Positions 1-64,000 of a stretch of DNA of 64,000 nucleotides are shown piece after piece. Below the pieces are notes generated by a model that was given only the letters and a program-made list of their open reading frames with translations, did not search any database and was not told the origin of the DNA. The position numbers and the translations under genes are program-made. The stretch covers positions 53,030 through 117,029 of the forward strand of contig JAAYMM010000002.1 of assembly GCA_012521335.1 (NCBI GenBank). The letters are read 5' to 3'. Positions within the stretch are counted from its first letter, which is position 1. Each line of letters starts with the position of its first letter. Source of the DNA: Bacillota bacterium. Lineage in GTDB: Bacteria > Bacillota > Limnochordia > Darwinibacteriales > Darwinibacteriaceae.

Positions 1-1
1 G

Positions 2-382
2 GGCAAACAGTGGCTCTCGGGCAAGGGGATGCTGCTTCTGGACAGTCCAGGCATCCTCTGGCCTAAGTTTGAGGACCAGGAGGTAGCCAGGCGGCTGGCC
101 GCGGTGGCTGCCATTCGCGATGAGGTGCTCGATCAGACGGCCTTGGCCAATTGGCTGTTGGCCTGGCTTGAGCAGCATTATCCCCAAGGGCTCCAAGAGC
201 GCTACGGAAGCCTCGATTTGGAGACGGCCCTGGAAGAAATCGGCCGCCGGCGGGGCTGCTTGCTACCAGGTGGCGAGATAGACCTGGATCAAGCAGCGGC
301 CTTGGTGCTCAAGGACTTTCGCACCGGCAAGCTGGGGGCAGTCACCCTTGATCTAGAGCCAAGCGAGGTGCAGGGATGCTGA
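2..382 (+). CDS. rbgA: Ribosome biogenesis GTPase A (RbgA/YlqF), C-terminal fragment; starts upstream of the window
   Basis: ORF runs from the window edge; the C-terminal region resembles YlqF; conserved ylqF-rnhB gene order. Confidence 0.6.
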   Translation, partial: GKQWLSGKGMLLLDSPGILWPKFEDQEVARRLAAVAAIRDEVLDQTALANWLLAWLEQHYPQGLQERYGSLDLETALEEIGRRRGCLLPGGEIDLDQAAALVLKDFRTGKLGAVTLDLEPSEVQGC

Positions 383-966
383 GATTGGAGGAACATCTAA
401 AAAAGCAGGGATTTCAGCGAGTTGTGGGCATTGATGAAGCAGGCCGCGGTCCTCTGGCGGGGCCCGTAGTGGCAGCCGCAGTGCAGATTTTACCAGCGAG
501 TTTCAGTGTGGAAATCCGTGATTCCAAGGCCCTCTCCCCTAGAAAACGGGAACAGGCTTACGAAGAAATATTAAGCACCTGCTTGGTGGGTATCGGCCAG
601 GCAAGTGCCTCCGAGATCGATGAGCTGAACATCCTGCAGGCCACTTTCCTGGCCATGAAGCGCGCTCTGGCGGCTCTGCCGGCGGAACCCGATTTCTGCC
701 TGGTGGACGGCAGCCTGCCCATCCCTGATCTCCAGTGGCCCCAAAAGGCAGTGATCAAAGGTGATCAGCTTTCTCTGTCCATAGCCGCGGCCAGTATCGT
801 AGCTAAGGTGGAACGGGATCGCATTATGGACGGGTACCACGAGCTGTATCCCATCTATAATTTCAGCCAGAATAAAGGATACCCTACTAAAGAACACCGG
901 GAAGCCATCCAGAAAGCCGGGCGCTGCCCAGTGCACCGCCGCTCCTTTCGGGTCGCCGGACTGTGA
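376..966 (+). CDS. rnhB: Ribonuclease HII
   Basis: N-terminal 'VGIDEAGRGPLAGPVV' motif typical of RNase HII; ~196 aa. Confidence 0.9.
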   Translation: MLRLEEHLKKQGFQRVVGIDEAGRGPLAGPVVAAAVQILPASFSVEIRDSKALSPRKREQAYEEILSTCLVGIGQASASEIDELNILQATFLAMKRALAALPAEPDFCLVDGSLPIPDLQWPQKAVIKGDQLSLSIAAASIVAKVERDRIMDGYHELYPIYNFSQNKGYPTKEHREAIQKAGRCPVHRRSFRVAGL

Positions 967-1307
967 ACAAGGGGCGACTCGGAGAGGAGCTGGCCCGGGA
1001 GTTCCTCATCGGACAGGGCCTGCGCTTTGTCACCGCCAATTTCACCCGGCGGTTCGGGGAAATTGATCTGATCATGCTGGATGGCTCGACTCTCGTGTTC
1101 GTGGAGGTGAAGTACCGCAGTTCTGAGCGGTTCGGCACCAGCCTGGAGCAGGTTACTCCAGGCAAGATACGCAGAATAAAGCTGGCAGCACAGGCTTATC
1201 TGCAGATCCATGCCCAGGAAGTGGAAGCCGTGCGCTTCGATGTGGTGGGCATTAGTCCACATAGGAAAGGCTATAGATTCAAATGGGTGAAGGGAGCTTT
1301 TCAATGA
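963..1307 (+). CDS. yraN: UPF0102 family endonuclease-like protein YraN
   Basis: 114 aa, 'LGEELAREFL...GEIDLIM...LVFVEVKYR' YraN signature; follows rnhB as in many Firmicutes; GTG start. Confidence 0.8.
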   Translation: MNKGRLGEELAREFLIGQGLRFVTANFTRRFGEIDLIMLDGSTLVFVEVKYRSSERFGTSLEQVTPGKIRRIKLAAQAYLQIHAQEVEAVRFDVVGISPHRKGYRFKWVKGAFQ

Positions 1308-2464
1308 AACAGTGGTCGAAAGCACTCATTTCTTTTCTTATTTTCCTTCTTATCTTACCCAGCTTTGCCCTGGCTCAACAGGCGCCTGCGCTGGACATCA
1401 GCTCCCAGGCCGCCGTCCTTTTGGATTTCCAATCGGGACAAGTGTTGTATTCGAAAAACGGACAGGAGCCCCGCGTGCCAGCGAGCTTGGTGAAGATCAT
1501 GACCATGTACGTGGCTCTTGATCAGGTGAAAGCTGGCCGCATCAGCCTGAACGACACCGTCGTGGTGAGCGAACGGGCCTGGCGCATGATCGGCTCACGT
1601 ATGTTCTTGGAGCCCAACGAAGTGGTCACCATCGAGCAACTTCTACTGGGCATCGCAGTTGTTTCGGGCAATGATGCCTGTGTGGCCCTGGCAGAAGGAA
1701 TCGCGGGGAGCGAAGCTGCATTCGTGCAGCTCATGAACGACAAAGCCCGCTCTCTCAACCTTCCGCTGCATTTTGTGGACGTACATGGTCTGTCTCCTGA
1801 CAATGAGGTTACTGCTGAAGCTGTGGCCTTGCTGGTCCGCGCCTATCTTGCGGAGCACCCGGAGGCCGTGCGGTTTCACCAAGAGCTCTCTTTTTCCTAT
1901 CAGCCCCGCTCCAGCCGCAATCCCATCGTCCAGTATAACCGCAATGGCTTGCTGCGCACTTTTGAGGGGGCGGACGGCTTGAAAACTGGGCACTTAGAAG
2001 CAGCGGGCTACAATCTAGTGGCGACTGCTGTGCAGAACAACAGACGCCTTATTGCCGTGGTGCTCGGGGCCGACAGTGAAGCCAAGCGGGAGCAGGAAGC
2101 GGCGGCTCTGCTCACCTATGGGTACCGCAGCTTCGATCTGGTGAACATCGCTCCTCTGCTTAGCGACAAAACTACCAGAGTGTTCAAGGGCAAGCAGTCC
2201 CAGGTGGGGTTGATGGTCCAGGAGCCGATCATCGCTGTACCTAAAGGAGTAGGTACCACTGTGAGTGTGGGGATCCAGGCCAAGGAAGTGGAAGCGCCGG
2301 TGCAAAAGGGCGACCAGGTAGGAGTTTTGAGCATTTATCTCCAGGATGAACTGGTGAAACAGGTGCCCCTGCTCGCGGCTGAAGAGGTGGAGAGGGGCAG
2401 CTGGTTCAAGATCATGTGGGATAACCTGGCGAGATTCCTGCGGGACCTCATCCGCCGGCGGTGA
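1304..2464 (+). CDS. D-alanyl-D-alanine carboxypeptidase (PBP5/DacF family), with signal peptide
   Basis: Signal peptide; SxxK 'ASLVKIMT', SGN 'VVSGND', KTG 'LKTGH' motifs; AGGGAG RBS 7 nt before ATG 1304. Confidence 0.85.
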   Translation: MKQWSKALISFLIFLLILPSFALAQQAPALDISSQAAVLLDFQSGQVLYSKNGQEPRVPASLVKIMTMYVALDQVKAGRISLNDTVVVSERAWRMIGSRMFLEPNEVVTIEQLLLGIAVVSGNDACVALAEGIAGSEAAFVQLMNDKARSLNLPLHFVDVHGLSPDNEVTAEAVALLVRAYLAEHPEAVRFHQELSFSYQPRSSRNPIVQYNRNGLLRTFEGADGLKTGHLEAAGYNLVATAVQNNRRLIAVVLGADSEAKREQEAAALLTYGYRSFDLVNIAPLLSDKTTRVFKGKQSQVGLMVQEPIIAVPKGVGTTVSVGIQAKEVEAPVQKGDQVGVLSIYLQDELVKQVPLLAAEEVERGSWFKIMWDNLARFLRDLIRRR

Positions 2465-2488
2465 TCTCCGCCTTTCTCGGGCTTGGTT

Positions 2489-2520
2489 CAGAGACTCTCT
2501 TTGTTGGAGTCTCTTTTTAT
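2489..2520 (+). terminator. Rho-independent terminator after the carboxypeptidase gene
   Basis: Inverted repeat AGAGACTC...GAGTCTCT followed by TTTTT. Confidence 0.6.
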
Positions 2521-2607
2521 GTGACAATTATTTTACTTTCACAAGGAAAAGCAGTTTTTTCGTAGAAAATGAGATCCGAAATGATGAAATGAGTAGGGAC
2601 AGAAAGG

Positions 2608-3108
2608 GTGAGGACAATACAGCCGCTTACTCTCGACGACCTGGACAAAAAGATCTTGGGTTACCTGCAAGAAGACGGCAGAATGACCTTCGTTACCTTA
2701 GCCTCCCATTTGGGCGTCTCGGAGGGCACTATCCGCAAAAGGGTGAAACGCCTGGAAGACAGCGGGGTCTTGAAGACCATGGGGGTGACAGACCCTCTGA
2801 AGATGGGGCTCGATACCGTGGCCTTCATCTGGTTTAAGGTGGATCGCATCCACTTGGAAGGGGTAATCGCCGCGTTACGGGCGCTGAGGGAAGTCCGTTA
2901 TCTGGTGGTCACCACTGGGGGTTACGATCTGGTGGCCATGGTGGTGCTGCCCAACCACACTCAGCTGGTGCAGCTGCTCAATGAGAAGCTCTCCCAGATC
3001 GAAGGGATCATCAGCACGGAGACGTCCATCGTGCTGCAGATTCACAAACAGATTCATGATTGGGCGCCTTTCAAGGATTTTGTAGAAACGGAGGCATCGC
3101 ACGGATGA
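2608..3108 (+). CDS. Lrp/AsnC family transcriptional regulator (first of tandem pair)
   Basis: 'LDDLDKKILGYLQEDGRMTFVTLASHLGVSEGTIRKRVKRLEDSGVL' AsnC-type HTH plus C-terminal RAM-like domain; GTG start after GAAAGGG. Confidence 0.8.
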   Translation: MRTIQPLTLDDLDKKILGYLQEDGRMTFVTLASHLGVSEGTIRKRVKRLEDSGVLKTMGVTDPLKMGLDTVAFIWFKVDRIHLEGVIAALRALREVRYLVVTTGGYDLVAMVVLPNHTQLVQLLNEKLSQIEGIISTETSIVLQIHKQIHDWAPFKDFVETEASHG

Positions 3109-3560
3109 ACGGATTTGTCCTGGATGAGTTCGATCGTGAAATCATACGCCTACTGCAGCAGGACGGCAGGATGCCCTTTCTCACCATTGCCAACAAGCTC
3201 GGTTTGGCAGAAGGGACCGTGCGGCGCCGGGTGGCCCGGCTGCGCAGCGAAGGCCTGCTGAAAATCGTGGGCATCGCCAATCCATTCAAGGTTGGTCTGA
3301 AGACGGTGGCCATCGTAGGCTTGAAAGTGGACCGCGCCCGGATTGAGGAGATTGCCAAGAGGCTCAGCGCGTTGAAGGAAGTGCGCTATGTAGCGCTTTC
3401 CACAGGCAACTATGATTTGGTCATCGAAGTGGTAGTATCCAGCAATGATGAACTGCTCACATTCCTGGTGGATAAGTTGAGCGACGTACCGGGCATCAAC
3501 AACACGGGGACATCGGTTGTGCTCAAAGTTGCCAAGGAGGATCTGGCCTGGGATATGTAG
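3105..3560 (+). CDS. Lrp/AsnC family transcriptional regulator (second of tandem pair)
   Basis: 'LDEFDREIIRLLQQDGRMPFLTIANKLGLAEGTVRRRVARLRSEGLL' HTH plus RAM domain; ATG 3105 with GGAGG RBS; ATGA overlap with the upstream gene. Confidence 0.8.
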   Translation: MNGFVLDEFDREIIRLLQQDGRMPFLTIANKLGLAEGTVRRRVARLRSEGLLKIVGIANPFKVGLKTVAIVGLKVDRARIEEIAKRLSALKEVRYVALSTGNYDLVIEVVVSSNDELLTFLVDKLSDVPGINNTGTSVVLKVAKEDLAWDM

Positions 3561-3561
3561 A

Positions 3562-4998
3562 TCAGGCCAGCAGATGCAGGTGGGTCTCCCAGCGGTACTG
3601 CAGCGCCTCCGCCACTTGAGGTTCGTCCACGCAGGGTGCCCCATCAAGCCGAGCGATGCTAGCGGCGATACGCTGCACACTCTCCACTGCCCGCACAGAC
3701 AGGCCCAGATTCTTCTGCGCCTGATAGAGGAACTGCTGTGCGGCGGGGCTGACCCTAAGGGAGCGGGCAGCCTGCTGTCGGAACGGTGGGCGGTCTGGCC
3801 AGGGTGCAGTCTTCTCCTGCAGCTCCTCTGGGGAAAGGGGAGCTAGATAGCAAAACAGTTCGATGCGGTCCAGCAATGGACCGCGTAATTTTCGTCTGTA
3901 CCTGGCCAGATCCCTGCTGGTGCAGGTGCAGAGCCGGACAGAACTGCCCAGGTAACCGCAGGGGCAGGGATTGGCCGTCGCGATCAACCAGAAATCCGCG
4001 GGGTAGGTCACAGCGTGTTCTGCCCTGGATAGGTGTACTTCCCGGTGATCCAGGGGTTCACGCAGTCCCTGCAGGGCATTTAGAGAGAATTCGGGAAACT
4101 CATCGAGCAGCAGAATGCCCAGATGGGCCAAGGTGATTTCCCCCGGCCTTCCGCTGCGTGAGCCGATCAGCCCCGCTGGAGAAACGCTGTGGTGGGGAGC
4201 GCGCAGCGGCCGTACCACGGGGGGCGGCCCCTCAGCCGTGAGCAGGCCGGCGGCCTCGTAGATTTTGCTTAAGATCAGCATCTCATCCCGTTTCAATGGA
4301 GGAAGCAGAGCCTGAGCGTGTGTGGCCAAGAGCGTCTTACCCACGCCCGGCGGCCCCAAGAGCATGATATGGTGCCGCCCCAACGCCGCGATCTCTAGGG
4401 CCCGTTTGGCCTGGGCCTGACCCTTGATTACAGCTTTCTGGGGAGCGGGAATCGTCTGAGTAAGCGTCAGCTCAGGCAGCCTTGGTGCTGGCGTTTTGCC
4501 GGCCAGAAAACCCACGAGGTGGGTTAGGGAAGGGGTTAAGACCACGTTCTCCCGTCCCGCTAGGGCAGCTTCCTGGGCGTTGGCCTGGGGCAGGATGAGC
4601 TCGAGCCCGTGTTCGTGGGCGAGGTCGGCAAGGCTGAGCACGCCGCTGATGCGCTTGAGCGCTCCACTGAGCGAAAGCTCTCCGGCGAAGATGCGTTTTT
4701 GGAGGGCAGCACGTTCGACGACTCCCTGATGAGCTAGAATTCCCAGGGCGATGGGCAGGTCCAGCAGAGCTCCGTCCTTGGGATAGTGGGCTGGAGCCAA
4801 GTTCACGATCACTTTTTGGGCTGGGAACTTGAACCCCGAGTTGCGCAGAGCTGAACGCACCCGTTCCCTGCTTTCCCGCACGGTTTTGCTGGGCAACCCC
4901 ACGATCTCAAAGCCAGGCAGCCCAGGCCGTACATCTACTTCTACCTCGATCAGAAAGCCATCAAGGCCAGCAGTTACTCCACTGAGTACCAAAATCAT
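3562..4998 (-). CDS. comM: Mg-chelatase-like AAA+ ATPase YifB/ComM
   Basis: N-terminus 'MILVLSGVTAGLDGFLIEVEVDV...FEIVGLP...VRESRERVRSAL', Walker A 'GPPGVGKT'; start trimmed to ATG at 4998 preceded by AAGGGGGG. Confidence 0.85.
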   Translation of the reverse strand: MILVLSGVTAGLDGFLIEVEVDVRPGLPGFEIVGLPSKTVRESRERVRSALRNSGFKFPAQKVIVNLAPAHYPKDGALLDLPIALGILAHQGVVERAALQKRIFAGELSLSGALKRISGVLSLADLAHEHGLELILPQANAQEAALAGRENVVLTPSLTHLVGFLAGKTPAPRLPELTLTQTIPAPQKAVIKGQAQAKRALEIAALGRHHIMLLGPPGVGKTLLATHAQALLPPLKRDEMLILSKIYEAAGLLTAEGPPPVVRPLRAPHHSVSPAGLIGSRSGRPGEITLAHLGILLLDEFPEFSLNALQGLREPLDHREVHLSRAEHAVTYPADFWLIATANPCPCGYLGSSVRLCTCTSRDLARYRRKLRGPLLDRIELFCYLAPLSPEELQEKTAPWPDRPPFRQQAARSLRVSPAAQQFLYQAQKNLGLSVRAVESVQRIAASIARLDGAPCVDEPQVAEALQYRWETHLHLLA

Positions 4999-5021
4999 GG
5001 TGAACCCCCCCTTGACATTAT

Positions 5022-5050
5022 AATCTGAATATTGATATATTTGACATAGT
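5022..5050. promoter_or_regulatory. AT-rich divergent intergenic region with sigma-A-like hexamers (TTGACA at 5022 and 5051, TATAAT at 5029)
   Basis: Hexamers read directly from the sequence between comM(-) and the + strand ORF/dprA; spacing is not ideal, so the assignment is tentative. Confidence 0.3.
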
Positions 5051-5127
5051 TGCAATTAATCCTGCCAATCATAGAAGGGGCCTTTCCTCGGCATGCTACT
5101 AGGGAACACAATGTGAGGAGGGCTAAC

Positions 5128-5364
5128 TTGCAGTTTGATCTAGGTGCGACGCGCATTTTCCACTGCCCCGTCTGCCAGGTGGACACCCCGCACACAGTGA
5201 AAGCGAGAAAAGGGGAGATGTACGGCATCATCTGCACCAACTGCTTGGGGGCAGCTGTGGTCAGCGGTCTGGATCTCAGGATCTATCAGCTGAAGTGGGA
5301 GGAGGAACTGCAGGCGATTTTGGACAGCCTTGTAGAGCACCCGCTCGGCGATGACGATAGCTAG
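5128..5364 (+). CDS. Small zinc-ribbon protein (CPVC...CTNC), unknown function, immediately upstream of dprA
   Basis: ORF with GAGGAGG RBS 6 nt before TTG 5128 (alternative GTG 5113); four Cys in a CxxC-N19-CxxC arrangement. Confidence 0.4.
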   Translation: MQFDLGATRIFHCPVCQVDTPHTVKARKGEMYGIICTNCLGAAVVSGLDLRIYQLKWEEELQAILDSLVEHPLGDDDS

Positions 5365-5376
5365 GGGAGGAATGGG

Positions 5377-6393
5377 ATGTTCTGGAGCCCGCGACAGTAC
5401 CTCATTGCCTTTAATATGGTACAGGGAATCGGCGGCCGCAGGCTTCTGGCCTTAGAGCAGCATTTCGGCTCGCTCGCTGAGGCCTGGCACGCGCCCATGG
5501 GCGATCTGGCTCGGGTCAAGGGTGTTGGCCCCAAAACGGCTGAGCAGTTCTGTGCCGTACGCGGCCAGTTATGCCCGTTCCAAGAAGAGGAATGGGCAGC
5601 CAGCCGCGGCGCCAGGATCATCACTATCTGTGATGAAGAGTATCCGCAGTACTTGCGGCGTCTGGCCGTTCCACCGCCTGTACTGTATGTGTGGGGCGAA
5701 CTGCCGCAGGTGCCTGGCATTGCCGTAGTGGGCACGCGTCGGCCTTCACGCACGGGGATTGCCCAGGCGCAGTTCTTTACGGAGGAGATTGTGCGCCGGG
5801 GACGGGTAGTGGTATCGGGACTGGCCAGGGGGATAGATTTCTACGCTCATCAGCGCACTTTGGATTTGGGGGGCAAAACGGTGGCGGTGCTCGGCTCCAG
5901 CCTTCAGGAGATCTACCCGGCAGAACACCGGGGCTTGGCCAAGAGAATTGCCGAGCAAGGTGCTGTGGTAAGTGAGTTTTCCAGCCGCTGCCCCACTGTT
6001 CCAGGGAACTTCCCGCGCCGCAACCGCATCATCGCCGGGTGCGCCACAGGAGTGTTAGTGGTTCAGGCCGGGGCTGGGTCGGGGGCTCTGCGCACAGCTG
6101 ATTGGGCCTTGGAGCTGGGCATCGATGTCTGGTCTATACCAGGCGAAATCAGCGATCCTCTGCGGGAAGGGAATCACCAGCTGATCAAGGAGGGCGCCCA
6201 ACTGGTTACACACCCCGCCGAGCTGTTTGGTGCCGAAGGGGGCCAGGCGCAGTCGGCGGCATCCAGCATTGAGCAGTTACATGCCTCGGGACGAAACGCT
6301 AACGAAATAGCCGCGCAGCTGAGAAAGCCAGTTCAAGAGGTTTTGGTCGAGCTTTCGCGGCTGCAGGTAAAACAGGGCAAACAGCTGGGCTGA
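5377..6393 (+). CDS. dprA: DNA processing protein A (DprA/Smf)
   Basis: 338 aa; Rossmann-like core 'GIAVVGTRRPS...GGKTVAVLGSSL...' and C-terminal winged helix; conserved position before topA. Confidence 0.9.
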   Translation: MFWSPRQYLIAFNMVQGIGGRRLLALEQHFGSLAEAWHAPMGDLARVKGVGPKTAEQFCAVRGQLCPFQEEEWAASRGARIITICDEEYPQYLRRLAVPPPVLYVWGELPQVPGIAVVGTRRPSRTGIAQAQFFTEEIVRRGRVVVSGLARGIDFYAHQRTLDLGGKTVAVLGSSLQEIYPAEHRGLAKRIAEQGAVVSEFSSRCPTVPGNFPRRNRIIAGCATGVLVVQAGAGSGALRTADWALELGIDVWSIPGEISDPLREGNHQLIKEGAQLVTHPAELFGAEGGQAQSAASSIEQLHASGRNANEIAAQLRKPVQEVLVELSRLQVKQGKQLG

Positions 6394-6406
6394 AGTCACT
6401 GCCGGC

Positions 6407-6435
6407 TTGCATAATATTTCTAGAGCTACTATAAT
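6407..6435 (+). promoter_or_regulatory. Sigma-A type promoter TTGCAT-N17-TATAAT upstream of the smg-like ORF and topA
   Basis: Near-consensus -35/-10 with exactly 17-nt spacer; -10 is flanked by repeated TTCTAGA palindromic hexamers (possible operator). Confidence 0.55.
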
Positions 6436-6463
6436 GAGGGTAATTCTAGACAGGAAATGAGAG

Positions 6464-6868
6464 ATGGACTTGAGCAATCATGGTTCGCGACGTTCGGCCC
6501 GGATGCTGCAGATCGGTGCCGCAGTGAATGAGGATCTGGAGCTCGCTCTGCCAGAACTCCTCAGCAGGCTGGCCCAGGCGATGCAGCCCTCGGTGCTGGC
6601 TTTAGGTGACTTGGATGGAACCAAGAGCCGCGTGTTCAGTCAGTGGGAACAGGTCTGCTTATCCCAGGAAGCGCAGAGCTTTCTGCTTGCTGCCTTGCAT
6701 AGGAATATGGTCACTGCGCAGGAGCTGGAGCAGGCCATGGCCCTTCTCTTTGCGGAGATGAACGGATTTGCTGACCTGGAGGACATCAGGATCCTCCTGG
6801 AAGACGTGGTTGAGGATCCGGAACGCCAGAGCATGCTGGCGTTATTTGATGCTGAGTACATGCAATGA
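6464..6868 (+). CDS. Acidic helical protein, possibly Smg/DUF494-like (encoded between dprA and topA)
   Basis: 134 aa ORF downstream of a strong promoter; the dprA-smg-topA arrangement is known in other bacteria; weak 'FLLAAL...ELEQAMALLFAE' resemblance to Smg recalled from memory. Confidence 0.4.
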   Translation: MDLSNHGSRRSARMLQIGAAVNEDLELALPELLSRLAQAMQPSVLALGDLDGTKSRVFSQWEQVCLSQEAQSFLLAALHRNMVTAQELEQAMALLFAEMNGFADLEDIRILLEDVVEDPERQSMLALFDAEYMQ

Positions 6869-6895
6869 GGTTGTGAAGAGCACGGAGGTGGCTGA

Positions 6896-8983
6896 TTGGC
6901 TACGTTAATCATTGTGGAATCACCTGCCAAAGCGAACACCATCAAAGGATTTTTGGGCAGAAATTATACAGTAAAAGCGTCTTTAGGGCATGTGCGGGAT
7001 CTCCCCCGCAGCAAGCTGGGCGTGGATGTGGAGAACAACTTCGAACCCCGCTATATCACCATTCGAGGCAAAGGGCCCGTTTTGCAGGAGCTGCGGGAAG
7101 CGGCCAAGAAGGCAGATCGTGTCCTGCTGGCTACGGACCCTGACCGTGAAGGCGAGGCTATCGCCTGGCATCTAGCCGAGGCTTTGAACATAAAAGAGGA
7201 AAAGTGCCGCATCGATTTTCACGAGATCACCAAAGCCCAAGTACAGCAGTCCGTCAAAGAACCTCGGCCCATTTCCCAATCTTTAGTGGATGCCCAACAG
7301 GCACGGCGGGTTCTGGACCGAATTGTGGGCTACAAGCTGTCGCCGCTGCTCTGGTCCAAAGTGAAGCCGGGACTGAGTGCTGGGCGTGTGCAATCGGTGG
7401 CCGTGAAGCTGATCGTGGATCGAGAGCGGGAAATCGAGGCCTTTGTACCTGAAGAGTACTGGAGCGTCACCGCATTACTGGCCACCAGCCGCGGCGAGCA
7501 GTTCGAGGCGAAACTGCTGAACAGGGCGGGTAAGAAAATCCAACTGACCAATCAGGCAGAAGCTAAGCAGGTGCAGCAGGATGTTACCGGCGCCCCGTGG
7601 GTGGTGGCGGAAGTCAAGACCACCAAGCGCCTGCGCAATCCAGCGGCACCCTTTACCACCAGCACTATGCAGCAGGAGGCCGCACGCAAGCTTGGGTTTT
7701 CGGCAAAAAGGACTATGCGCGTGGCGCAGCAGCTTTATGAAGGTCTGCCCTTGGGCAAGCTGGGCACCCACGGTTTGATCACGTACATGCGTACTGATGC
7801 CACTAGGGTCTCGCCTGAGGCAGTCGCTGAAGCGCGGGAGTACATCAAGGACACCCACGGCGCGGATTATGTGCCGAAGAAACCGAGGCAGTACGCTTCG
7901 AAGAAAGGCGCGCAGCAGGCCCATGAGGCTATCAGACCTACCTCGGTGCTGCGTACACCAGAGGAAGTGAAGCCCTATCTATCACGGGATCAGTATAGAC
8001 TGTACAAGTTGATTTGGGAACGTTTCGTAGCTAGTCAGATGAGTTCGGCGACCTTTGATGCCACCAGTGTAGACATCAAAGTCAGCGATTATCTGTTTAG
8101 GGCCACCGGTTCCCGACTGACCTTCCCGGGCTTTTTGAAGCTCTACGTGGAAGGCAGCGATGAAAACGGGTTAGAAAGCGAACTTGGCGATCGTCTGCTG
8201 CCGGCCCTCGAGGCCGATCAGGTTCTCGATCTGCGCAAGCTTGACCTGCAGCAGCACTTCACCCAGCCCCCGCCTCGTTTCAGCCAAGCCACATTAGTCA
8301 AGACCTTGGAAGAAGAGGGTATCGGCAGGCCCAGCACTTACGCCCCCATTATCGATACGATTCTGAGCCGGGGCTATGTGTACCTTGAAGAGAAACGCTT
8401 TCGCCCCACTGAGCTGGGGATTATTGTTGTGGACCTGCTCTCCGAAAGCTTCCCGCAACTGCTGGATGTGGGGTTTACGGCAGCCCTAGAAACGCAGCTG
8501 GACCAGATCGAAGAGGGATCATTGAGTTGGCAGAGTGTGCTGCAGGAGTTCTACGGACCCTTTGCCCAAGACCTGGAAAAAGCCTATGAGGAACTGGAAC
8601 GCATCACCGTGCAGGATGAAGTAAGTGGTGTGATCTGTGAAAAGTGCGGACGGAACATGGTGTACAAGACCGGAAGATTCGGGCGTTTTCTGGCCTGCCC
8701 AGGCTATCCCGAATGCAAAAACACCAAGCCCATCTTGGATGAGATCGGTGTGGACTGCGCCCTCTGCAAAAGGGAAGGGAGGCCCGAAGGAAAGCTGGTG
8801 CGCAGGCGCACCCGCAACGGACGGCTTTTCTATGGCTGCAGCAATTATCCCGATTGCACTTATACTGCCTGGCAGCAGCCTGTGGCTGAGGCTTGCCCGC
8901 ATTGTGGCCACAACTTGGTGGTGCGCCGCAAAGGGAGCAAGCCGGTCTGCGTGAACAAAGAATGTCCCGGAGGTGAGGGCTAG
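6896..8983 (+). CDS. topA: DNA topoisomerase I
   Basis: Toprim N-terminus 'LIIVESPAKANTI', 'GHVRDLP', active-site Tyr region, C-terminal CxxC zinc ribbons; 695 aa. Confidence 0.95.
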   Translation: MATLIIVESPAKANTIKGFLGRNYTVKASLGHVRDLPRSKLGVDVENNFEPRYITIRGKGPVLQELREAAKKADRVLLATDPDREGEAIAWHLAEALNIKEEKCRIDFHEITKAQVQQSVKEPRPISQSLVDAQQARRVLDRIVGYKLSPLLWSKVKPGLSAGRVQSVAVKLIVDREREIEAFVPEEYWSVTALLATSRGEQFEAKLLNRAGKKIQLTNQAEAKQVQQDVTGAPWVVAEVKTTKRLRNPAAPFTTSTMQQEAARKLGFSAKRTMRVAQQLYEGLPLGKLGTHGLITYMRTDATRVSPEAVAEAREYIKDTHGADYVPKKPRQYASKKGAQQAHEAIRPTSVLRTPEEVKPYLSRDQYRLYKLIWERFVASQMSSATFDATSVDIKVSDYLFRATGSRLTFPGFLKLYVEGSDENGLESELGDRLLPALEADQVLDLRKLDLQQHFTQPPPRFSQATLVKTLEEEGIGRPSTYAPIIDTILSRGYVYLEEKRFRPTELGIIVVDLLSESFPQLLDVGFTAALETQLDQIEEGSLSWQSVLQEFYGPFAQDLEKAYEELERITVQDEVSGVICEKCGRNMVYKTGRFGRFLACPGYPECKNTKPILDEIGVDCALCKREGRPEGKLVRRRTRNGRLFYGCSNYPDCTYTAWQQPVAEACPHCGHNLVVRRKGSKPVCVNKECPGGEG

Positions 8984-10293
8984 TGACCCAGGTGACTGTG
9001 ATCGGGGGCGGCCTCGCCGGCAGTGAAGCTGCCTGGCAGCTAGCCACACGGGGCGTTGCCGTGCGCCTCTATGAAATGCGCCCTCAGGCGATGACCCCAG
9101 CCCATCATACGGCCGACCTGGCCGAACTTGTCTGCTCTAATTCTCTAGGGTCGGTCTTGGAGAGCACCGCCGGTGGGCTCCTCAAGCGTGAGCTGACGTT
9201 GATGGGCTCCCTGATCTTGGAGGCGGCAGAAAAAACCCAGGTGCCCGCGGGCAGTGCCCTAGCTGTGGACAGGCAGCTCTTTGCCCAGGAAGTAACCCGC
9301 CGCCTGGAAGAGCATCCTTTGGTGGAGATCATCCGGGAAGAGTGCCGGTCCATACCCCCGGGAATTGTAGTGATTGCCACCGGACCGCTGACCAGCCCTG
9401 CCTTGAGCAGTGCGCTGCAGCAGCTCACCAACGCGGAAAACCTGCACTTCTTCGATGCTGCGGCCCCTATCGTGTTGGGTGAGACCGTCCGCTACGATCT
9501 GGGTTTTTGGGGTGCCCGCTACGGTAAGGGCAGTCCCGATTATTTCAACTGCCCCATGTCCAAAGAGGAGTATCTGGCTTTCTGGCGAGCCCTCGTCACT
9601 GCTGAGATGGCGCCCCTCCACGAGCACGAAAAAGATGAAGACGGTTTTCCCGTGTTTGAAGGCTGCCTGCCAGTGGAAGTGATCGCCAAGCGCGGGGAAG
9701 ATGCCTTGCGCTACGGGCCTTTCCGTCCGGTGGGGCTCTCGGATGCGGAAGGACGCAAGCCCTATGCCGTACTGCAGCTGCGGCGGGAGAATACAGAAGC
9801 GACGCTGTTCAACTTAGTGGGCTGTCAGACCCGCTTGAAATGGGGCGAACAGCAGCGCGTGTTCAGGATGATCCCCGCTCTGCAGGAGGCGGAGTTTGTA
9901 CGCTACGGCGTGATGCACCGCAACACATTTATCAACTCACCAAGAGTACTCAAGGCCAGTTTTCAGTGCCGCGAGGAAGGCCGGCTGTTTCTGGCAGGGC
10001 AGCTCACCGGCGTGGAGGGCTATGTGGAAAGCACGGCCTCGGGCCTGTTGGCAGGGGTAAACGCAGCCCGGCTGGCCCAAGGCCAGGAGCCTTTGGTTCT
10101 GCCACGGGAAACCATGCTGGGGAGCCTCGCTCACTACATTGCCACCGCGGATCCCGAGCACTTCCAACCCATGAACGCGAACTTCGGGATTCTGCCGCCC
10201 TTGGATCCTCCAGTGCGGAGCAAGAAAGAACGGAAGCTGGCCTATACGGAGCGAGCGCTGCGTGCTTTGGCGGATTTCTGGCCCAGAGTGTAG
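8983..10293 (+). CDS. trmFO: Methylenetetrahydrofolate-tRNA-(uracil54-C5)-methyltransferase TrmFO (Gid)
   Basis: 'VTVIGGGLAGSEAAWQLA' FAD-binding N-terminus; 436 aa; conserved topA-gid-xerC order. Confidence 0.9.
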   Translation: MTQVTVIGGGLAGSEAAWQLATRGVAVRLYEMRPQAMTPAHHTADLAELVCSNSLGSVLESTAGGLLKRELTLMGSLILEAAEKTQVPAGSALAVDRQLFAQEVTRRLEEHPLVEIIREECRSIPPGIVVIATGPLTSPALSSALQQLTNAENLHFFDAAAPIVLGETVRYDLGFWGARYGKGSPDYFNCPMSKEEYLAFWRALVTAEMAPLHEHEKDEDGFPVFEGCLPVEVIAKRGEDALRYGPFRPVGLSDAEGRKPYAVLQLRRENTEATLFNLVGCQTRLKWGEQQRVFRMIPALQEAEFVRYGVMHRNTFINSPRVLKASFQCREEGRLFLAGQLTGVEGYVESTASGLLAGVNAARLAQGQEPLVLPRETMLGSLAHYIATADPEHFQPMNANFGILPPLDPPVRSKKERKLAYTERALRALADFWPRV

Positions 10294-10301
10294 GGGGGAG
10301 A

Positions 10302-11213
10302 ATGGCCGTGGAAGAGTTGAAGGAGTACCTGGATTACCTGCGGGTTCAGCGCAACTTGTCCCCCGCTACGGTGGATGCCTACGAGCGGGATTTGACCCAT
10401 TTCCTCCACTTCGTCTGGGAGCAGCTGGACCTTTTGGACAGGCCCCAAGCCCTGGCGGAAGTGGACAAGTATCTGGTCCGGGATTACCTGGCCTTTTTGA
10501 ACCGGGAAGGCTATGCACGGTCCAGTGTGGCCAGGCGCTTGGCCAGCATTCGGGGGTTCAGCCGATACCTCTATGCCCAAGGCCATATCGCCAAGGACTT
10601 TGCCCTCCCGGTGGGAACACCCAAACAGCCCAAGACGGTGCCTGAAACCATGACCATGGATGAGATCAGGTGCTTTTTGGAAGGCAACATGCCTGGGAGC
10701 AATGAGGCTCTGCGAGCTAGGAATAAAGCGATTTTTGAGCTCCTTTACGCCACAGGCATCAGGCTTTCTGAACTCGTGGGGTTGAACGTCGATGATGTGG
10801 ATACGACCCACCACTATGTGCGGGTTTTGGGCAAGGGGCGCAAAGAGCGCATCGTGCCTTTGGGTGAATATGCCCTGGCTAGTGTGCATAACTATTGCCT
10901 GAACTACCGCGGGCAGCTCCTCAAGGGCCAAGACAATCCAGCCCTCTTTTTGAATGCGGCTGGAAGCAGGATCACCCCCCGGGGTGTCCAGTATATTCTA
11001 GAGGAATGCTGCCGGCTTTTGGCTGTGCACAAGAAGATTACTCCCCATACTTTCCGACATACCTTTGCCACTCATCTGCTGGATAACGGGGCCGATCTGC
11101 GTTCTATCCAAGAACTGCTCGGCCACTCCAGCTTATCCACGACGCAGGTTTACACCAAGGTGACCCGCAGTCACCTCAAAACGGTGTACAATCGCGCGCA
11201 TCCCCGGGCGTAG
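10302..11213 (+). CDS. xerC: Tyrosine recombinase XerC (CodV-like)
   Basis: 'YLRVQRNLSPATVDAYERDL' core-binding domain; C-terminal 'HTFRHTFATHLL...LGHSSLSTTQVYT' catalytic motifs; start trimmed to ATG 10302 with GGGGGGAG RBS (the longer ORF overlaps trmFO). Confidence 0.85.
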   Translation: MAVEELKEYLDYLRVQRNLSPATVDAYERDLTHFLHFVWEQLDLLDRPQALAEVDKYLVRDYLAFLNREGYARSSVARRLASIRGFSRYLYAQGHIAKDFALPVGTPKQPKTVPETMTMDEIRCFLEGNMPGSNEALRARNKAIFELLYATGIRLSELVGLNVDDVDTTHHYVRVLGKGRKERIVPLGEYALASVHNYCLNYRGQLLKGQDNPALFLNAAGSRITPRGVQYILEECCRLLAVHKKITPHTFRHTFATHLLDNGADLRSIQELLGHSSLSTTQVYTKVTRSHLKTVYNRAHPRA

Positions 11214-11237
11214 CCCGATTAGACGGAGGGAACACGC

Positions 11238-11783
11238 ATGACGATCAGGTCCACCACAATTATCGCCGTCCGCCGCGCCGATCAAGTGGTGCTGGCTGGA
11301 GACGGCCAGGTCACCTTAGGCGAGAGAACAGTAATCAAACACGGCACCACCAAAGTGAGGACGCTGTGCGACGGCCGTATCCTGGCCGGCTTTGCCGGAG
11401 CTGCCGCGGATGCCATTACCCTGTTTGAGAAATTGGAGCAGAAGCTGAAGGATCACTCTAACCAGCTTTTGCGCGCCGCGGTGGAGATGGGGAAAGAATG
11501 GCGGTCTGACCGCTATCTGCGCCGCTTGGAAGCCCAGCTCTTGGTGGCCGATCGAGAGCTGACCCTGCTCATAGCCGGCAGCGGCGACATTATCGAACCC
11601 GATGACGGAGTCATTGCCATCGGTTCAGGCGGCCCCTATGCCATGGCCGCAGGCCTGGCCCTGCTGAAGAACACGGACATGACGGCCAGGGAGATTGCCT
11701 TGGAAGCGCTGCGCATAACAGCCAATATCTGCATTTATACCAATAACAATATTTCTGTTGTGGAACTCAAGGGTAATGCCTAG
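11238..11783 (+). CDS. hslV: ATP-dependent protease subunit HslV (ClpQ/CodW)
   Basis: 'TTIIAVRR...VLAGDGQVT...[10 protein letters not shown]' proteasome beta-like motifs. Confidence 0.9.
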
Positions 11784-11797
11784 AAAGGGGTGGGAGT

Positions 11798-13177
11798 ATG
11801 GATCTCACACCGCAGGAGATAGTAGCCGAACTTGATCGTTATATTATCGGGCAGGATGAAGCCAAGCGTGCCGTGGCTATCGCTCTGCGCAACCGCTACC
11901 GCCGTCGGCGGCTGGCCCCGGAAGTGCGAGAGGATATCCTGCCGAAGAACATCTTGATGATCGGTCCCACTGGGGTGGGCAAGACGGAGATCGCCCGGCG
12001 CTTGGCCCGCTTGGCCGGGGCGCCCTTCGTGAAAGTGGAAGCCACCAAGTTCACCGAAGTTGGCTATGTCGGCCGGGATGTGGAGTCCATCATCCGCGAA
12101 CTGGTAGATGTGGCCATCCGCATGGTGAAAGAACAGAAAATGGCCGAAGTGGAGGATCGGGCCAAGGCTTTGGCGGAAGAACGGCTGGTGGAACTGCTGG
12201 TCCCCAGTCCTGCGCCTGCCTCACGGTTCAATCCAATGGATATCTTCTGGGGGCTCACCCAGCAGGCGCCTGCCAGCAAGCCGGCCGCGGAGGATGAGGA
12301 GAGAATCAGGAAGGAACGGCGCCGCGTGCGGGAGCTGCTCCGGCTGGGCGAACTAGAGGACGAGCTGGTGGAAGTGGCGGTAGAGAAGTCGTCCAACTTC
12401 TTCTGGGAGATGCCCGGTTCCGGCCTAGATGACCTGGGCGCCAGTTTCAAGGAGATGCTCGGTGATCTGCTGCCGAAAAAGATGCAGAAGCGTACCATGC
12501 CGGTGCGGGAGGCCAGAGGTGTGCTCGTGCAGGAAGAAGCCACCAAGCTGTTGGATATGGATGCGGTCATGGCCGAGGCCGTTCGGCTAGCCGAGGAATC
12601 GGGCATTGTCTTCATCGACGAAATCGACAAGATTGCCGGTTCAGACCATAAAGGAGGCCCTGATGTCTCCCGGGAAGGCGTGCAGCGAGATATTCTGCCC
12701 ATCATTGAAGGCTGCACAGTGATTACCAAAGCAGGTCCGGTGCGCACTGATTACATCCTGTTCATCGCCGCGGGGGCCTTCCACATTTCCCAGCCAGCCG
12801 ACTTAATTCCGGAGCTGCAGGGGCGTTTCCCCATCCGGGTCAACCTGTCTAACCTGCGGGCGGAAGACTTCGCGCGCATTCTCACGGAGCCGGCGAACTC
12901 CCTGACCAAGCAGTACGCTGCCCTCTTGGGCACAGAAGGGGTAATCTTGGATTTCACCGAGGAGGGCGTCTTGGAGATTGCTAGGATCGCCGAGGAAGTG
13001 AACCGGGCCACCGAGAACATCGGTGCACGGCGGCTGCATACCATCCTTGAGAGTCTGTTGGAGGATGTGAGTTTTGCGCCGCCCACGGGGGAAAAAGTGG
13101 TCATCGATGCGCAGTACGTTCGGCACAAACTCGGTGACCTGGTGCAGGACCGCGACTTAACCCGTTACATTCTTTAG
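11798..13177 (+). CDS. hslU: ATP-dependent protease ATPase subunit HslU (ClpY/CodX)
   Basis: Walker A '[15 protein letters not shown]', I-domain, '[11 protein letters not shown]'; 459 aa. Confidence 0.9.
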
Positions 13178-13247
13178 GCAATTCTTCGGGAAGAATCGTG
13201 AACGCAGGTAGGATTTTGCTGGATCGTGACGAATTCCATAATTGAGT

Positions 13248-13278
13248 TGGGGGAGAGGCAAAACGACTCCCCTTTTTC
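13248..13278 (+). terminator. Rho-independent terminator after hslU
   Basis: GGGGAG-loop-CTCCCC followed by TTTTT. Confidence 0.65.
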
Positions 13279-13378
13279 ACTTTGCCGATCAATGCGGGCA
13301 GGACTTCCCTTCGCTTTAGCGAAGTAACGGGGAAGGGAAATATTGTCAGTAACGGATTTTGTCGGGGAGGGAACCCTG

Positions 13379-13777
13379 ATGTTTCGATTGGTGGACAGAT
13401 TGAGTGTCGGGTTGAGCAAGGCCAGCCTGCGCCAGACAGTACTCAGCAATAATTTGGCGAACTTCAATACTCCCGGATTCAAGCGTTCCGACGTGGTGGA
13501 CAACCCGTCATTCACCAGCGAACTGGGCAAAGCACAGGGCGCGTCCCTGCGGCGCACCCACAGCAGACATCTGCCTGGCTTTTCCGGCAGAATGGATGGG
13601 GCCTTTTCAGTGGTGGAAGATCGCAGTACCACCATGCGTACGGATGGCAACAACGTAGATGTTGACCGGGAGCGGGTTCTGCTCTTGGAAAACCAGCTCT
13701 ACTACGATTCCTTGATCGATGCGGTGAGCCGCAAGCTCAGCCAGCTGCGAACAGTCATCGGGGAAGGGAGGAGGTAG
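13379..13777 (+). CDS. flgB: Flagellar basal-body rod protein FlgB
   Basis: 'RQTVLSNNLANFNTPGFKR' rod protein N-terminal motif; ATG 13379 after GGGGAGGG. Confidence 0.85.
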   Translation: MFRLVDRLSVGLSKASLRQTVLSNNLANFNTPGFKRSDVVDNPSFTSELGKAQGASLRRTHSRHLPGFSGRMDGAFSVVEDRSTTMRTDGNNVDVDRERVLLLENQLYYDSLIDAVSRKLSQLRTVIGEGRR

Positions 13778-13780
13778 TTC

Positions 13781-14215
13781 GTGAGCGTATTTAAGATCTT
13801 CCGCATCGCCGCCTCAGGCTTAACCGCGGAGCGGCTGCGCATGGACACCATCGCCAATAACTTGGCCAACGCCAACACGACACGCACGCCTGAAGGCGGC
13901 CCCTACCGCCGGCAGGTACCAGTGTTCGCGCCAATATTGGACAAGTTCATGCGTGCAGGTACAGCGCAGCGGTCGGGTTTCTCCGGCGGGGGAGTGCAGG
14001 TTGTGGGAGTGGTGAGCGATCCTTCGCCGCCGCGCCTGGTCTATGATCCCCAGCACCCCGATGCCAATGCAGATGGGTACGTGGAGATGCCCAACGTACA
14101 TGTGGTGAAGGAGATGGTGGATCTGATTACGGCCACACGCGCTTACGAGGCCAACATCGCAGCTTTGAATTCAGCCAAATCCATGGCGCAGCGCGCCTTG
14201 GAGATTGGCCGTTAG
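13781..14215 (+). CDS. flgC: Flagellar basal-body rod protein FlgC
   Basis: 'ASGLTAERLRMDTIANNLANANTT' and C-terminal 'YVEMPNVHVVKEMVDLITATRAYEAN'. Confidence 0.9.
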   Translation: MSVFKIFRIAASGLTAERLRMDTIANNLANANTTRTPEGGPYRRQVPVFAPILDKFMRAGTAQRSGFSGGGVQVVGVVSDPSPPRLVYDPQHPDANADGYVEMPNVHVVKEMVDLITATRAYEANIAALNSAKSMAQRALEIGR

Positions 14216-14228
14216 GAAGGTGTTCTAG

Positions 14229-14516
14229 ATGAGGGTTCAATTTGGCGGCTTGCCCCAGAGCGTCAATTTCAGCAAACTGCAGCCCCGTGACGAACAGGGC
14301 AAGAACTTCCAGGACTACCTGCGGGATGCCCTGCAGGAGGTCAACCAACTGCAGCAGCAGGGCGATGTGGCATTTACCAAGCTGCTAACAGGAGAAATAG
14401 AATTCCACGAAGCCATGATCATGGCAGAGAAAGCGAACTTGGCCCTTCAGCTAACTATGGCTATACGTACCAAGCTCATTGAGGCATACCAAGAAATAAT
14501 GCGCATGCAAGTTTAG
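14229..14516 (+). CDS. fliE: Flagellar hook-basal body complex protein FliE
   Basis: 95 aa; position between flgC and fliF; C-terminal 'ANLALQLTMAIRTKLIEAYQEIMRMQ'. Confidence 0.8.
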   Translation: MRVQFGGLPQSVNFSKLQPRDEQGKNFQDYLRDALQEVNQLQQQGDVAFTKLLTGEIEFHEAMIMAEKANLALQLTMAIRTKLIEAYQEIMRMQV

Positions 14517-14532
14517 CTAGGGTGGGTGTCTT

Positions 14533-16059
14533 ATGAACAATGTTCTCGAGTCAATCAAGCAAACCTGGGGCAAGCTGTCACGTCCAATGCAGATTGGCGT
14601 CGGCGTTTTTGTCCTGGGTGTTTTTCTATCATTGGTCCTCTTAGCTCTCCTGTCGCGTCCCAGCTATCAGGTGCTTTTTTCTGGTTTGAGCCCTGAAGAT
14701 GCAGGTGCCGTTGTGGCCGCACTGCAGGAACGGGGTACTCCCTATCAGCTGACCGACGGTGGCACCACGGTCATGGTCCCAGAGGAAGCGGTGTTCGAGA
14801 CGCGCATCGCCCTGGCGACATCGGGCGTACCCACAGGGGGAGTGGTGGGCTTTGAGATTTTCAACACGACCCGCCTGGGTGAAACGGAGGCCGACCGCCA
14901 GCTGCGCTTTCAATGGGCCCTCCAGGGAGAGCTGACCCGCACAATCCGGCAGATCAACGAGGTGGCCGATGCTCGCGTACATATTGTCCTGCCCAGACGT
15001 TCCTTGTTTGTGCAGGAGAGTCAACCCGCCACAGCTTCTGTATTGCTGCAGCTGAGGCCGGGGGCCCAGTTGAGCCGCAACCAGGTGCGGGCCATCGCCA
15101 ACCTTGTGGCCAGCAGTGTGGAAGGGCTGAGTCCTGATAACGTAACCATCGTTGACTCCAAAGGTACGGTGCTCAACTCGCCTGACTTTGGTGAACTGGG
15201 ACAGGTCGCGGATCGGTTTGAGATGAAATGGCGCTACGAACAGCAGCTGGAAAACAGCATTGTGGCCATGCTGGAGCGCGTTTTTGGCTTTGGCAATGTG
15301 GTCAGCCGGGTCAATGCGCAGCTTGATTTTTCCCGTATGGAGCAGTACAGCGAAACCTATTCGCCTGTGCAGAGGGGCGAAGGCCTGGCGCGCAGTACTC
15401 AGACCTTTGACGAGACGTACAGGGGAGTAACTACTACAGCAGGGGGAGTGCCGGGAGTGGACTCCAATATCCCTGGTTATGTGTTTGCCGATCAGGGAGA
15501 AGGCACCACCGAGTGGGAACGCCATGAATCAGTGACCAACTACGAGCTTAACCGCACGGAAACCTGGCTTACCACTATGCCGGGTGAAGTGACTAACTTG
15601 GCAGTTTCGGTGTGGATCAACGGCGATTTGGATCCTGCCCAGTTGGCCGCCGTGGAAGAGTCGGTTATCCGGGCAACAGGGCTGGATCTCAACCGCGGCG
15701 ACAGCATCTATGTAGCCAGCGTACCTTTTGAAGTGATGCCCTTTTCCGATGAGTTTGTCATACCAGAAGCACCGCGCGGCATTCCGTTCTATTTCTGGCT
15801 GGTGGGGGCTGCGGTGCTGCTGCTTGGCGCTGTGCTGCTCATTAGGGTACTTACGTCCAAACGTGCTGTTCCCGAAGAAGCGCCGGTCGCTGCTGCCCTA
15901 GACGTGGTTGTGGGCGACGAAGAACCAGAACTGCCTGAACGGGAGCTCACACCTGAAGAACAGGAGCTCGTGAATATACGCAAACAGATTCAGAAGCTGG
16001 CCAAAGAGAAGCCTGAAGAAGTGGCCATGATCATGAGAACCTGGTTGGCGGAGGACTAG
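14533..16059 (+). CDS. fliF: Flagellar MS-ring protein FliF
   Basis: 508 aa, N-terminal TM, YscJ/FliF domain, second TM near the C-terminus. Confidence 0.9.
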   Translation: MNNVLESIKQTWGKLSRPMQIGVGVFVLGVFLSLVLLALLSRPSYQVLFSGLSPEDAGAVVAALQERGTPYQLTDGGTTVMVPEEAVFETRIALATSGVPTGGVVGFEIFNTTRLGETEADRQLRFQWALQGELTRTIRQINEVADARVHIVLPRRSLFVQESQPATASVLLQLRPGAQLSRNQVRAIANLVASSVEGLSPDNVTIVDSKGTVLNSPDFGELGQVADRFEMKWRYEQQLENSIVAMLERVFGFGNVVSRVNAQLDFSRMEQYSETYSPVQRGEGLARSTQTFDETYRGVTTTAGGVPGVDSNIPGYVFADQGEGTTEWERHESVTNYELNRTETWLTTMPGEVTNLAVSVWINGDLDPAQLAAVEESVIRATGLDLNRGDSIYVASVPFEVMPFSDEFVIPEAPRGIPFYFWLVGAAVLLLGAVLLIRVLTSKRAVPEEAPVAAALDVVVGDEEPELPERELTPEEQELVNIRKQIQKLAKEKPEEVAMIMRTWLAED

Positions 16060-16070
16060 GAGGGTCGAAG

Positions 16071-17078
16071 ATGAGAGCTCGCAAGATGAGCGGTAAGGAG
16101 AAAGCGGCGGTACTGCTGGTCAGTCTGGGGCCGGAGATATCCGCTTCCATATTTAAACACCTCAAAGAGCAAGAGATTGAGGATCTGGCATTAGCCATCG
16201 CTGGTTTGAAACGGGTGCAGCCCGAGCTCAGGGATGAAGTGTTGGAAGAGTTTCACGATCTGGTCATGGCCCGGGAGTATCTGGAGCAGGGGGGCATCGA
16301 CTACGCGCGGGAGCTTTTGGAAAAGGCTTTAGGGCGGGATCGGGCTGAAGATATCATCAAAAGGCTTACTGCTTCACTCGCGGTACGTCCCTTTGACTCT
16401 GCCCGCAAGACCGATCCCAGCCAGCTCTTGAACTTCATCCAAAACGAGCATCCCCAAACCATTGCTCTGATTCTAGCCTACCTCCATCCTGAACAGGCAG
16501 GCTTAATACTATCTTCCTTAAGTCCCGAACTGCAGGTGGATGTGGCTCGGCGCGTGGCGAAGCTGGATCGGACCACACCGGAAGTGCTGCAGGAGATTGA
16601 GAGCACCTTGGAACAGCGTCTTTCGGCCTTTGTCATGGATGACTATACTGTGGCCGGCGGCATCGAGTCCATCGTGGACATGCTCAACATGGTGGACCGC
16701 ACCACGGAAAAGACCATCCTGGACTCCCTGGAAGAGGAAGAACCGGAGCTGGCGGAAGAAATCCGCAAGCGGATGTTCGTGTTCGAGGACATCATCCTCC
16801 TGGACGACCGGTCGATCCAGAAAGTGCTGCGTGAAGTGGATTCCAAGGATCTGGCCATGGCGCTTAAGACAGCCAGCGAAGAAGTATCCGCCCGCATCTT
16901 CAGGAACATGTCCAAGCGGGCCGCGGAGATGCTCAAGGAAGATATCGAGTACATGGGGCCTGTGCGCCTGCGTGATATCGAAGAAACCCAGCAGAAGATT
17001 GTGGCCACCATCCGCCGTCTGGAAGACATGGGCGAGATTATCATTGCCCGCGGAGGGGAGGACGAGGTGATTGTCTAG
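16071..17078 (+). CDS. fliG: Flagellar motor switch protein FliG
   Basis: 335 aa; 'GKEKAAVLLVSLGPE' N-terminus and conserved charged C-terminal torque helix region. Confidence 0.9.
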   Translation: MRARKMSGKEKAAVLLVSLGPEISASIFKHLKEQEIEDLALAIAGLKRVQPELRDEVLEEFHDLVMAREYLEQGGIDYARELLEKALGRDRAEDIIKRLTASLAVRPFDSARKTDPSQLLNFIQNEHPQTIALILAYLHPEQAGLILSSLSPELQVDVARRVAKLDRTTPEVLQEIESTLEQRLSAFVMDDYTVAGGIESIVDMLNMVDRTTEKTILDSLEEEEPELAEEIRKRMFVFEDIILLDDRSIQKVLREVDSKDLAMALKTASEEVSARIFRNMSKRAAEMLKEDIEYMGPVRLRDIEETQQKIVATIRRLEDMGEIIIARGGEDEVIV

Positions 17079-17826
17079 AATCATCAAGGCGGCCGATCTG
17101 AAGGTCCTGGTCACTTCCGATGATCAGACCATCATTCCAGTCATCCCCACGGAAAAGGGGAGCAACGAGGGCTTCACGAAAGGGGCAACCATCTTGGATG
17201 CAGCCAACCTGCTCGAAGACGCCCAAGCCAAGGCGGACGAAATCTTGGCCCAGGCGGAGCGGGAGGCCCAGGAACGCTTAGAGCAGGCAGAAGAGGAAGT
17301 GGAGTCCATCCGCCTGCGGGCTAAGGAAGCGGGTTTTGCTGAAGGTTACCAAGAGGGGCTGGAGGAGGGAAGGCAGAAGGCCTTGGAAAAGGCTGCTGAG
17401 CTGCTTGCTCTGCTGCAGTCCACCGTGGACGAGGCTGTGCGCTTAAGGGCTGCTAACCTGCAGACCCTCGAAGACGACTTCCTAAAGCTCAGCGTTTTCC
17501 TTGCCGATAAGATCATCAGAAAAGAGGTCGAAACGGACATCTCATGGCTGCAGCCCATCCTCAAGGAAGCACTGGAAGCTCTGGGCACAGTTGAACGGGC
17601 GGTGGTGCTGCTGAACCCCGTGGATTATGCTCTGCTGCAGAACCATGAGCAGGACCTCAACTTGAGCAGTAGAGCGCAGCTTACCTTTGAGCAGGATCCC
17701 TCCATTTCCCAAGGCGGCTGCTTGATAGAATCCGATACAGGCCTGATCGATGCCCGCCTGGAAAGGCGTTTGGGCAAGCTGGCCCATCACTTATTGGAAG
17801 TGCTGTACGATGAGAACAACGGATGA
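17071..17826 (+). CDS. fliH: Flagellar assembly protein FliH
   Basis: 251 aa; coiled-coil E/A-rich N-terminus and FliH C-terminal domain; TTG start overlapping the fliG stop. Confidence 0.75.
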
Positions 17827-19144
17827 GCTTTCGCCTCGGGTGGCCCACTATCTGCGCCACCTGGAAAACGTTAACGATACTATCCACAGCGGCCGCGTCA
17901 GTCAGATTGTAGGCTTAACCATCGAATCCATCGGGCCCACGACCAATATTGGGGATATCTGCTTGATTAAGCCCCGGCGCGGCAGCGGCATCCCCGCGGA
18001 AGTGGTTGGTTTTCGAGACCAAAAGGTACTGCTCATGCCCCTATCTGACCTCACCGGGGTAGGGCCGGGCAGCCTGGTTACGGCCACCGGATCACCATTG
18101 ATGGTACCCGTCGGGGAAGCGCTTCTAGGGCGGATTCTTGATGGGTTGGGCCAACCCATGGATGGCAAGGGGTATATCCCCGCGGCCAAGTATCTGTCTG
18201 TGCAGGGTCGTGTTCCCCAGCCTTTGGAACGCCAGCGCATTAAAACGCACCTTTCCGTAGGAGTGCGCGCCATTGACGGTGTGCTCACCTGCGGCCGAGG
18301 GCAGCGCATCGGCGTTTTCGCCGGCAGCGGTGTGGGCAAGAGTACGCTGTTGGGTATGATGGCCCGCAATACGGAGGCCGATGTGGCGGTGATTGCCCTC
18401 ATCGGTGAGCGCGGTCGAGAAGTAAGGGAGTTCATTGAACGGGACCTAGGCCCCGAAGGCCTAGCCCGGTCTGTGGTCGTAGTGGCCACATCGGATCAAC
18501 CTGCTTTGGTGCGCCTCAAAGGCGCCATGGTGGCCACCACCATAGCAGAGTTTTTCAGGGACCTAGGATTAGATGTGCTGTTTGTCATGGACTCAGTAAC
18601 CCGCCTGGCCCTAGCCCAGAGGGAAGTGGGGCTGGCCATTGGCGAACCGCCGGCCACTCGAGGTTACACACCTTCCGTGTTTGCCCTGCTGCCCCGGCTG
18701 CTGGAGCGCACGGGCCCAGGGCGCAACGGCACCATTACTGCTTTTTACACAGTGCTGGTGGAAGGCGACGATATGAATGAGCCAGTAGCTGACACGGTGC
18801 GCGGTATTCTCGACGGCCACATTGTCCTAAACAGAGCTCTAGCAGAGAAGAACCATTACCCGGCCATCGACGTGCTGGCCAGCATCAGCCGTTTGATGGT
18901 GGAGGTTACGACTCCAGAACACCAGCGCTGGGCGGCCAAACTGCGCGCTGCTCTAGCAGCGTATAGCGAAGCAGAAGATCTGATCAACATCGGCGCCTAT
19001 GCCCATGGATCCAACCCACAGATTGATGAAGCAATTAGACTCCATCCCGCGATCACGGCCTTCTTGCAGCAGGGAGTGAATGAACGTTCAACGTTCTCAG
19101 AAACCCTGGAGCGCCTGGAGGCAGTGTTCGCTGCCACTAGTTAG
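17810..19144 (+). CDS. fliI: Flagellum-specific ATP synthase FliI
   Basis: Walker A '[15 protein letters not shown]'; F1/T3SS ATPase family; start trimmed to ATG 17810 (overlaps the fliH end). Confidence 0.9.
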
Positions 19145-19154
19145 GAGTTGAAGC

Positions 19155-19577
19155 ATGGCTGGTTTTAGGTTCCGCTTGGAGAAAGTGCTGAAGGTACGAG
19201 AGATTCAAGAAGAACAGTCCAAGTTCAGATGGGCCCAGGAAGAGCGTTTGGCCCATGAAGAGCGGGCCAAATTGGCGCGTCTGCAAGCACACGAGCAAGA
19301 CGTAAAAGCGTTTGGCTACGGCCAAGGGGAGATTCTACTGAGGCAGGCCACGTACGAGTATCTGGAAGCTCTGGACCGCAGAGTCCGAATGCAAACTCAG
19401 AGAGTTGTGGAGCAAGAGGAGGCTGCCCGCGAGGCCAAGGAGAAGTGGCTGAAGGCGAGGCAGGAACGGAAAAAAGTGTCCATCCTGCGTGAACGGGCTT
19501 ACGCCGCCTTTGTCAAGGAGGAACTGAGCAAGGAGCAAAAATTGCTGGATGACATGCGGTCGCGTGTCTTGTCCTAG
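19155..19577 (+). CDS. fliJ: Flagellar export chaperone FliJ
   Basis: 140 aa coiled-coil protein starting 'FRFRLEKVLKVRE'. Confidence 0.8.
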   Translation: MAGFRFRLEKVLKVREIQEEQSKFRWAQEERLAHEERAKLARLQAHEQDVKAFGYGQGEILLRQATYEYLEALDRRVRMQTQRVVEQEEAAREAKEKWLKARQERKKVSILRERAYAAFVKEELSKEQKLLDDMRSRVLS

Positions 19578-19591
19578 GGAGGTACTGAGCC

Positions 19592-20143
19592 TTGGGCAGA
19601 TGGGTTTTGGCCATAACGTTTCTTCTAATTTCGCTCATTGTAGCATTCGGCATACTAGTCGCGACAGGCGTTATTGACGGACCTGCCCTTTTTTGGCGCT
19701 GGGGGATGCGCATCGGTTGGCTCCAGCCGCACCTGGAAACCTATGCCCACGGTAGGGATGCCGAAGGGTGGATTGCACAGCAGGAAACGGAACTGCGCGC
19801 CAAGCTCACTGAAGTGGAGCGCAGAGAGGCAGATCTCCAGGCGGAACTGGGCAAGCTGGAACAGCGGGCCCAGCAGCTAGATAAACGCGAGAGCGAGCTC
19901 GCCGCCTGGGAAGCCCGGCTCCAGCAGGAGCAGGAGCAAAGGCGTAATGTGCAGAGCCTCGCCCAAATCTACAGCGGAATGGATGCCGCCGACGCGGCTC
20001 GGATTCTCCAGGCTTTGGACCAAGATCTGCTTTTGGAGGTCCTTTTGGAGTTAGATACCTTCCAGGCCGCAGAGATCATGGCGCTTTTGCCAACTAACCT
20101 GGCTGCAGCCCTGAGCAAACAGATGGGCCAAGCCAGTGATTAG
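19592..20143 (+). CDS. Flagellar operon protein with N-terminal TM, coiled coil and MgtE_N-like C-terminus (YlxF/FlbB/MotE-like)
   Basis: TTG start after GGGAGG; membrane anchor, long coiled coil, C-terminal 'AARILQALDQDLLLEVLLELD...AEIMALLP' MgtE-N-like helices; position between fliJ and fliK as ylxF in Bacillus. Confidence 0.6.
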   Translation: MGRWVLAITFLLISLIVAFGILVATGVIDGPALFWRWGMRIGWLQPHLETYAHGRDAEGWIAQQETELRAKLTEVERREADLQAELGKLEQRAQQLDKRESELAAWEARLQQEQEQRRNVQSLAQIYSGMDAADAARILQALDQDLLLEVLLELDTFQAAEIMALLPTNLAAALSKQMGQASD

Positions 20144-20199
20144 CTTGGAGTCTTGTTTGGAAAGGAGGTGAGAATATCGATTTCATAGCGATTCTCAAT

Positions 20200-22212
20200 A
20201 TGCCGCTCCAGGGTTCGGAGCCCAGCGGCGATCTGCCCGTTCGCCACGGGCCCAAACGGGAGGGAAGATTCGAGGAAGTGCTGGAAACGGTGCTCGACTC
20301 AGAGCAACTGGCACAGCACCACCAAGAAGATGCCCCCAGGGCCAAAAAGCGGGAACGTGAGCAGACCCATGCGAACCTACCCTGGAACGGAGCGCTGCCG
20401 CTTCACCCAACGAATCTCGGCCTGTCCAGGAGTGAACCCGGTACGGACCCAGCACTTGTGACAGAGACGGCTGGCAGCCCCGCCCCGGCAGCCATGGCGT
20501 TGGAGACAGCGCTGGAGGTGCTTGGGGAAGAGGCAACGATGGTCCTGGAGGCAGAGTTCGTACCTCTGGACATGGAGAGTGCCCTCGAGGGGGAAGGCCC
20601 AGAAGGCGCGCTGCCTAGTGAGAAGCTGCTCACCCCAGACCCAAGTGTTGACACTACCCATCCCTACACAGGCCAGCGCAGTGCAGATGCGGCCCAGGAT
20701 GGGAAGCATGTGAACGCTGCTGAGTTACCGGAGTCTGTAAGGCACACTATGGCGCAGGTAAGGTCAGGTGGACAGCCTCAAGAGGCGCCTGCAGTGCCTA
20801 ACCTGGAACACCCTGCTGAAACTGCTCCCGCTGGGCACACAGAACCTGTGGCTGCTAAGGGCTTGGGGTCGTCAGGACAGGATATGCCCGCGGCCAACGA
20901 AGCAGGTTCGGCCCGAAAGGAAGCAAACTACGCACCTACGGTCCCACAGCCAGTTCCGGAAGGGCAAACTATGGCGGAACATCAAGCAGCGGAATGGGAA
21001 GTTGATCCTGAACTAGGCGTCGGAGGAAGGGCCACCACTGCCCAACGCCCAGGCATGAGACCAGCAGACCAAGGGCAAACGCACTGGGAAGTGGAGTATA
21101 GTCCTGAACCGGCAGTTGGGGAAGCCGGCATACCAGTCCAGCCAGAGGCTGCAGTAGGAGAACCGGTTAAGAGTGGAGGGGAGTTCCCACACCATGCCGA
21201 AGTTCCCGCCGCTGGCTTTGCAGAAGAAGGCCGTGAAGTCTTCCGTCGGGCCGCGGAAGCTCAGCCAGCCGAGGAGCAGGTAGCTGAGCAAGTTCACTCC
21301 GAGCCCGCAGCGGAGCAGGGACCTGCACGAGCTGAAGTGCCAGGGGAGAACGGCTCAGCAGTCAAGTGGCCGGATCCGGTGCAGCACCGAGTTCCAACCG
21401 GCGAGAGCATCGAACCAGCTGGATATGGGAAGGCAGCCAAGCAGGAAGGAACAGCCCCGACTCAATCCTTAGGGATGGATCCCGTTGTTCCCGAAAAATC
21501 TGGGATTCGGCCTGAGCCCTTGTTGGTAGGCCGCGACACAGCAACAGAAGACAGCCAGGCGGCGCAAGACGAGGAATCCAGCGAAGCAAAGGACACTGTG
21601 CCGACCACGCAGCCTTCCGAGGCGAAGGAAGTGCACAAAACCGAGGCGAAGCCGCAGCGGCATGCAGAACAGAAGCCCAAGACGGCTGCCCGCCAAGCTG
21701 AAGCCATTGGGCAGGCCCAGGAGCCGCCGTTAACGCTGGAGCACTCGCCTGAAACAGTCGAGACACCAGTCCCGCAGCGTCAGGTGCTGGATCTCAGGCA
21801 GCCTGAGCACGCGTTCGCCAAGCTTGTGCGCACCATGGAGTCCCTCGTTACCGAAGAGCGCACTGAAGTGCGCATAGAGCTGAAACCAGAGCATCTGGGT
21901 GAGATGCGCATCAAGCTGTCCATGGAACGGGGCATTATGGTAGCCGAGTTCCTGGTGCAGGATCGCAGGGTTCAGGAGCTGATCTCGGCCCAGCTTCCCC
22001 AGCTCTATGCAGCTCTACAGGAGCAGGGAACCGTGATGGGCGATGTATCAATTAACGTCGGACTTGGACAGGACAAGCAGGCGCAGCAGGAACAGCCCCA
22101 TGCCCGGACGGTAGGGCGAGGCGGACAGGGCAAGACTGACACGAGGGAAGTAAAGACCGCGGCCCGCTATACTAGTCGCAGTGTGTGGTACCAGGTAGAT
22201 GTGCGTGTGTAA
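20200..22212 (+). CDS. fliK: Flagellar hook-length control protein FliK (large, Pro/Glu/Ala-rich)
   Basis: 670 aa low-complexity central region; C-terminal Flg_hook domain 'EVRIELKPEHLGEMRIKLSMERGIMVAEFLVQDRRVQELISAQLPQL'; start uncertain (first ATG is 31 nt from the nearest RBS). Confidence 0.75.
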   Translation: MPLQGSEPSGDLPVRHGPKREGRFEEVLETVLDSEQLAQHHQEDAPRAKKREREQTHANLPWNGALPLHPTNLGLSRSEPGTDPALVTETAGSPAPAAMALETALEVLGEEATMVLEAEFVPLDMESALEGEGPEGALPSEKLLTPDPSVDTTHPYTGQRSADAAQDGKHVNAAELPESVRHTMAQVRSGGQPQEAPAVPNLEHPAETAPAGHTEPVAAKGLGSSGQDMPAANEAGSARKEANYAPTVPQPVPEGQTMAEHQAAEWEVDPELGVGGRATTAQRPGMRPADQGQTHWEVEYSPEPAVGEAGIPVQPEAAVGEPVKSGGEFPHHAEVPAAGFAEEGREVFRRAAEAQPAEEQVAEQVHSEPAAEQGPARAEVPGENGSAVKWPDPVQHRVPTGESIEPAGYGKAAKQEGTAPTQSLGMDPVVPEKSGIRPEPLLVGRDTATEDSQAAQDEESSEAKDTVPTTQPSEAKEVHKTEAKPQRHAEQKPKTAARQAEAIGQAQEPPLTLEHSPETVETPVPQRQVLDLRQPEHAFAKLVRTMESLVTEERTEVRIELKPEHLGEMRIKLSMERGIMVAEFLVQDRRVQELISAQLPQLYAALQEQGTVMGDVSINVGLGQDKQAQQEQPHARTVGRGGQGKTDTREVKTAARYTSRSVWYQVDVRV

Positions 22213-22225
22213 GGAGGTGAAGCGC

Positions 22226-22672
22226 TTGTATGTGAACAACGTTGGCAGCATTGATGAGCTGATGCGGGAGCGCACGGGGCAGACCAAACAGCCGGGTGCA
22301 CTGGGTAAGGATGACTTTCTCAAGCTTCTGATCACCCAGCTCAAGCACCAGGACCCAGTCAACCCCGTGGACGACAAAGAGTTCATCGCTCAGCTGGCGC
22401 AGTTCAGCAGTTTGGAACAGATGCAGAATCTGAACACGAATCTTACTGACATGATGCTGGCCCAGCAGAAACTCAGCGCTTTAGGACAAGCCATGCAGAT
22501 GATTGGCAGAGAAGTGGAGCTGTTCACCAAGGATGGTGAGAACCTCTTTGGCAAAGTCACAGGAGTGCAGTTCCGCAATGGCTGGCCGGAGATCATCGTC
22601 AACGGTAAGCTCTATGATTTCACTGAAGTAGTGGCCATCAGGGAGGGAGTGAAGGATGACTCAGCAGTTTAA
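22226..22672 (+). CDS. flgD: Flagellar hook capping/assembly protein FlgD
   Basis: 'KDDFLKLLITQLKHQDPVNPVDDKEFIAQLAQFSSLEQMQNLN' FlgD signature; TTG 22226 8 nt after AAGGAGGTG. Confidence 0.85.
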   Translation: MYVNNVGSIDELMRERTGQTKQPGALGKDDFLKLLITQLKHQDPVNPVDDKEFIAQLAQFSSLEQMQNLNTNLTDMMLAQQKLSALGQAMQMIGREVELFTKDGENLFGKVTGVQFRNGWPEIIVNGKLYDFTEVVAIREGVKDDSAV

Positions 22673-23039
22673 GATTCCGCGGAGTCTACCCATCCAGCCG
22701 GCGCAGCGGAACATACCTCGTGGCAGACCGGCGGGCAAGCCTGCAGAGTCTTTTGCTCAAGTTTTAGAGAGCAAACTGCAGCAGCCTGCGCTGAAGTTTT
22801 CTGCTCACGCAGCCAAGAGGCTGGAATCCCGGGGCATTCGCTTCACTGATGAGCAGCTGCAGACGCTGGAGCAAGCCGTGGAAAAGGCCAAGAAGAAAGG
22901 CGGTAGAGAGACTCTCATCCTCATGGGCGATGTGGCCCTGGTGGTGAGCGTAGTGAACCGCACTGTGATTACCGCCATCGATGGGGACAGCTTGAAAGAA
23001 AACGTGTTTACCCAAATCGACAGCGCGGTGATTACGTAA
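22656..23039 (+). CDS. Conserved flagellar operon protein (TIGR02530 'flg_new'-like), function unknown
   Basis: 127 aa protein between flgD and flgE, a position characteristic of this family in Firmicutes; family call from memory. Confidence 0.55.
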   Translation: MTQQFKIPRSLPIQPAQRNIPRGRPAGKPAESFAQVLESKLQQPALKFSAHAAKRLESRGIRFTDEQLQTLEQAVEKAKKKGGRETLILMGDVALVVSVVNRTVITAIDGDSLKENVFTQIDSAVIT

Positions 23040-23131
23040 GAACAGAAGCAAACAGGGCTGGACCCTGCACAAGGGGAGCCCTCCTCCCACTGAACGAGTG
23101 ATGTGGGATATGAAAGGAGGACAAATGTACT

Positions 23132-24664
23132 ATGATGCGTTCCATGTTTGCCGGCGTGTCTGGCTTAAAGGTGCACCAGACGCGTATGGACGTAATCGGC
23201 AACAACATTGCTAATGTAAACACCGTAGGTTACAAAGCCTCACGGGCGACTTTTCAGGAAATGCTCAGCCAAACACTGCAGGCGGCCACCATTGATCCTT
23301 CCGGCGCTCGCGGCGGAACAAACCCCATGCAGGTGGGGCGCGGTGTGCGGCTTGGTTCCATTGATGTCCGCCACACACAAGGCAACACCCAGAGCACGGG
23401 CTATGTGACTGATCTGGCCATCGACGGTGACGGGTTCTTTGTCCTGGGATCCGGTGAAAGCCGCATGTATACCCGGGCTGGTATCTTCGGCCTAGATGGC
23501 GAAGGCAACCTGATTTCACTGGTGAATGGTCTGAAAGTCTACGGCTACATGCCCAATGCTCAAGGTGAGATCGATACCAGCGCGACAATGCAGCCCATTC
23601 GCATCGCCTCTTCGGCTACCATTGACGCCAAGGCGACCAATCAGGTTGTCTTCGGCGGGAATCTCGATGCCAGATATGAGTATGGTGCCCAAGAAGTGCG
23701 AATCTTCCAAGTCTACGACTCCCAGGGGCAGCAGCATACGGTACGGCTGACTCTCGAGCGGTTGAACACACCCGCGCCTTCCAATGAGTGGGGATGGTCC
23801 GCTGAATGGTTGATTGAGGGCAGCCGCGTGCGTTCCGATTTAGTCAAGCACAGTGGCAGTCAGATAACCCATAATGTGACCTATAGTGTGCTCTCGGATG
23901 AAGATGAATCCAAACTGAAGTTGGTCGTTTCCGGTACTACGGATCCTGTAGCGACCAGCACCGATGGAGTGGTGTGGGAAACCGAGACCGACTCTTCGTT
24001 GCAGTTTCAGTTTGCAGGTGCTTTAGCCCCTGGCGATAAAGTCAACGTCACTTTGGAGCAGGGGCAACTGGTGTTCACTGCTACTAGAGACTTGTCGTCA
24101 GCAGGAGGGTCAGCAGGAGGGTCAGCAGAATGGATGGGTAACATCGAGTTCAGCGAAGATGGCAGCTATAGAGGCGTGTCACATAATGTGATCAAGTTCC
24201 GGCCAGCAAACGCCAATGAGTTGAAGATCGAGCTCGATTTCAGCCAGTTCACTCAGTATGCCGACACGTTCTCGGGTAAGGTGTTGAGCCAGAATGGTTA
24301 TACCAGCGGCTCGCTTGACAGCTTCCTCATTGACCAGAACGGGACCATTATCGGCAGCTTCTCCAACGGCCTGACCAAGGAACTGGGACGGCTGGCGCTG
24401 GCAACCTTCCGCAATCCGGCGGGTCTGCTGCGCACAGGCTCAACCATGTTTGTGCCGACGGCCAACTCTGGCGAGGCCAACCCTGGGGCCGCAGGCGAGC
24501 CTGGCTTCGGGCAGATTGCTCCCAGCTCTTTGGAGATGTCCAATGTGGACCTCGCCGAGGAGTTCACGGAGATGATCATCACGCAGAGGGGCTTCCAGGC
24601 CAACTCGCGGATCATCACCACTTCCGATGAAATGCTGCAGGAGCTGGTAAATCTCAAACGTTAG
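23132..24664 (+). CDS. flgE: Flagellar hook protein FlgE
   Basis: 'MFAGVSGLKVHQTRMDVIGNNIANVNTVGYK' N-terminus; C-terminal 'EMSNVDLAEEFTEMIITQRGFQANSRIITTSDEMLQELVNLKR'. Confidence 0.9.
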   Translation: MMRSMFAGVSGLKVHQTRMDVIGNNIANVNTVGYKASRATFQEMLSQTLQAATIDPSGARGGTNPMQVGRGVRLGSIDVRHTQGNTQSTGYVTDLAIDGDGFFVLGSGESRMYTRAGIFGLDGEGNLISLVNGLKVYGYMPNAQGEIDTSATMQPIRIASSATIDAKATNQVVFGGNLDARYEYGAQEVRIFQVYDSQGQQHTVRLTLERLNTPAPSNEWGWSAEWLIEGSRVRSDLVKHSGSQITHNVTYSVLSDEDESKLKLVVSGTTDPVATSTDGVVWETETDSSLQFQFAGALAPGDKVNVTLEQGQLVFTATRDLSSAGGSAGGSAEWMGNIEFSEDGSYRGVSHNVIKFRPANANELKIELDFSQFTQYADTFSGKVLSQNGYTSGSLDSFLIDQNGTIIGSFSNGLTKELGRLALATFRNPAGLLRTGSTMFVPTANSGEANPGAAGEPGFGQIAPSSLEMSNVDLAEEFTEMIITQRGFQANSRIITTSDEMLQELVNLKR

Positions 24665-24681
24665 GGTGGGTTTGCATAGTC

Positions 24682-24701
24682 GGGGCTGCGCATGCAGCCC
24701 C
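24682..24701 (+). promoter_or_regulatory. Perfect 8-bp GC-rich hairpin (GGGGCTGC-GCAT-GCAGCCCC) without a U-tract, between flgE and motA
   Basis: Palindrome read directly; no T-run follows, so more likely a partial attenuator or processing/stability element than a full terminator. Confidence 0.45.
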
Positions 24702-24731
24702 ACTAACCCATAAGAAATGGAGTGCAGGTAA

Positions 24732-25544
24732 ATGGATCTAGCAACCATAATGGGTATTATCATCGGCCTAGGTCTGATGGTTTTCTCCATCCTCATGGAA
24801 GGCGACATCGGGCTGTTTCTCAGCCTGCCCAGCCTCATGATCGTCTTCGGCGGAACTTTTGCTTCCATCATGGTCACTTTTTCCATGAAAGAGGTTCTCA
24901 GTGTCATCCCCCTGCTCAGGGTAGCCTTTTCCAGGCAGACGAACGACAGCGCCGCAGTCATAGACACCCTGGTGGAGTTTGCTGAGGTTTCCCGCCGGGA
25001 GGGCCTGCTGGCACTGGAAGAAAGGGCGCAGGCCACGAACGAACCATTCCTCCAGAAAGGCATCCAGCTCATCGTGGACGGCACCGATGCCGAACTGGTG
25101 CGCAGCATCCTGGAAATCGAGCTGTATTTTTTGGAGGAACGTCACCGCATCGGCCAGCGCATCTTTGAACAGATGGGGGCTCTATCGCCCGCTTACGGTA
25201 TGATCGGTACTCTGATCGGACTTATCGCCATGCTGGGCGCCTTGGATAAACCAGACCAGGTTGGTATGGGTATGGCCGTAGCGCTGATCACCACTCTGTA
25301 CGGCGCCATTGCCTCCAACCTCCTGTTCCTGCCCATCGCCGGGAAACTCAAACTGAAAAGTGACGAAGAGGTTTTGATGAAGCAGGTCATGATCGAGGGA
25401 ATTTTATCCATCCAAGCAGGGGAGAATCCCAGGATTGTAGAAGAAAAACTGAAGTCGTTCCTCTCGCCGGTGGAAAGGGAAGCTGCAGGTCGGGAGGGGG
25501 CCAGGGCACGGGCCGCTCAAGAGGGAGTGACCGCGAATGCGTAG
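24732..25544 (+). CDS. motA: Flagellar motor stator protein MotA
   Basis: 270 aa, four TM segments, conserved 'GTLIGLIAMLG' and 'ALITTLYGAIASNLLFLPIAGKL' regions. Confidence 0.9.
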   Translation: MDLATIMGIIIGLGLMVFSILMEGDIGLFLSLPSLMIVFGGTFASIMVTFSMKEVLSVIPLLRVAFSRQTNDSAAVIDTLVEFAEVSRREGLLALEERAQATNEPFLQKGIQLIVDGTDAELVRSILEIELYFLEERHRIGQRIFEQMGALSPAYGMIGTLIGLIAMLGALDKPDQVGMGMAVALITTLYGAIASNLLFLPIAGKLKLKSDEEVLMKQVMIEGILSIQAGENPRIVEEKLKSFLSPVEREAAGREGARARAAQEGVTANA

Positions 25545-26250
25545 CCGCAGGCGGAAGGATGATTCTGCTGTTACCGGTTCTTGGTTAACGACCTATTCGG
25601 ACATGATGTCGCTCCTGTTGGCCTTTTTCGTGCTCCTGTTTTCCTTTTCCGTGATCGACGAGCACAAGTTCGCCACCTTCATCACAGCCTTTCAGGAGTA
25701 TATTGGCATCATCGGCGAAGGCCAGGCGGCTTTGGAACAACCGGGACCGCTGCCCATGGATTATTCCGACGTGGGCCAACGCCAGCTATGGGAGCTGTTT
25801 GAGGAGCTGGTCGAACTCATTGAGCAGGAAGGCTTAACGGGTGTCCAATTGGATCTGCAGGAACGGGGACTGGTGGTGCGTTTCGCAGAACAGGTTTTCT
25901 TTGACCTGGGAGAAGCCACCTTAAAACCTGAAGCTAGGGAAACGCTGCGAAAACTTGCTGGTACACTTAGGAGTCTGCCTAATCCTTTGCGTGTAGAAGG
26001 GCACACTGACAACCTCCCGATCAACACTCCGCGCTTTCCCTCCAACTGGGAGTTGAGCGTGCATCGGGCCACCAATGTAGTGCGTTTTCTCATCGAAGAG
26101 GAAGGGTTCGACCCTCAGAAGCTCTCAGCAGCAGGTTATTCGGAGTATCGTCCCTTGAAGCCTAACGACAGCGCCGAAAACCGCGCCATGAACCGCCGAG
26201 TAGATATTGTTATCCTCAATATCGATCTGTGGGACTATGAACCCAATTAA
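25537..26250 (+). CDS. motB: Flagellar motor stator protein MotB (OmpA-like C-terminus)
   Basis: N-terminal TM 'WLTTYSDMMSLLLAFFVLLFSFS' with the conserved Asp region; C-terminal OmpA-like 'GHTDNLPI...SNWELSVHRATNVVRFL'. Confidence 0.9.
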   Translation: MRSRRRKDDSAVTGSWLTTYSDMMSLLLAFFVLLFSFSVIDEHKFATFITAFQEYIGIIGEGQAALEQPGPLPMDYSDVGQRQLWELFEELVELIEQEGLTGVQLDLQERGLVVRFAEQVFFDLGEATLKPEARETLRKLAGTLRSLPNPLRVEGHTDNLPINTPRFPSNWELSVHRATNVVRFLIEEEGFDPQKLSAAGYSEYRPLKPNDSAENRAMNRRVDIVILNIDLWDYEPN

Positions 26251-26258
26251 GAGGAGGC

Positions 26259-26729
26259 TTGGGAATGGCCAGAAAAGTGGAAGTGGACTTGAAACTGCTA
26301 ATCGTCGCTATTGCTTTAGTGATCCTTGCCACGGTAGGTAGTGCCTTCACCACCTATTTGATTTTCCGTGGCGATGCTGGACAGGCTCCTCTAGATAGGG
26401 AAGCAACGGCCGCGCGCAAGGAACTTGGTCCAACCTTTGACTTAGGAGAGTTCACCCTGAACCTCTTGTCATCACCGAGCCAGCGGCGTTACATACGTAC
26501 CGAGATCGTTTTGGAGGGCAGCAATAAAAAGGTTATCGGCGAGCTGGAAAAGAGGGTGCCCCAGATTCGCGATGAAGTCATCACCATCATCAGGTCAAGG
26601 ACCGCTGAGGACCTCAGTTCATTAGCAGGAATGGAATCATTGCGTCTTGATATTCTTAAGGCCATGAATGCACTGGTTTCCAAAGGTGAGGTAACCGATG
26701 TGTTCTTTATCGATCTGATAATCCAGTAG
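26259..26729 (+). CDS. fliL: Flagellar basal body-associated protein FliL
   Basis: 156 aa, single N-terminal TM, FliL family C-terminus 'YIRTEIVLEGSNKKV...DEVITIIRSRTAEDL'. Confidence 0.8.
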   Translation: MGMARKVEVDLKLLIVAIALVILATVGSAFTTYLIFRGDAGQAPLDREATAARKELGPTFDLGEFTLNLLSSPSQRRYIRTEIVLEGSNKKVIGELEKRVPQIRDEVITIIRSRTAEDLSSLAGMESLRLDILKAMNALVSKGEVTDVFFIDLIIQ

Positions 26730-26747
26730 CAGAAGAAGGAGGTCGCC

Positions 26748-27668
26748 ATGACAGGTTCCATCTTATCCCAAGGCGAAATAGACGCTTTGCTGCACGGAAC
26801 CGCGTCCCCGTCGCATGCGGACGCTTTCCTGAGATCACTCAGAGCGGCTTTCTTCAGCGCGCTGGGTTATCTGCAGAGGCCATCAAGTGAAGCCGCAGTG
26901 GACGGCCCCTATGTGGAGCATGTCGAGCATGGCCTGGCCCAGGCTGTAGCGCCTGAGGCCTTTGCTGTCGCTGCTGAGCTCGCGGGACGTGAGCTCTTGG
27001 TGCTCGTCCCGCTGCCAGATGTGGACAAGCTGGCCCAAGAGTTGGGAGTGGATGCCCTGCCCAGAATACAGGCCATGGCTCAGGCGTGGGTCTTCCAGGT
27101 GGCAGCCGCCTTAGGGGTGCCTTACAAGGTGTATCAGGGCCAGAAGACGGACCTCAACCTGCTGCCACTGCCATCTGGCAGCAGATCCCATCTTCTGCGC
27201 TTCCTCCTCCGCTGGGGCCAGGAGCGCATGGAGTTCTGCGCCGTCGTGCAAGACTTCGATGGGCTGGAACGCCTGGCCGCGGGAGCAGAGCTGAACAGGG
27301 GACAGGGTGAGATTCAACCAGCGCTGCCAAAAGGTAAGTTGATGAAAGGCCCTGAGCTTGCAGTGAGTAAAGCCATGTTTACTCCCATTGGCGAACTGAC
27401 CCATGTGGATACTAAGCAGGGCTTGGGCCTCTTGGAAGATATTGACCTGACCATCACGGTTGAGTTAGGGCGAGCAACCTTAACCCTCAACCAGATCCTT
27501 GAACTAAAGCCTCAGTCCCTCATTAAGCTCGATAAGCTGGCTGGGGAGCCGGTGGATGTGTTTGTGAACAACAACCGGGTGGCCCGGGGTGAAGTAGTGG
27601 TCTTGGACGACAATTTTGGGGTGCGGATTTTGGAAATCGTGCCCAAATCTCAGCGGACGCAGGAGTGA
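26748..27668 (+). CDS. fliY: Flagellar motor switch protein FliY/FliN family, with N-terminal CheY-binding peptide
   Basis: N-terminal 'ILSQGEIDALL' motif; C-terminal SpoA/FliN domain 'ITVELGRATLTLNQILELKPQSLIKLDKLAGEPVDVFVNNNRVARGEVVVLDDNFGVRILEIV'; 306 aa. Confidence 0.75.
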   Translation: MTGSILSQGEIDALLHGTASPSHADAFLRSLRAAFFSALGYLQRPSSEAAVDGPYVEHVEHGLAQAVAPEAFAVAAELAGRELLVLVPLPDVDKLAQELGVDALPRIQAMAQAWVFQVAAALGVPYKVYQGQKTDLNLLPLPSGSRSHLLRFLLRWGQERMEFCAVVQDFDGLERLAAGAELNRGQGEIQPALPKGKLMKGPELAVSKAMFTPIGELTHVDTKQGLGLLEDIDLTITVELGRATLTLNQILELKPQSLIKLDKLAGEPVDVFVNNNRVARGEVVVLDDNFGVRILEIVPKSQRTQE

Positions 27669-27952
27669 AACCAGGGATGGATACGCAGCTCCTTTGGGGA
27701 CTCATACGCGTGGGCCTGGCCCTGGTGGTGATCGTCCCCCTTACCATATGGGCTACGCGCTGGTACGGACGCAAGCAGGGAGGAGGACAGGATCTGCGCA
27801 TTAAGGAAGCTCTGTCCTTGGGCACTAACCGTGCCCTTTACGTTGTGATCTGGGAGGACCGACAGCTCCTACTCGGTGTAACCGGCCAAAACATCACAGT
27901 ATTAGGAGAGAGATCTCTCCAGAAGACGGATCAACAGGAGGTGGCAGAGTAG
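27665..27952 (+). CDS. fliO: Flagellar biosynthesis protein FliO/FliZ
   Basis: 95 aa, single TM 'LIRVGLALVVIVPLTIWATRWY'; position before fliP. Confidence 0.7.
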   Translation: MKPGMDTQLLWGLIRVGLALVVIVPLTIWATRWYGRKQGGGQDLRIKEALSLGTNRALYVVIWEDRQLLLGVTGQNITVLGERSLQKTDQQEVAE

Positions 27953-28651
27953 ATGAGCTTTTTGCAAGTGACGATTCCCTTTCCCAGTGTAGATATTGGC
28001 CTCGGCGTCGCCGAAGGTCCAGGGGACGTGGCCATCACTCTGCAGATTCTCCTTTTGCTGACCATCCTCACTTTAGCTCCCGCCATACTGATTTTGCTCA
28101 CATCCTTTACCCGGACGGTGATTGTCCTCTCTTTGATCCGCAATGCGCTGGGAACCAATCAGGTCCCGCCTAACCAGGTTCTGATCGGGCTGGCTCTGTT
28201 CTTAACGGCCTTTATCATGGCCCCAACCTTCAGCGCCGTGTACACAGAGGCGCTTTTGCCATATTTCAACGGCGAGCTTTCTTTAGAAGAAATGTGGACA
28301 GTGGGTATGGAGCCCATTCGTGAGTTCATGCTGCGCAACACGCGGGAGAAAGACCTCGAGATGATGGTGGCCATTCGCGGTCAGGAAAGACCGCAGACGC
28401 CTGCGGATCTAGATACCTTAACGCTTATTCCGGCTTTTGTGATCTCAGAGTTGAAAACTGCCTTTCAACTCGGCTTTGTGATCTTTGTTCCGTTTTTGGT
28501 CATCGATATGGTAGTGGCCTCTACCCTGATGGGGATGGGGATGATGATGCTGCCGCCCATTATGATCTCTCTGCCTTTTAAGCTGCTCCTCTTCGTACTG
28601 GTGGACGGCTGGCATCTGATCGTGCGCTCGCTTTTGGCGAGCTTTTCGTGA
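27953..28651 (+). CDS. fliP: Flagellar export apparatus protein FliP
   Basis: 232 aa; 'LTSFTRTVIVLSLIRNALGT' and 'GFVIFVPFLVIDMVVASTLMGMGMMMLPP' FliP signatures. Confidence 0.9.
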   Translation: MSFLQVTIPFPSVDIGLGVAEGPGDVAITLQILLLLTILTLAPAILILLTSFTRTVIVLSLIRNALGTNQVPPNQVLIGLALFLTAFIMAPTFSAVYTEALLPYFNGELSLEEMWTVGMEPIREFMLRNTREKDLEMMVAIRGQERPQTPADLDTLTLIPAFVISELKTAFQLGFVIFVPFLVIDMVVASTLMGMGMMMLPPIMISLPFKLLLFVLVDGWHLIVRSLLASFS

Positions 28652-28662
28652 GAGGTGGTTAA

Positions 28663-28932
28663 ATGACCGATCAAACAGTGGTGAGCATAGCCAGGGAGGC
28701 CGTCGTAACCATCTTGTTGGTGGCAGGGCCGGCTTTGGGCATTGGTATGCTGGTGGGGCTGCTGATAAGCATCTTCCAAGCCACCACCCAAATCCAGGAG
28801 CAGACGCTGACCTTTATTCCCAAAATCATAGCTGTGTTGGTGTCCTTAGTGATCTTTGGTCCCTGGATGATTAGGCGTTTGGTGGACTTTGCTGAACGTC
28901 TGCTCAGTGAATTACCATCGTTCATCAGGTAG
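28663..28932 (+). CDS. fliQ: Flagellar export apparatus protein FliQ
   Basis: 89 aa two-TM protein, 'IFQATTQIQEQTLTFIPKI'. Confidence 0.85.
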   Translation: MTDQTVVSIAREAVVTILLVAGPALGIGMLVGLLISIFQATTQIQEQTLTFIPKIIAVLVSLVIFGPWMIRRLVDFAERLLSELPSFIR

Positions 28933-28947
28933 GGGGAGGCCGCGAAG

Positions 28948-29721
28948 TTGATCTCCGTTGTTGATTTCGTCCGCTTCTCCCTAAGTTTTATCCGCTTGTC
29001 CGCGTTTTTCGCGGCGGCGCCCCTGTTCAGCATGCGCAGCGTGCCTGTACAAGTTAAGCTGGGCTTTTCCGCGCTCTGTGCGCTGATTGTGCTGCCGCCG
29101 ATCAACCCCCAGTGGGATCTAGAGTCCTGGTTGGTGCTGGCGGGGTTGGCACTGCATGAAGTTGTTGTGGGGTTGCTGTTGGCCTGGGTGGTGGTTTTGG
29201 TTTTCGCCATCATGACTTTCGCTGGGCATTTCGTGGACGTGCCTCTGGGCTTTGGCATGGCCTCCGTTTTTGACCCAGCCTTGGGAGGACAGGTTCCGGT
29301 TTTCTCCCAGTTCTACTACATTGTGGCCGCCCTCATTTTCCTAGGCCTAAATGCGCACTTGTGGGTAATCCAGGCTGTACAGCAGTCTTTCGCTGTGGTG
29401 CCCTTTGGCGTCGGTCTGCAGCTGGAGCCTACATTTGCCCTGCTCATCAGTTTGACGACCCAGATGTTTGTGATCGGCCTTAAGCTGGCCCTACCTGTTA
29501 TGGCCACGATTTTGCTTACAGACATCGCTTTAGCCATCGTGATCCGGGCTGTTCCCCAGATCAACGTGTTTGTTCTAGGCTTTCCCATCAAAATCATGGT
29601 GGGCTTGGCGGTAGTGCTCTTTTCCATCCCCGCCGCAGTATACCTCATCACCCAGCTGTTCAGCGTGGATGGAGTTCTCTTTCGTTACCTACACGAACTG
29701 CTGGCCCTAGGGGGGAGTTAG
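28948..29721 (+). CDS. fliR: Flagellar export apparatus protein FliR
   Basis: 257 aa polytopic membrane protein in the expected position. Confidence 0.8.
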   Translation: MISVVDFVRFSLSFIRLSAFFAAAPLFSMRSVPVQVKLGFSALCALIVLPPINPQWDLESWLVLAGLALHEVVVGLLLAWVVVLVFAIMTFAGHFVDVPLGFGMASVFDPALGGQVPVFSQFYYIVAALIFLGLNAHLWVIQAVQQSFAVVPFGVGLQLEPTFALLISLTTQMFVIGLKLALPVMATILLTDIALAIVIRAVPQINVFVLGFPIKIMVGLAVVLFSIPAAVYLITQLFSVDGVLFRYLHELLALGGS

Positions 29722-30807
29722 GTGGCAGAGTTTAGGTTTGACCTGCAGCTCTTTGCCGGTGAAAAGACCGAGCCTGCCACACCGCGGCGGCGGGAGGAAG
29801 CGCGCAAGAAGGGGCAAGTGGCTAAAAGCGCGGAGGTTCCCACCGCCCTGATGATCTTGACGGGGTTTTTTCTGCTCAGAGCCCTGGGGCCTTATGCGGC
29901 TAGGCATCTCTTGGAAACAGTCCGCTTTTTCCTAGCTAATTTGGCCGAGTGGCAAGGCGACCTGCCGGGATTGGGCAGCATGCTTCTAGCGGCCCTGATC
30001 AAGCTGGGCCTAATCGCCGCCCCGATCCTGGGTGCTTTCTTGGTGGTGTCCCTAGTGAGCCAGGTGGTTCAGGTGGGTTTTATGGCTTCAACTGAAGTAC
30101 TGCAGCCCAAATTTTCCCGCATCAACCCCGTTGAGGGCTTCCGGCGCATTTTTTCCAAGCGGGCTTTGGTGGAACTGCTCAAATCCGCAGCCAAAATTGC
30201 CCTGGTAGGCTATCTCGTCTACACACAAGTCCGGGACAACTTGGAATGGCTGCGCCATGCTGGGTTGATGGATCTGGAGCAGAGTATTGCCCTGATCACC
30301 GATGGTATCTACCGTCTCGGGCTGCAGGTGGGCCTGTTCCTGCTGATTCTGGCGGCAGCCGACTACTGGTGGCAGAGACGGGAGTTTGAAAGCAGCATCC
30401 GCATGTCCAAGGACGAGATCAAGGAGGAGCTCAAGCAAACGGAAGGCGATCCCCTGATCCGTTCCCGTATCCGCCAGCGCCAGCGTCAGATGGCTGCCCA
30501 GCGGATGATGCAGGCGGTTCCCACCGCGGATGTGATTGTGACCAACCCTACGCACTATGCTGTGGCCATCAAGTACACTCCGGGGGAGATGGATGCGCCC
30601 AAGGTAGTGGCCAAGGGCCAAGGCTTAATTGCCCAGCGGATCAAGGAAGAAGGACAGAAACATCGTATTACTACAATACAGAACCCGGAACTAGCCCGGG
30701 CGCTGTATGATACCACCGAAGTGGGGCAGGAGATTCCGGCACACCTCTATCCTGCTGTGGCAGAAGTATTGGCCTTTGTGTACCGTTTGCGCCGGAAAAC
30801 GGTTTGA
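29722..30807 (+). CDS. flhB: Flagellar export apparatus protein FlhB
   Basis: 'AEFRFDLQLFAGEKTEPATPRRREEARKKGQVAKS' N-terminus and NPTH autocleavage motif 'IVTNPTHYAVAIKY'. Confidence 0.9.
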   Translation: MAEFRFDLQLFAGEKTEPATPRRREEARKKGQVAKSAEVPTALMILTGFFLLRALGPYAARHLLETVRFFLANLAEWQGDLPGLGSMLLAALIKLGLIAAPILGAFLVVSLVSQVVQVGFMASTEVLQPKFSRINPVEGFRRIFSKRALVELLKSAAKIALVGYLVYTQVRDNLEWLRHAGLMDLEQSIALITDGIYRLGLQVGLFLLILAAADYWWQRREFESSIRMSKDEIKEELKQTEGDPLIRSRIRQRQRQMAAQRMMQAVPTADVIVTNPTHYAVAIKYTPGEMDAPKVVAKGQGLIAQRIKEEGQKHRITTIQNPELARALYDTTEVGQEIPAHLYPAVAEVLAFVYRLRRKTV

Positions 30808-30823
30808 ATGTAGGGCATGAAGG

Positions 30824-32890
30824 ATGGTGGACATGGCCAAATCGAGTCTTTCAATTAACCAGAACGTGGGACGCATCAGCGATTTATTCGTGATCCTGGC
30901 CGTGGTGCTCATCGTGGTCATGATGGTGCTGCCCCTGCCGCCCTTCCTGTTAGACCTGCTCTTAGCCATCAACATCAGTCTGTCCCTGTTGATTCTGCTC
31001 ATCGCCATGAACATCCGTGAAGCCCTGGAGATTTCGGTGTTTCCTTCTCTGCTTTTGATTACCACTCTGTTCCGGCTGGCCTTGAGCGTCTCTTCCACCA
31101 GGCTTATTCTACTCACGGCCAATCCGGGCCGAATTATCATTGCCTTCGGCGATTTCGTAGTCGGCGGCAACTACGTAGTTGGCTTTGTGATCTTCTTGAT
31201 TTTGGTTGTGGTGCAGTTTATTGTAATCACCAAAGGCTCGGAGAGGGTGGCAGAAGTAGCTGCCCGCTTCACCTTGGACGCCATGCCCGGTAAGCAGATG
31301 AGTATCGATGCCGATCTGAACTCGGGGCTGATCACCGAGACAGAGGCCAGGCAGCGCCGCCAGCTGATCGCCAGGGAAGCTGACTTCTACGGGGCCATGG
31401 ACGGTGCCGCCAAGTTCGTGAAAGGAGATGCCATCGCCGGTATTATCATCCTGGTCATCGACCTTTTGGGCGGTTTGGCTGTGGGAATGCTGCAGAAAGG
31501 GATGGACTTTTCCACCGCTCTCAGCCGTTTTGCACTCCTTACGGTCGGTGATGGCCTAGTGAGCCAGATCCCAGCACTCTTGATCTCCACAGCCACAGGC
31601 ATTGTGGTCACCAGAGGAGCGTCTGAGAACAACCTGGGCTCCGACGTGACTACCCAGCTTTTCTCCCACTACAGAATTCTCAGCACTACAGCGGTGGTGG
31701 TTGCTGTCTTCGGCCTCATTGGGGGTCTGCCCAAGCTGCCTTTCTTAATCTTAGCCGGCGCCCTGGGGTCCCTGTCCTTTGCCCTGCGCCGGGCCGAGAA
31801 AGGCCAAGAAGTGGAAGAGGAAACTGTGCTGGAGCAGCAGCGCCTCGAAGAAGCCCGCAAACCAGAAAGCGTGGTTTCCCTGCTGCAGGTGGATCCCATC
31901 GAGATGGAAATCGGCTACAGCTTGATTCCCCTGGTGGATGAGTCCCAGGGAGGGGATCTTCTTGACCGCATCAGCATGATCCGCCGGCAGTGCGCGATTG
32001 AACTGGGTATCCTGGTGCCCGTCATCCGGATCAGAGACAACCTCCAGCTTAACCCCGATCAGTACGTGGTGAAGATTAAAGGAATCCAAGTGGGCCATGG
32101 AGAACTTATGGTTAATCACTACCTGGCCATGGATGCTGGTGGGGTAACCGAAGAAGTGAGCGGCATACCCACAACGGAACCTGCCTTTGGTCTGCGGGCC
32201 CTCTGGGTGGATGCCGCCACCCGGGAGCGTGCTGAGTATGCCGGTTACACCGTGGTAGATCCGCCCGCAGTGCTGGCCACTCACCTCACTGAGATCATCC
32301 GCACCCATGCCCATGAGCTCCTGGGGCGCCAAGAGGTGAAGACCCTGCTGGATGGAGCCCGGGAGAACTACTCTGCCGTGGTCGACGAACTGGTGCCTGA
32401 ACTCTTGACGGTGGGCGAGGTCCAAAAAGTGCTGCAGAATCTGCTGCGGGAAGGGGTACCCATCCGCAATTTGGTGACCATCTTGGAGACGCTGGCCGAC
32501 ATGGCACCGGTGACCCGGGATGTGGACTACTTAACTGAATTTGTGCGAGAGGCCCTTGGCAGGCAGATCTCGCAGATGTACCAGGAAAACGGTGTGCTCA
32601 CCGTCTTGACCTTAAGCCCGGCCTGGGAAGAAGTGATCGCCGACTCCATCGAGCATACGGACCGCGGGCTTGCCGTGGCTCTCGATCCGCGAATGCTGCA
32701 GGAGCTCTATAGTGCACTGGGCCAAGCGTTGGAGGAGCACATCATGCCTTACCCGTTAGTCCTAGTTTCGCCCCAGATCAGGATGGCGCTGAAGAGGCTG
32801 ACCGAACGGGCTATCCCACGCCTGATCGTGCTGTCTTACAACGAAATCAGCCCGGATGTCCAGGTGAATGCGGTGGGGACGGTGAAGTGA
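30824..32890 (+). CDS. flhA: Flagellar export apparatus protein FlhA
   Basis: 688 aa; FHIPEP motifs 'IVITKGSERVAEVAARFTLDAMPGKQMSIDADLN'. Confidence 0.9.
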   Translation: MVDMAKSSLSINQNVGRISDLFVILAVVLIVVMMVLPLPPFLLDLLLAINISLSLLILLIAMNIREALEISVFPSLLLITTLFRLALSVSSTRLILLTANPGRIIIAFGDFVVGGNYVVGFVIFLILVVVQFIVITKGSERVAEVAARFTLDAMPGKQMSIDADLNSGLITETEARQRRQLIAREADFYGAMDGAAKFVKGDAIAGIIILVIDLLGGLAVGMLQKGMDFSTALSRFALLTVGDGLVSQIPALLISTATGIVVTRGASENNLGSDVTTQLFSHYRILSTTAVVVAVFGLIGGLPKLPFLILAGALGSLSFALRRAEKGQEVEEETVLEQQRLEEARKPESVVSLLQVDPIEMEIGYSLIPLVDESQGGDLLDRISMIRRQCAIELGILVPVIRIRDNLQLNPDQYVVKIKGIQVGHGELMVNHYLAMDAGGVTEEVSGIPTTEPAFGLRALWVDAATRERAEYAGYTVVDPPAVLATHLTEIIRTHAHELLGRQEVKTLLDGARENYSAVVDELVPELLTVGEVQKVLQNLLREGVPIRNLVTILETLADMAPVTRDVDYLTEFVREALGRQISQMYQENGVLTVLTLSPAWEEVIADSIEHTDRGLAVALDPRMLQELYSALGQALEEHIMPYPLVLVSPQIRMALKRLTERAIPRLIVLSYNEISPDVQVNAVGTVK

Positions 32891-32894
32891 ACGC

Positions 32895-33983
32895 ATGAGG
32901 GTTAAGAAATTTACAGGAAAGACGATACAAGAAGCAGTAGAGAACTTACGGGACGAGTTTGGGCCCGATGCGGTCATCCTGCATACGACACAGAAGAGGG
33001 CTTGGTTGTGGGGAAGGCTTGGACCAAAGCGCTACGAGGTGCTGGGGGCCTTTGACCTCAGCTACCAAGCGTCCCGGGGCAAGAACAGGAGGCCCGCGGG
33101 GACAAGAACTGCCACCCAACCCTATGCGCCGTCCACTGCGCCGTATAGCCTCAAGGGTGGCCAGGCCTCAACGCCTGCCGACGGCCGTTTGGACCCTGCT
33201 TGGTCTGAGGCAGTGCAGAGCATTTACAGTAGACTGATCAAGGTTGATATTCCCAGGGATCTGGCTGCGCAGCTGATCAGGGAGGTTCTGGGCCAGGCTG
33301 CGAAAGAAGAGTGGAACAATGAAGCGAAGCTGTGGGCTGAGCTGACCAAACTTATCGCCAGCCGCATCAAAACAGCACTGCCCTGGGAATTTGACGCTGA
33401 ACAGAAGGTTGTGGTGTTGATCGGTCCCACCGGGGTGGGTAAGACCACAACCATTGCCAAACTTGCGGCCAACTTTTCGCTGGTTGCCGGCCGCAAAGTC
33501 GGGTTGATCACCGTTGATACCTACCGCATTGCCGCGGTGGAACAGCTCAAGACCTATGCGGAGATTATTGGCCTGCCTCTGCATGTGGCTTACAGTCCGA
33601 AAGAACTGAAGGAGGGTATCGCCAAGCTCAAAGACAGAGATCTCATCCTCATTGACACAGCTGGCCGGAGCCAGAACAACCACATTCAGATTGCGGAGCT
33701 GAGGAATTTCTTCGAGGGTGTTGAAGCGGAAATGCATTTGGTGATCAGTGCCACGACCAAACCACGGGACGTGGACGAGATCATATCGGTTTTTGGGCAA
33801 TTGCCGATTGATCGGGTGATCATCACCAAATTAGACGAGACAAGTGTCTATGGAGTCCTACTCCACACTTGTGAAAGGGCCCAAGTGCCCATTGCCTTCG
33901 TTACCACGGGACAGGGGGTACCAGAGGATATCGAAGTAGCGGATGGCGAGAGAATTGCCCAACTTATTCTGGGGGACGCATAA
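32895..33983 (+). CDS. flhF: Flagellar biosynthesis GTPase FlhF (SRP-type)
   Basis: 'MRVKKFTGKTIQEAVENLRDEFGPDAVIL' N-terminus; SRP-GTPase '[15 protein letters not shown]', 'DTAGR'. Confidence 0.9.
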   Translation: MRVKKFTGKTIQEAVENLRDEFGPDAVILHTTQKRAWLWGRLGPKRYEVLGAFDLSYQASRGKNRRPAGTRTATQPYAPSTAPYSLKGGQASTPADGRLDPAWSEAVQSIYSRLIKVDIPRDLAAQLIREVLGQAAKEEWNNEAKLWAELTKLIASRIKTALPWEFDAEQKVVVLIGPTGVGKTTTIAKLAANFSLVAGRKVGLITVDTYRIAAVEQLKTYAEIIGLPLHVAYSPKELKEGIAKLKDRDLILIDTAGRSQNNHIQIAELRNFFEGVEAEMHLVISATTKPRDVDEIISVFGQLPIDRVIITKLDETSVYGVLLHTCERAQVPIAFVTTGQGVPEDIEVADGERIAQLILGDA

Positions 33984-33985
33984 CA

Positions 33986-34840
33986 ATGAGAGATCAAGCG
34001 GCAGACTTGAGAAGTCTGGTTGCACAAAAGGAACCCAGCTCTCGAATCATCGCTGTGACCAGTGGCAAAGGCGGGGTTGGGAAGACTAATCTGGCTGTCA
34101 ACTTGGCACTGGCCTTGTGTCAGATGGACTACCGAGTAGTTCTGATTGACGTGGATTTGGGCCTGGCCAACGTGGACATCGTCTTAGGTATTACTCCCAA
34201 ATACAATTTGGGGCATGTGATCAACGGAGAAAAGACACTGCGGGATATCATAGTGGAAGGCCCCTTAGGCCTGAAGATTATCTCGGGAGGTTCTGGGATC
34301 ACCGAACTGGCCAACCTCAACGGTTACCGTTTAGAGGCCTTTGTGGCATCTTTCGAGCAGCTGAACCAAGAGTTTGACTTTGTGATCCTGGACACGGGCG
34401 CAGGAGTGCACCGCTCTGTGATCAGCTTTGTGCTTGCTGCCACGGACGTAATCGTAGTTACTACTCCCGAACCCACGGCGATCACCGATGCCTACGGCCT
34501 GCTGAAGATCATCCATCAGCGGGCGCCGCACTCTAGGGTACGCCTGGTGGTTAACATGGCGAAAAGCCCGGCCGAGGCTGAGATGGTCGCTGCCAGGCTC
34601 AACTCGGTTTTGCGGGAGTTTGTCCAGTGGGAAGTGGATTATACAGGGTACATCCTTACCGAATCGCAAGTGGCGCGGGCTATTGCCGAGCAGCAGCCCT
34701 TTTTGCTGTCTTTCCCCTCTTCTATGGCCAGCCGGTCCGTCAAGAGGATCGCCGGAGTATTGGCCGGAGAGTCTGCCCCCAGCCAGCCTTTAGGTATTCG
34801 AGGCTTCTTTGCGAGAGTATCTGGACTGCTGCACTTTTAG
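33986..34840 (+). CDS. flhG: MinD-like ATPase FlhG (YlxH/FleN)
   Basis: Deviant Walker A 'SGKGGVGKTN'; position after flhF. Confidence 0.85.
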   Translation: MRDQAADLRSLVAQKEPSSRIIAVTSGKGGVGKTNLAVNLALALCQMDYRVVLIDVDLGLANVDIVLGITPKYNLGHVINGEKTLRDIIVEGPLGLKIISGGSGITELANLNGYRLEAFVASFEQLNQEFDFVILDTGAGVHRSVISFVLAATDVIVVTTPEPTAITDAYGLLKIIHQRAPHSRVRLVVNMAKSPAEAEMVAARLNSVLREFVQWEVDYTGYILTESQVARAIAEQQPFLLSFPSSMASRSVKRIAGVLAGESAPSQPLGIRGFFARVSGLLHF

Positions 34841-34852
34841 AGAGGGAATGAT

Positions 34853-35503
34853 ATGCAGGTCGTACCAAATCAACTAGTAGAGCTACACCTAGAAGGACCT
34901 GGAGGGCCACAGGTTTATCGCACCAGGGTGGAAGATGTCTACGATGACATTGTGGTGGTAGGGGCCCCGTTGGAGCAGGGGGCGGTTGTCCCCATCCGCA
35001 TCGGCACAGAGCTGCGCATTGAGTTCAAACTGCGTGGGCCCGGCCAAGAAGGGCGCTTCAGCAATAGAGCCATAGTAGAAAAGCGTTTCCGCACGACCAT
35101 CCCCCTTCTGCAGATGAGGCTGTTGGGGCAGTGGGAGAAGACCCAAGAGCGCATGTTTGTGCGGGTTCCCGTGCACCTCGATGCAGTGGTGGTTCCCCTT
35201 ACGGAAGGGGGAGAGGAGCTCCCAGCTGAACCAGGACTGATCCGTAACTTAAGTGGGGGCGGTTTTCTGCTCCGCTCGACACGGGCTTTTGAGCTTGATG
35301 AGGAAATGCGCATCAGCTTTCGCGTGGGAACAGAGCAGATCATGGCCAAGGCCTATGTGGCGCGGTTTGTGCCTACGGATGAGGGACACGACTTCGGCTG
35401 CGGCTTTCTGGAGATCGCGGAAAACATGCGCAAAGCCGTCATTCGGTTCGTGTTCAGGCGCCAGATCGAGCTGGCGGAGATTACCCGGGAGGATATCACC
35501 TAA
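34853..35503 (+). CDS. PilZ-domain protein (YcgR-like flagellar brake candidate)
   Basis: 216 aa; PilZ c-di-GMP binding motifs RxxxR ('RMFVR') and D/NxSxGG ('NLSGGG'); located between flhG and fliA. Confidence 0.65.
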   Translation: MQVVPNQLVELHLEGPGGPQVYRTRVEDVYDDIVVVGAPLEQGAVVPIRIGTELRIEFKLRGPGQEGRFSNRAIVEKRFRTTIPLLQMRLLGQWEKTQERMFVRVPVHLDAVVVPLTEGGEELPAEPGLIRNLSGGGFLLRSTRAFELDEEMRISFRVGTEQIMAKAYVARFVPTDEGHDFGCGFLEIAENMRKAVIRFVFRRQIELAEITREDIT

Positions 35504-35527
35504 CTCATTCCCCATGGGGTGAAGAAT

Positions 35528-36289
35528 ATGTCTTTGCACAAGGAGCAGAATCGCATCGAAGAACTATGGCGCCGCTACAAGAAAAGCAATGATGCTCAGG
35601 CACGGGACGAGTTGATCGAAGAATACATACCCTTGGTTAAGTTTGTGGCTGGCCGGCTGGCCATGAACCTACCCAGCAGCGTAGAAGTGGGTGACCTTGA
35701 GAGTTTCGGCTTTTTCGGCCTCTTGGACGCACTGGAGAAGTTCGATGCGGACCGCAACACCAAGTTCGAAACCTATGCCACCACGCGTATCCGGGGTGCC
35801 ATCATCGATGGGCTGCGGTCTTTGGATTGGGTTCCCCGCAGCACCCGCTCCAAAGCGCGGTTGGTGGAAAGCCAAATCTACGAACTCACCAATGATCTAG
35901 GCCGCACGCCCACAAATGAAGAGGTGGCTCAAGCCTTAGGCCTCAGCCTAGATGAGTATTACGGCCTATTGTCAGAGCTCAAGGGAGCTAACCTCTTTTC
36001 GCTGGATGAAGCGGCAGCCAGCGAGCAGGCGGGAGACAACCTGAAGATTCTGGATTTGGTTGTGGACCAGGGACTCCTGCCGGACCAGCAGATCTTGGAA
36101 AAGGAAAGCGTGGAGGAACTAGCGGCAGCCATCGAGGCGTTGTCTGAGAGGGAGCAGCTGGTTTTGGCGCTTTATTATCACGAGGATTTGACTTTGAAGG
36201 AAATTGGCCATGTACTGCAGGTTTCCGAGTCCCGAGTATCCCAGATTCACACTAAGGCCATTATGACCTTACGAAGTCGGCTCAGCTAA
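35528..36289 (+). CDS. fliA: Flagellar sigma factor FliA/SigD (sigma-28)
   Basis: Sigma-70 regions 2/3/4 ('IEEYIPLVKFVAGRL', 'TLKEIGHVLQVSESRVSQIHTKA'); ~254 aa; last regulatory gene of the fla operon. Confidence 0.9.
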   Translation: MSLHKEQNRIEELWRRYKKSNDAQARDELIEEYIPLVKFVAGRLAMNLPSSVEVGDLESFGFFGLLDALEKFDADRNTKFETYATTRIRGAIIDGLRSLDWVPRSTRSKARLVESQIYELTNDLGRTPTNEEVAQALGLSLDEYYGLLSELKGANLFSLDEAAASEQAGDNLKILDLVVDQGLLPDQQILEKESVEELAAAIEALSEREQLVLALYYHEDLTLKEIGHVLQVSESRVSQIHTKAIMTLRSRLS

Positions 36290-36306
36290 GAGCGGAGGGA
36301 AGGGTC

Positions 36307-36573
36307 ATGTCCATCAGGTTTCCCGATTTCCAAATTCTAGTTTCCAGGTCCGATCAGGTGCCAAAGGTTGTGCGCGAGGGTGACCCCACCGGCGCAGCTG
36401 GCCGCCTGGCTCCCCAGGTAAGCGAAGAGTTTGCCGCCCGGGAAAGGCGTGTGGAACTGAACCGGGAAAAGGAGCGCATCCGGGACCGCAAAGATGAGCG
36501 GAGGGGCCGGCAAGAACAGCAAGGAGCCTCCAAGCGGCCGGGGGCGAGACGGCGGATCGATCTGCGCGCCTAG
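36307..36573 (+). CDS. Hypothetical small basic protein (Arg/Glu-rich C-terminus) downstream of fliA
   Basis: 88 aa ORF with strong GGAGGGAAGGG RBS and ATG; no recognised family. Confidence 0.5.
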   Translation: MSIRFPDFQILVSRSDQVPKVVREGDPTGAAGRLAPQVSEEFAARERRVELNREKERIRDRKDERRGRQEQQGASKRPGARRRIDLRA

Positions 36574-36585
36574 GGAGTTGGTCAG

Positions 36586-36978
36586 GTGGAGTTCTTCCTT
36601 GTGTTCACTTTAGGGATAGCCGTGGCAGTACTGGGCCTGTTTCTGCTCAGGCCCGGTCTTTTTACGCGTCCAAACACGGACTTTTCTGTGCTGGAAGTGA
36701 TGGTGGAGGAAGCCTTGGAACAGCTGGAGCAAAGGCAGGCCGAAATCCTCGCGGAGATCGAGGAGCAGCACAACGCGCTGTTGGAGCTGCAGAAGCAGAT
36801 TCTCAGCAGCTTTTTCCCGGAACCGCAGCAGTCTCCCAAGGTACTGGCTGTACTGGAGCTGGCCTCGCAGGGCAAGGATGTGGAGCAGATCGCCAAAAAG
36901 CTCGGGTTGGGAGTTGGGGAAGTAGAGCTCATCTTGGAGCTAAATAAAGACAGCGAACCCCTTGCTGAAAGCACTTGA
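36586..36978 (+). CDS. Hypothetical membrane-anchored coiled-coil protein with a C-terminal HTH-like segment (SwrB-position analogue?)
   Basis: 130 aa; N-terminal TM, coiled coil, 'DVEQIAKKLGLGVGEVELILELN'; GTG start after GGGAG. Confidence 0.5.
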   Translation: MEFFLVFTLGIAVAVLGLFLLRPGLFTRPNTDFSVLEVMVEEALEQLEQRQAEILAEIEEQHNALLELQKQILSSFFPEPQQSPKVLAVLELASQGKDVEQIAKKLGLGVGEVELILELNKDSEPLAEST

Positions 36979-36990
36979 GTGTGTTATATT
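36962..36990 (+). promoter_or_regulatory. Sigma-A promoter with extended -10 (TTGCTG-N17-TGtTATATT) for rpsB-tsf
   Basis: Hexamers and 17-nt spacer read directly; ~110-nt leader follows with a GGGAGATAAGG/CCTTATCCC hairpin (37024-37052). Confidence 0.5.
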
Positions 36991-37099
36991 AGCAAGTGGT
37001 GTGATTACACACGCTTCTGGATGGGAGATAAGGGTGCCGTTAAGGTCTTATCCCTAGATGAAGGGGGCGGAGGAAAAACAAAGGAAGGAGGTGGACGAA

Positions 37100-37879
37100 A
37101 TGGCCGTAATTACCATGAAGCAACTGCTGGAGGCCGGCGTTCACTTCGGTCATCAGACCCGCAGATGGAATCCTAAGATGAAGCCGTACATCTTCACTGA
37201 AAGAAACGGGATTTACATCATTGACCTGCAGAAAACGGTCAAGAAAGTGGAGGAAGCCTATTCCTTCATTCGGGAAACGGTGGCCGCAGGCAAATCGGTG
37301 CTCTTCGTAGGCACGAAGAAGCAAGCTCAGGAAACCATCCGGGAAGAGGCAGAGCGGTGCGGCATGTTCTACGTCAACCAGCGCTGGCTGGGCGGTATGC
37401 TCACCAACTTCAAGACCATTTCCTCGCGGATTGGGCGCCTGGAGCAGATCGAGAAGATGGAAGCCGATGGCGTGTTTGACGTTCTGCCGAAGAAGGAAGT
37501 TACGCAGCTGAAGAAGGAAAAAGAGCGCTTAACTCGCTTCCTAGGCGGTATTCGGAACATGAAAACCCTGCCGGGCGCGGTATTTGTGGTTGATCCCCGC
37601 AAAGAGCGCATTGCTGTGGCAGAAGCACGCAAGCTTGGTATTCCCATCGTGGCGATCGTAGATACAAACTGCGATCCTGATGAAATTGACTATGTCATCC
37701 CTGGTAACGATGACGCCATCCGAGCTGTGAAGCTCCTGACTTCCACCATCGCTAGCGCTGTGGTCGAAGCCAGAGAGGGAGCCAGCTTCGCCGAAGCTCA
37801 GGAAGAGCAGGCTACCGAAGCTGAAGCAGAAACGGAACTCGCTGAAGAAGATACAGATCTGTACGACGAGGAAGAATAA
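37100..37879 (+). CDS. rpsB: 30S ribosomal protein S2
   Basis: '[22 protein letters not shown]' N-terminus; acidic C-terminal tail; GGAGGTG RBS. Confidence 0.95.
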
Positions 37880-37946
37880 CAGCGGCCAAGAGGGTGGGAG
37901 GATTACTCTCACCCCTCTTTTCAATCGAATCAAAAGGAGGGTTACT

Positions 37947-38606
37947 ATGGCGGAGATTACAACAGCCATGGTCAAGGAGTTGCGCGAGAAGACAGGTGCA
38001 GGCATGATGGACTGCAAAAAAGCTCTCCTTGAGACCAATGGAGATATGGACGCGGCCATCGACTACCTGCGGGAAAAAGGTTTGGCTGCAGCAGCTAAGA
38101 AGGCTGGACGCATTGCTGCTGAAGGCCTGGTCACGTCCTACATACACATGGGCGGGCGCATCGGTGTCTTGGTAGAAGTCAACTGTGAGACTGACTTCGT
38201 GGCTAAGACGGAGGAGTTCTCCCAACTGGCCAAAGACATCGCCATGCACATTGCAGCCAGCAAACCCGAGTATGTCTCCAGGGAGGATGTGCCGGAGTCG
38301 GTTCTGGAACATGAGCGGTCCATTTACCGAGCCATGGCCCTGAACGAAGGCAAGCCGGAACGGATCATTGACAAGATCGTCGAAGGCCGCTTGGAAAAAT
38401 ACTTCCAAGAAGTCTGCCTCCTAGAGCAGCCTTTCGTGAAGGATCCAGACATGACCGTTGGTGAGCTTCTCAATGAGAAAATCGCCAAAATCGGTGAAAA
38501 GATCTCGGTCAGGCGTTTTGTGCGCTATGAGCGCGGCGAAGGTTTGGAGAAACGTCAGGACGATTTCGCCGCAGAGGTTATGGCACAAGCCCAGATGGGG
38601 CAGTAG
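37947..38606 (+). CDS. tsf: Elongation factor Ts
   Basis: '[42 protein letters not shown]' UBA-like N-terminus; 219 aa. Confidence 0.95.
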
Positions 38607-38636
38607 GAGGACACCATTGGTGTTCTCCTTTTTTTC
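38606..38636 (+). terminator. Rho-independent terminator after tsf
   Basis: GGAGGACACC-att-GGTGTTCTCC followed by TTTTTTT. Confidence 0.75.
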
Positions 38637-38670
38637 TGGAGGGATCTGTCGCTTTGAGCAGAATAATTAA

Positions 38671-39402
<732 letters not shown>

Positions 39403-39403
39403 G

Positions 39404-39961
39404 ATGATTGGTGGAATTTTGGACGACGGAAAAGCCAGGATGGAAGAGGTTATTGCCCGCACCAAAAAAGCTTTTGCCAGCGTACGCACGGGGCGCGCCA
39501 ATCCCGCACTTCTCGATCGCATTGTTGTTTCCTATTACGGGACCCCTACACCTCTGCCTCAGATGGCCAGTGTGTCGGTTCCCGAGCCCAGGCTGCTGGT
39601 GATCACTCCGTGGGATAAAAACTCCATCAAGGACATCGAAAAGGCCATTCTGACCTCTGACTTAGGGCTAGTACCCTCCAACGATGGTTCGGTGATCCGT
39701 CTGGCCATCCCGCCCTTGACAGAGGAGCGCCGCAAGGAATTAGTGCGCCTGGTTCGCAAAGATGCCGAGGACTTCCGCGTTGCGGTGCGCAATATCAGGC
39801 GTGACTTGAACGAGGCCGCCAAGAAGAAGGAGAAAGACGGCGACATCTCCGAAGACGATTTGAGGCGGGCGCAGGACGAGATTCAGAAATTGACCGATCG
39901 CTACATTGAGCAGATCGATGAACTGCTGAAAGCCAAAGAAAAGGAGATCATGGAAGTTTGA
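39404..39961 (+). CDS. frr: Ribosome recycling factor
   Basis: 185 aa; '[24 protein letters not shown]' signature. Confidence 0.95.
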
Positions 39962-40200
39962 GCAGACAGCAGGAGTTCTCAGAATGGGAGTTTCTGATCG
40001 GCTACCCTCTAGAACAGGCCCAGGAAATCCTCCTGGAAGAAGGGGTGGCTTTTGAGGTGATCTGGACCGCGGCCCCCAAGTATCAGGGGCATGTGCCCTC
40101 TCGAGATGAAGACTCTGCTGAGGACACCCGTGTTGTGGCCGTGCGCAGAGGCTCGCCAGTGGGCTTGGTCTGCGCGGTCCAAGATTGGAATGTGGACTAG
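39958..40200 (+). CDS. Hypothetical small protein between frr and uppS
   Basis: 80 aa ORF, TTG start overlapping the frr stop; no family recognised. Confidence 0.35.
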
Positions 40201-40211
40201 GAGGCATGCAC

Positions 40212-40946
40212 TTGAGTAAAAAGACGAACGGCCTGCCGGCACACGTGGCCATTATCATGGATGGCAATGGGCGCTGGGCCAAGCGGCGAGCCCTGCCGCG
40301 CTACTTCGGGCACAGGGAGGGGGTCAAAGCCCTGAAGACGGTGGTGCGCTATGCTGCGGAACGGGGCATCCCCACCCTGACCGTGTACGCATTCAGCACC
40401 GAAAACTGGCGCCGGCCCCGGGAAGAAGTGGAGTTCCTCTTGGATCTGATGTTCAAAACCTTCGTTCAGGAGATCGAGGAACTGCGCCAGGAAGGTGTAC
40501 GCGTGCGTTTGGTGGGCGACCGGACAAGCCTGTCCGATCAGATCAAGGCCGTGTGGGTCAAGGCGGAAGAGCTCACCGCCCACAACACCCGCTTGACTTT
40601 GAACGTGGCCTTCAACTACGGCGGGAGGTCCGAACTGACCAGAGCCGTCAGGGAGCTGGCCAGCCGTGTAGCTAGGGGAGAGCTGACCGTAGAAGAGATC
40701 ACGGAAGACGCTATCTCCCAAGAGCTGTACACTTGGCCCAGCCCCGATCCTGATCTGATCATCCGCACCGGCGGCGAGCAGCGCCTGAGCAATTTTCTGC
40801 TCTGGCAGGCCGCGTACAGTGAACTGTATGTAACTGACGTTCTCTGGCCCGATTTTGGGGAAAAAGAGTTTGAGCAAGCTCTCCAAGACTACATGGGGCG
40901 GGAACGCCGTTTTGGGCAAGTATCCGCAAAGGAGCAGAACGGTTGA
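40212..40946 (+). CDS. uppS: Undecaprenyl diphosphate synthase
   Basis: 'PAHVAIIMDGNGRWA' and 'FSTENWRRP' motifs; start TTG 40212 (or ATG 40206) after AGGAGG. Confidence 0.9.
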   Translation: MSKKTNGLPAHVAIIMDGNGRWAKRRALPRYFGHREGVKALKTVVRYAAERGIPTLTVYAFSTENWRRPREEVEFLLDLMFKTFVQEIEELRQEGVRVRLVGDRTSLSDQIKAVWVKAEELTAHNTRLTLNVAFNYGGRSELTRAVRELASRVARGELTVEEITEDAISQELYTWPSPDPDLIIRTGGEQRLSNFLLWQAAYSELYVTDVLWPDFGEKEFEQALQDYMGRERRFGQVSAKEQNG

Positions 40947-41716
40947 ACATGTTAGCGCAGCGCGTGCTCACAGCTGTAGTTGGTCTACCTATCCTATTGG
41001 CTGCCCTCCTTTTCGGAGGCGCAGCCTGGCGTTTATTGGTGACATTGTTGATCATAGTCGGGCTCTGGGAGTTTGCGGCCATGAGCGGCCCCGGCCTCTA
41101 TCTTGACTATCTAGCTGTGGCCGGACTATCCTTTCTGGCCGTGACATATAGTGGGGTAGATGGAACGAAGCTGCTCCTTTGGCTGGCCCTGCAGCTCCTC
41201 TATTATCTCCTGCGGTCCGCCTTCAGCGGCATGCACAGTTTCGCTTCTGCCGCCAACCTGTTGGGTGTCTTGTATGTGGCTGTCCTGTACAGCTTTCTCG
41301 TCTTAGTGCGGGAGCATTTCGGGGTGAGCTGGACTTTGTTTGGCTTTCTGGTAACCTGGGCTACTGATACAGGAGCATATTTCGGTGGGCTCAAGTACGG
41401 CAGGCACAAACTTTGTCCTAAGATTTCCCCCAACAAGTCGGTTGAAGGCGCGTTGTTCGGCCTGGTGGGCGGGGCAGTGGCCGGGATCGTTTTCGCTCTG
41501 GTTGCACAAGAGTCCCTGCTGCAGCTGGCCACGTTTGCGCTGGTGCTTTCGCTGTGCGGCCAACTGGGAGACTTGGTGGAATCGGCCCTGAAACGGGAGC
41601 GGGCTGTGAAGGACAGCGGTTCCATACTGCCAGGTCACGGAGGCATCTTGGACCGTTTCGATTCGCTCTCCTTTGTTTTTCCCGTGCTCTACGGTCTGCT
41701 CAGCCTATTCGCTTAG
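40943..41716 (+). CDS. cdsA: Phosphatidate cytidylyltransferase
   Basis: Polytopic membrane protein; C-terminal 'KDSGSILPGHGGILDRFDS' CTP-transferase signature. Confidence 0.9.
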   Translation: MNMLAQRVLTAVVGLPILLAALLFGGAAWRLLVTLLIIVGLWEFAAMSGPGLYLDYLAVAGLSFLAVTYSGVDGTKLLLWLALQLLYYLLRSAFSGMHSFASAANLLGVLYVAVLYSFLVLVREHFGVSWTLFGFLVTWATDTGAYFGGLKYGRHKLCPKISPNKSVEGALFGLVGGAVAGIVFALVAQESLLQLATFALVLSLCGQLGDLVESALKRERAVKDSGSILPGHGGILDRFDSLSFVFPVLYGLLSLFA

Positions 41717-41746
41717 CCTTCGCTGACCCCAAAGCGGGGTGCCGCC

Positions 41747-42733
41747 TTGCTACCGCCTGTTCTAACGGCAGCCGCCTTGTTCTGCGCGGCCCTAATCCTG
41801 CTGAAACTAGCGTTTCCATATGTGGCGCCGTTTCTGCTGGGTCTGAGCCTGGCGCTGTTTTTGGACGGGCCCGTCACATATCTGGAGCAACGCGGCTGGC
41901 CGCGTCCTGCTACATCTCTGGCCCTGGTAACTGCGTGCTTCCTGGCCCTGCCTGGCGTGATCGGGTTGTTTTTCGTAAGATTGTGGCAGGAGATGCAGGG
42001 GCTGTTGACCTTGGGGCTGGTGGGTCAGCTGGCCGGGGAGTTTTCCGAGCATGTTTTGAGCTTATTGGAAAAGATCCCTTTCGCTTCCCAATGGGATTTC
42101 GCGGGGCTTTTTGCGCTGCCCCAGGTGCTGCTGAGCTGGGCGTCGGCTATTCCCGATCTTTTTTTGATCTGGACCCTGACTGCCCTCAGCGCCTATTTTT
42201 TCCTGCGCGACAAACGCAAGCTCTTCCGTTGGGCTGCCGAGCAGCTGCCGCAGAAAAGGGCGATCAGCGTACGCCAGCTGTATGTAGATACAGTCGGGGC
42301 TCTTTGGCACCTGGTGCGCGTGCAGCTGGTCTTGGTCCTTTTGTCCACGGGAGCTAGTATGGTCTTTTTCTCCTTGCTCAAGCTGCCCTTTCCGCTGCTC
42401 TCCGGTTTTCTCGTGGGCTTTTTTGATCTCTGCCCCGTTGTGGGCCCGGGTCTCGTTTACCTGGCCTTGGCCCTGATCCAACTATCTTTAGGGAATTCCC
42501 AGATAGCTCTGGCCTTGGGCCTGGGATATCTGGTAGTATTACTGTTAAGGCAGTGGGGTGAACCTCACTTGGTTGGCGAACGTCTGGGGCTCCACCCGCT
42601 GGCGGCCCTGATCGGGGTCTATGTGGGCTTTCGTATTTGGGGCCCTTTGGGGGCCGTTACAGGTCCGATCCTGTTGGTTATTTTCCAAGCTTATTTACGC
42701 CAAACACGGGCGCATGTTTGTAGAAAGGGTTAA
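41747..42733 (+). CDS. AI-2E family (UPF0118/YtvI-like) integral membrane transporter
   Basis: 328 aa, about 8 TM segments; conserved 'FDLCPVVGPGLVYLALALI' region typical of the PerM/AI-2E family. Confidence 0.6.
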   Translation: MLPPVLTAAALFCAALILLKLAFPYVAPFLLGLSLALFLDGPVTYLEQRGWPRPATSLALVTACFLALPGVIGLFFVRLWQEMQGLLTLGLVGQLAGEFSEHVLSLLEKIPFASQWDFAGLFALPQVLLSWASAIPDLFLIWTLTALSAYFFLRDKRKLFRWAAEQLPQKRAISVRQLYVDTVGALWHLVRVQLVLVLLSTGASMVFFSLLKLPFPLLSGFLVGFFDLCPVVGPGLVYLALALIQLSLGNSQIALALGLGYLVVLLLRQWGEPHLVGERLGLHPLAALIGVYVGFRIWGPLGAVTGPILLVIFQAYLRQTRAHVCRKG

Positions 42734-42736
42734 GTC

Positions 42737-43867
42737 ATGCCTAATGTAGTTATTCTCGGTTCAACAGGTTCCATTGGAACCCAGACGCTGGACGTAATCC
42801 GCACTCTGCCGGATATCAAAGTGCTCGCGCTGGCTGCAGGCACTAATCACAAACTGCTCCGGGAGCAGATGGCTGAGTTCCGCCCGGAGATGGCCAGCAT
42901 CCTCGTGCCAGAGCAAGCGGAGGCGCTGGCCAGCGAGTTTTCCGTTCCCGTGTACAGCGATCCGCGGGCCTTGGAGGATATGGTTACCGACCCGCGCTGT
43001 GATCTGGTGGTAGTAGCCGTGGTCGGGGCAGCGGGGTTAAAGCCCACCCTGGCAGCCCTCAAGGCAGGCAAGCGGGTCGCTCTGGCCAACAAAGAGACGT
43101 TGGTGGTGGGAGGCCATCTGGTCATGCAGTATCGGGAGCAGATCGTGCCCATCGACTCAGAGCACAGCGCACTGTGGCAGCTCTTTTTGGGCCGTCCTCG
43201 AGAGGATGTATCCGAGATTATCCTTACGGCCTCTGGAGGGCCCTTTCGTACCTACCAAGGAGATCTCGCCACTGTCACCGTGGAGCAGGCCTTGGCCCAC
43301 CCGCGCTGGAACATGGGCGGCAAGATCAGTATTGACTCGGCCACTTTGATGAACAAAGGGTTCGAAGTGATTGAGGCCCACTGGCTGTTCGGACTGCCTT
43401 TTGAGTCAATCAAGGTGGTCGTCCACCCGGAGAGCATCGTTCACTCACTGATCCGTCTCCAAGACGGGGCTCTTTTGGCCCATCTGGGTACTACGGATAT
43501 GCGCCTGCCCATCCAATACGCCTTAACGTACCCGCGGGTGCAGCCGTCCCCTGTGGAGCCGTTGGATCTGGCTGCTGTGGGCAGCCTATCCTTTGCAGAG
43601 GTGGACCATGGTCGTTTTCCCAGCTTGGGGCTGGCGTACGCTGCGGGGCAGGCGGGAGGCGCCAAGCCTGTAGCTCTCAATGCGGCGAATGAAGAAGCAG
43701 TACGCGCCTTTTTGGCCGGCGAAATCAGGTTTACGCAAATCGCTGAGACGGTTCATGCCGTTGTTGAGGAGTTTCCGGGACAATCTTTTCTAACTTTGGA
43801 GGAGATACTAGCGGTAGACGCTGAGGCCCGTGAGCGGGCAAGAGCTTTCATGGGCCAGAGAGGATGA
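42737..43867 (+). CDS. dxr: 1-deoxy-D-xylulose 5-phosphate reductoisomerase
   Basis: 'VVILGSTGSIGTQTLDV' NADPH-binding N-terminus; 376 aa. Confidence 0.95.
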   Translation: MPNVVILGSTGSIGTQTLDVIRTLPDIKVLALAAGTNHKLLREQMAEFRPEMASILVPEQAEALASEFSVPVYSDPRALEDMVTDPRCDLVVVAVVGAAGLKPTLAALKAGKRVALANKETLVVGGHLVMQYREQIVPIDSEHSALWQLFLGRPREDVSEIILTASGGPFRTYQGDLATVTVEQALAHPRWNMGGKISIDSATLMNKGFEVIEAHWLFGLPFESIKVVVHPESIVHSLIRLQDGALLAHLGTTDMRLPIQYALTYPRVQPSPVEPLDLAAVGSLSFAEVDHGRFPSLGLAYAAGQAGGAKPVALNAANEEAVRAFLAGEIRFTQIAETVHAVVEEFPGQSFLTLEEILAVDAEARERARAFMGQRG

Positions 43868-43871
43868 TAAT

Positions 43872-44903
43872 ATGATCACCTTAGTTGCCTTTGTGGTCAT
43901 TTTTGGAACCATTGTGCTCGTTCATGAGCTGGGGCATTTTCTCGCAGCCAAGGCTGCGGGGATCCGCGTGTACGAGTTTGCCATTGGCTTTGGACCTGCC
44001 TTAGTCAGTACCACCAGAAAAGGAACCAAGTATTCTCTGCGCATCGTTCCCCTGGGAGGCTTCGTGAAAATGGCGGGCATGGACGAGCCCGTAGACTATC
44101 ACGAAGATGTGCCCGATGACGATCCAGAGAGTTTTCAGAGCAAAAGCCTGCCTTGGAGGCTGGGTACAATTGCCGCAGGGCCGTTCATGAATTTCGTCCT
44201 AGCCATTGCCCTGTTTGTTCTCTATTTCATGTTGGTGAGCGTACCGCCCATGGTGACCACGGTGGAGCCTAACTCTCCTGCACACCGTGCAGGGCTTCTG
44301 CCGGGCGACTTGTTCATCAGCGTAGACGGACAGCCAGTTGCTGAAGCAGATGAGGTGGTCCGCCTCATTCAAGGGGCTGCCGAGAGGGAGATGGAGATTG
44401 TTGTAAGGCGCCAGGGCAGTCTGGTTACTCTCACAGCCGTGCCCGACGCTGCCAACGGCCAGGGCTGGTTGGGGGTGGCCATCAGTGAAGCGAAGCCGCG
44501 CTATCCCTTCCTCACAAGTGTGCGGGCAGGGGCGGTGCAGACCTGGAGGCTGACAACCCAACTCATTGGAGAGATCGGCCGCATGATTTCTGGCAGACAG
44601 CCAGTGGAGATCTCGGGCCCCATCGGCATTGTACAGATTGTAGGCGAGACAGCCCGCCACGGAGTGCCCCAGCTGTTGATTCTGGCGGTAATCCTCAATG
44701 TCAACTTGGGGTTGTTGAACTTGCTGCCAGTACCTGTCCTAGATGGTGGCTGGCTGCTCATCCTTGTCCTAGAAGCAGTGCGCGGCAAGCCTCTGCGGCC
44801 CGAAACACGCGGCATAGCCCAGTTCGTGGGGTTAGCCCTGTTGATCGCGCTCATGCTCTTCGCCACCTTTAAGGACCTAACCCGCATCAACCTATTTTCC
44901 TGA
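43872..44903 (+). CDS. rseP: Site-2 (RIP) zinc metalloprotease RseP/RasP
   Basis: 'LVHELGHFLAAK' HExxH, PDZ domain, 'LNLLPVPVLDGG' motif. Confidence 0.9.
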   Translation: MITLVAFVVIFGTIVLVHELGHFLAAKAAGIRVYEFAIGFGPALVSTTRKGTKYSLRIVPLGGFVKMAGMDEPVDYHEDVPDDDPESFQSKSLPWRLGTIAAGPFMNFVLAIALFVLYFMLVSVPPMVTTVEPNSPAHRAGLLPGDLFISVDGQPVAEADEVVRLIQGAAEREMEIVVRRQGSLVTLTAVPDAANGQGWLGVAISEAKPRYPFLTSVRAGAVQTWRLTTQLIGEIGRMISGRQPVEISGPIGIVQIVGETARHGVPQLLILAVILNVNLGLLNLLPVPVLDGGWLLILVLEAVRGKPLRPETRGIAQFVGLALLIALMLFATFKDLTRINLFS

Positions 44904-44917
44904 TGGAGTGTTGCTGT

Positions 44918-45979
44918 ATGCGTGACAAAACTCGGCGGGTGATGGTGGGCAGTGTACCTATCGGGGGCGGTGCCCCCATTTCGGTGCAGTCCATGACCAA
45001 CACCGATACGCGCGATGCCGCGGCCACTTTGGAGCAGATCAAAGCTTTGGCCGCTGCCGGATGTGACCTCGTGCGTCTTGCGGTTCCTGACCAAGCGGCC
45101 GCGGACGCGCTGTTTACGATCGTGCCTCAAAGCCCAGTTCCTCTCGTGGCGGACATTCATTTTGATCACCGCCTAGCCCTTCGGGCCTTGGAGGCGGGCG
45201 TGCACAAACTGCGGCTGAACCCGGGAAATATCGGAGATGAACGTAAGGTGCAGGAAGTGGTGAGCGCTGCCAGAGAACGGGCTGTGCCCATCCGCATTGG
45301 CGTCAATTCCGGTTCGATTTCCAAGCCGCTTCTGGACAAGTACGGGAGAACCCCCGCAGCCATGGTGGAAAGCGCCTTGGAGCACGTGGCCATCTTTGAA
45401 CGCCTGAGCTTCTACGATATTGTCATCTCCGTAAAAGCTACGGATATTGCTTTCACGGTTCAGGCCTACGAAGAGCTGAGCCGCCGGGTTCCCTATGCGC
45501 TGCATCTAGGGATTACCGAAGCGGGGACGCGTTGGTTTGGAACCATCAAATCAGCAGTAGGCCTGGGGGCACTGCTTTCCAGGGGCATAGGTGATACCCT
45601 ACGAGTGTCGCTTACTGCCGATCCGGTGGAAGAGGTCAAGGTAGGCTGGGCCATCCTTTCCTCCCTGGATCTGCGGAGAAGGGGGCCGGTGTTCATCTCC
45701 TGCCCCACCTGCGGAAGAACCGAGATCGACTTGGAAGGAATAGCGCAGGAAGTGGAGAACCGTTTATGTGACTTTCCGCTGCCCATCACCATCGCGATTA
45801 TGGGTTGTGTTGTGAACGGTCCTGGCGAAGCCAGTCACGCTGATTTAGGGATCTGCGGCGGGAGAGGTGTAGGCCTGGTGTTCCGCCGCGGGCAGATTGT
45901 GCGGAAAGTACGGGAAGAAGAGTTGGTGGATGCCCTTGTGGCTGAAGCTAATAGATTGCTGGAAAAGGATAGGGGATAG
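44918..45979 (+). CDS. ispG: 4-hydroxy-3-methylbut-2-en-1-yl diphosphate synthase (IspG/GcpE)
   Basis: 'RRVMVGSVPIGGGAPISVQSMTNTDT' N-terminus and C-terminal 'SCPTCGRT...CVVNGPGE' Fe-S cysteines. Confidence 0.95.
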   Translation: MRDKTRRVMVGSVPIGGGAPISVQSMTNTDTRDAAATLEQIKALAAAGCDLVRLAVPDQAAADALFTIVPQSPVPLVADIHFDHRLALRALEAGVHKLRLNPGNIGDERKVQEVVSAARERAVPIRIGVNSGSISKPLLDKYGRTPAAMVESALEHVAIFERLSFYDIVISVKATDIAFTVQAYEELSRRVPYALHLGITEAGTRWFGTIKSAVGLGALLSRGIGDTLRVSLTADPVEEVKVGWAILSSLDLRRRGPVFISCPTCGRTEIDLEGIAQEVENRLCDFPLPITIAIMGCVVNGPGEASHADLGICGGRGVGLVFRRGQIVRKVREEELVDALVAEANRLLEKDRG

Positions 45980-45982
45980 ACT

Positions 45983-47698
45983 ATGCTCATGTCGCAGTTA
46001 TATGCGCCAACATTGCGGGAGACGCCCTCAGAAGCTGAACTGGTGAGTCATCAGCTCATGCTCCGCGCTGGCCTCATGCGCAGGTCCGCTTCGGGCATGT
46101 ACACGTTTCTGCCCCTGGGGCTGAGGGTCATCCGCAAAGTGGAGCAGATTATCCGGGAAGAGATGAATGCCATTATGGGGCAGGAAGTGCTCATGCCCAT
46201 AGTCCAACCGGCCGAAATCTGGCAGGAATCTGGACGCTGGGATGAGTACGGTGATGAAATGTTCCGCCTCAAAGATCGCAACGGCCGCCAGTTCTGCCTG
46301 GGGCCCACCCATGAAGAGCTGATCACCGCTTTGGTGCGCTCGGAAGTGCGTTCTTACCGGCAGCTGCCCCTGCGGCTGTACCAGATCCAGAACAAGTACC
46401 GCGATGAGATCCGGCCCCGTTTTGGCCTGATGCGCGGCCGGGAGTTCATCATGAAGGACATGTACTCCTTTGACAAAGACGAAGAAGGCCTAGATGCCAG
46501 TTATTGGGCAGCCTACCATGCCTACGAAAGGATCTTCAAGCGCTGCGGAGTGGAAGCCAGACCTGTGGAAGCAGATTCTGGAGCCATTGGCGGTGATGTG
46601 ACCCACGAGTTCATGGTGTTGGCTGAAGCCGGGGAAGATAGTGTTCTGCACTGTCTGAAATGCGGCTACGCCGCCAATGTGGAACGGGCCGAAGGTGTAG
46701 ACCGAAAACTCCCAGCACCAAACGGCGAAAAGCAGCCGCTCCAAGAAGTGGCTACACCGCAGGTCAGCACCATCGCCCAGGTCTGCGCGTTTTTGAACAA
46801 AGAACCGCAGGACTGCATCAAAACCTTAATCTATCTGGCGGATGGGCGCCCTGTGGCCGCCCTTGTGCGCGGGGATCATAACCTGAATGAAATCAAACTG
46901 CGCAAGTTCCTCAACTGCGATGTGCTGGAACTTGCTGATGAGGATACCATCGTCCGCATCACCGGAGCACCGGTGGGGTTTGCCGGCCCCGTGGGCCTGG
47001 ATGTGCCCCTGTACGCAGATTATGCTGTGAAATACATACTGAACGCCGTGGTAGGGGCCAACAAACAGGATGCGCACCTGATCAACGCCAACCTGGATCG
47101 AGATTTTCAGGTCACGGAGTTTGCCGATCTGCGAGAGGTCCAGCCGGGCGATCCCTGCCCGCGCTGCGGAGATGCCTTAGAAGGCGCCCGCGGCATTGAG
47201 GTGGGGCAGGTCTTCAAGCTGGGTACCAAGTACTCTAAAGCCATGGGGGCCACTTTCCTTCAGGAGAACGGCGTGGAGACGCCCTTTGTAATGGGCTGCT
47301 ACGGTATTGGCGTAGGCCGGACGGTTGCTGCCGTGATTGAGAAAAACCACGATGCTGACGGCATCATCTGGCCCATCAGCATTGCACCTTACCACGTGAT
47401 CATCGTTCCCGTAAGCGTCAAGGATCCCGCCCAGACGGAGGCAGCCTACAAGCTCTATCAGGAGCTGCAGGCCGCTGGCATTGAGGTTGTGCTTGATGAC
47501 CGAGATGAACGCCCAGGTGTAAAGTTTAAAGACGCAGACCTCATCGGGTTTCCCATCAGGGTAACCATTGGGCCTAAGTCGTTGGAGAAAGGTGAAATGG
47601 AGTTAGTGATCCGGCGGACTAAAGAGGTGAGAAGCTTGCCGGTAGGCAGCATTTTAGCTGCAATACGGGAGATCCTGGAGGGCGGAGAGCAAGAGTGA
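45983..47698 (+). CDS. proS: Proline--tRNA ligase (bacterial type with editing domain)
   Basis: 571 aa; class II motifs and INS editing domain; '[11 protein letters not shown]' N-terminus. Confidence 0.95.
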
Positions 47699-48321
47699 AA
47701 GTAGCCGCGATTGTCCCCGCTTACAATGAGGAGCAGACCATCGGACCAGTTATAGAAGCTCTGCTGGAATGCCAGCTGCTTTCCGAGATCATTGTGGTCA
47801 GCGATGGCTCCGTTGATCGTACTGCAGAAGTAGCTCGTCAGTATCCAGTGAAAGTGGTTGAACTCGCCGAAAACATTGGCAAAGGCGGAGCGATGAAAGC
47901 GGGGGCCAACCACACCAACTGTGAGGTACTGCTCTTTGTGGATGCCGACCTAGTAGGCCTCCACAAAGAGCATATCGAAGCCCTTCTAGAACCGGTGCTT
48001 TCAGGGCGGACGGCCATGAGCGTCGGTGTCTTCTCGGAAGGGAGGCGCAGCACCGACCTGGCCCAGAAACTGGCGCCTTCTCTCTCGGGACAGAGGGCGG
48101 TGCGCAAAGACCTCTTCGATCAAGTGCCTAGACTGGAGAGCAGCGGCTACGGAGTGGAAGTGGCCCTGACCCAATTTGCTGAAAAGCATAATGTGGACAT
48201 CGTGCGCGTGCCCCTGCCTACCGTATCGCAGATTATGAAAGAGGAAAAGCGGGGCTTGGTTAAGGGGTTGTGCGCCAGGATGAAGATGTACTGGGAAATA
48301 GTGCGCTCCCTCCGCATCTAA
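47695..48321 (+). CDS. Family 2 glycosyltransferase (polyprenyl-phosphate sugar transferase-like)
   Basis: '[21 protein letters not shown]...[10 protein letters not shown]...LFVDADL' GT-A DxD fold; 208 aa; GTG start overlaps the proS stop. Confidence 0.7.
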
Positions 48322-48336
48322 CTTTTCTTGAGTTTC

Positions 48337-48387
48337 GGCCCCCTGAAGGACCGCGCCAGATCAGCGGCCTTGCGGGGGACTTTTTTC
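48337..48387 (+). terminator. Probable Rho-independent terminator upstream of polC
   Basis: GC-rich imperfect inverted repeat CCCCC...GGGGG followed by TTTTTT. Confidence 0.5.
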
Positions 48388-48400
48388 GGGAGGTGGCTTG

Positions 48401-51400
48401 GTGACTGCCTTTTACATAGAACCGGAGAACAAGTTATTCTTGGCTTCCTTAAGCTCCCACCCCCTGGTACAGGAACTGGAGATTGAACGCATCGGGGTGG
48501 ACCCCCAAACGAGGACGTGGGTCTTCGTGCTCCAAGGGCCGCCCCGAGGTGAACAGGCGCTCTGGAATGAGTTAACTCAAGCAGTGAAGAACCTGCATCC
48601 GGAGGTGGCCGAAGTTCGCTTTGAATGGACAAGCACTGCGGCATCCGGTCAGTCCGAGCCAGAGAGCGAGTCGGAACAGGCCTATCTGGAAAACGCCATC
48701 AGGCAGGTGAATGGGATGCCGATCAACTACAGTTCGGCACCCACCAATGGGAACGGCCGCACCAACGGCAATGGCCGTTCTAACGGGCGAAGCCGAAGTC
48801 TCCTGAGAGACTCTATTCCCGGAGATCCCGTGCCCATTGCCCAGCTCCAGGAAGGTGAAGACAACGTCCTGATTGCCGGCGAAGTTGTGGCCTTTGAATC
48901 TCGCGTTACCCGCACGGGCAAGATCCTGGTCATGTTCGATGTCTACGATGGAACTGACACCCTCGGCTGCAAGGTGTTCCTGGACGAAGCACAGGATCTG
49001 GGCATCAAAAAGGGACAGTGGGTCAAGGTCCGGGGTAATCTGCAATTCCAGCCCTTTGACAACGAACTGAGCCTCATGGTGCAGGGACTAGCTCCCATGG
49101 AGGCGCCGCACTGCCTGGAGGATACTGCGGAACAGAAGCGGGTAGAGCTGCACCTGCACACGAAAATGAGTGGGCTCGATGGTACGGTGGATGTGGAGCT
49201 GCTCATGAAGTTGGCCGCCTCCCTGGGTCACGATGCGGTGGCCATCACCGACCACGGCGTGGTGCAGGCTTTCCCTGAGGCCCATCGGGCAGCCAAAAAG
49301 CACGGCATCAAGGTGCTTTACGGAGTTGAGGGCTACCTGGTGGATGATCCCGAGAGCAAAACGCGGCCCTACCATATTGTGCTGCTGGCTAAGAACCAAG
49401 TGGGGCTCAAAAACCTGTACCGTTTGGTTTCCTATGCCCATCTTCGCCATTTTTACCGGGTACCCCGCATACCCCGCTCTTTGCTGCAGCAGTACCGCGA
49501 GGGCCTGATTGTGGGATCTGCCTGCGAGGCCGGCGAGGTTTTCCAGGCCGTGCTCCACCAGCGCCCTAACGTTGTAGAAGTGGCCAGCTTCTACGACTAC
49601 TTAGAGATCCAACCGCTGGCCAATAACGAGTTCCTCATCGGCACCAGCAACGTGCGATCCAGAGATGACCTCGTTCGCATTAACAAGCAGATTGTGGCGC
49701 TGGGTGAGCGTTTGGATAAGCCTGTTGTAGCCACGGGCGACGTGCATTTCCTCCGGCCCGAGGATGCGTTTGTGCGTACCATCCTCCTCGCGGGTAAGGG
49801 TATGGGTGATGTGGAGCACCCTGCACCCCTGTATTACCGCACCACTGCCGAGATGCTCCAGGAGTTTGCCTACCTCAGCGCAGAGAAGGCCTATGAGGTT
49901 GTGGTGAAAAACCCCCGCTGCATCGCGGCTGAAATCGAACAGTTGAGCCCGGTTCCTTCGGGTTTCTATCCGCCGCACCTCCCCGAGGCAGACAAGGAAC
50001 TGGAGAGAATGACCTATGCCAAGGCCCGGGAGATCTACGGAGATCCCCTGCCGGACATTGTCCAGGCGCGTTTGGAGCGGGAATTGAAAGCCATCATCGA
50101 CAACGGCTACGCGTCCTTGTACATTATTGCTCATAAACTGGTGAAAAAGTCCCTGGACGATGGCTACCTGGTCGGGTCCAGGGGATCGGTGGGATCTTCT
50201 TTGGTGGCCACCATGTGTGCGATTACAGAGGTGAACCCTCTGCCGCCGCACTATGTGTGCCCTAACTGCCACTGGACAGAATTCTTCACCGCCGGGGAGG
50301 TGGGCTCAGGGGTAGATCTGCCTGACCGCAGCTGCCCGAAGTGCGGCACAGTAGTCCGCAAGCTGGGCTTTGACATTCCCTTTGAAGTGTTTATGGGCTT
50401 CCACGGCGATAAGGTGCCAGATATCGATCTTAACTTCAGCGGAGAATACCAGGCTCAGATCCACAGCTACACCGAGGAACTGTTCGGCACCGATTACGTG
50501 TTCCGAGCCGGCACCATCGGTACCTTGGCAGAAAAGACGGCCTATGGCTTTATCATGAAGTACTTGGAACAGACCAACGAGACCAGGCGCAGCGCGGAAA
50601 TCAACCGTCTGGTTTCCAAACTGGCGGGCGTGCGCCGCACCACCGGCCAGCACCCTGGGGGCATGGTGGTGATTCCTAAAGGGAAGGAAGTATTCGACTT
50701 CACTCCCATCCAATATCCCGCCAACGATCCCAGCAGCGGGACGATTACCACCCATTTCGAGTACCATGCCCTGGATGACTGCCTGGTGAAGCTGGACATC
50801 TTAGGACATGATGATCCCACCATGCTGCGCATGCTGGAAGATCTCACAGGGGTCAACGTGGCTGATATCCCCCTCAATGATCCCCAGACCATGGCCATTT
50901 TTTCGTCTACGGAGAGCCTGGGAGTGACCCCGGAGCAGATCGGCACGCCAGTAGGCACTTTAGGTGTACCCGAGTTTGGCACGCGCTTCGTCCGCCAGAT
51001 GCTGGAGGACACCTTACCTAAGACTTTCAGCGACCTGGTGCGCATCAGCGGCTTGTCCCACGGAACCAACGTATGGACCAGCAACGCGGAAGAGCTGATC
51101 AAGGCTGGGATCACGGATATCAGCGGAGTTATTGCCACCAGAGATGACATCATGATCTACCTCATGCTCCGGGGCGTGGAGGCTCGGGATGCTTTCCGAA
51201 TCATGGAACAGGTGCGCAAGGGAAAGGGGCTCACAGAAGCGGATGAGGCCCTGCTCAAGCAGTTTGATGTCCCCCAGTGGTACATCGATTCCTGCAACAA
51301 GATCAGCTACATGTTCCCTAAAGCTCATGCCGTGGCCTATGTGATGATGGCCTTCCGCATCGCCTACTTCAAGGTCCACTATCCCCTGGCCTTCTATGCA

Positions 51401-51838
51401 GCCTTGTTCTCGCTGCAGGCGGGTGATTTCGATGCCCAACTGGTGAAGGGTGGAGAGCAGGCTGTCCGGGCAGAGTTGGCCAGAATCACCAACAAGGCCT
51501 ACGAGGCCACTCCCAAGGAGCGGAGCCTGGTAACCTTGTTGGAGATCATCCTGGAAGCCATGGTGCGTGGGGTGCGTTTCCTGCCCGTCGATCTCTACAA
51601 GTCGGCGGCACAGGTGTTTAGGATCGAGGGCGAGGCCCTGCGTCCACCGTTTGCTTCCCTGCAGGGTGTTGGGGCCAGCGCGGCCAACAGCATTGTGCAG
51701 GCCCGGGAAGAAGGGGAGTTCATCTCCGTTGAGGATCTACGGCAGAGGGCCGGTGTCACCAAGGCGGTGATCGAAGCTCTGCGCCTGCACGGGTGTCTCG
51801 AGGGCCTGCCGGAAACGAATCAATTGACACTTTTCTAG
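48401..51838 (+). CDS. polC: DNA polymerase III PolC-type alpha subunit, apparently lacking the 3'-5' exonuclease domain
   Basis: OB domain, PHP domain ('VELHLHTKMS...DHGVVQAFPEA...KKHGIKVLYGVEGYLVDD'), PolC zinc-finger module ('YVCPNCHW...CPKCG'), palm/fingers, C-terminal tandem HhH; only 1146 aa; PHP goes straight from 'LVDD' to 'RPYHIVLLAKN' with no exonuclease insert. Confidence 0.9.
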   Translation: MTAFYIEPENKLFLASLSSHPLVQELEIERIGVDPQTRTWVFVLQGPPRGEQALWNELTQAVKNLHPEVAEVRFEWTSTAASGQSEPESESEQAYLENAIRQVNGMPINYSSAPTNGNGRTNGNGRSNGRSRSLLRDSIPGDPVPIAQLQEGEDNVLIAGEVVAFESRVTRTGKILVMFDVYDGTDTLGCKVFLDEAQDLGIKKGQWVKVRGNLQFQPFDNELSLMVQGLAPMEAPHCLEDTAEQKRVELHLHTKMSGLDGTVDVELLMKLAASLGHDAVAITDHGVVQAFPEAHRAAKKHGIKVLYGVEGYLVDDPESKTRPYHIVLLAKNQVGLKNLYRLVSYAHLRHFYRVPRIPRSLLQQYREGLIVGSACEAGEVFQAVLHQRPNVVEVASFYDYLEIQPLANNEFLIGTSNVRSRDDLVRINKQIVALGERLDKPVVATGDVHFLRPEDAFVRTILLAGKGMGDVEHPAPLYYRTTAEMLQEFAYLSAEKAYEVVVKNPRCIAAEIEQLSPVPSGFYPPHLPEADKELERMTYAKAREIYGDPLPDIVQARLERELKAIIDNGYASLYIIAHKLVKKSLDDGYLVGSRGSVGSSLVATMCAITEVNPLPPHYVCPNCHWTEFFTAGEVGSGVDLPDRSCPKCGTVVRKLGFDIPFEVFMGFHGDKVPDIDLNFSGEYQAQIHSYTEELFGTDYVFRAGTIGTLAEKTAYGFIMKYLEQTNETRRSAEINRLVSKLAGVRRTTGQHPGGMVVIPKGKEVFDFTPIQYPANDPSSGTITTHFEYHALDDCLVKLDILGHDDPTMLRMLEDLTGVNVADIPLNDPQTMAIFSSTESLGVTPEQIGTPVGTLGVPEFGTRFVRQMLEDTLPKTFSDLVRISGLSHGTNVWTSNAEELIKAGITDISGVIATRDDIMIYLMLRGVEARDAFRIMEQVRKGKGLTEADEALLKQFDVPQWYIDSCNKISYMFPKAHAVAYVMMAFRIAYFKVHYPLAFYAALFSLQAGDFDAQLVKGGEQAVRAELARITNKAYEATPKERSLVTLLEIILEAMVRGVRFLPVDLYKSAAQVFRIEGEALRPPFASLQGVGASAANSIVQAREEGEFISVEDLRQRAGVTKAVIEALRLHGCLEGLPETNQLTLF

Positions 51839-51881
51839 ATCCTGTGTTATAATGCGTCTGTAAACTGATGAGTTGCCGGGA

Positions 51882-51906
51882 GAGTGGGAGATCAGCCCAC
51901 TCTTTT
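51882..51906 (+). terminator. Rho-independent terminator after polC
   Basis: GAGTGGG-agatcag-CCCACTC followed by TTTT; a TTGACG -35-like hexamer follows immediately. Confidence 0.55.
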
Positions 51907-51953
51907 GACGTATGGGTGCAGAAAGCGGGCATAATGTGGAAAAGAAGGGGGCG

Positions 51954-52424
51954 ATGGGCGCCGTGAGTCGCGTACATATCGAGAAGCTGGTCACAGCCTG
52001 GACTGAAGAAATCGTTGAAGGAACAGAACTGGAATTGGTTGATGTGGAGTATGTGAAAGAACCCAGCGGCTGGATTCTCCGAGTGTTCATCGATAAGCCC
52101 GCTGGAGTCGACCTGGAAGACTGCCGCCAGGTGAGTGAAGCTCTGGACCAGAGACTGGACGCAGAAGACCCCATTCCAGGACCTTATCTGCTGGAAGTGT
52201 CTTCTCCCGGGTTGGAGCGCCCCTTGAAAAAAAGGTCTGATTATGAGCGCTTCGCCGGACGCAGGGTGGAGATCCGTACCTACGGGGCCATCCACGGCCG
52301 TAAGCGCTTTGAAGCCACCTTGCAGGGACTTCAGGGCGACAACGTTGTACTAGAATGGGAAGGGGAGACCATAGAAATTCCCCTAGAGCTGATTTCCAAG
52401 GCCAATTTGGTTCTGGAGCTCTAA
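51954..52424 (+). CDS. rimP: Ribosome maturation factor RimP
   Basis: 'GTELELVDVEYVKEPSGWILRVFIDK' signature; start trimmed to ATG 51954. Confidence 0.85.
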   Translation: MGAVSRVHIEKLVTAWTEEIVEGTELELVDVEYVKEPSGWILRVFIDKPAGVDLEDCRQVSEALDQRLDAEDPIPGPYLLEVSSPGLERPLKKRSDYERFAGRRVEIRTYGAIHGRKRFEATLQGLQGDNVVLEWEGETIEIPLELISKANLVLEL

Positions 52425-52442
52425 AACGGGAGGCCAACAGGG

Positions 52443-53909
52443 ATGAATTTGGAATTAATTGGTGCATTGACTGAACTGGAAAAGGAGCGGGGCATCTCCA
52501 AGGAGCTGCTGCTGGATGCCATTGAAACCGCGATCGTCTCAGCCTACAAAAAGAACTATGGAGCCAGCTCATCGGCCAGCGTACGAGTGGAGTTGAACCA
52601 GCACACTGGTGAGATTCACGTCTATTCTCGCCGCGTCGTGGTTGATGAGGTGGAGGACGAGACCCTGGAGATTTCCCTGGAGGAAGCGCGTGACCTGGAT
52701 CCCAACTACGAATTGGGAGATGTGGTGGAGCGGGAAGTAACCCCTGCAGAATTCGGCCGCATCGCCGCTCAGACTGCGAAACAGGTGGTTATCCAGAAGA
52801 TTAGGGAAGCGGAACGCTCCATCGTGTACGACGTATACTCCAACCGGGAGGGTGATGTGGTTACTGGCACCGTACAGCGGGCCGATCAGCGCCAGGTCTT
52901 GGTTGACTTAGGCGACGTGGAGGCAGTGCTGCCGGCCAGCGAACAGATCCCCGGCGAAGTGTACAGTCCCCACGCGAAAATGCGTTTCTACATCAACGAA
53001 GTACGCCAGACCAGTAAAGGTCCCCAGATTTTCCTTTCCAGAACTCATCCCGGCCTTTTGCGGGCCCTTTTTGAACTGGAAGTGCCGGAGATCCAGAGTG
53101 GAGAAGTGGAGATCAAAGCGGTGGCCAGGGAAGCCGGCAACCGCTCCAAGATCGCGGTGTACAGCCGCGACCCCAACGTCGATCCCGTGGGTGCCTGCGT
53201 GGGTGCGCGGGGCAGCCGAGTTCAGTCGGTAGTGGCCGAACTGGGCAACGAGCGCATTGATGTGGTGCAGTGGGAAAAGGATGTGGGCGAGTTTGTGAAG
53301 AACGCGCTCAGCCCTGCCAAGGTGCTCTTTGTGGTCACGGACGAAGAGGAAAAGGTAGCCCATACCGTGGTTCCCGATGATCAGCTGTCTCTGGCCATTG
53401 GCAAAGAGGGGCAAAATGCCCGCCTGGCGGCGCGCCTCACCGGCTGGAGAATTGATATCAAGAGCGAAACGCAAGCTGCCGAGCTGGGACTGGAACCCCA
53501 GCCGGTAGTGGAGTTCGAAGACGAGCTAGAACTAGACCTGGACGAACTGGTGGAAGAACCAGTTGTGGAGCCGGAAGAAGAGGTTGAACTGCAAGTGGCT
53601 GTAGAAGCTGAGGCGGAAGTCCAGGATGAGGAAGCGACAGAGCAGACTGTCCGCGAGGAGGCGCAGCCAGAACCATCTGAACAAGAGCCCAAAGCTCCCG
53701 CCATCAGCGTTGAAGACCTGGCCAGCCTGACCAACGTGACCAAGCGTAAGAGCTGGCAGGAACGCTTCGGCAGCATCGAAGTGGCCCCTGCGCCCGCCGC
53801 TCCGCAAGAAAAGCAGGAAACAGGCAAACCGAAAAAGAAGAAAGAAAGAGTCATCACTGACTTGTCGCAGCTGGAATCCATCACTTTCAAGTTTGACGAA
53901 GAGAAGTAG
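52443..53909 (+). CDS. nusA: Transcription termination/antitermination factor NusA, with long acidic C-terminal extension
   Basis: NusA N-terminal domain, S1 and two KH domains; ~120 aa E/P-rich tail. Confidence 0.9.
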   Translation: MNLELIGALTELEKERGISKELLLDAIETAIVSAYKKNYGASSSASVRVELNQHTGEIHVYSRRVVVDEVEDETLEISLEEARDLDPNYELGDVVEREVTPAEFGRIAAQTAKQVVIQKIREAERSIVYDVYSNREGDVVTGTVQRADQRQVLVDLGDVEAVLPASEQIPGEVYSPHAKMRFYINEVRQTSKGPQIFLSRTHPGLLRALFELEVPEIQSGEVEIKAVAREAGNRSKIAVYSRDPNVDPVGACVGARGSRVQSVVAELGNERIDVVQWEKDVGEFVKNALSPAKVLFVVTDEEEKVAHTVVPDDQLSLAIGKEGQNARLAARLTGWRIDIKSETQAAELGLEPQPVVEFEDELELDLDELVEEPVVEPEEEVELQVAVEAEAEVQDEEATEQTVREEAQPEPSEQEPKAPAISVEDLASLTNVTKRKSWQERFGSIEVAPAPAAPQEKQETGKPKKKKERVITDLSQLESITFKFDEEK

Positions 53910-53919
53910 GTGGTAGAGG

Positions 53920-54198
53920 ATGCGCAAAAAGCACGTTCCCATGCGTACCTGCGTGGGCTGCCGCACCTCCGCGCCCAAGCGGGAACTGATCCGCGTTGTG
54001 CGCAGTCCCGCTGGGGAAGTGAGTTTAGATTTGGTTGGTAAAAGCCCGGGACGGGGAGTGTACATTCATCCCACTGAAGGCTGTTTGGAAAGCGCCGTCA
54101 AGGGACGCCAAATCCAAAGAGCACTGGAAACCCCCATCTCGGATGAGCTCCTGGAAGACTTGAAGCGGGTGCTCCATGAAAAGCAAGATCAGCAGTAA
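53920..54198 (+). CDS. ylxR: YlxR/DUF448 RNA-binding protein
   Basis: 'VPMRTCVGCR' motif; conserved nusA-ylxR-L7Ae-infB arrangement. Confidence 0.85.
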   Translation: MRKKHVPMRTCVGCRTSAPKRELIRVVRSPAGEVSLDLVGKSPGRGVYIHPTEGCLESAVKGRQIQRALETPISDELLEDLKRVLHEKQDQQ

Positions 54199-54535
54199 GG
54201 ACAAGTTCTACAGCTATCTGGGCTTGGCCACTCGGGCTGGTAAAGTGGTCTCGGGGGAAGATGCGGTGGAAAGCGCGGTACGGCGGGGCAAGGTGTTTTT
54301 CCTCATCCTGGCCCAAGATGCCTCCGCGAACACCCTCCGCAAGTTCAGCTCACTGGCTCGCCATCACCACCTGCGCGCAGCCGTCGCTGGCAGCAAAGAC
54401 CTGTTAGGTCAGGCCATGGGCAAGGCGCCGAGGGCAGTGGTGGGGATTACCGACCGCGATTTTGCCCAGGTGATTCGGGAGAGCGTGAGAGAGTCAGTGC
54501 AGGAGAATGATAGGAGTGATGCCGATGACGAATAA
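54176..54535 (+). CDS. ylxQ: L7Ae-family ribosomal-like protein (YlxQ)
   Basis: 'LGLATRAGKVVSGEDAVESAVRRGKVFFLILAQDAS' L7Ae/L30e fold signature. Confidence 0.8.
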   Translation: MKSKISSKDKFYSYLGLATRAGKVVSGEDAVESAVRRGKVFFLILAQDASANTLRKFSSLARHHHLRAAVAGSKDLLGQAMGKAPRAVVGITDRDFAQVIRESVRESVQENDRSDADDE

Positions 54536-56600
54536 AATCAGAATCTACGAGCTGGCAAAGGAACTTGATTTGAAGAGCAAGTTCGTGATTGAGTTCCTCA
54601 ATGACCTAGGAGCGGATGTGTCCAATCACATGAGTTCCATCGACGAAGACATAGCCAATATGCTCAGGGAGCATTTTGCCCCAGAAGAGGAAGCACCGGT
54701 GCCAGAAGACGATGAGCCGAAAGTGCTCAAAAAGAAGCGGAGGTCCTTTAAGAAGGAAGAAGAGGAGCGGGACGCTGGGCCGAAACTGCGCGGCAAGAAA
54801 AAACGCGGCCCCAGAAAGCCTGGAGCTCCAGAACAGCCTTCCGCGGAAAAGAAAGCTAAGCGGATTACGCTAGGTGAACGCGTAGCCGTGAATGAGCTGG
54901 TTCAGAAGATCGGCGTGTCTGGTGCAGAAGTGGTCAAACAGCTCATGAAAATCGGCGTCATGGCTTCTCTTGCGCAAAGCGTAGACTATGAGATCGCGGC
55001 GATTGTGGCTTCTTATTTCGGAGTGGAGACTGAACCCGAGCGCGACCTGGCAGAGGAAATCTTCGCACCCGCGGAGCCAGACCCGGCCAAGTTAGTCCCC
55101 AGACCCCCTGTGGTCACCATCATGGGACACGTTGACCATGGCAAGACAACGCTCTTGGACTTCATCCGCAAAACCAAGGTGACGGCCACTGAAGCGGGCG
55201 GGATCACCCAGCACATTGGGGCTTACCAGATCGAGTACAATGGCAAACGCATCACCTTCCTCGATACGCCGGGCCACGAGGCGTTTACCGCCATCAGAGC
55301 CCGCGGCGCTAGGGTAACTGATATTGCTGTCTTGGTAGTAGCGGCCAATGACGGAGTAATGCCCCAGACGGTGGAGGCGATCAACCATGCCAAGGCCGCC
55401 GGTGTTCCCATCATTGTCGCCATTAACAAGATGGATCTGGCCGCCGCCAACCCCGATCGCGTCAAGCAGGAATTGACAGAGCACGGCTTGGTCGTGGAAG
55501 AGTGGGGCGGCGACACCATTGCCGTACCCATTTCCGCTCTGCGCGGCGAAGGCATTGAGGATCTTTTGGAGATGATCCTTTTGGTGGCTGAAATGGAAGA
55601 TGTGAAGGCGGATCCAGACTGCCCGGCCCGGGGTACTGTCATCGATGCCAAACTGGACCGGGGCAGAGGGCCCGTCGCCACCGTGCTCATCTCCCAAGGT
55701 ACGCTCCGCATCGGCGATGCCTTTGTGGTGGGGAACTACTGCGGACGCGTACGTGCGCTGATCAACGACCGAGGTGAACAGATTAAAGAAGCAGCACCTT
55801 CCATGCCTGTAGAAGTCTTGGGTATTACCGATGTACCTCAAGCGGGCGACTCCTTTGTCGTTGTGCAGGATGAGCAGACCGCCCGTCAGGTGGCCTCGAT
55901 CCAGCAGGAGAAGCAGCGCGAACGGGATCTGAGCAGGACCAGTAAAGTGACCCTCGACGATCTGTACCGCCGCATCCAGGAAGGTGCCGTGAAAGAACTG
56001 AACCTGGTGATCAAGGCTGACGTGCAGGGTTCGGCGGAAGCGGTACGCGCTTCTTTGGAAAAATTGTCCACGGACGAAGTGCGCGTCAATGTGATCCACC
56101 AGGGAGTAGGCGCCATTTCTGAGTCCGATGTACTGCTGGCTACGGCCTCCGATGCGGTGATTATCGGCTTTAACGTACGACCTGACTCTAACGCCCGCAA
56201 AGCTGCGGAGCGTGATGGCATCGATATCCGCGTTTACCGCGTAATCTACGACCTCCTGGACGATGTGAAAGCAGCCATGGCCGGCCTGTTGGAGCCCGAG
56301 TTCAAGGAAGAGTTCCTGGGGCGGGCCGAAGTACGCAAGACCTTTAAGGTTCCAGGCGGAGTTGTGGCAGGCTGCTATGTCCAGGAAGGCAAGATCTCCC
56401 GTTCGGCAGAAGTGCGTGTGCTGCGGGACAACGTGATTGTCCACGAAGGGAAGATTTCATCCTTGAAGCGTTTCAAGGATGACGTGCGTGAAGTGAGCCA
56501 CGGCTATGAATGCGGTATTGGTCTTGATCGCTTCAATGACATTAAAGAGGGGGACGTAATCGAAGCCTTCGTCATGGTTAAGGTGGAACGAACCCTGTAG
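54525..56600 (+). CDS. infB: Translation initiation factor IF-2
   Basis: '[14 protein letters not shown]' N-terminus; G-domain '[14 protein letters not shown]', 'DTPGHEAF', 'NKMD'. Confidence 0.95.
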
Positions 56601-56604
56601 GACG

Positions 56605-56979
56605 GTGACGGAGATGTCAGAAAGACTGGCTAGATTAGCCCAAGAAATCAAGCGTGAAGTGAGCAGCATTTTGGCCACTGAAGTGAAAGATCCCCGCCTA
56701 GGCATGATCAGCATCACCGATGTGGAGGTGAGCAGGGATCTCGCTCTGGCGAAAATCTACTTCAGCCTGTTGGGAGATGAAGAAGAAAGGATGCGCACCC
56801 TGGAAGGCCTGAACCGGGCCAAAGGGTTTATCCGCTCCGAGCTGGCCAAGCGCATCCGGGTCAGGCATGTTCCCGAAATTGCCTTTGTGTTTGACCCGTC
56901 CCTGGAGCAAGGTGCCAGGATGGATGCCCTGCTCAAGTCGCTGCAGATATCAAAGGAAGATGAAGTGAGTAATGAATAG
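56605..56979 (+). CDS. rbfA: Ribosome-binding factor A
   Basis: 124 aa; 'RLARLAQEIKREVSSIL...DPRLGMISITDVEVSRDLALAKIY' signature. Confidence 0.9.
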   Translation: MTEMSERLARLAQEIKREVSSILATEVKDPRLGMISITDVEVSRDLALAKIYFSLLGDEEERMRTLEGLNRAKGFIRSELAKRIRVRHVPEIAFVFDPSLEQGARMDALLKSLQISKEDEVSNE

Positions 56980-57955
56980 CCTGGCAGAGATTGTCCATTT
57001 CCTCCACAACCGGGACAGCTTCATAATTGTGGGCCACGAGGGACCAGATCCCGACAGTCTCGGCTCCATGCTGGGCCTGTACTTTGGCCTCAGCAAACTG
57101 GGCAAGCGCTGCCGCCTGGTCAGTGCCGATCCCTTACCGCCGTATCTCACCTGGCCCGGCCTGGAGAACATTGAGTTTTGCGGGGAGGAGTTCACCCCGG
57201 GGGACAGCTGTGTGCTGGTGGTGGACTGCGAGCCGCAGCGCACAGGCACTATCGCCCAGGGGGTGCTCCAAGCCAAAGAGCTTGTGAACATCGACCACCA
57301 CCAGCGTGGGCGCGGAGTGGGTGACCTGGTGTACGTTGATCCCTCGGAGGCGGCCACCAGTGTCATCATCTACCGTCTGCTCAAAGAGCTGCGGGTTCCC
57401 TTCGATGTGAACTTGGCCACTGTTTTGTACGGCGGTATTGTGGGTGACACGGGAGGATTCCGCCATGCCAACACCAACAGCGAAGTGCTGCGCATCGCCG
57501 GCGAGCTGCTTGACTACGGCGTGGAACCGGCCCGCATTGCCCGGGAGATCTTTTCCATGCAACCGTTAGGCTTCATGCAGCTTTTAGGCTATGCCTTGAG
57601 CCATCTGCACACGGCCCTAGAGGGCCGCTTAGTCTGGATGGCGGTGAGCAGTGAAGAGTTTGGGCGGTTTGATGTGGATCCAGAGATGACCGACCATCTG
57701 GTCAGTTACGCGCGCATGTTGGATAGTGCAGAAATCGCCATGGTCTTCAGAGAGGTGAGGCCTGGCTTGACCAGGCTGGGCCTGCGCTCTAACGCGGTGG
57801 ATGTGGCCAAGCTGGCCCGGCACTTTGGCGGAGGAGGCCATAAGCTGGCATCTGGCGCCACCCTGCACGGCAGCTTCAGCGAGATCGTGAGCCAGGTAAC
57901 CGGCACAGCAGAGCGTTACTTGGCAACGGGTGAGATCGATGAACGGGATAATTAA
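56972..57955 (+). CDS. nrnA: DHH/DHHA1 phosphoesterase NrnA (nanoRNase/pAp phosphatase)
   Basis: 'IVGHEGPDPDSLGS' DHH motif and C-terminal 'GGGH' DHHA1. Confidence 0.85.
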   Translation: MNSLAEIVHFLHNRDSFIIVGHEGPDPDSLGSMLGLYFGLSKLGKRCRLVSADPLPPYLTWPGLENIEFCGEEFTPGDSCVLVVDCEPQRTGTIAQGVLQAKELVNIDHHQRGRGVGDLVYVDPSEAATSVIIYRLLKELRVPFDVNLATVLYGGIVGDTGGFRHANTNSEVLRIAGELLDYGVEPARIAREIFSMQPLGFMQLLGYALSHLHTALEGRLVWMAVSSEEFGRFDVDPEMTDHLVSYARMLDSAEIAMVFREVRPGLTRLGLRSNAVDVAKLARHFGGGGHKLASGATLHGSFSEIVSQVTGTAERYLATGEIDERDN

Positions 57956-58865
57956 CGTATTAAAGCCTCCGGGCATGAGCTCCCATCAAGTAGTGGCCCA
58001 TCTCCGCAGACTGCTCAACACGAAACGCATTGGCCACGGCGGCACTCTGGATCCCGGGGCCAGCGGAGTGCTGCCCATCCTCGTGGGCAGCGCCACTAGA
58101 CTGTCCGACTACCTGCTGGATTACGACAAGACGTATGTGGCAGAGCTCACGTTGGGCATTGCCACCGATACCCAAGACGCCAGCGGTGAGACAACCGGCC
58201 TGAACACCGATTTCCAGATCACGCCTCTGCAGTTGGCCGATGTGTTGGCTTCTTTCCAGGGGTCCATCTGGCAGACACCGCCCATGGCGTCCGCAGTGCG
58301 GGTGGGGGGCAAGCGATTGTACGAACTACAGCGCCAGGGGATTTCTGTGGAGCGCCCGCCTAGACAGGTGCAAGTCCATTCCATCAACATCATGGCCATT
58401 TGGCACGAAGGGGACTCCTTGGGCTTTGGCACGCGGGTGCTGCTTCGGATTGCCTGCTCGAAGGGTACATATATCCGCACGCTTGGCCATGACATCGGGG
58501 AAAAGCTGGGCGTCGGAGCGCACGTATCCTTTCTTACTAGAGTGAGCAGCGGGCCCTTTCACAGCGAGCAGGCCCATACACTGGAAGAGATCGCGCAGCT
58601 GGCATCCGAAGATAACCTGGCCTTTCTCCTGCCGATGCAGGCCGCTCTGCCCCATTGGGTCCAGGTAAAAGTCCATCCCCTGGTGGAAGAGCGGATCAAA
58701 AACGGGAACTACATCCTGCCGGAACATCTCCTGGATGTGCCCAGTCAGTTGACAGTGGGCGATGATGTGGTCCTGTTGAGCCTGGAGGGAGAACTCCTGG
58801 CCTTGGCTGAGATCAGGATGGCAGAGCGTTTGATCTGCCAACCATTCCGAGTATTTGTGAAATAG
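57939..58865 (+). CDS. truB: tRNA pseudouridine(55) synthase
   Basis: 'GIINVLKPPGMSSHQVV...IGHGGTLDPGASGVL' catalytic Asp motif. Confidence 0.9.
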   Translation: MNGIINVLKPPGMSSHQVVAHLRRLLNTKRIGHGGTLDPGASGVLPILVGSATRLSDYLLDYDKTYVAELTLGIATDTQDASGETTGLNTDFQITPLQLADVLASFQGSIWQTPPMASAVRVGGKRLYELQRQGISVERPPRQVQVHSINIMAIWHEGDSLGFGTRVLLRIACSKGTYIRTLGHDIGEKLGVGAHVSFLTRVSSGPFHSEQAHTLEEIAQLASEDNLAFLLPMQAALPHWVQVKVHPLVEERIKNGNYILPEHLLDVPSQLTVGDDVVLLSLEGELLALAEIRMAERLICQPFRVFVK

Positions 58866-58874
58866 GTGCAGCAC

Positions 58875-59822
58875 ATGGAACTTAAATGGATTAGTGGAAC
58901 GAATACTCCAGCCCGCAGTGTGGCCCTGGGGACTCTTGACGGCGTTCACCTCGGACACCAAAAGCTGTTAGAGACGGCAGTAGCGTATAGACCGCCCGTG
59001 GGCAGCAGTGCCGTCTTTACCTTTGATTATCCCCCTGAACAGTTTTTTCGCGGCCAATTCAGGCTGATCAGCTCCTTTGAACAGAAAGTGGAGCTGATTC
59101 AAAACTGCGGCATCGACGAGGTGGCCTGGCTCCCCTTCGGGCTGGAAATCGCTTCTTTGGAAGCCGAAGAGTTTGTTCAGCACATTCTGCTCGATCAGCT
59201 CAAAGCGGTGCATGTGGTCTGCGGTTTCAACTACCGCTTTGGCAAAGGCCGTGCCGGGGATGTGGCCTTCCTTGCCGAACAGGGACGCCGTCACGGTTTT
59301 GAGGTTACAGTAGTGCCCTCGGTGCACAGCTCCAACGGCGAGTTGATCAGCAGTACGGCCATCCGCAACCTGCTGGCAGCAGGGAACGTAGAACAGGCCG
59401 CCGATTACTTGGGCCGTTTCCCGGCGTATCGCGGCACCGTGGTGCGCGGAGAGGGAAGAGGGCGTCAGCTGGGGTTTCCCACCGCTAACCTGGAGGTTAA
59501 CCCCCTGCTTGTCCTGCCCGGTGAAGGAGTGTATTTGACCTGGTGCGTATTGTCCCACAACCTGGGTGTCCCTGCGGTAACATCCATAGGGCGCAATCCC
59601 ACTTTTGCCGGCCAAGTGCAGACGGTAGAAGTCTACTTATTGGACTTTGAGGCTGACTTGTACGGCCAGGTGCTGGAGGTCCAGTTTTTGCAGCGGCTGA
59701 GGGATATTATCCGCTATCCTTCAGCAGAAGCGCTGCAGGATCAGATCCGCTCAGATGTGCGCCAAGCCCGCCAACTATTGGATCAATATCGTTTACAAGA
59801 TGCCCGGGTTGTGCTAAAATAG
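58875..59822 (+). CDS. ribF: Bifunctional riboflavin kinase / FMN adenylyltransferase
   Basis: 'ALGTLDGVHLGHQKLL' FAD-synthetase nucleotidyltransferase motif and C-terminal riboflavin kinase 'GEGRGRQLGFPTANL'. Confidence 0.9.
   Translation: MELKWISGTNTPARSVALGTLDGVHLGHQKLLETAVAYRPPVGSSAVFTFDYPPEQFFRGQFRLISSFEQKVELIQNCGIDEVAWLPFGLEIASLEAEEFVQHILLDQLKAVHVVCGFNYRFGKGRAGDVAFLAEQGRRHGFEVTVVPSVHSSNGELISSTAIRNLLAAGNVEQAADYLGRFPAYRGTVVRGEGRGRQLGFPTANLEVNPLLVLPGEGVYLTWCVLSHNLGVPAVTSIGRNPTFAGQVQTVEVYLLDFEADLYGQVLEVQFLQRLRDIIRYPSAEALQDQIRSDVRQARQLLDQYRLQDARVVLK
59792..59820 (+). promoter_or_regulatory. Sigma-A promoter with extended -10 (TTTACA-N17-TGcTAAAAT) for rpsO, inside the ribF 3' end
   Basis: Hexamers and spacer read directly; leader contains two small hairpins (TGTGCC-tta-GGCACA at 59826-59840; GCAAAG-ccc-CTTTGC at 59842-59855). 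Confidence 0.5.
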
Positions 59823-59921
59823 CATTGTGCCTTAGGCACACGCAAAGCCCTTTGCTAGGAATGGCGTACCTCCGGCGCTGTTCTTGGGAAGCGGTGTGAA
59901 ACAGATTTTGGAGGTGATGTT

Positions 59922-60188
59922 GTGATTAGTCAAGAGGTAAAAAACGAGATTATCAAGAAGTTTGCCCGTCACGAAGGTGATACGGGTTCTCCGGAAGTCC
60001 AGATAGCCATCTTGACCCACCGGATTCAAGAACTTACTGAGCATCTCAAGGTTCACAAGAATGATCATCATTCTCGGAGAGGCCTCTATAAGATGATCGG
60101 TCAGCGTCGCGGTCTTTTGAACTATCTCATGAAAAAAGACATCGAGCGGTACCGCAGTCTTATTGAAGAGCTAGGTTTGCGTCGGTAA
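59922..60188 (+). CDS. rpsO: 30S ribosomal protein S15
   Basis: 88 aa; '[37 protein letters not shown]' S15 signature; GGAGGTG RBS. Confidence 0.95.
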
Positions 60189-60193
60189 AAGAT

Positions 60194-60222
60194 GAGCGGG
60201 CAACTGTTCCCGCTCTTTTTTG
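60194..60222 (+). terminator. Rho-independent terminator after rpsO (partial readthrough into pnp likely)
   Basis: GAGCGGG-caactgtt-CCCGCTC followed by TTTTTT. Confidence 0.75.
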
Positions 60223-60298
60223 GATCGCGCCCGCTGCAGAGTTTGCGCAGAAGGCCATACTAATTGTAACCGAGAACATGCAAATTGGAGGTTAGAAC

Positions 60299-62410
60299 AT
60301 GCAGACCGAGTTTCGAAGGGAACTAGCCGGAAGGCCCTTGATTCTGGAATTCGGCGGCGTGGCCAAACAGGCCAACGGATCCGTTCTGGTCCGTTACGGA
60401 GAGACTGTTGTTCTGGTCACCGCCACCATGAGCAAGGAACCCAGAACGGGCATCGACTTTTTCCCGCTTCTGGTCGATTACGAAGAACGCCAGTATGCTG
60501 TAGGCAGAATTCCTGGCGGTTGGGGAAGAAGAGAAGGCCGGCCCAGCGCCGAAGCTATTCTCTCTGCCCGCATGATCGACCGTCCCCTGCGGCCTTTGTT
60601 TCCTGAAGGATTCCGCAATGACGTCCAGATCGTGGCCACGGTCATGTCCGTGGACAAGAGCAACTCGCCGACCATCGCTGCCTTGATCGGCGCCAGCGCC
60701 GCACTCACCGTATCGGATATTCCGTTCGGAGGGCCGGTGGGTGGAGTCAAGGTAGGTTTGGTTAAAGGCCAGCTCGTCCTCAATCCCACCCTGGCTGAGC
60801 AGGCTGAATCGGATCTGGAGATTACGATCGCGGGAACCAAAGATGCGGTCACCATGGTTGAGGCAGGTGCCAACGAGGTTTCCGAAGAGACGATCTTGGA
60901 GGCTATCGCTTTTGGGCATGCAGCGATCAAGGATCTCTGCCTGCTGCAGGAGGAGATTCGCGCCCAGATCGGCAAGGAAAAAGTGCAAGTCCCCGTGTTT
61001 CAGCCGGAATTGGAGCTGGATCGCTGGGTCCGGGAGCACGTCTACGAAGAACTGGTCCAGGCCCTCAAAGCCAGCGAGAAGCTGGAACGGGAGCGGCTGT
61101 TGGATGAAGTGCGCGGTGGAGCACATGAAGCCTATCAGGAAGAGTTCGGCGAAGAGCTGTACGAAGAGCAGAGCAAGTTCATCGACGCTGTGTTCGACGC
61201 CGTACTCAAGGAAGAAGTACGCCGCGCCATTACCAAAGACAAGGTCCGGCCCGATGGCCGCAAACCTGATGAAATCCGTCCCGTGAGCTGTCAAGTGGGT
61301 CTGCTGCCTAGAGCTCATGGAAGCGGGCTGTTCACCAGGGGACAGACCCAGGTGTTGACCTCTGTCACCTTGGGGCTGAAATCGGACGAACAGCTTCTGG
61401 ACAGCCTTACTGAAGAAGAGAGCAAACGCTACATTCACCACTACAACTTCCCACCGTACAGCGTAGGCGAAGTGCGGCCCATTCGCGGTCCTGGACGCCG
61501 GGAGATCGGGCACGGTGCCTTGGCTGAACGGGCTCTGCTGCCGGTGATCCCCACGGAAGAAGAGTTCCCCTACACGCTCCGCCTGGTTTCGGAAGTTCTG
61601 GAGTCCAACGGTTCCTCTTCCATGGCCAGTGTCTGCGGCAGCACTCTGGCGCTTATGGATGCAGGCGTGCCCATCAAGAGCCCTGTGGCCGGTATTGCCA
61701 TGGGTTTGGTGATGCGGGATGGCGAATACACTATCCTCACAGACATTCAAGGGCTAGAAGATGCCCTGGGTGATATGGACTTTAAGGTCGCCGGCACAGA
61801 AAAAGGCATCACTGCTCTGCAGATGGATATCAAAATCGGCGGGGTAACCCCGGAGATCATGGCAGAAGCTCTGGACCAAGCCCGCAAGGGTAGGCTGTTT
61901 ATCTTGGGCAAGATGCGCGACTGCATCGAAAAACCACGCCCCGAGCTGTCCCGTTACGCACCGCGTATTATCACCATGGAGATTCCCGTTGACAAGATTC
62001 GCGACGTAATCGGACCTGGCGGCAAGATTATCCGGGACATCATCGCCAAGACGGGTGTGGAGATTGACATCGAAGATGACGGGCGCGTCTACATCGCTTC
62101 AACTGACGAAGAAGGCGGCAAGAAGGCACAGCAGCTCATCGAGCGCTACGTGAAAGATGTGGAAGTGGGCGAGACCTATCTGGGAGTGGTGAAACGCATC
62201 ATGAATTTCGGTGCTTTCGTCGAAATCCTCCCTGGGAAGGAAGGTTTGGTACACATTTCACAATTGGAGAACCGCCGGGTGAACAAAGTTGAAGATGTGG
62301 TCAAGGTAGGAGATGAAGTTCTGGTCAAGGTCTTGGAGATTGACCGCCAGGGAAGAATTAACCTCTCCCGCAAAGAAGCCCTCGCTGAGCAGAAGGAATT
62401 CGAGAGGTAA
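60299..62410 (+). CDS. pnp: Polyribonucleotide nucleotidyltransferase (PNPase)
   Basis: 703 aa; two RNase PH domains, KH and C-terminal S1 domain ('[19 protein letters not shown]'). Confidence 0.95.
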
Positions 62411-62439
62411 TATCGAAACAAGTTAATAGTAACGTAATA

Positions 62440-62470
62440 AAGCAGGTATACAGAATAACCTGCTTTTTCA
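62440..62470 (+). terminator. Rho-independent terminator after pnp
   Basis: AGCAGGT-atacagaata-ACCTGCT followed by TTTTT. Confidence 0.75.
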
Positions 62471-62501
62471 TTTTGTTAACACGGAGAAAAGGGGTATGTG
62501 C

Positions 62502-63485
62502 ATGGCGGTTCTGGCTGTCTACCCGCAGGGGAAAACCCTGCACTTTGGGGTGGGAGCGGTGGATGCTCCCGAGGCTGCCACATTCACTCTTGCATCCTGC
62601 ACAGATGCAGCTATTGTCGCAGAGCAGCTGTTGGCCTGGCTGGAGGCAGCCGGATTTTCCGGGGATCAGCTCGAGTTTATTGTCACCAGCGGCCACCTTA
62701 CTGAAGGCCCCAGCGGCATCTACCGCTGGACCCAGTCTGCGCAGTCGGCCGAGCCCTGGGCAGGCGAGCTGTGTACTGTGCTCTCAGAGTATCTCTCCTG
62801 TCCCGTTTACCTCATCGACCCTGCCAGCAGCGCAGAATGTCATCGGCACGCCCTGGTCACCGGTACGCCGGCCATCCAGCGTCCTTACTTTGCCGACTAC
62901 TTTATCTTTAAGTATCTAGCCCGCGAGGAAGCACTCAGGCGTGGTCTGAAGCAAAGGGAAGGGCGCTTCATTGTTGCCCATCTCGATACTGTAAACCAAC
63001 TGGGCGCGGTGGTGGGCACCAGGGTGGTGGACTGCCTGACCAGTGCCGATGAGGGGCCCTTTGCCCTTTACCACAGCGGAGGACTGCCCTTCGATGAAAT
63101 CTTAAGGATCTGCGACTCTGCTCCTCAGCGGGAACAGGCGCTGCAGGCTCTGACAGAAAACGGGGGCCTAAGGGGCTATTTGGGCCTGGAGAACATAGCC
63201 GACTTCTACAGTCAGCGGGACGAGCAGTCCGAGCTAATCAGGCAGGCTCTCGTGTACCAGATTGCCAAGGAAATAGGTGCCTTAGCCGCAGCTCTCCAAG
63301 GCCAGGTAGATGCCATTATCTGCGCGGGCGAGTTGGCCAGGTTCGAGCCGCTGATAGCCGAGCTCACTGCACGAGTTGGTTTTGTTGCTCCTCTGGTAGC
63401 AGTCCCCGGACAGCAGGGAGTCTCTGCTCTGTTGGCGGGGGCAAGGCGGGTCTGGGAAAAGGAACCCATCATGAACTTAAGCTGA
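62502..63485 (+). CDS. Butyrate kinase-like (ASKHA superfamily) protein with degenerate catalytic motifs
   Basis: Collinear with butyrate kinase (e.g. 'IVAHL...GAVVGTRVVD', 'LVYQIAKEIGALAAALQGQVDAIICAG'), but PHOSPHATE-1 'NPGSTSTK' is replaced by 'YPQGKTLH', 'HMGGG' by 'HLDTV', 'TGGIA' by 'AGELA'. Confidence 0.6.
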   Translation: MAVLAVYPQGKTLHFGVGAVDAPEAATFTLASCTDAAIVAEQLLAWLEAAGFSGDQLEFIVTSGHLTEGPSGIYRWTQSAQSAEPWAGELCTVLSEYLSCPVYLIDPASSAECHRHALVTGTPAIQRPYFADYFIFKYLAREEALRRGLKQREGRFIVAHLDTVNQLGAVVGTRVVDCLTSADEGPFALYHSGGLPFDEILRICDSAPQREQALQALTENGGLRGYLGLENIADFYSQRDEQSELIRQALVYQIAKEIGALAAALQGQVDAIICAGELARFEPLIAELTARVGFVAPLVAVPGQQGVSALLAGARRVWEKEPIMNLS

Positions 63486-63498
63486 AGGAGTGTGCGCT

Positions 63499-64000
63499 AT
63501 GGGATTTGCTCAGCTGAGAAAACGCCTACAGGGGCGCGAGCCCAAGACTCTGGTCTTGGCCTGGGGTCTGGACGCTGGCGTCCTGGAAGCATGCAGGCAG
63601 GCTCTAGATCATGGTTTCATTAAGGAGGTAGTAGTCACGGGGCCGCCTGAACAGGTGCAGAAAACTGCGGAGCAGGTCCATATGGATCTGGCTGGCTTTT
63701 CCTTCCATCCAGCAGCAACGCCCGTGGAGGGAGCAGCGGAAGCAGTACGCCTGATCAGAGAGGGACGAGGCCAAGTGCTCATGAAGGGGCACTTGAACAC
63801 CAGTGCGATTTTGCGAGCGGTAGTGAACAAAGAAACGGGCATCCGCAAGGAAAGCCTGCTCAGTCATATCACCATCGTCGAACTGCCGTCGGAACGCTTG
63901 GCCCTGCTCACAGATGCGGCCATGAACATCAAACCGGATCTGCCCCAAAAGGCCCAGATTCTCGATAATGCCATCAAGTTCGCCTGGTCCATCGGACTGG
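63499..64000 (+). CDS. Phosphate butyryltransferase/phosphotransacetylase-like protein (Ptb family), N-terminal fragment; continues past the window
   Basis: 'KTLVLAWGLDAGVLEA...VLMKGHLNTSAIL...ITIVELP...LTDAAMNIKP' Pta/Ptb family pattern; GAAGGAG RBS; no stop within the window. Confidence 0.7.
   Translation, partial: MGFAQLRKRLQGREPKTLVLAWGLDAGVLEACRQALDHGFIKEVVVTGPPEQVQKTAEQVHMDLAGFSFHPAATPVEGAAEAVRLIREGRGQVLMKGHLNTSAILRAVVNKETGIRKESLLSHITIVELPSERLALLTDAAMNIKPDLPQKAQILDNAIKFAWSIGL

Follow-up and report, generated by a model that had tools for sequence, protein, structure and literature searches.

A protein of the SwrB family and a conserved small basic protein encoded between fliA and rpsB in a Limnochordia flagellar operon

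The 64-kb stretch of DNA analysed here, referred to below as the window, is a fragment of a Limnochordia (Bacillota) genome in which two small genes lie at the distal end of the fla operon, between fliA and rpsB. The second of them, ORF130, encodes a protein that, judged by its sequence, is a homologue of SwrB, and the first, ORF88, is a real gene whose family has no database description and which remains truly uncharacterised. The reading that we favour, with fair confidence, is that ORF130 would be the Limnochordia orthologue of SwrB, equipped with a protein-docking end, and that ORF88 would be a lineage-restricted, basic addition which binds a partner.

In Bacillus subtilis SwrB (YlxL) promotes hook assembly and the activation of type III export. 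Descriptions of it speak of a narrow distribution and of no homologue with a known function, and its target has been listed as unknown since 2015. The preliminary description of the window had presented both members of the pair as uncharacterised, which holds for ORF88 only, as ORF130 falls in the DUF6115/SwrB family.

Gene order at the distal end of the fla operon

The gene order of the window is that of the fla/che–rpsB region of B. subtilis. The order fliA-ORF88-ORF130-rpsB-tsf-pyrH-frr corresponds to cheD-sigD-swrB-rpsB-tsf-pyrH-frr in the real B. subtilis locus (L085), which was inspected for the comparison, and the synteny extends to dprA-topA-trmFO-hslVU. ORF130, like swrB, is the last gene of the fla operon, placed after the gene for sigma-28 and before rpsB, and the earlier placement of the pair at the swrB position is borne out by this locus. 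The two arrangements differ in that ORF88 is intercalated between fliA and ORF130; B. subtilis has no ORF88 gene, and the gap between its sigD and swrB measures 28 nt.

Both genes of the pair were found on the forward strand in the list of open reading frames and their translations, at the positions given in Table 1. The genes on their 5' side were identified with Pfam and NCBIfam as those for FlhB, FlhA (FHIPEP), FlhF (SRP54), FlhG (ParA), a protein with PilZNR and PilZ domains, and FliA/WhiG. The Limnochordia-like loci, as well as L083, keep the PilZ gene at its place directly 5' of fliA, and a PilZ match is absent at the corresponding place in L017, L081 and L082. Within the window the gap between fliA and ORF88 is 17 nt, and that between ORF88 and ORF130 is 12 nt. 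On the minus strand, an open reading frame at 36582-36974 mirrors ORF130 and arises as a side effect of the coding on the opposite strand.

A terminator scan of positions 34800-37200 returned two matches where 2.6 are expected by chance, so that there is no signal above chance and nothing usable comes from the scan. Rfam at gathering thresholds gave zero matches in the window. The search for sigma-28 promoters that had been proposed with the preliminary description came back empty, the consensus TAAA-N14-16-CCGATA having zero matches across the 64 kb.

Table 1. Positions in the window of the two genes, their parts and the genes on their 5' side
Feature	Position	Strand	Basis
flhF, SRP-type GTPase	32895..33983	+	Pfam SRP54, E 8.6e-45
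flhG, MinD/ParA-type ATPase	33986..34840	+	Pfam ParA, AAA_31, CbiA
PilZNR+PilZ protein (YcgR/MotI-like c-di-GMP receptor type), directly 5' of fliA	34853..35503	+	PF12945 1.9e-11, PF07238 4e-11
fliA, sigma-28, FliA/WhiG family	35519..36289	+	TIGR02479 276 bits (cutoff 189.6); Pfam sigma-70 r2, r3, r4
Shine-Dalgarno GGAGG, 8 nt 5' of ORF88 ATG	36294..36298	+	sequence reading
ORF88, small basic protein, unnamed narrowly distributed family	36307..36573	+	ATG 36307, stop 36571-36573, 88 aa
ORF88 residues 1-40, highly conserved MSI[KR]FPD[FL]Q.L..R...REGD..GAAG, predicted unstructured	36307..36426	+	alignment, AF2
ORF88 residues 36-75, one Arg/Lys/Glu-rich helix whose length and sequence vary	36412..36531	+	AF2, pLDDT about 75
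ORF88 residues 81-88, conserved C-terminal motif RRRIDLRA	36547..36570	+	alignments A1, A4; pN 0.12 vs pS 0.67
ORF130, compact SwrB homologue (by sequence), DUF6115 family	36586..36978	+	GTG 36586, stop 36976-36978, 130 aa; PF19610
ORF130 residues 2-21, single N-terminal TM helix, predicted N-out/C-in	36589..36648	+	AF2
ORF130 residues 31-76, acidic long coiled-coil-type helix with 'ILxExE....LLEL'	36676..36813	+	AF2, hhalign
ORF130 residues 84-120, three-helix 'HTH-like' bundle, DUF6115/DUF2802 core, with G96/E112/L115	36835..36945	+	AF2, Foldseek, HMMs

ORF130 and the SwrB family

The GTG start of ORF130 is preceded at 8 nt by GGGAG and is backed by an N-terminus, MEF/YFLVF, that is conserved across 24 homologues. 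The protein matches the Pfam family DUF6115 (PF19610) with 34.6 bits (gathering threshold, GA, 27; E 2.9e-8), the match being limited to HMM positions 56-133 of 134, the C-terminal 58% of the model. In our own scan the same model was matched by all members of the ORF130 family (24/24) and by 22 of the 23 members of the SwrB family; the score of B. subtilis SwrB itself, 26.1 bits, is just below GA in the Pfam copy used. Proteins named SwrB in NCBI and UniRef carry PF19610, and the NCBI orthologues are named either SwrB or 'DUF6115 domain-containing'. All comparisons with SwrB rest on B. subtilis proteins that bear this name in the databases.

With BLASTP, ORF130 aligns with one SwrB protein (P0103) at 44% identity over 39 aa (E 9e-6). 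Comparison of ORF130 with the SwrB family by hhalign gives a moderate probability of 83% in local mode (E 8.8e-6; reliably aligned core of 33 columns) and one of 93% in global mode over the full length (E 4.7e-8), in which TM helix is paired with TM helix, LFTR with LYTR, and the ILxExE...LLEL junctions and the C-terminal domains with each other. ORF130 is not novel, because it belongs to the same Pfam family as SwrB, and the earlier suggestion of a novel analogue of a secretion activator gives way, on the evidence of PF19610 and hhalign, to one of homology.

The AF2 model of ORF130 computed with the family alignment (mean pLDDT 75.7) consists of a helix at residues 2-21, a long helix at 31-76 and a bundle of helices at 84-94, 99-106 and 110-120, and it agrees with the N-terminal TM helix, coiled coil and HTH-like end that had been read from the sequence. 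No Lys or Arg precedes the TM helix, and R22 and R28 follow it. Residues 29-80 have a net charge of -10, and the pI of the whole protein is 4.3. The predicted single-pass, N-out anchor, the cytoplasmic coil and the three-helix end are features that ORF130 shares with SwrB, for which the N-out single-pass topology has been determined experimentally, as it has for FipA according to the FipA paper (PMC11620751, cited from excerpts throughout).

Mutational data for SwrB bear on the regions that the alignment pairs. Residues L48, F51 and L53 at the junction are essential for activity, L53P is a null allele and L155P is a loss-of-function allele. ORF130 has in common with SwrB the ILxExE...LLEL motif at the junction as well as a G-x15-E-x2-L motif, and L65-L66-E67-L68 of ORF130 are paired in the global alignment with L52-L53-E54-L55 of SwrB; L48 is paired with H62, and F51, which falls in a gap, is left without a counterpart. 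The proteins differ further at H13 of SwrB, which is needed for punctate localisation and is only conditionally required in B. subtilis; the residue aligned with it is Val13, and residues 1-21 of ORF130 contain no His. ORF130 is also the shorter protein (130 against 167 aa) and lacks the acidic, poorly conserved linker of roughly 37 residues that is present in SwrB. Across the window and 15 related loci the median pN/pS of ORF130 is 0.31; for fliA, in the smaller set of the window and 6 loci, it is 0.15. ORF130, like ORF88, is thus under purifying selection, with synonymous differences close to saturation.

The C-terminal bundle also matches DUF2802 (PF10975), the family of FipA from Vibrio, Pseudomonas and Shewanella, at E 1.5e-5, with residues 51-121 placed on HMM positions 20-68; the score, 25.5 bits, stays under the gathering threshold of 33.5. 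At E<=0.1 the model is matched by 20 of the 24 members of the ORF130 family (best 7.5e-6) and by 15 of the 23 SwrB-family members, and the identical protein at NCBI is named 'DUF2802 domain-containing'. The spacing G-x15-E-x2-L is the same in ORF130 (G96/E112/L115), FipA (G110/E126/L129) and SwrB (G136/E152/L155), the residues of FipA having been mapped by HMM coordinates and spacing and not by a sequence alignment. In the ORF130 family alignment (A2) E112 and L115 are invariant, and G96 is the majority residue only. In FipA all three residues are reported as 100% conserved, and the substitutions G110A and L129A abolish FlhF binding (PMC11620751).

There is accordingly a tentative second reading of ORF130, to which we give some weight, namely that it acts in the manner of FipA, its C-terminal module recruiting or stimulating FlhF at the membrane. 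In this way it would set how many flagella there are or where they stand, and it would not act directly on the export gate. The DUF2802 cross-matches and the spacing of the G, E and L at the FlhF-binding residues point this way, as does the presence of flhF and flhG in the same operon, both here and in related loci. FipA has a short outside N-terminus, a TM helix, a coiled coil and a C-terminal domain of equal length, and its gene, located just 3' of a flhA-flhF-flhG-fliA operon, occurs together with FlhF and FlhG, as excerpts of the same paper have it; one related locus, L081, has the order flhA-flhF-flhG-fliA-ORF88like-DUF6115 and no che genes. Against such a role, the match to DUF6115/SwrB is the stronger one and lies above GA while that to DUF2802 lies below it, and the FipA family has been reported only from polar-flagellate gamma-proteobacteria, its authors stating in the excerpted text that it is absent from Bacillus and spirochaetes (PMC11620751). 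Further, SwrB has no reported link to FlhF, and in B. subtilis mutants of the two genes differ in basal-body mobility. Action in the manner of FipA is compatible with the assignment of ORF130 to the SwrB family.

Two further groups of proteins bear comparison with this family. FlgW of Campylobacter jejuni, which is listed together with SwrB, is a reported distant relative of it, a relationship known here from literature descriptions and not from sequence comparison. The C. jejuni protein CJJ81176_0198 (roughly 20 kDa), which we equate with FlgW from literature reports, co-purifies with FliO; in its mutant, one or both of the polar flagella are missing. The SpiroCoCo proteins of spirochaetes (NF047515) carry a C-terminal …GEVELILEL… module after an N-terminal TM helix and a coiled coil, and the last 151 aa of the one in L029 match DUF6115 with 29.6 bits and DUF2802 with 28.8 bits. 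They differ from ORF130 in being giant proteins (1264 aa in L029), and in the spirochaete loci no flhF, flhG or fliA stands beside the related gene, which adjoins dnaK in L029. A flagellar-operon context is therefore not universal for the DUF6115/DUF2802 domain.

ORF88, a narrowly distributed family

ORF88 has the strong ribosome-binding site and the Arg/Glu-rich C-terminus ascribed to it earlier, with 15 Arg and 8 Glu among the 49 residues from 40 to 88, and the protein as a whole has a pI of 11.3 and a net charge of +8. It has zero matches in Pfam and NCBIfam, its best match in PHROGs is non-significant (E 0.74), and among PDB sequences it has none below E 0.1, nothing there being significant for either ORF family. 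The family comprises 26 clusters in 5.8 billion proteins, and only 15 cluster representatives were matched among 1.84 billion. The window holds no paralogue of ORF88. Descent of ORF88 from a split-off piece of SwrB and relatedness to ORF130 were each considered and rejected (hhalign 0.1% for both).

Loci with ORF88 were examined in 48 cases, made up of 16 genome loci, L017, 4 divergent contigs and 27 metagenome loci, the last from a scan with alignment A5. In every locus that reaches far enough, fliA lies directly 5' and a DUF6115 gene directly 3' of ORF88. Conservation of the pair behind fliA in relatives, which the preliminary description had named as the test of its account, thus holds strongly. 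The arrangement fliA–ORF88like–DUF6115 is kept in L081 although the next gene there is not rpsB, and in L083 there is an overlap of 4 nt between the ORF88 gene and the stop of fliA. Even homologues as distant as about 25-30% identity retain length, termini and position.

The median pN/pS of ORF88 is 0.30 over 16 sequences (the window and 15 related loci), with synonymous differences near saturation. The constraint is unevenly distributed along the protein. Its alignment contains 22 invariant columns, mostly within residues 1-40, where pN is 0.12 and pS 0.75, and the constraint is therefore on the protein and not on the nucleotides; for residues 1-20 pN/pS is about 0.1, with synonymous sites saturated. 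The ratio rises to about 0.5 in residues 61-80, and the length of the helix differs between homologues. Distant members carry [LI]D[ILV][KRQ]x at the C-terminus. The AF2 model is of low confidence (mean pLDDT 63.8) and leaves residues 1-35 and 76-88 without structure; residues 1-35 have pLDDT values of 51-61 and no secondary structure, yet the N-terminus is near-invariant. Disorder combined with near-invariance is the usual pattern in peptides whose folding takes place on a partner.

It is unlikely, in our assessment, that ORF88 is a non-homologous replacement for FlgM, that is, a disordered anti-sigma-28 protein which is cleared by flagellar type III export after completion of the hook-basal body. 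The two proteins are similar in size, ORF88 is likewise predicted to be largely disordered on its own, and both belong to the flagellar regulon. ORF88 stands directly after fliA in every locus with an upstream flank, and sigma/anti-sigma pairs are often adjacent; moreover, sigma-D-dependent expression is controlled by SwrB activity in B. subtilis. These likenesses have to be set against the lack of any sequence or profile similarity, which the preliminary description had already remarked: the FlgM model, PF04316, is matched at E<=5 by none of 19 ORF88-family members, and the hhalign probability with E. coli FlgM is 0.2%, while E. coli FlgM, as a positive control, matches PF04316 at 1.8e-9. The conserved part of ORF88 is moreover its N-terminus, whereas FlgM is conserved in its C-terminal, sigma-binding half. 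A literature search on Limnochordia flagellar genes and FlgM returned nothing relevant, and the anti-sigma role that had been suggested for the pair found no supporting evidence for either protein.

Less probable again is a role of ORF88 as an exported type III substrate or as a tether, in which its end-peptides, held apart by a stiff Arg/Glu-rich helix, would bridge two sites in the export apparatus or close to it. The conservation of residues 1-40 and 81-88 on either side of a helix of variable length would suit a tether, the operon also encodes the export gate, and the SwrB relative FlgW co-purifies with FliO. The idea is, on the other hand, a purely architectural one, the sequence does not reveal export signals, and searches of the PDB and of the family libraries turned up nothing for ORF88.

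Fold of the ORF130 end and proposed mechanism

The end of ORF130 that was labelled 'HTH-like' earlier is a three-helix bundle with weak matches to HTH folds. It forms the core conserved between DUF6115 and DUF2802, and its surface probably binds protein and not DNA. We regard as very improbable a function of ORF130 as a membrane-tethered HTH transcription factor or a mimic of sigma region 4 that binds DNA. The best Foldseek matches in the PDB are HTH domains of the NarL/RcsB/LuxR type and of sigma region 4 (probability 0.95-0.99), some homologues are named 'NarL/FixJ family response regulator' in JGI automatic annotation, and there are Pfam matches to GerE (E 0.0068) and Sigma70_r4_2 (E 0.011; family best 1.7e-4). 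The Foldseek matches are nevertheless weak (E about 0.15), and every HTH-family match is under its gathering score, at 16.5 bits for GerE (GA 23.5) and 15.7 bits for Sigma70_r4_2 (GA 25.7). The putative recognition helix, GEVELILELN from G111, contains three Glu but lacks both Lys and Arg, the net charge of the domain is -4 in a protein which is acidic as a whole, and the equivalent residues of FipA mediate protein binding in the excerpted account (PMC11620751). Because the segment is acidic and tethered to the membrane, a protein-binding module is more likely than a DNA binder, by analogy with FipA. As for the notion that one or both genes are chance open reading frames of the kind that GC-rich DNA yields in numbers, like the minus-strand frame noted above, it is effectively refuted by pN/pS values of about 0.3 with saturated synonymous sites, by correctly spaced Shine-Dalgarno sequences and by the features that distant homologues keep.

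Family membership, architecture, synteny and selection are established by the results above; for the binding partners of both proteins, and for any regulatory effect of ORF88, we infer the following. ORF130 is predicted to be a single-pass membrane protein with its N-terminus outside, an acidic coiled coil in the cytoplasm and a small three-helix module at its C-terminus, and by homology its site of action would be the membrane beside nascent basal bodies. Its C-terminal module would present a docking surface, as the same module in FipA binds FlhF, and the partner may be FlhF, encoded four genes upstream, or a component of the export gate; FlhF is the candidate that the analogy with FipA suggests. 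ORF88 would be a separate, lineage-restricted addition, mostly disordered on its own, with two conserved end-peptides that flank a variable Arg/Glu-rich helix, and it would share a transcript with fliA and the swrB homologue and probably be coupled to them in translation. It most likely binds a conserved partner at the sigma-28/SwrB step, the candidates being FliA, the export gate and the acidic portion of ORF130 that lies in the cytoplasm. The opposite charges of ORF88 (pI 11.3) and ORF130 (pI 4.3) are counted in favour of such binding. Conserved gene order does not by itself single out a partner for ORF88.

A more far-reaching form of this proposal, which we hold to be doubtful, makes ORF88 a new class of sigma-28-linked regulator that couples FliA to a SwrB-type activator, and makes SwrB, FipA, FlgW and SpiroCoCo variants of one ancient module. 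In the coupling, the conserved N-terminal peptide and the C-terminal RRIDLRA motif of ORF88 would each engage a different one of the two partners; the ancient module would be anchored in the membrane and bind FlhF or the export gate with its three-helix end.

For ORF130 taken alone, the outcome is a routine upgrade of annotation from 'DUF6115/DUF2802 hypothetical' to 'SwrB homologue'. The comparison also places SwrB and FipA on one conserved C-terminal motif, in which the loss-of-function allele L155P of SwrB falls at the position of FipA L129, and this suggests that SwrB may bind FlhF. The same idea may already have been raised in the FipA paper, the full text of which names SwrB three times (PMC11620751, from excerpts). 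If the ancient module exists, SwrB would gain a concrete and testable partner. ORF88 adds to the sigD-swrB junction, in one lineage of Bacillota, an extra and strongly constrained small protein that the databases do not describe, and it is a candidate for a new component of the sigma-28 checkpoint.

The gene pair and its operon setting

The two genes that follow fliA, encoding an 88-aa Arg/Glu-rich protein (ORF88) and a 130-aa protein (ORF130), are present where the preliminary description placed them, with intergenic gaps of 17 nt (fliA-ORF88) and 12 nt (ORF88-ORF130). Codon alignments of the window and 15 related genome loci give median pN/pS values of 0.30 (ORF88) and 0.31 (ORF130), pS being near saturation at about 0.8; fliA, in a smaller set (the window and 6 loci), gives 0.15. 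Both ORFs are real genes.

Coordinates of the gene pair and of neighbouring features (window positions)
Feature	Position	Strand	Detail
ORF88	ATG 36307 to stop 36573	+	GGAGG 8 nt upstream
ORF130	GTG 36586 to stop 36978	+	GGGAG 8 nt upstream
Mirror ORF	36582-36974	-	Unsupported as a gene
motA and motB	24732-26250		Within the fla operon, immediately 5' of fliL
PilZNR+PilZ (YcgR/MotI-type) gene	34853-35503		Between flhG and fliA
Terminator-like hairpin, then CTTTTT	36630-36657		Inside the TM-coding part of ORF130
ORF130-rpsB spacer	36979-37099		Short hairpin GTGTG-ATTA-CACAC without T-run; possible extended -10 promoter TGTTATATT with TTGCTG 17 nt upstream; RNA fold z-score -2.0
rpsB, mechanical ORF start	37058		Probably too early
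rpsB, start that looks like the real one	37100		AAGGAGG upstream
Long-range B. subtilis synteny	1-14000		Also takes in two AsnC-type regulators and a Mg-chelatase-like (ComM-type) minus-strand gene

The genes 5' of ORF88, as identified with Pfam and NCBIfam, are motA, motB, fliL, a gene for a FliN-domain switch protein, fliP, fliR, flhB, flhA, flhF, flhG, the PilZ gene and fliA (276 bits to TIGR02479, NCBIfam), and those 3' of ORF130 are rpsB, tsf, pyrH and frr. Farther upstream of the flagellar genes lie rnhB, a D-Ala-D-Ala carboxypeptidase gene, dprA, topA, trmFO, hslV and hslU, and from the gene order on both sides it follows that the window as a whole corresponds to the part of the B. subtilis chromosome in which the fla/che operon lies. 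The two regions differ in that the B. subtilis flhG-sigD interval holds cheB-cheA-cheW-cheC-cheD rather than the PilZ gene, which is kept in Limnochordia-like loci and in the divergent contig L083, and in that B. subtilis motA and motB lie outside the fla operon.

A terminator scan around fliA-ORF88-ORF130 gave no signal above chance, and the hairpin within ORF130 is probably without meaning, since the two such sites in the region are fewer than the 2.6 expected from shuffled sequence. Across the 64-kb window no Rfam family reached its gathering score, and the sigma-28 consensus TAAA-N14-16-CCGATA is absent. Identical proteins are encoded in MAGs that carry the label Firmicutes or Limnochordia.

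Loci in which the gene pair follows fliA
Source	Loci	Gene order
Limnochordia-like GTDB species genomes	16	flhA-flhF-flhG-pilZ-fliA-ORF88-ORF130-rpsB-tsf-pyrH, to each contig's reach
'Clostridia bacterium' MAG (L017)	1	fliA, 89-aa homologue, 178-aa DUF6115-type protein, rpsB
Divergent contig L081	1	flhA-flhF-flhG-fliA-ORF88like-DUF6115, then unrelated genes
Divergent contig L082	1	cheA-cheW-cheC-cheD-fliA-ORF88like-DUF6115-(176 aa)-rpsB
Divergent contig L083	1	flhG-pilZ-fliA-ORF88like-DUF6115-rpsB; fliA and ORF88like overlap by 4 nt
Divergent contig L084 (short)	1	Same fliA-ORF88like-DUF6115 order
Metagenome scan	27	Same order in all

The order fliA-ORF88-DUF6115 is thus retained in every examined relative whose sequence extends far enough, the check that had been proposed for the pair, although these 48 loci are not 48 independent events and the genome and metagenome sets probably share organisms. 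In the genome and metagenome loci examined, no ORF88-like gene was found outside this setting, and none is present at the B. subtilis sigD-swrB locus. Because the order is kept even where rpsB is not the next gene, ORF88 is associated with fliA and the swrB-like gene and not with rpsB. The extra 176-aa product in L082 (4842-5372) is a predicted membrane protein without a Pfam match.

ORF130 belongs to the SwrB family

ORF130 matches Pfam DUF6115 (PF19610), the family of the B. subtilis flagellar assembly factor SwrB, with 34.6 bits (GA 27), and DUF2802 (PF10975) with 25.5 bits, under its GA of 33.5. An approximate SwrB sequence, used for search only, retrieved proteins that contain PF19610 and are named 'swarming motility protein SwrB [Bacillus subtilis]' by NCBI and UniRef; orthologues at NCBI are named either SwrB or 'DUF6115 domain-containing protein'. 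BLASTP of ORF130 against the real SwrB (P0103) gives 44% identity (E 9e-6) across the last 39 residues. When the profile of the Limnochordia family is compared with that of the Bacillaceae SwrB family, the probability is 83% (E 8.8e-6) in local and 93% (E 4.7e-8) in global mode. In global mode the families align over their full length, pairing the TM helices, LFTR with LYTR, 'Q..IL.E.E.....LLEL' with 'Q..ILEETENTLAAFLLEL', and the C-terminal motif 'G.....IA.......G..E.EL.L'.

AlphaFold2 predicts a TM helix (2-21), a single long helix (31-76) and a three-helix bundle (84-120) for ORF130, with pLDDT 75.7. The TM helix is preceded by no positive residue and followed by two (R22 and R28), a pattern that predicts the N-out/C-in topology which has been experimentally shown for SwrB and, according to PMC11620751, for FipA, the gamma-proteobacterial FlhF partner. 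The B. subtilis order, flhG-cheB-cheA-cheW-cheC-cheD-sigD-swrB-rpsB-tsf-pyrH-frr-uppS-cdsA-dxr with a sigD-swrB gap of 28 nt, places swrB between sigD and rpsB, and the position of ORF130 is therefore orthologous to that of swrB.

The proteins differ in detail: ORF130 is without the poorly conserved acidic linker of SwrB, the TM residue His13 that SwrB needs for puncta is Val in ORF130, and SwrB L48 pairs with His62 while F51 falls in an alignment gap. SwrB L53, at which L53P is a null allele, pairs with the nearly invariant L66. ORF130 is shown by sequence, architecture and position to belong to the SwrB family; the swrB-like position proposed in the preliminary description stands, but the protein is not uncharacterised, being a further member of an established family with nothing surprising about it in itself. 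Two homologues, P0042 (168 aa) and P0076 (108 aa), contain an apparently out-of-frame insert (…CWRCWNW…KMWRKLPK…) that lies within the C-terminal domain or duplicates it; they are probably products of frameshift or metagenome misassembly and no true variants.

The C-terminal domain and FipA

The C-terminal segment of ORF130, previously described as HTH-like, is the part shared with DUF2802. The top PDB matches in Foldseek are NarL/RcsB/LuxR-type and sigma region-4 domains, but these are weak (E about 0.15), every HTH Pfam model falls below threshold, and the segment is acidic: its third helix, GEVELILELN, contains three Glu but nothing basic, the net charge of the cytoplasmic part is about -14, and the pI of the protein is 4.3. 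DUF2802 is matched at E<=0.1 by 20/24 members of the ORF130 family and 15/23 of the SwrB family, and the NCBI name of the protein identical to ORF130 is 'DUF2802 domain-containing'.

According to PMC11620751, FipA has a TM-coil-DUF2802 architecture in which DUF2802 is the cytoplasmic domain, its gene lies just 3' of the flhA-flhF-flhG-fliA operon in Vibrio, Pseudomonas and Shewanella, G110, E126 and L129 are 100% conserved, and binding to FlhF is abolished by G110A and L129A. The same G-x15-E-x2-L spacing occurs in ORF130 (G96/E112/L115, with E112 and L115 invariant in the family), in SwrB (G136/E152/L155) and in the spirochaete protein of L029, on matching model positions as judged from the HMM coordinates of the matches rather than from an aligned FipA sequence. 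One of five stable loss-of-function alleles of SwrB is L155P. Because of the shared core and spacing, the FipA binding mutants and this allele, the three-helix domain of ORF130 is read as a probable protein-docking surface, for which FlhF, encoded four genes upstream, is a plausible partner.

In the SwrB literature, SwrB is said to have a narrow distribution and no homologue whose function is known, the single distant relative noted being FlgW of C. jejuni, which interacts with FliO. The connection between SwrB and FipA may already have been raised in PMC11620751, whose full text names 'SwrB' three times; its authors state that Bacillus, epsilon-proteobacteria and spirochaetes lack FipA homologues. 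Giant proteins encoded by spirochaete genomes (L029 461-4255, where the product has 1264 aa; also L018-L080) combine an N-terminal TM helix and a long coiled coil with the C-terminal …GEVELILEL… module found in ORF130, contrary to the absence of the domain from spirochaetes stated in that paper. The last 151 aa of the L029 protein score 29.6 bits with DUF6115 (above GA) and 28.8 bits with DUF2802; its gene adjoins a DnaK-like (Hsp70) gene and is not near flhF or fliA.

ORF88 and the meaning of the locus

ORF88 has no match in Pfam or NCBIfam, one non-significant match in PHROGs (E 0.74) and nothing below E 0.1 in a PDB sequence search. Its matches in a collection of 5.8 billion proteins form 26 clusters, every one of them named 'hypothetical' and derived from Limnochordia-type MAGs, and among 1.84 billion the family profile recovers only 15 representatives (E<=1e-3). 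Residues 1-40 (MSI[KR]FPDFQ[VI]LV[ST]RS[DE]Q.P...REGD[PQ]TGAAG..APQV) and the final eight (RRRIDLRA) are almost invariant within Limnochordia, and the Arg/Lys/Glu-rich middle differs in both sequence and length. pN below pS (0.08 and 0.71 for residues 1-20; 0.43 and 0.86 for residues 61-80) indicates constraint on the protein and not on the DNA. Distant members (25-37% identity) retain the opening 'I[KR]FPDLQVL..R' and the terminal '[LI]D[IV][KRQ]x'. AlphaFold2 gives one helix (36-75) between unstructured residues 1-35 and 76-88 (mean pLDDT 63.8).

ORF88 is not FlgM, in keeping with the preliminary description: 0/19 members match PF04316 at E<=5, which E. coli FlgM as a positive control matches at 1.8e-9, and the hhalign probability against E. 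coli FlgM is 0.2%. Profile comparison (hhalign) also ruled out a fragment or relative of SwrB/ORF130, and the window holds no paralogue. ORF88 is thus shown to be a selected, co-located and narrowly distributed protein.

[quoted passage not shown] The FipA work suggests that it may act through its three-helix surface by binding a cytoplasmic flagellar protein, possibly FlhF or, as raised for SwrB and FlgW, FliO/FliP or FliF/FliG. The anatomy of ORF88 suggests that its end-peptides may bind a conserved partner, and ORF130 or FliA would be the first candidates because of opposite charges (ORF88 pI 11.3 against the acidic cytoplasmic region of ORF130) and tight gene coupling. The original observation of the two genes holds, and the interpretation attached to it is correct in part. 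The presence of ORF88 sets the locus apart as a new form of the sigD-swrB module, and the main value of the locus lies in ORF88 and in the testable link between SwrB, FipA and FlhF.

Follow-up and report, generated by a model that had tools for sequence, protein, structure and literature searches.

The window analysed here, a stretch of DNA of 64,000 nucleotides, carries a polC gene on the plus strand at 48398..51838. A GGAGG at 48389-48393 lies upstream of two candidate start codons, TTG 48398 and GTG 48401, which give proteins of 1146 and 1145 amino acids, respectively; the spacing of the GTG from the GGAGG is the better and more usual one. No exact match to the window PolC was found in the assembly index, where the start codon was probably called differently. 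The open reading frame 48398-51838 scored 1516.7 bits with the NCBIfam PolC equivalog NF001688 (cut-off 873) and 1414.5 bits with the PolC equivalog TIGR01405 (cut-off 1043). The NF001688 alignment fell into two stretches, the best of which covered residues 321-1146 against profile positions 611-1444 of 1445. In the NCBIfam profile search, the protein stayed far below the cut-offs of the DnaE models.

The neighbouring genes are encoded on the same strand. Upstream of polC, proS (45983..47698) is followed by a family-2 glycosyltransferase gene (47695..48321; PF00535, E=1.9e-25), and both keep this order in the loci L001-L003. The glycosyltransferase is context only and no part of the replicase. 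Downstream, rimP and nusA occupy 51912..53909, as assigned by RimP_N and RimP C-terminal domains and by NusA domains in L001. The complete order is rpsB-tsf-pyrH-frr-uppS-cdsA-(AI-2E transporter)-dxr-rseP-ispG-proS-(GT2)-polC, continued from polC by rimP-nusA-ylxR-L7Ae-infB-rbfA-nrnA-truB-ribF-rpsO-pnp. It includes proS-polC-rimP-nusA-infB, the chromosomal position expected for the PolC group. This order corresponds to the B. subtilis arrangement, and the window gene is therefore the orthologous housekeeping polC and no additional copy. Both GC and GC3 of polC match those of the neighbouring genes, and no second C-family polymerase was found within the 64-kb window.

Scans of the 64-kb window for tRNA genes and Rfam families were empty. 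Further upstream of the rpsB-pnp block, a flagellar operon and the genes topA-trmFO-xerC-hslVU were observed, with trmFO intact at 8983-10293.

Domain architecture and predicted structure

An AlphaFold2 model of the window PolC was built with 36 homologues (mean pLDDT 84.6, pTM 0.70). All domain coordinates given below refer to the plus strand. The model begins with a confident small alpha/beta domain, the N-terminal subdomain NI (residues 1-79; 48398..48634), with a pLDDT of ~88-90 for residues 10-79. By hhalign, residues 4-106 matched positions 4-113 of the N-terminal region of canonical PolC, which has 248 aa (probability 95%, E=2.8e-8), and no counterpart of the remainder, the NII subdomain, was detected. 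As the match is confined to positions 4-113 of 248, NI is kept and NII is missing, in agreement with the shortened N-terminus described in the earlier note on this DNA. NI is followed by a disordered, low-complexity and NGNGR-rich linker (residues 80-150; 48635..48847), which contains NGNGRTNGNGRSNGRSRS and is modelled with a pLDDT below 50 for residues 80-132.

The OB domain (residues 154-233; 48857..49096) was recognized by PF01336 at residues 157-230 (E=3.5e-8), and the beta strands of the model span residues 154-233. The PHP segment with its nine metal ligands (49145..49747; PF02811, E=1.9e-37) starts at about residue 250 in the model. The polymerase core of palm, thumb and fingers extends over residues 534-946 (49997..51235; PF07733, E=3.7e-59, and PF17657, E=1.6e-25). 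It includes the PolC zinc-finger cysteines C621, C624, C646 and C649 (50258..50344), which are invariant in the clade alignment and coincide with weak Zn-ribbon Pfam matches at residues 619-656. The catalytic aspartates D675 and D677 (PDIDLNF; 50420..50428) and the third one, D800 (50795-50797), are likewise invariant in the clade alignments; by homology, this triad corresponds to D401/D403/D555 of E. coli. The (HhH)2 domain covers residues 1058-1139 (51569..51814; PF14579 (HHH_6), E=5.9e-16), and the protein ends with the beta-clamp-binding motif QLTLF (51821..51835). In this motif Q1142, L1145 and F1146 are invariant, and C-terminal ends of the Q[LIM]xLF type predominate among 121 aligned sequences.

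The architecture of the PolC group is thus complete in the window protein, with the OB domain N-terminal of PHP, Pol3, (HhH)2, zinc finger, aspartate triad and clamp motif. Two typical PolC features are absent, the DEDD insertion in PHP and the NII subdomain. The modules other than these had been described as intact and in frame, and this was borne out by the Pfam matches to OB, PHP, DNA_pol3_alpha, fingers and HHH_6 as well as by the invariant zinc finger and catalytic aspartates. In a Foldseek comparison, the model matched G. kaustophilus PolC (PDB 3f2b) with a TM score of 0.93 and an rmsd of 3.3 A over 1012 columns. The entry 3f2b is an engineered delta-Exo construct, whose exonuclease had been deleted for crystallization.

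The exonuclease junction

At the position at which canonical PolC carries a DEDD exonuclease insertion of ~200 aa, the window PolC has a junction loop of 14 aa (residues 312-325, GYLVDDPESKTRPY; 49331..49372, plus strand). The junction reads GVEGYLVDD-PESKT-RPYHIVLLAKN in frame, exactly as quoted in the earlier note, and the DNA at 49328-49375 encodes E-G-Y-L-V-D-D-P-E-S-K-T-R-P-Y-H. In the model, the short junction lies between strands 305-315 and 325-331 and is predicted with confidence (block pLDDT 85-88).

A canonical relative of 1447 aa (P0108) served for comparison. In a MAFFT alignment, 213 aa separate the PHP ligands equivalent to E311 and H326 in P0108, compared to the 14 aa of the window PolC, and this insert includes the Exo I-III motifs (MIVDIETTG, HNASFDFGFL and HHRANDDA). 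A Pfam search of the 48398-51838 translation gave no match to PF00929 (RNase_T) at E<=1. The same family was detected in P0108 at E=8e-37, so the negative result for the window PolC is not due to poor sensitivity.

Searches by tblastn in all six frames of the 64-kb window, with the Exo domain of P0108 and with E. coli DnaQ as queries, returned only chance matches, with best E-values of 0.3 to 2. Hence, no frameshifted relic of the exonuclease is present in the window. The claim that this PolC is devoid of the DEDD insertion was therefore upheld.

Homologues and taxonomic range

A search of 5.8 billion proteins revealed more than 100 homologue clusters at 54-87% identity. The clustered proteins are ~1110-1220 aa long, none contains PF00929, and the named ones come from Limnochordia, Limnochordales or Firmicutes MAGs. 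A junction of 12-14 aa was found in 119 of the 121 aligned clade sequences, which were drawn from JGI, ENA, NCBI and Logan assemblies. Of the named genomes, a Limnochordia bacterium MAG gave the best match (83% identity over the full length). Another homologue (P0004, 84% identity) is indexed in 74 assembly-collection blocks and, at the places listed, is flanked by the same genes. Active site, zinc finger and clamp motif of the polymerase are intact, as is the PHP fold, and the clade as a whole has a fixed architecture. The window PolC is a natural, intact Exo-less enzyme of an uncultured Limnochordia bacterium.

A genome scan revealed further loci in which an Exo-less junction of 13-33 aa is combined with the PHP signature HHDHEHCDH. 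These belong to Veillonella, Dialister, Selenomonadaceae and Acidaminococcales, and to Syntrophomonadaceae, Faecalibacterium, Acutalibacteraceae and Oscillospiraceae; the Exo-less architecture was seen in additional taxa as well. A neighbour-joining tree, which is rough and carries no support values, shows the Exo-less PolCs scattered (18 Fitch changes) and the Limnochordia clade as a single Exo-less group with the Exo-containing P0108 as sister. This scattering, together with the Exo-containing sister, suggests recurrent and independent losses, and that the exonuclease was lost in the Limnochordia clade independently of the other Exo-less lineages.

The PHP metal site

The nine PHP metal ligands of the window PolC are H252, H254, D261, H286, E311, H326, C376, D448 and H450 (HHDHEHCDH), and they are kept in 120/120 homologues. 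HHDHEH[C/H]DH is the signature by which PHP proofreaders are classed as "active" (PMC12926913). The nine residues bind three zinc ions in M. tuberculosis DnaE1, and proofreading by this enzyme depends on them (PMC5636811). G. kaustophilus PolC, in which one PHP ligand is changed, has no PHP exonuclease activity, and the loop into which the DEDD domain of PolC is inserted lies at the edge of the PHP active site (PMC5636811). The exchange C669Y in C. thermocellum PolC confers a ~30-fold mutator phenotype (bioRxiv 10.1101/2021.07.30.454558). C669 is the ligand equivalent to C376 of the window PolC.

Among the named genomes, HHDHEHCDH was found in 30/30 Exo-less loci, whereas 25 of the 51 Exo-containing loci, those of Bacilli including B. 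subtilis, carry HHDHEHCNH. We further analyzed 156 diverse PolCs with a full core, made up of 50%-identity cluster representatives and a sample of the Limnochordia clade. The motif was intact in 41/45 Exo-less and 66/111 Exo-containing proteins (Fisher p=6e-5, kinship ignored); three of the four Exo-less exceptions are fragments. With the cluster representatives only, the intact motif was counted in 24/28 Exo-less and 65/110 Exo-containing proteins (p=0.008, kinship again ignored). Taken without correction for phylogeny, all these counts agree with a complementary distribution, with loss of the DEDD domain only where the PHP domain could do the proofreading.

Discussion

Textbook PolC carries a built-in DnaQ-type proofreader. 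The explanation that we propose for its absence is that the gene is a housekeeping polC whose product is a minimal natural form of the enzyme, composed of NI, linker, OB, PHP, Pol3, (HhH)2 and clamp motif. An ancestor of the clade would have lost the DnaQ-like DEDD exonuclease from the PHP loop, and also the N-terminal subdomain NII. The complete trinuclear PHP site (HHDHEHCDH) would perform 3'-5' proofreading in cis, and the DEDD domain would have been redundant beside it and hence losable. We hold this explanation as a whole to be rather probable.

Its central step, that the PHP domain of the window PolC proofreads in cis, is favoured at a probability of about 0.6 over a trans-acting DnaQ and over a PolC that does not proofread. 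It is the likeliest reading because all nine ligands are invariant in the clade and in the 30 Exo-less loci, in contrast to the D-to-N exchange in Bacilli. Many Exo-containing clostridial PolCs have the intact motif as well, and its conservation is therefore no proof that PHP is the sole proofreader. A further point against this reading is the 14-aa loop beside the PHP site, which is shorter than the loops of known PHP proofreaders.

A PolC without any proofreading, of lower fidelity or with a specialized role, appears unlikely. Here, a co-resident DnaE1 with an active PHP domain would do the bulk or the accurate part of the synthesis, or mismatch repair would secure fidelity. A survey by Timinskas et al. 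(2014, NAR 42:1393; PMC3919608) lends some weight to this division of labour, as it places all Exo-less PolCs in genomes that also encode DnaE1 and asks whether DnaE1 is the main replicase. However, the window gene occupies the conserved housekeeping polC position, its product keeps the catalytic triad, the zinc finger and the clamp motif and is strongly conserved across the clade, and an invariant PHP metal site would be unexpected if it had no function.

Slightly less probable still is that a DnaQ-like DEDD exonuclease with a gene of its own associates with PolC or with the clamp and corrects errors in trans, in the way in which epsilon edits for E. coli DnaE. No DnaQ-like sequence was found within the 64-kb window, nor within ~6-10 kb of polC in 30 Exo-less loci or in the fragment L011; the same flank probe detected the exonuclease domain in 51/51 Exo-containing loci. 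Strict conservation of the nine PHP ligands would not be needed under a trans arrangement. The PHP sites of those E. coli-type alpha subunits that depend on epsilon are degenerate (PMC3919608). On the other side, bacteria commonly encode standalone DnaQ homologues, on average more than three per proteome (PMC12926913), and mycobacteria are described as using a non-canonical DnaQ besides PHP. Since most bacteria have standalone DEDD homologues, their presence could not discriminate between the models.

That the exonuclease-coding segment went missing through a collapse of the assembly or by recent deletion is hardly conceivable, given the intact frame, the junction shared by at least 119 homologue clusters with identities as low as 54% and drawn from independent assemblies, the 74 indexed blocks of P0004 alone, the lack of an exonuclease relic in any frame of the window, the native base composition and the confident predicted fold that matches the delta-Exo crystal construct.

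The structural part of the earlier note's interpretation, a natural Exo-less PolC and no pseudogene or assembly product, thus stands. Its functional part, which offered a DnaQ in trans or low fidelity, omitted the likeliest answer, a PHP domain with all nine ligands. The novelty that it implied is not retained either, for PolCs without the Exo insertion had already been described (Timinskas et al., 2014).

Proofreading by PHP in cis invites a broader proposal. The DEDD domain was apparently lost repeatedly and, among full-length proteins and one outlier aside, only in combination with a complete PHP site, from which we propose that PHP is the primary or ancestral proofreader. Limnochordia may accordingly be pictured as replicating with a minimal PolC (NI-OB-PHP-Pol3-HhH2) whose sole proofreader would be PHP, with PHP primary or ancestral in PolCs of the clostridial type and the DnaQ insertion an addition that they can do without. 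This more general statement is tentative, and we would place it somewhat short of even odds.

Natural Exo-less PolCs imply that an intact PHP site allows the enzyme to do without the DEDD domain, a point that genome surveys have already brought into the literature. In this respect, the Exo-less PolC of Limnochordia raises no new question; it adds one class to the list, and it is a compact and well-conserved candidate for testing PHP proofreading. If PHP is indeed the sole proofreader, the clade would offer a clean natural system for the first demonstration of PHP proofreading in a PolC. Common gut genera (Veillonella, Dialister and Faecalibacterium) have Exo-less PolCs as well, a point to bear in mind in the development of PolC-targeting antibiotics.

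Comparison with known systems

A literature search on Limnochordia replication proteins yielded nothing specific, and the closest points of reference are Exo-less PolCs of other classes, canonical PolCs and PHP-proofreading DnaE enzymes. The DnaQ-like DEDD insertion in PHP is the hallmark of the typical PolC architecture, which accounts for 86% of PolCs. According to Timinskas et al. (2014; PMC3919608), PolCs without the Exo insertion amount to 6%, and the PolC group, as phylogenetically defined there, includes these variants. They are reported only from Clostridia and Negativicutes, apart from a single additional copy in Thermotogae, and are always paired with DnaE1, not DnaE3. The same source lists the architecture NTD-OB-PHP-Pol3-HHH2 in its Table S2 and describes the PHP site of PolC as strongly conserved.

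Like this variant, the window PolC lacks the DEDD insertion in PHP and has a conserved PHP metal site and a C-terminal clamp motif. Unlike it, its host belongs to the class Limnochordia, which the accessible part of that paper does not name. The Limnochordia host is a taxonomic extension of Exo-less PolC and no contradiction. Whereas most other Exo-less PolCs have ~210-260 aa before the OB domain, the Limnochordia clade has ~145-156 aa and no NII. The Exo-less phenomenon itself is thus already known, and what is specific to this lineage is Limnochordia as a class and the additional loss of NII.

With the canonical PolCs of B. subtilis, G. kaustophilus and E. faecium (PDB 3f2b and 9qpc), the window PolC shares domain order, zinc finger, catalytic aspartates, clamp motif and genomic position. 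It is 55% identical to G. kaustophilus PolC over residues 149-1146, and the TM score to 3f2b was given above. It differs by the absence of the ~200-aa DnaQ-like exonuclease and of NII, and in this the natural enzyme resembles the engineered delta-N, delta-Exo crystallization construct. In the PHP site, D448 of the window PolC stands against an asparagine in the PolCs of Bacilli, and the G. kaustophilus enzyme has no PHP exonuclease activity (PMC5636811).

M. tuberculosis DnaE1 and Thermus Pol III alpha have the identical nine-residue metal signature and no integral DEDD domain, as does the window PolC, a candidate PHP proofreader. In contrast to both, the window enzyme is a member of the PolC group and not a DnaE1, and its OB domain is N-terminal. 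The loop beside the PHP site comprises 14 aa in the window PolC compared to 29 aa in the M. tuberculosis, 18 aa in the Taq and 9 aa in the inactive E. coli enzyme; in M. tuberculosis and Taq, these loops line a groove for single-stranded DNA that is continuous with the PHP active site (PMC5636811).

Genes Around polC in the Window

A family-2 glycosyltransferase of 208 aa (47695–48321, + strand) lies between proS and polC, its ORF overlapping the proS stop by 4 nt. The same position is kept in three related Limnochordia contigs (L001–L003); the gene is not known to belong to the proS-polC arrangement of B. subtilis. Further upstream, the uppS-cdsA-dxr-rseP block is classical except that an AI-2E family transporter gene (41747–42733, +) interrupts it between cdsA and dxr, and the related contigs also carry this gene of the cdsA-dxr interval. 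Between frr and uppS, a small ORF of 80 aa (39958–40200, +) gave no Pfam match. Because a 73-aa ORF, likewise without Pfam matches, is found at the equivalent place in L001–L003, the 80-aa ORF is probably a genuine, conserved small gene.

A large operon of flagellar and chemotaxis type (about 13700–36300, +) is followed directly 3' by rpsB-tsf. FlgC, FliF, FliI, FlgE, FlhA, and a FliA/SigD-type sigma factor were verified by Pfam as its members; for FliE, FliG, MotA/B, FliP/Q/R, FlhB, and FlhF, the assignment was made solely by visual inspection. The flagellar region includes a 670-aa ORF (20200–22212), which falls in an interval of high AT skew (0.23) at 20001–22000. Downstream of pnp, the sole Pfam match of a 329-aa ORF (62496–63485, +) was a weak one to the acetokinase family (E = 4e-4), which at 19.6 bits stayed below the cut-off of 22. 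Scans of positions 1–64000 detected neither tRNA genes nor any Rfam family at threshold, despite the numerous genes for ribosomal proteins and translation factors in the window.

PolC Variants Outside the Window

Two firmicute-type polC loci (L006 and L014) were located on contigs assigned to MAGs named Ignavibacteriales and Bacteroidota, and probably represent binning contamination of these MAGs.

The homologue P0081 (1330 aa) was placed within the Limnochordia clade. An 84-aa low-complexity insert rich in A, P, G, and D occupies its exact exonuclease insertion site, and no PF00929 match was found in the protein. This insert could be a degenerated exonuclease relic or a secondarily expanded loop.

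The PolC-like protein P0230 (1178 aa), a cluster representative, also lacks the exonuclease insertion, with an 11-aa loop at the site, and its PHP site is not intact, reading HRSLENSDQ at the nine ligand positions. P0230 therefore has no recognisable proofreader. It may be the counterpart of the extra Thermotogae PolC copy (OB-PHP-Pol3-HHH2) that Timinskas et al. (PMC3919608) include in their Table S2.

In the locus scan, all 25 PolCs from Bacilli (25/25, among L028–L082) read HHDHEHCNH, with N instead of D as the eighth PHP ligand, whereas D was retained by all clostridial-type and Exo-less PolCs. The D/N difference is a clean lineage marker separating Bacilli from clostridial-type and Exo-less PolCs. 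The N in Bacilli PolCs fits the reported inactivity of the PHP domain of G. kaustophilus PolC (PMC5636811).

Follow-up and report, generated by a model that had tools for sequence, protein, structure and literature searches.

Directly 3' of pnp, a member of the Darwinibacteriaceae carries a gene, here called bukL, whose product resembles butyrate kinase (Buk) along its whole length but has altered nucleotide-binding motifs, and which is followed by a gene for phosphate butyryltransferase (Ptb). What such a protein may do, and whether it is still a kinase, is the question addressed here. A previous sequence-only reading had described a kinase paralog with degenerate motifs, in reversed gene order, that might regulate Ptb or use a different substrate. 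The window is the whole 64,000-nucleotide stretch of DNA that was analysed; bukL lies close to its end.

Gene arrangement around bukL

The following features were located at the 3' end of the window:

60299 to 62410, + strand: pnp, polynucleotide phosphorylase, a 703-aa ORF and the conserved upstream neighbour of bukL
62440 to 62468, + strand: intrinsic-terminator-like hairpin 3' of pnp (AAGCAGGT, 10-nt loop, ACCTGCTT, T-tract), read from the sequence
62483 to 62494, + strand: ribosome binding site (RBS) of bukL, GGAGAAAAGGGG, read from the sequence
62502 to 63485, + strand: bukL, degenerate butyrate-kinase paralog of 327 aa, assigned by homology, fold and motif alignment
63484 to 63490, + strand: RBS of ptb, GAAGGAG, overlapping the bukL stop codon, read from the sequence
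63499 to 64000 (continuing beyond 64000), + strand: ptb, phosphate butyryltransferase, first 167 codons, cut at the window end

The 327-aa ORF described earlier is a real one. Including an upstream in-frame ATG it spans 62496 to 63485 (+ strand, 329 aa), and translation probably starts at the second ATG, at 62502: almost all orthologous loci have the conserved RBS immediately next to the first ATG. An RBS of the GAGAGGAGT type is found at the equivalent place in these loci. The pnp gene precedes bukL in every surveyed locus, and its identical copy in four contigs (L004-L007) carries the Pfam RNase_PH, PNPase, KH and S1 domains. The hairpin between the two genes is located only about 25 nt 5' of the bukL RBS and escaped a simple terminator scan because its loop exceeds 8 nt. 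Across 18 orthologous loci its stem is constant and its loop variable, a compensatory AACAGGT/ACCTGTT stem occurs in L092, and L028 and L094 have the hairpin too. A regulatory RNA in the pnp-bukL spacer was discarded, as the Rfam search of the spacer gave nothing at E<=1 beyond noise; searching the entire window returned no match at gathering score.

The downstream gene had correctly been called ptb-like: its 167 N-terminal residues match TIGR02706 (E=1e-38) and PF01515, and the full-length protein of L004-L007 (300 aa) scores 330 bits with NF004472 and 316 bits with NF006045, against a cut-off of 282. The gap of 13 nt between bukL and ptb argues for co-transcription and coupling. The apparent order, a buk-like gene before ptb, was misleading since the window ends inside ptb. 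Beyond that point the operon was read from L004-L007, which are 99.7-99.9% identical to the window tail, and runs bukL-ptb-buk-fdx-vorB-vorA-vorC-DUF3866. The buk after ptb is canonical (518 bits with TIGR02707, E=4e-125 with 1SAZ, all motifs intact), and VorB with its partner subunits is encoded behind it. The search for a canonical buk elsewhere, which the earlier reading had called for, thus found one two genes 3' of bukL, as in all loci that extend far enough; when all six frames of the window were searched with an HMM of canonical Buks, only bukL came up and no further buk or ack. An inverted ptb-buk pair can be dismissed, the buk-ptb-buk arrangement being common, and the order is not reversed. 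Nor did bukL arise by recent tandem duplication of the buk in its operon: the two are 32% identical, and in the tree the BukL family groups with upstream copies, apart from the downstream Buks.

Homology and predicted fold of BukL

Collinearity with butyrate kinase could be confirmed at several levels. BukL matched NF002834 (NCBIfam) with E=1.9e-49 over residues 42-323, TIGR02707 with E=2.8e-42 and, by phmmer against 1SAZ, Thermotoga maritima Buk2 (1SAZ/1X9J) with E=9e-29. Structural motifs common to BukL and Buk are IDP, EGPF, GGLxGYLG and YQIAKEIGA. The AlphaFold2 model (pLDDT 88.1, pTM 0.88) adopts the two-domain ASKHA fold of acetokinases, and its top Foldseek matches are the Buk structures 9a71_A, 1x9j and 1saz (TMq 0.82-0.83, E down to 5e-26). 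A short form of 292 aa (P0023) is also predicted to fold confidently, with a pLDDT of 86.

The scores, by comparison, are all below the curated cut-offs: 145 versus 289.1 bits for TIGR02707, 168.7 versus 222 for NF002834 and 19.6 versus 22 for PF00871. By whole-protein score BukL would therefore not be counted as a butyrate kinase, be it by the TIGR02707 equivalog, the NF002834 subfamily or PF00871. The remaining family members reach 120-185 bits, whereas the downstream Buk of the operon scores 518.

Compared with T. maritima Buk2 (EC 2.7.2.7; PF00871, ASKHA), BukL is collinear, shares the two-domain fold (TM 0.83) and likewise occurs with ptb and a 2-oxoacid:ferredoxin oxidoreductase. It differs in being 30-70 residues shorter, often without the acyl-pocket insert, and in evolving about twice as fast; all its nucleotide-binding and catalytic motifs are substituted.

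Loss of the nucleotide-binding and catalytic motifs

The motif register was determined by phmmer against 1SAZ, by MAFFT with 21 sequences and by L-INS-i with 81 sequences, and the motif columns were compared between 48 canonical Buks and 33 BukL family members. A register error can be set aside since the three alignments agree, and the three degenerate ASKHA motifs noted before are indeed present. The altered segments of the window BukL are:

62520 to 62543, + strand: YPQGKTLH, PHOSPHATE-1 equivalent (canonical NPGSTSTK), from the alignment with 48 canonical Buks
62895 to 62897, + strand: Asp132, where Buk has its invariant catalytic-position His (H155), from the alignment
62976 to 62999, + strand: AHLDTVNQ, PHOSPHATE-2 equivalent (canonical AH[LM]GGGI[ST]), from the 1SAZ match and the alignment
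63321 to 63341, + strand: CAGELAR, ADENOSINE-motif equivalent (canonical LTGGLAY), from the 1SAZ match and the alignment
63405 to 63419, + strand: PGQQG (canonical PGENE), which lacks the two invariant Glu, from the alignment

The columns occupied in 47 or all 48 canonical Buks and substituted in the BukL family are N9, G11-K16, R75, H155, G185-G187, R215, T303, G305, E332 and E334. In PHOSPHATE-1, N9, G11, S12, T13, S14, T15 and K16 each occur in 47 of the 48 (the other one is gapped). At position 155, which presumably corresponds to His180 of acetate kinase, all 48 Buks have His and 30/33 family members Asp. In PHOSPHATE-2 the three glycines became D/E/E(V) and the S/T became Gln (30/33), giving a family consensus HLDEExQ. 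T303 of the ADENOSINE motif is replaced by A/S/G and G305 by E/D (28/33), E332 by N/Q/S/D (Asn in 26/33) and E334 by G/A/T/V/I. The Arg of GRGG (R75) is Ser in the window BukL and S/N in the family, and Glu214-Arg215 reads Tyr-His (R.../Q,H in the family). We take over from acetate-kinase work the catalytic roles of the His (FHALN), the Arg (PER), the GRGG Arg and the PGExE Glu. The HASNLG segment is not conserved in BukL, and about half of the family members have lost the acyl-pocket insert (GGLL...HASNLG) altogether, which makes use of a different substrate, as had been considered, unlikely.

Every nucleotide and catalytic motif is thus substituted in all 33 family members. It is hardly credible that BukL still acts as an acyl kinase by means of unconventional loops. 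The Buk fold and a few cleft residues (the Asp of IDP, the His of AHL and Arg150) would speak for residual activity; however, the glycines of all three motifs are gone, the Lys is missing, as are His and Arg at the catalytic positions and the two Glu of PGExE, and the phosphate-binding loops now carry acidic residues. BukL reaches half of the equivalog cut-off, and a fully canonical Buk is encoded in the same operon. BukL is almost certainly a non-kinase paralog.

Conservation of bukL across relatives

Some 17 species (37 clusters at 90% identity) carry an intact and syntenic bukL; they are without exception uncultured Bacillota MAGs, 'Ca. Darwinibacter' among them. The gene is undisrupted and syntenic in 22/22 survey loci and in two divergent ones, L091 and L092, over a range of pnp identities down to 76%. 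By NG86, its dN/dS is 0.11-0.20, compared with 0.03-0.10 for pnp, ptb, buk and vorB; these values are rough, dS being near or above saturation in most pairs. The best pair (L014/L016) gave 0.198, as opposed to 0.043-0.057 for the neighbours. Mean pairwise identity is 46.8% for bukL and 70-82% for the neighbours. The family alignment has 19 invariant columns and about 37 conserved at 90% or above. Within BukL, mean identity is 52% in the C-terminal domain and 34% in the N-domain, versus 73% and 68% in Buk.

A pseudogene or frameshift is incompatible with an ORF that is whole in all orthologous loci and with a dN/dS far below 1. More broadly, we regard it as very improbable that bukL is a functionless, decaying remnant of a redundant duplicate or a gene-calling artefact. 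Its evolution, about twice as fast as that of its neighbours by identity and at 2-4 times their dN/dS, would fit decay, as would the loss of all catalytic motifs and the N-domain deletions. Yet reading frame, RBS and start are conserved across the surveyed and divergent loci, whereas at such divergence a neutral remnant should be broken or missing; the low dN/dS, the conserved columns and the confident predicted fold argue in the same direction. Two hallmarks of a pseudoenzyme, purifying selection across species (with dS partly saturated) and a homologous fold devoid of catalytic residues, are found. We consider bukL to be a selectively maintained pseudoenzyme that is probably catalytically dead. 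The earlier idea of a diverged, non-kinase paralog is supported by the substitutions in all members, by purifying selection and by the confident predicted Buk fold.

The replacements themselves are conserved within the family (H to D and S to Q in 30/33 each, G to E/D in 28/33, E to N in 26/33) and look like a new constraint instead of decay. They could hint at a protein that works alone as a sensor or a different enzyme and whose remodelled cleft has gained a new role in ligand binding or catalysis; possibly, Asp132, Asp162, the acidic residue 163 of most members and Glu277, beside the retained Asp106 and His160, bind a cation or a basic ligand. The R-x-C Cys, almost invariant (30/33), and the cleft residues kept, D129 in 30/33, H183 in 27/33 and R150 in 33/33, are in line with this. 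Nevertheless, we find such a function decidedly unlikely: a recognisable known catalytic motif is missing, the N-domain that forms half of the cleft evolves fastest, and a deletion of about 25-35 residues in this domain, seen in about half of the members, is hard to fit with a precise active site. The window BukL, moreover, lacks the family Cys (RPY).

Origin from an upstream butyrate kinase

Clusters of the type buk-ptb-buk-fdx-vorBAC, with an upstream and a downstream Buk, are widespread; upstream Buks were seen in Clostridium polynesiense, C. amylolyticum, Alkaliphilus transvaalensis, Peptococcaceae and other MAGs. The order in T. maritima is buk1-ptb-buk2 (TM1754-1756), mentioned here as background. 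Upstream and downstream Buks form separate clades in the tree, a neighbour-joining sketch in which the BukL family sits on a long branch. Like bukL, the genes of upstream Buks come first in the cluster and precede ptb, and those of L028 and L093 also follow pnp directly. Unlike BukL, which has none of them and reaches 120-157 bits with TIGR02707, upstream Buks keep NPGSTSTK, HxGGGIS, TGGxA and PGExE and exceed the TIGR02707 cut-off.

Intermediate stages are found in the same slot. P0038 (locus L093) and a Limnochordia MAG (L028) have an intact-motif Buk in the bukL position after pnp, and P0076 (L094) a half-degenerate one, a transitional form. These three are the top scorers with the family HMM (247-251 bits for L093 and L028) and branch beside the BukL family; unlike BukL, P0038 passes the TIGR02707 cut-off with 373 bits. 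Judged by tree and gene order, an ancestral buk-ptb-buk-vor cluster was the source of bukL, which descends from its upstream Buk.

Buks with NPGATSTK / HLGTGVS, flagged as degenerate by a first regular expression, are a canonical variant.

A proposed non-catalytic partner of butyrate kinase

We infer from these data that BukL has no kinase activity, and also which protein it binds. A dead but maintained Buk paralog at the head of the operon is most likely, with somewhat better than even confidence on our side, a non-catalytic subunit that binds the live Buk. The better-conserved C-terminal domain, which we take to be the dimer-forming body of acetokinases, and the helix YQIAKEIG common to both proteins make Buk the favoured partner over Ptb. 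This helix, in which Y, Q, K and E are invariant in both Buk and BukL, aligns with the dimer-interface pocket residues R309/K312/Y313 of StAckA. StAckA D227, too, aligns with an Asp of Buk and BukL that is retained in at least 90% of the 21-sequence MAFFT alignment. A natural fusion also fits this pairing: in P0077, known from a single contig, an intact Buk is fused to an N-truncated degenerate Buk and adjoins a vor cluster; the 223-aa ORF that follows showed no similarity to Ptb and is not a degenerate Ptb. The better-conserved C-terminal domain could, however, equally fit homodimerisation or binding to Ptb or VOR. Clusters with only an upstream or only a downstream Buk exist, so that Buk generally needs no paralogous partner.

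The sequence-only reading had thought of a partner of Ptb. BukL would then assist Ptb, or the Ptb-VOR module, as a non-catalytic partner or scaffold; it might retain acyl-phosphate or acyl-CoA, both labile intermediates, or regulate the phosphotransacylase reaction. Its gene lies directly 5' of ptb in every locus, apparently translationally coupled, and fusions in both orders, P0131 (Buk-Ptb) and P0144 (Ptb-Buk), suggest as single polypeptides that both activities work in proximity. Each fusion, though, is one cluster representative and may be a gene-calling artefact. The parts that could bind an acyl-phosphate, namely phosphate loops, Arg/His and acyl-pocket insert, are exactly those lost, and the domain kept is presumably the one used in Buk-Buk dimerisation. 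We therefore rate a Ptb partner as unlikely.

For the binding of Buk, the following scheme may be proposed. From bukL as first gene, the operon bukL-ptb-buk-fdx-vorB-vorA-vorC would convert branched-chain 2-oxoacids via acyl-CoA and acyl-phosphate to short branched fatty acids and ATP, or run in reverse. The lineage to which 'Ca. Darwinibacter' belongs left catalysis to the downstream Buk. Its upstream copy shed the phosphate loops along with the adenosine loop and the catalytic His/Arg/Glu, in many cases the acyl-pocket insert as well, but retained the ASKHA core and, preferentially, the C-terminal domain. BukL would bind the live Buk as a non-catalytic subunit, in a heterodimer or hetero-oligomer, and thereby stabilise or tune its ATP-yielding step.

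A precedent exists within the ASKHA fold. TsaB (YeaZ), from the Kae1/TsaD branch and the tRNA t6A pathway, is universal in bacteria; it is an inactive paralog without nucleotide binding or catalysis and the obligate heterodimer partner of active TsaD. BukL resembles it as an ASKHA-fold protein with lost catalysis, the partner role being a prediction for BukL. It differs in stemming from the acetokinase branch and in being confined to one uncultured clade. Co-encoding with an active paralog, as looked for in a TsaB-type partner or a prozyme, is found for bukL. The prozymes of trypanosomatids are dead paralogs that activate AdoMetDC and deoxyhypusine synthase and are kept through a hetero-oligomer with the live enzyme, whose activity they control (PMC5201418, PMC3663545). 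Their folds are unrelated and their hosts eukaryotic, and activation is experimental there, any effect of BukL on Buk being hypothetical. BukL might be the first prozyme of the acetokinase family, an obligate dead subunit that heterodimerises with Buk via the C-terminal body and uses the remodelled acid-lined cleft as an allosteric or pseudo-substrate site; we put this forward tentatively, as possible but on balance doubtful.

Conclusion

BukL family members are labelled 'butyrate kinase' by JGI and 'hypothetical protein' by NCBI, and the partly degenerate P0080 nonetheless passes the curated cut-offs. Counting BukL as Buk would overstate the capacity of an abundant biogas-reactor lineage for butyrate or branched-chain fatty acids. 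Our literature search returned no description of any degenerate butyrate kinase, and the Darwinibacteriales paper makes no mention of butyrate or branched-chain metabolism. As judged from the searchable literature, the acetate/propionate/butyrate-kinase family would gain its first described pseudoenzyme with BukL. The scope is narrow, an uncultured clade in which we infer BukL function from its sequence. Should the prozyme hypothesis hold, the fermentation of branched-chain amino acids by the Darwinibacteriales/MBA03-type clade, abundant in biogas reactors, would have its ATP-yielding step gated by BukL. A stepwise record from enzyme to regulatory subunit would then run from the intact P0038/L028 through the half-dead P0076 to dead BukL and on to its short form without the acyl-pocket insert. 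This unusually complete series of intermediates in one genomic slot may be a tractable case for the conversion of an enzyme into a non-catalytic subunit.

Gene context of bukL

The gene for the butyrate-kinase-like protein BukL lies between pnp and the start of a phosphate butyryltransferase (Ptb) gene:

60299..62410, pnp, upstream of bukL
62440-62468, hairpin 3' of pnp: AAGCAGGT, 10-nt loop, ACCTGCTT, T-tract
62496..63485, + strand, bukL open reading frame, 329 aa
63499..window end, + strand, 5' part of ptb, N-terminal 167 residues (TIGR02706, E=1e-38; PF01515)

A second in-frame ATG is present at 62502. Nearly all orthologous loci read GAGAGGAGT-ATGTGCATGGC at this point and, since the ribosome-binding site (RBS) abuts the first ATG, the second is the likely start, in agreement with the 327-aa protein of the sequence-only reading. 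Only 13 bases separate the bukL stop from the ptb start, and an RBS (GAAGGAG) overlaps that stop. No further buk or ack was found in the 64-kb window, nor any Rfam family at gathering score.

The exact BukL protein is present on many public contigs. Over 11.5 kb, four of these contigs (L004-L007) matched window 52496-64000 at 99.75-99.91% identity and thus continue the same species beyond the window end. On them, nusA-ylxR-L7Ae-infB-rbfA-nrnA-truB-ribF-rpsO-pnp is followed by bukL-ptb (300 aa)-buk (360 aa)-ferredoxin (74 aa)-vorB-TPP subunit-gamma subunit-DUF3866. A canonical butyrate kinase (Buk) gene, for which the first reading had proposed a search elsewhere in the genome, is therefore located two genes downstream of bukL; because it follows ptb, the reversed buk-ptb order proposed earlier was an effect of the window edge. 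This downstream Buk shares 32% identity with BukL, reaches 518 bits on TIGR02707, matches 1SAZ at E=4e-125 and has intact motifs (INPGSTSTK, HASNLG, FHALNQK, AHLGGGIS, PERVGS, LTGGLAY, PGENE). VorB, of the 2-oxoacid:ferredoxin oxidoreductase (Vor), exceeds its NCBIfam cut-off (562 vs 399). Given what is established about VOR, Ptb and Buk, this gene content would support a ferredoxin-dependent route from branched-chain 2-oxoacids via acyl-CoA and acyl-phosphate to fatty acids and ATP.

The DUF3866 gene (L004:15633-16691, about 352 aa) lies some 25 nt past vorC, a spacing that would suit the closing gene of the bukL-ptb-buk-vor operon, and its product has no NCBIfam match. It occupies this place in nearly every locus that extends far enough (also L001, L002, L008-L025 and L091).

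The pnp-bukL spacer (window 62424-62495) is kept at the nucleotide level across species (L001, L008-L027, L091) and consists of TTAATA, about 18 nt, the hairpin, a T-tract, TTAACA and the RBS. The stem is invariant, with a compensatory change in L092, and the loop always begins TAnAnn, often TATAAT or TATAAA. The hairpin looks like a pnp terminator. As it ends only about 25 nt before bukL, a sigma-A-type promoter may overlap it, with TTAATA as -35 and the -10 inside the loop; otherwise the bukL operon would depend on read-through.

Window 1-62410 carries all its large ORFs on the + strand, in an arrangement like that of Bacillus: dacA-like, topA, hslU, a flagellar operon (fliF, fliK, flgE, flhA), dxr, proS, polC-like, and nusA through pnp. 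Bacillota PolC proteins are typically about 1430 aa long. The DNA polymerase III alpha gene at the PolC position between proS and nusA (48398-51838) encodes only 1146 aa with PHP, pol3 alpha, finger and HHH domains, and no exonuclease domain was matched at E<=1e-8.

A butyrate-kinase fold without the catalytic motifs

BukL matched NF002834 (E=1.9e-49, residues 42-323), TIGR02707 (E=2.8e-42) and T. maritima Buk2 (1SAZ/1X9J; E=9e-29). The structure prediction proposed with the sequence-only reading, run with AlphaFold2 on an alignment of 33 family sequences, was confident (pLDDT 88.1, pTM 0.88). The closest structures were butyrate kinases (TM 0.82-0.83), with acetate and propionate kinases lower (about 0.7). 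BukL is thus a genuine butyrate-kinase homolog, as first claimed. Its scores nevertheless lie below the cut-offs of TIGR02707 (145 vs 289.1), NF002834 (168.7 vs 222) and Pfam PF00871 (19.6 vs 22). BukL descends from, and would work within, a family whose defining sequence tests it misses; we name it butyrate-kinase-like and non-catalytic, not butyrate kinase. Databases label family members 'butyrate kinase' (JGI) or 'hypothetical protein' (NCBI).

We aligned 33 BukL family members with 48 canonical Buks. The motif positions below are kept in 47-48 of the latter and replaced across the BukL family.

Motifs of canonical Buk and their state in BukL
PHOSPHATE-1: NPGSTSTK; YPQGKTLH in the window protein
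GRGG: Arg replaced by Ser/Asn in the window protein and family
HASNLG: variable in the family, or deleted (16/33)
FHALN: His replaced by Asp in 30/33 members
PHOSPHATE-2: H[LM]GGGI[ST]; HLDTVNQ in the window protein, HLDEExQ in the family
PER: Glu-Arg replaced by Tyr-His in the window protein, x-Gln/His in the family
ADENOSINE: LTGGLA; CAGELA in the window protein, second Gly replaced by Glu/Asp in 28/33
PGENE: PGQQG in the window protein, PGNQG in the family

The loss of all three signature motifs reported before is thus confirmed. The register was identical in three independent alignments, which rules out a register error as its source. With the glycine-rich phosphate and adenosine loops gone and Asp/Glu gained in them, ATP binding would be very unlikely from what is generally known of the ASKHA superfamily, and we disfavor the view that BukL is still an active kinase.

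The window protein also departs from its own family: it reads RPYFAD (62880-62897), with Tyr for the near-invariant Cys (30/33) of R-x-C-x-A-D, and ECHR (62835-62846) where E-C-x-P is common.

Distribution and selection

At 90% identity, a word-indexed search yielded 37 BukL clusters, with lengths of 290-343 aa and 35-64% identity to the query. When 1.84 billion cluster representatives were searched exhaustively with a profile, only about 17 scored >=275 bits; after a gap came canonical Buks at <=207 bits. Among GTDB species representatives, about 17 species carry the family. Every one is an uncultured Bacillota MAG, the larger part coming from anaerobic digesters, and 'Candidatus Darwinibacter acetoxidans', whose genus has been assigned to order DTU010/MBA03 (PMC12663870), is among them.

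The order rpsO-pnp-bukL-ptb-buk-fdx-vorBAC-DUF3866 was kept in all 22 surveyed loci and also in the two most divergent ones, L091 and L092, as far as each contig reaches. Over 19 loci, mean pairwise amino acid identity was 46.8% for BukL, 70.3% for Ptb, 71.3% for Buk, 81.9% for VorB and 82.0% for PNPase. Nei-Gojobori dN/dS was 0.11-0.20 for bukL vs 0.03-0.10 for its neighbors, and 0.198 vs 0.043-0.057 in the least saturated pair (L014/L016, dS about 0.8). Constraint is therefore relaxed 2-4-fold, yet bukL is clearly under purifying selection. Together with the conserved synteny, these ratios rule out a pseudogene, and we likewise disfavor a functionless remnant. Conservation of the replacement residues themselves points to new constraints instead of free decay. 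The non-catalytic part of the original proposal of a non-catalytic or diverged paralog hence stands on motif loss, selection and fold; its argument from gene order does not.

Evolutionary origin

At the canonical-Buk loci that were recovered, clusters of the type buk-ptb-buk-fdx-vorBAC with two intact Buks were common, for example in Clostridium polynesiense, C. amylolyticum, Clostridium sp. KNHs214, Alkaliphilus transvaalensis, and Peptococcaceae, Caldisericia and Coprothermobacterota MAGs. Upstream and downstream Buks formed separate clades in a neighbor-joining tree, the Darwinibacter-type downstream Buks falling inside the downstream clade.

In three relatives the slot directly after pnp is occupied by an intact or only partly degenerate Buk. 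P0038 (L093; 373 bits on TIGR02707) and the upstream Buk of a Limnochordia MAG (L028) have all motifs intact; in L093, ptb and a second Buk beginning MLLIINPGSTSTK follow. P0076 (L094) has lost PHOSPHATE-1, PHOSPHATE-2, ADENOSINE and PGExE, kept HPANLG, the His and Glu-Arg, and at 272 bits scores slightly below the equivalog cut-off. Against the BukL family HMM these three exceed all other Buks (303 bits for P0076 and 247-251 for P0038 and the L028 copy; others 150-210), and P0076 groups with BukL in the tree. About half of the family is without an N-domain insert of roughly 25-35 residues between strand 4 and helix 2, which in real Buks carries GGLL...HASNLG; the 292-aa form P0023 retains an intact ASKHA core in a confident predicted fold (pLDDT 86.1, pTM 0.84). 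These forms outline a trajectory from an active upstream Buk through partly dead and dead to dead and trimmed, by which sequence comparison indicates BukL arose.

Two other products deserve mention. The downstream Buk of L094 (3737-5032) was called as a 431-aa product with acetokinase and Fer4 domains, an apparent Buk-ferredoxin fusion. P0080 (L096:5714-6826), upstream of ptb and downstream of spoIVB-spo0A, is a second partly degenerate Buk, apparently of independent origin. It keeps DPGSESTK, HPSNLG and ERAGG, with altered His (Asp), PHOSPHATE-2 (SLGSSSS), ADENOSINE (TGRLAR) and PDNCE; its scores (402 and 445 bits) clear the NCBIfam butyrate-kinase cut-offs, so automatic annotation would call it an active enzyme.

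Proposed role

Within BukL, mean pairwise identity was 52.1% for the C-terminal domain and 34.4% for the N-domain; in live Buk the values were nearly equal (73.4% and 68.5%). Acetokinase dimers reportedly form through their C-terminal domains, as in the M. thermophila acetate-kinase structure. In S. typhimurium AckA, R178, D227, M230, R309 and Y313 line a conserved dimer-interface pocket and K312 contacts bound citrate (PMC3475010). D227 aligns (phmmer) with the Asp of Buk VVD, retained in >=90% of the mixed Buk/BukL alignment, and R309/K312/Y313 align with Q/K/E of helix YQIAKEIG, whose Y, Q, K and E are invariant in both Buk and BukL. In the 597-aa protein P0077 (L097:6001-7794), an acidic linker of about 40 aa connects an intact Buk to an N-truncated degenerate Buk, a Rosetta-stone argument, if a weak one, for the pairing of dead and live Buk bodies. 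Its degenerate half reads AYLGKGIS, PEMSG, LTGRLAG and SGDLQQ. On this single contig, a 223-aa ORF, for which no Pfam match is recorded and which does not resemble Ptb, precedes fdx-vorBAC.

The preserved C-terminal domain, the shared interface residues and the P0077 fusion lead us to favor BukL as a non-catalytic subunit of the live Buk, a specific pairing that we put forward tentatively and that may well prove wrong. One precedent is TsaB-TsaD, a known pairing of a dead paralog with a live enzyme. Trypanosome prozymes offer another precedent for such a partner (PMC5201418, PMC3663545).

BukL might instead partner Ptb, given the tight coupling of bukL and ptb and the existence of fusions in both orders, Buk-Ptb (P0131) and Ptb-Buk (P0144). 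We also noted a Buk with an N-terminal ACT domain (P0089) and one fused to a branched-chain amino-acid transporter (P0139). Each of the four may be a true fusion or a gene-calling run-on; true fusions would tie Buk physically to Ptb and amino-acid sensing. As a further alternative, BukL might be a neofunctionalized ligand binder that uses the conserved new acidic residues. Overall, we lean towards a pseudoenzyme acting as a partner.

No account of a degenerate or pseudo butyrate kinase turned up in full-text literature searches, and the pathway of the bukL operon is not taken up in the Darwinibacteriales paper (PMC12663870). Pseudoenzymes as such are already known; new here is a probable pseudoenzyme derivative of Buk with its evolutionary intermediates preserved. 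The finding concerns a narrow uncultured clade and a function deduced from comparison. A dead acetokinase that is conserved, and whose intermediates still live, would mildly surprise specialists, and it is experimentally tractable.
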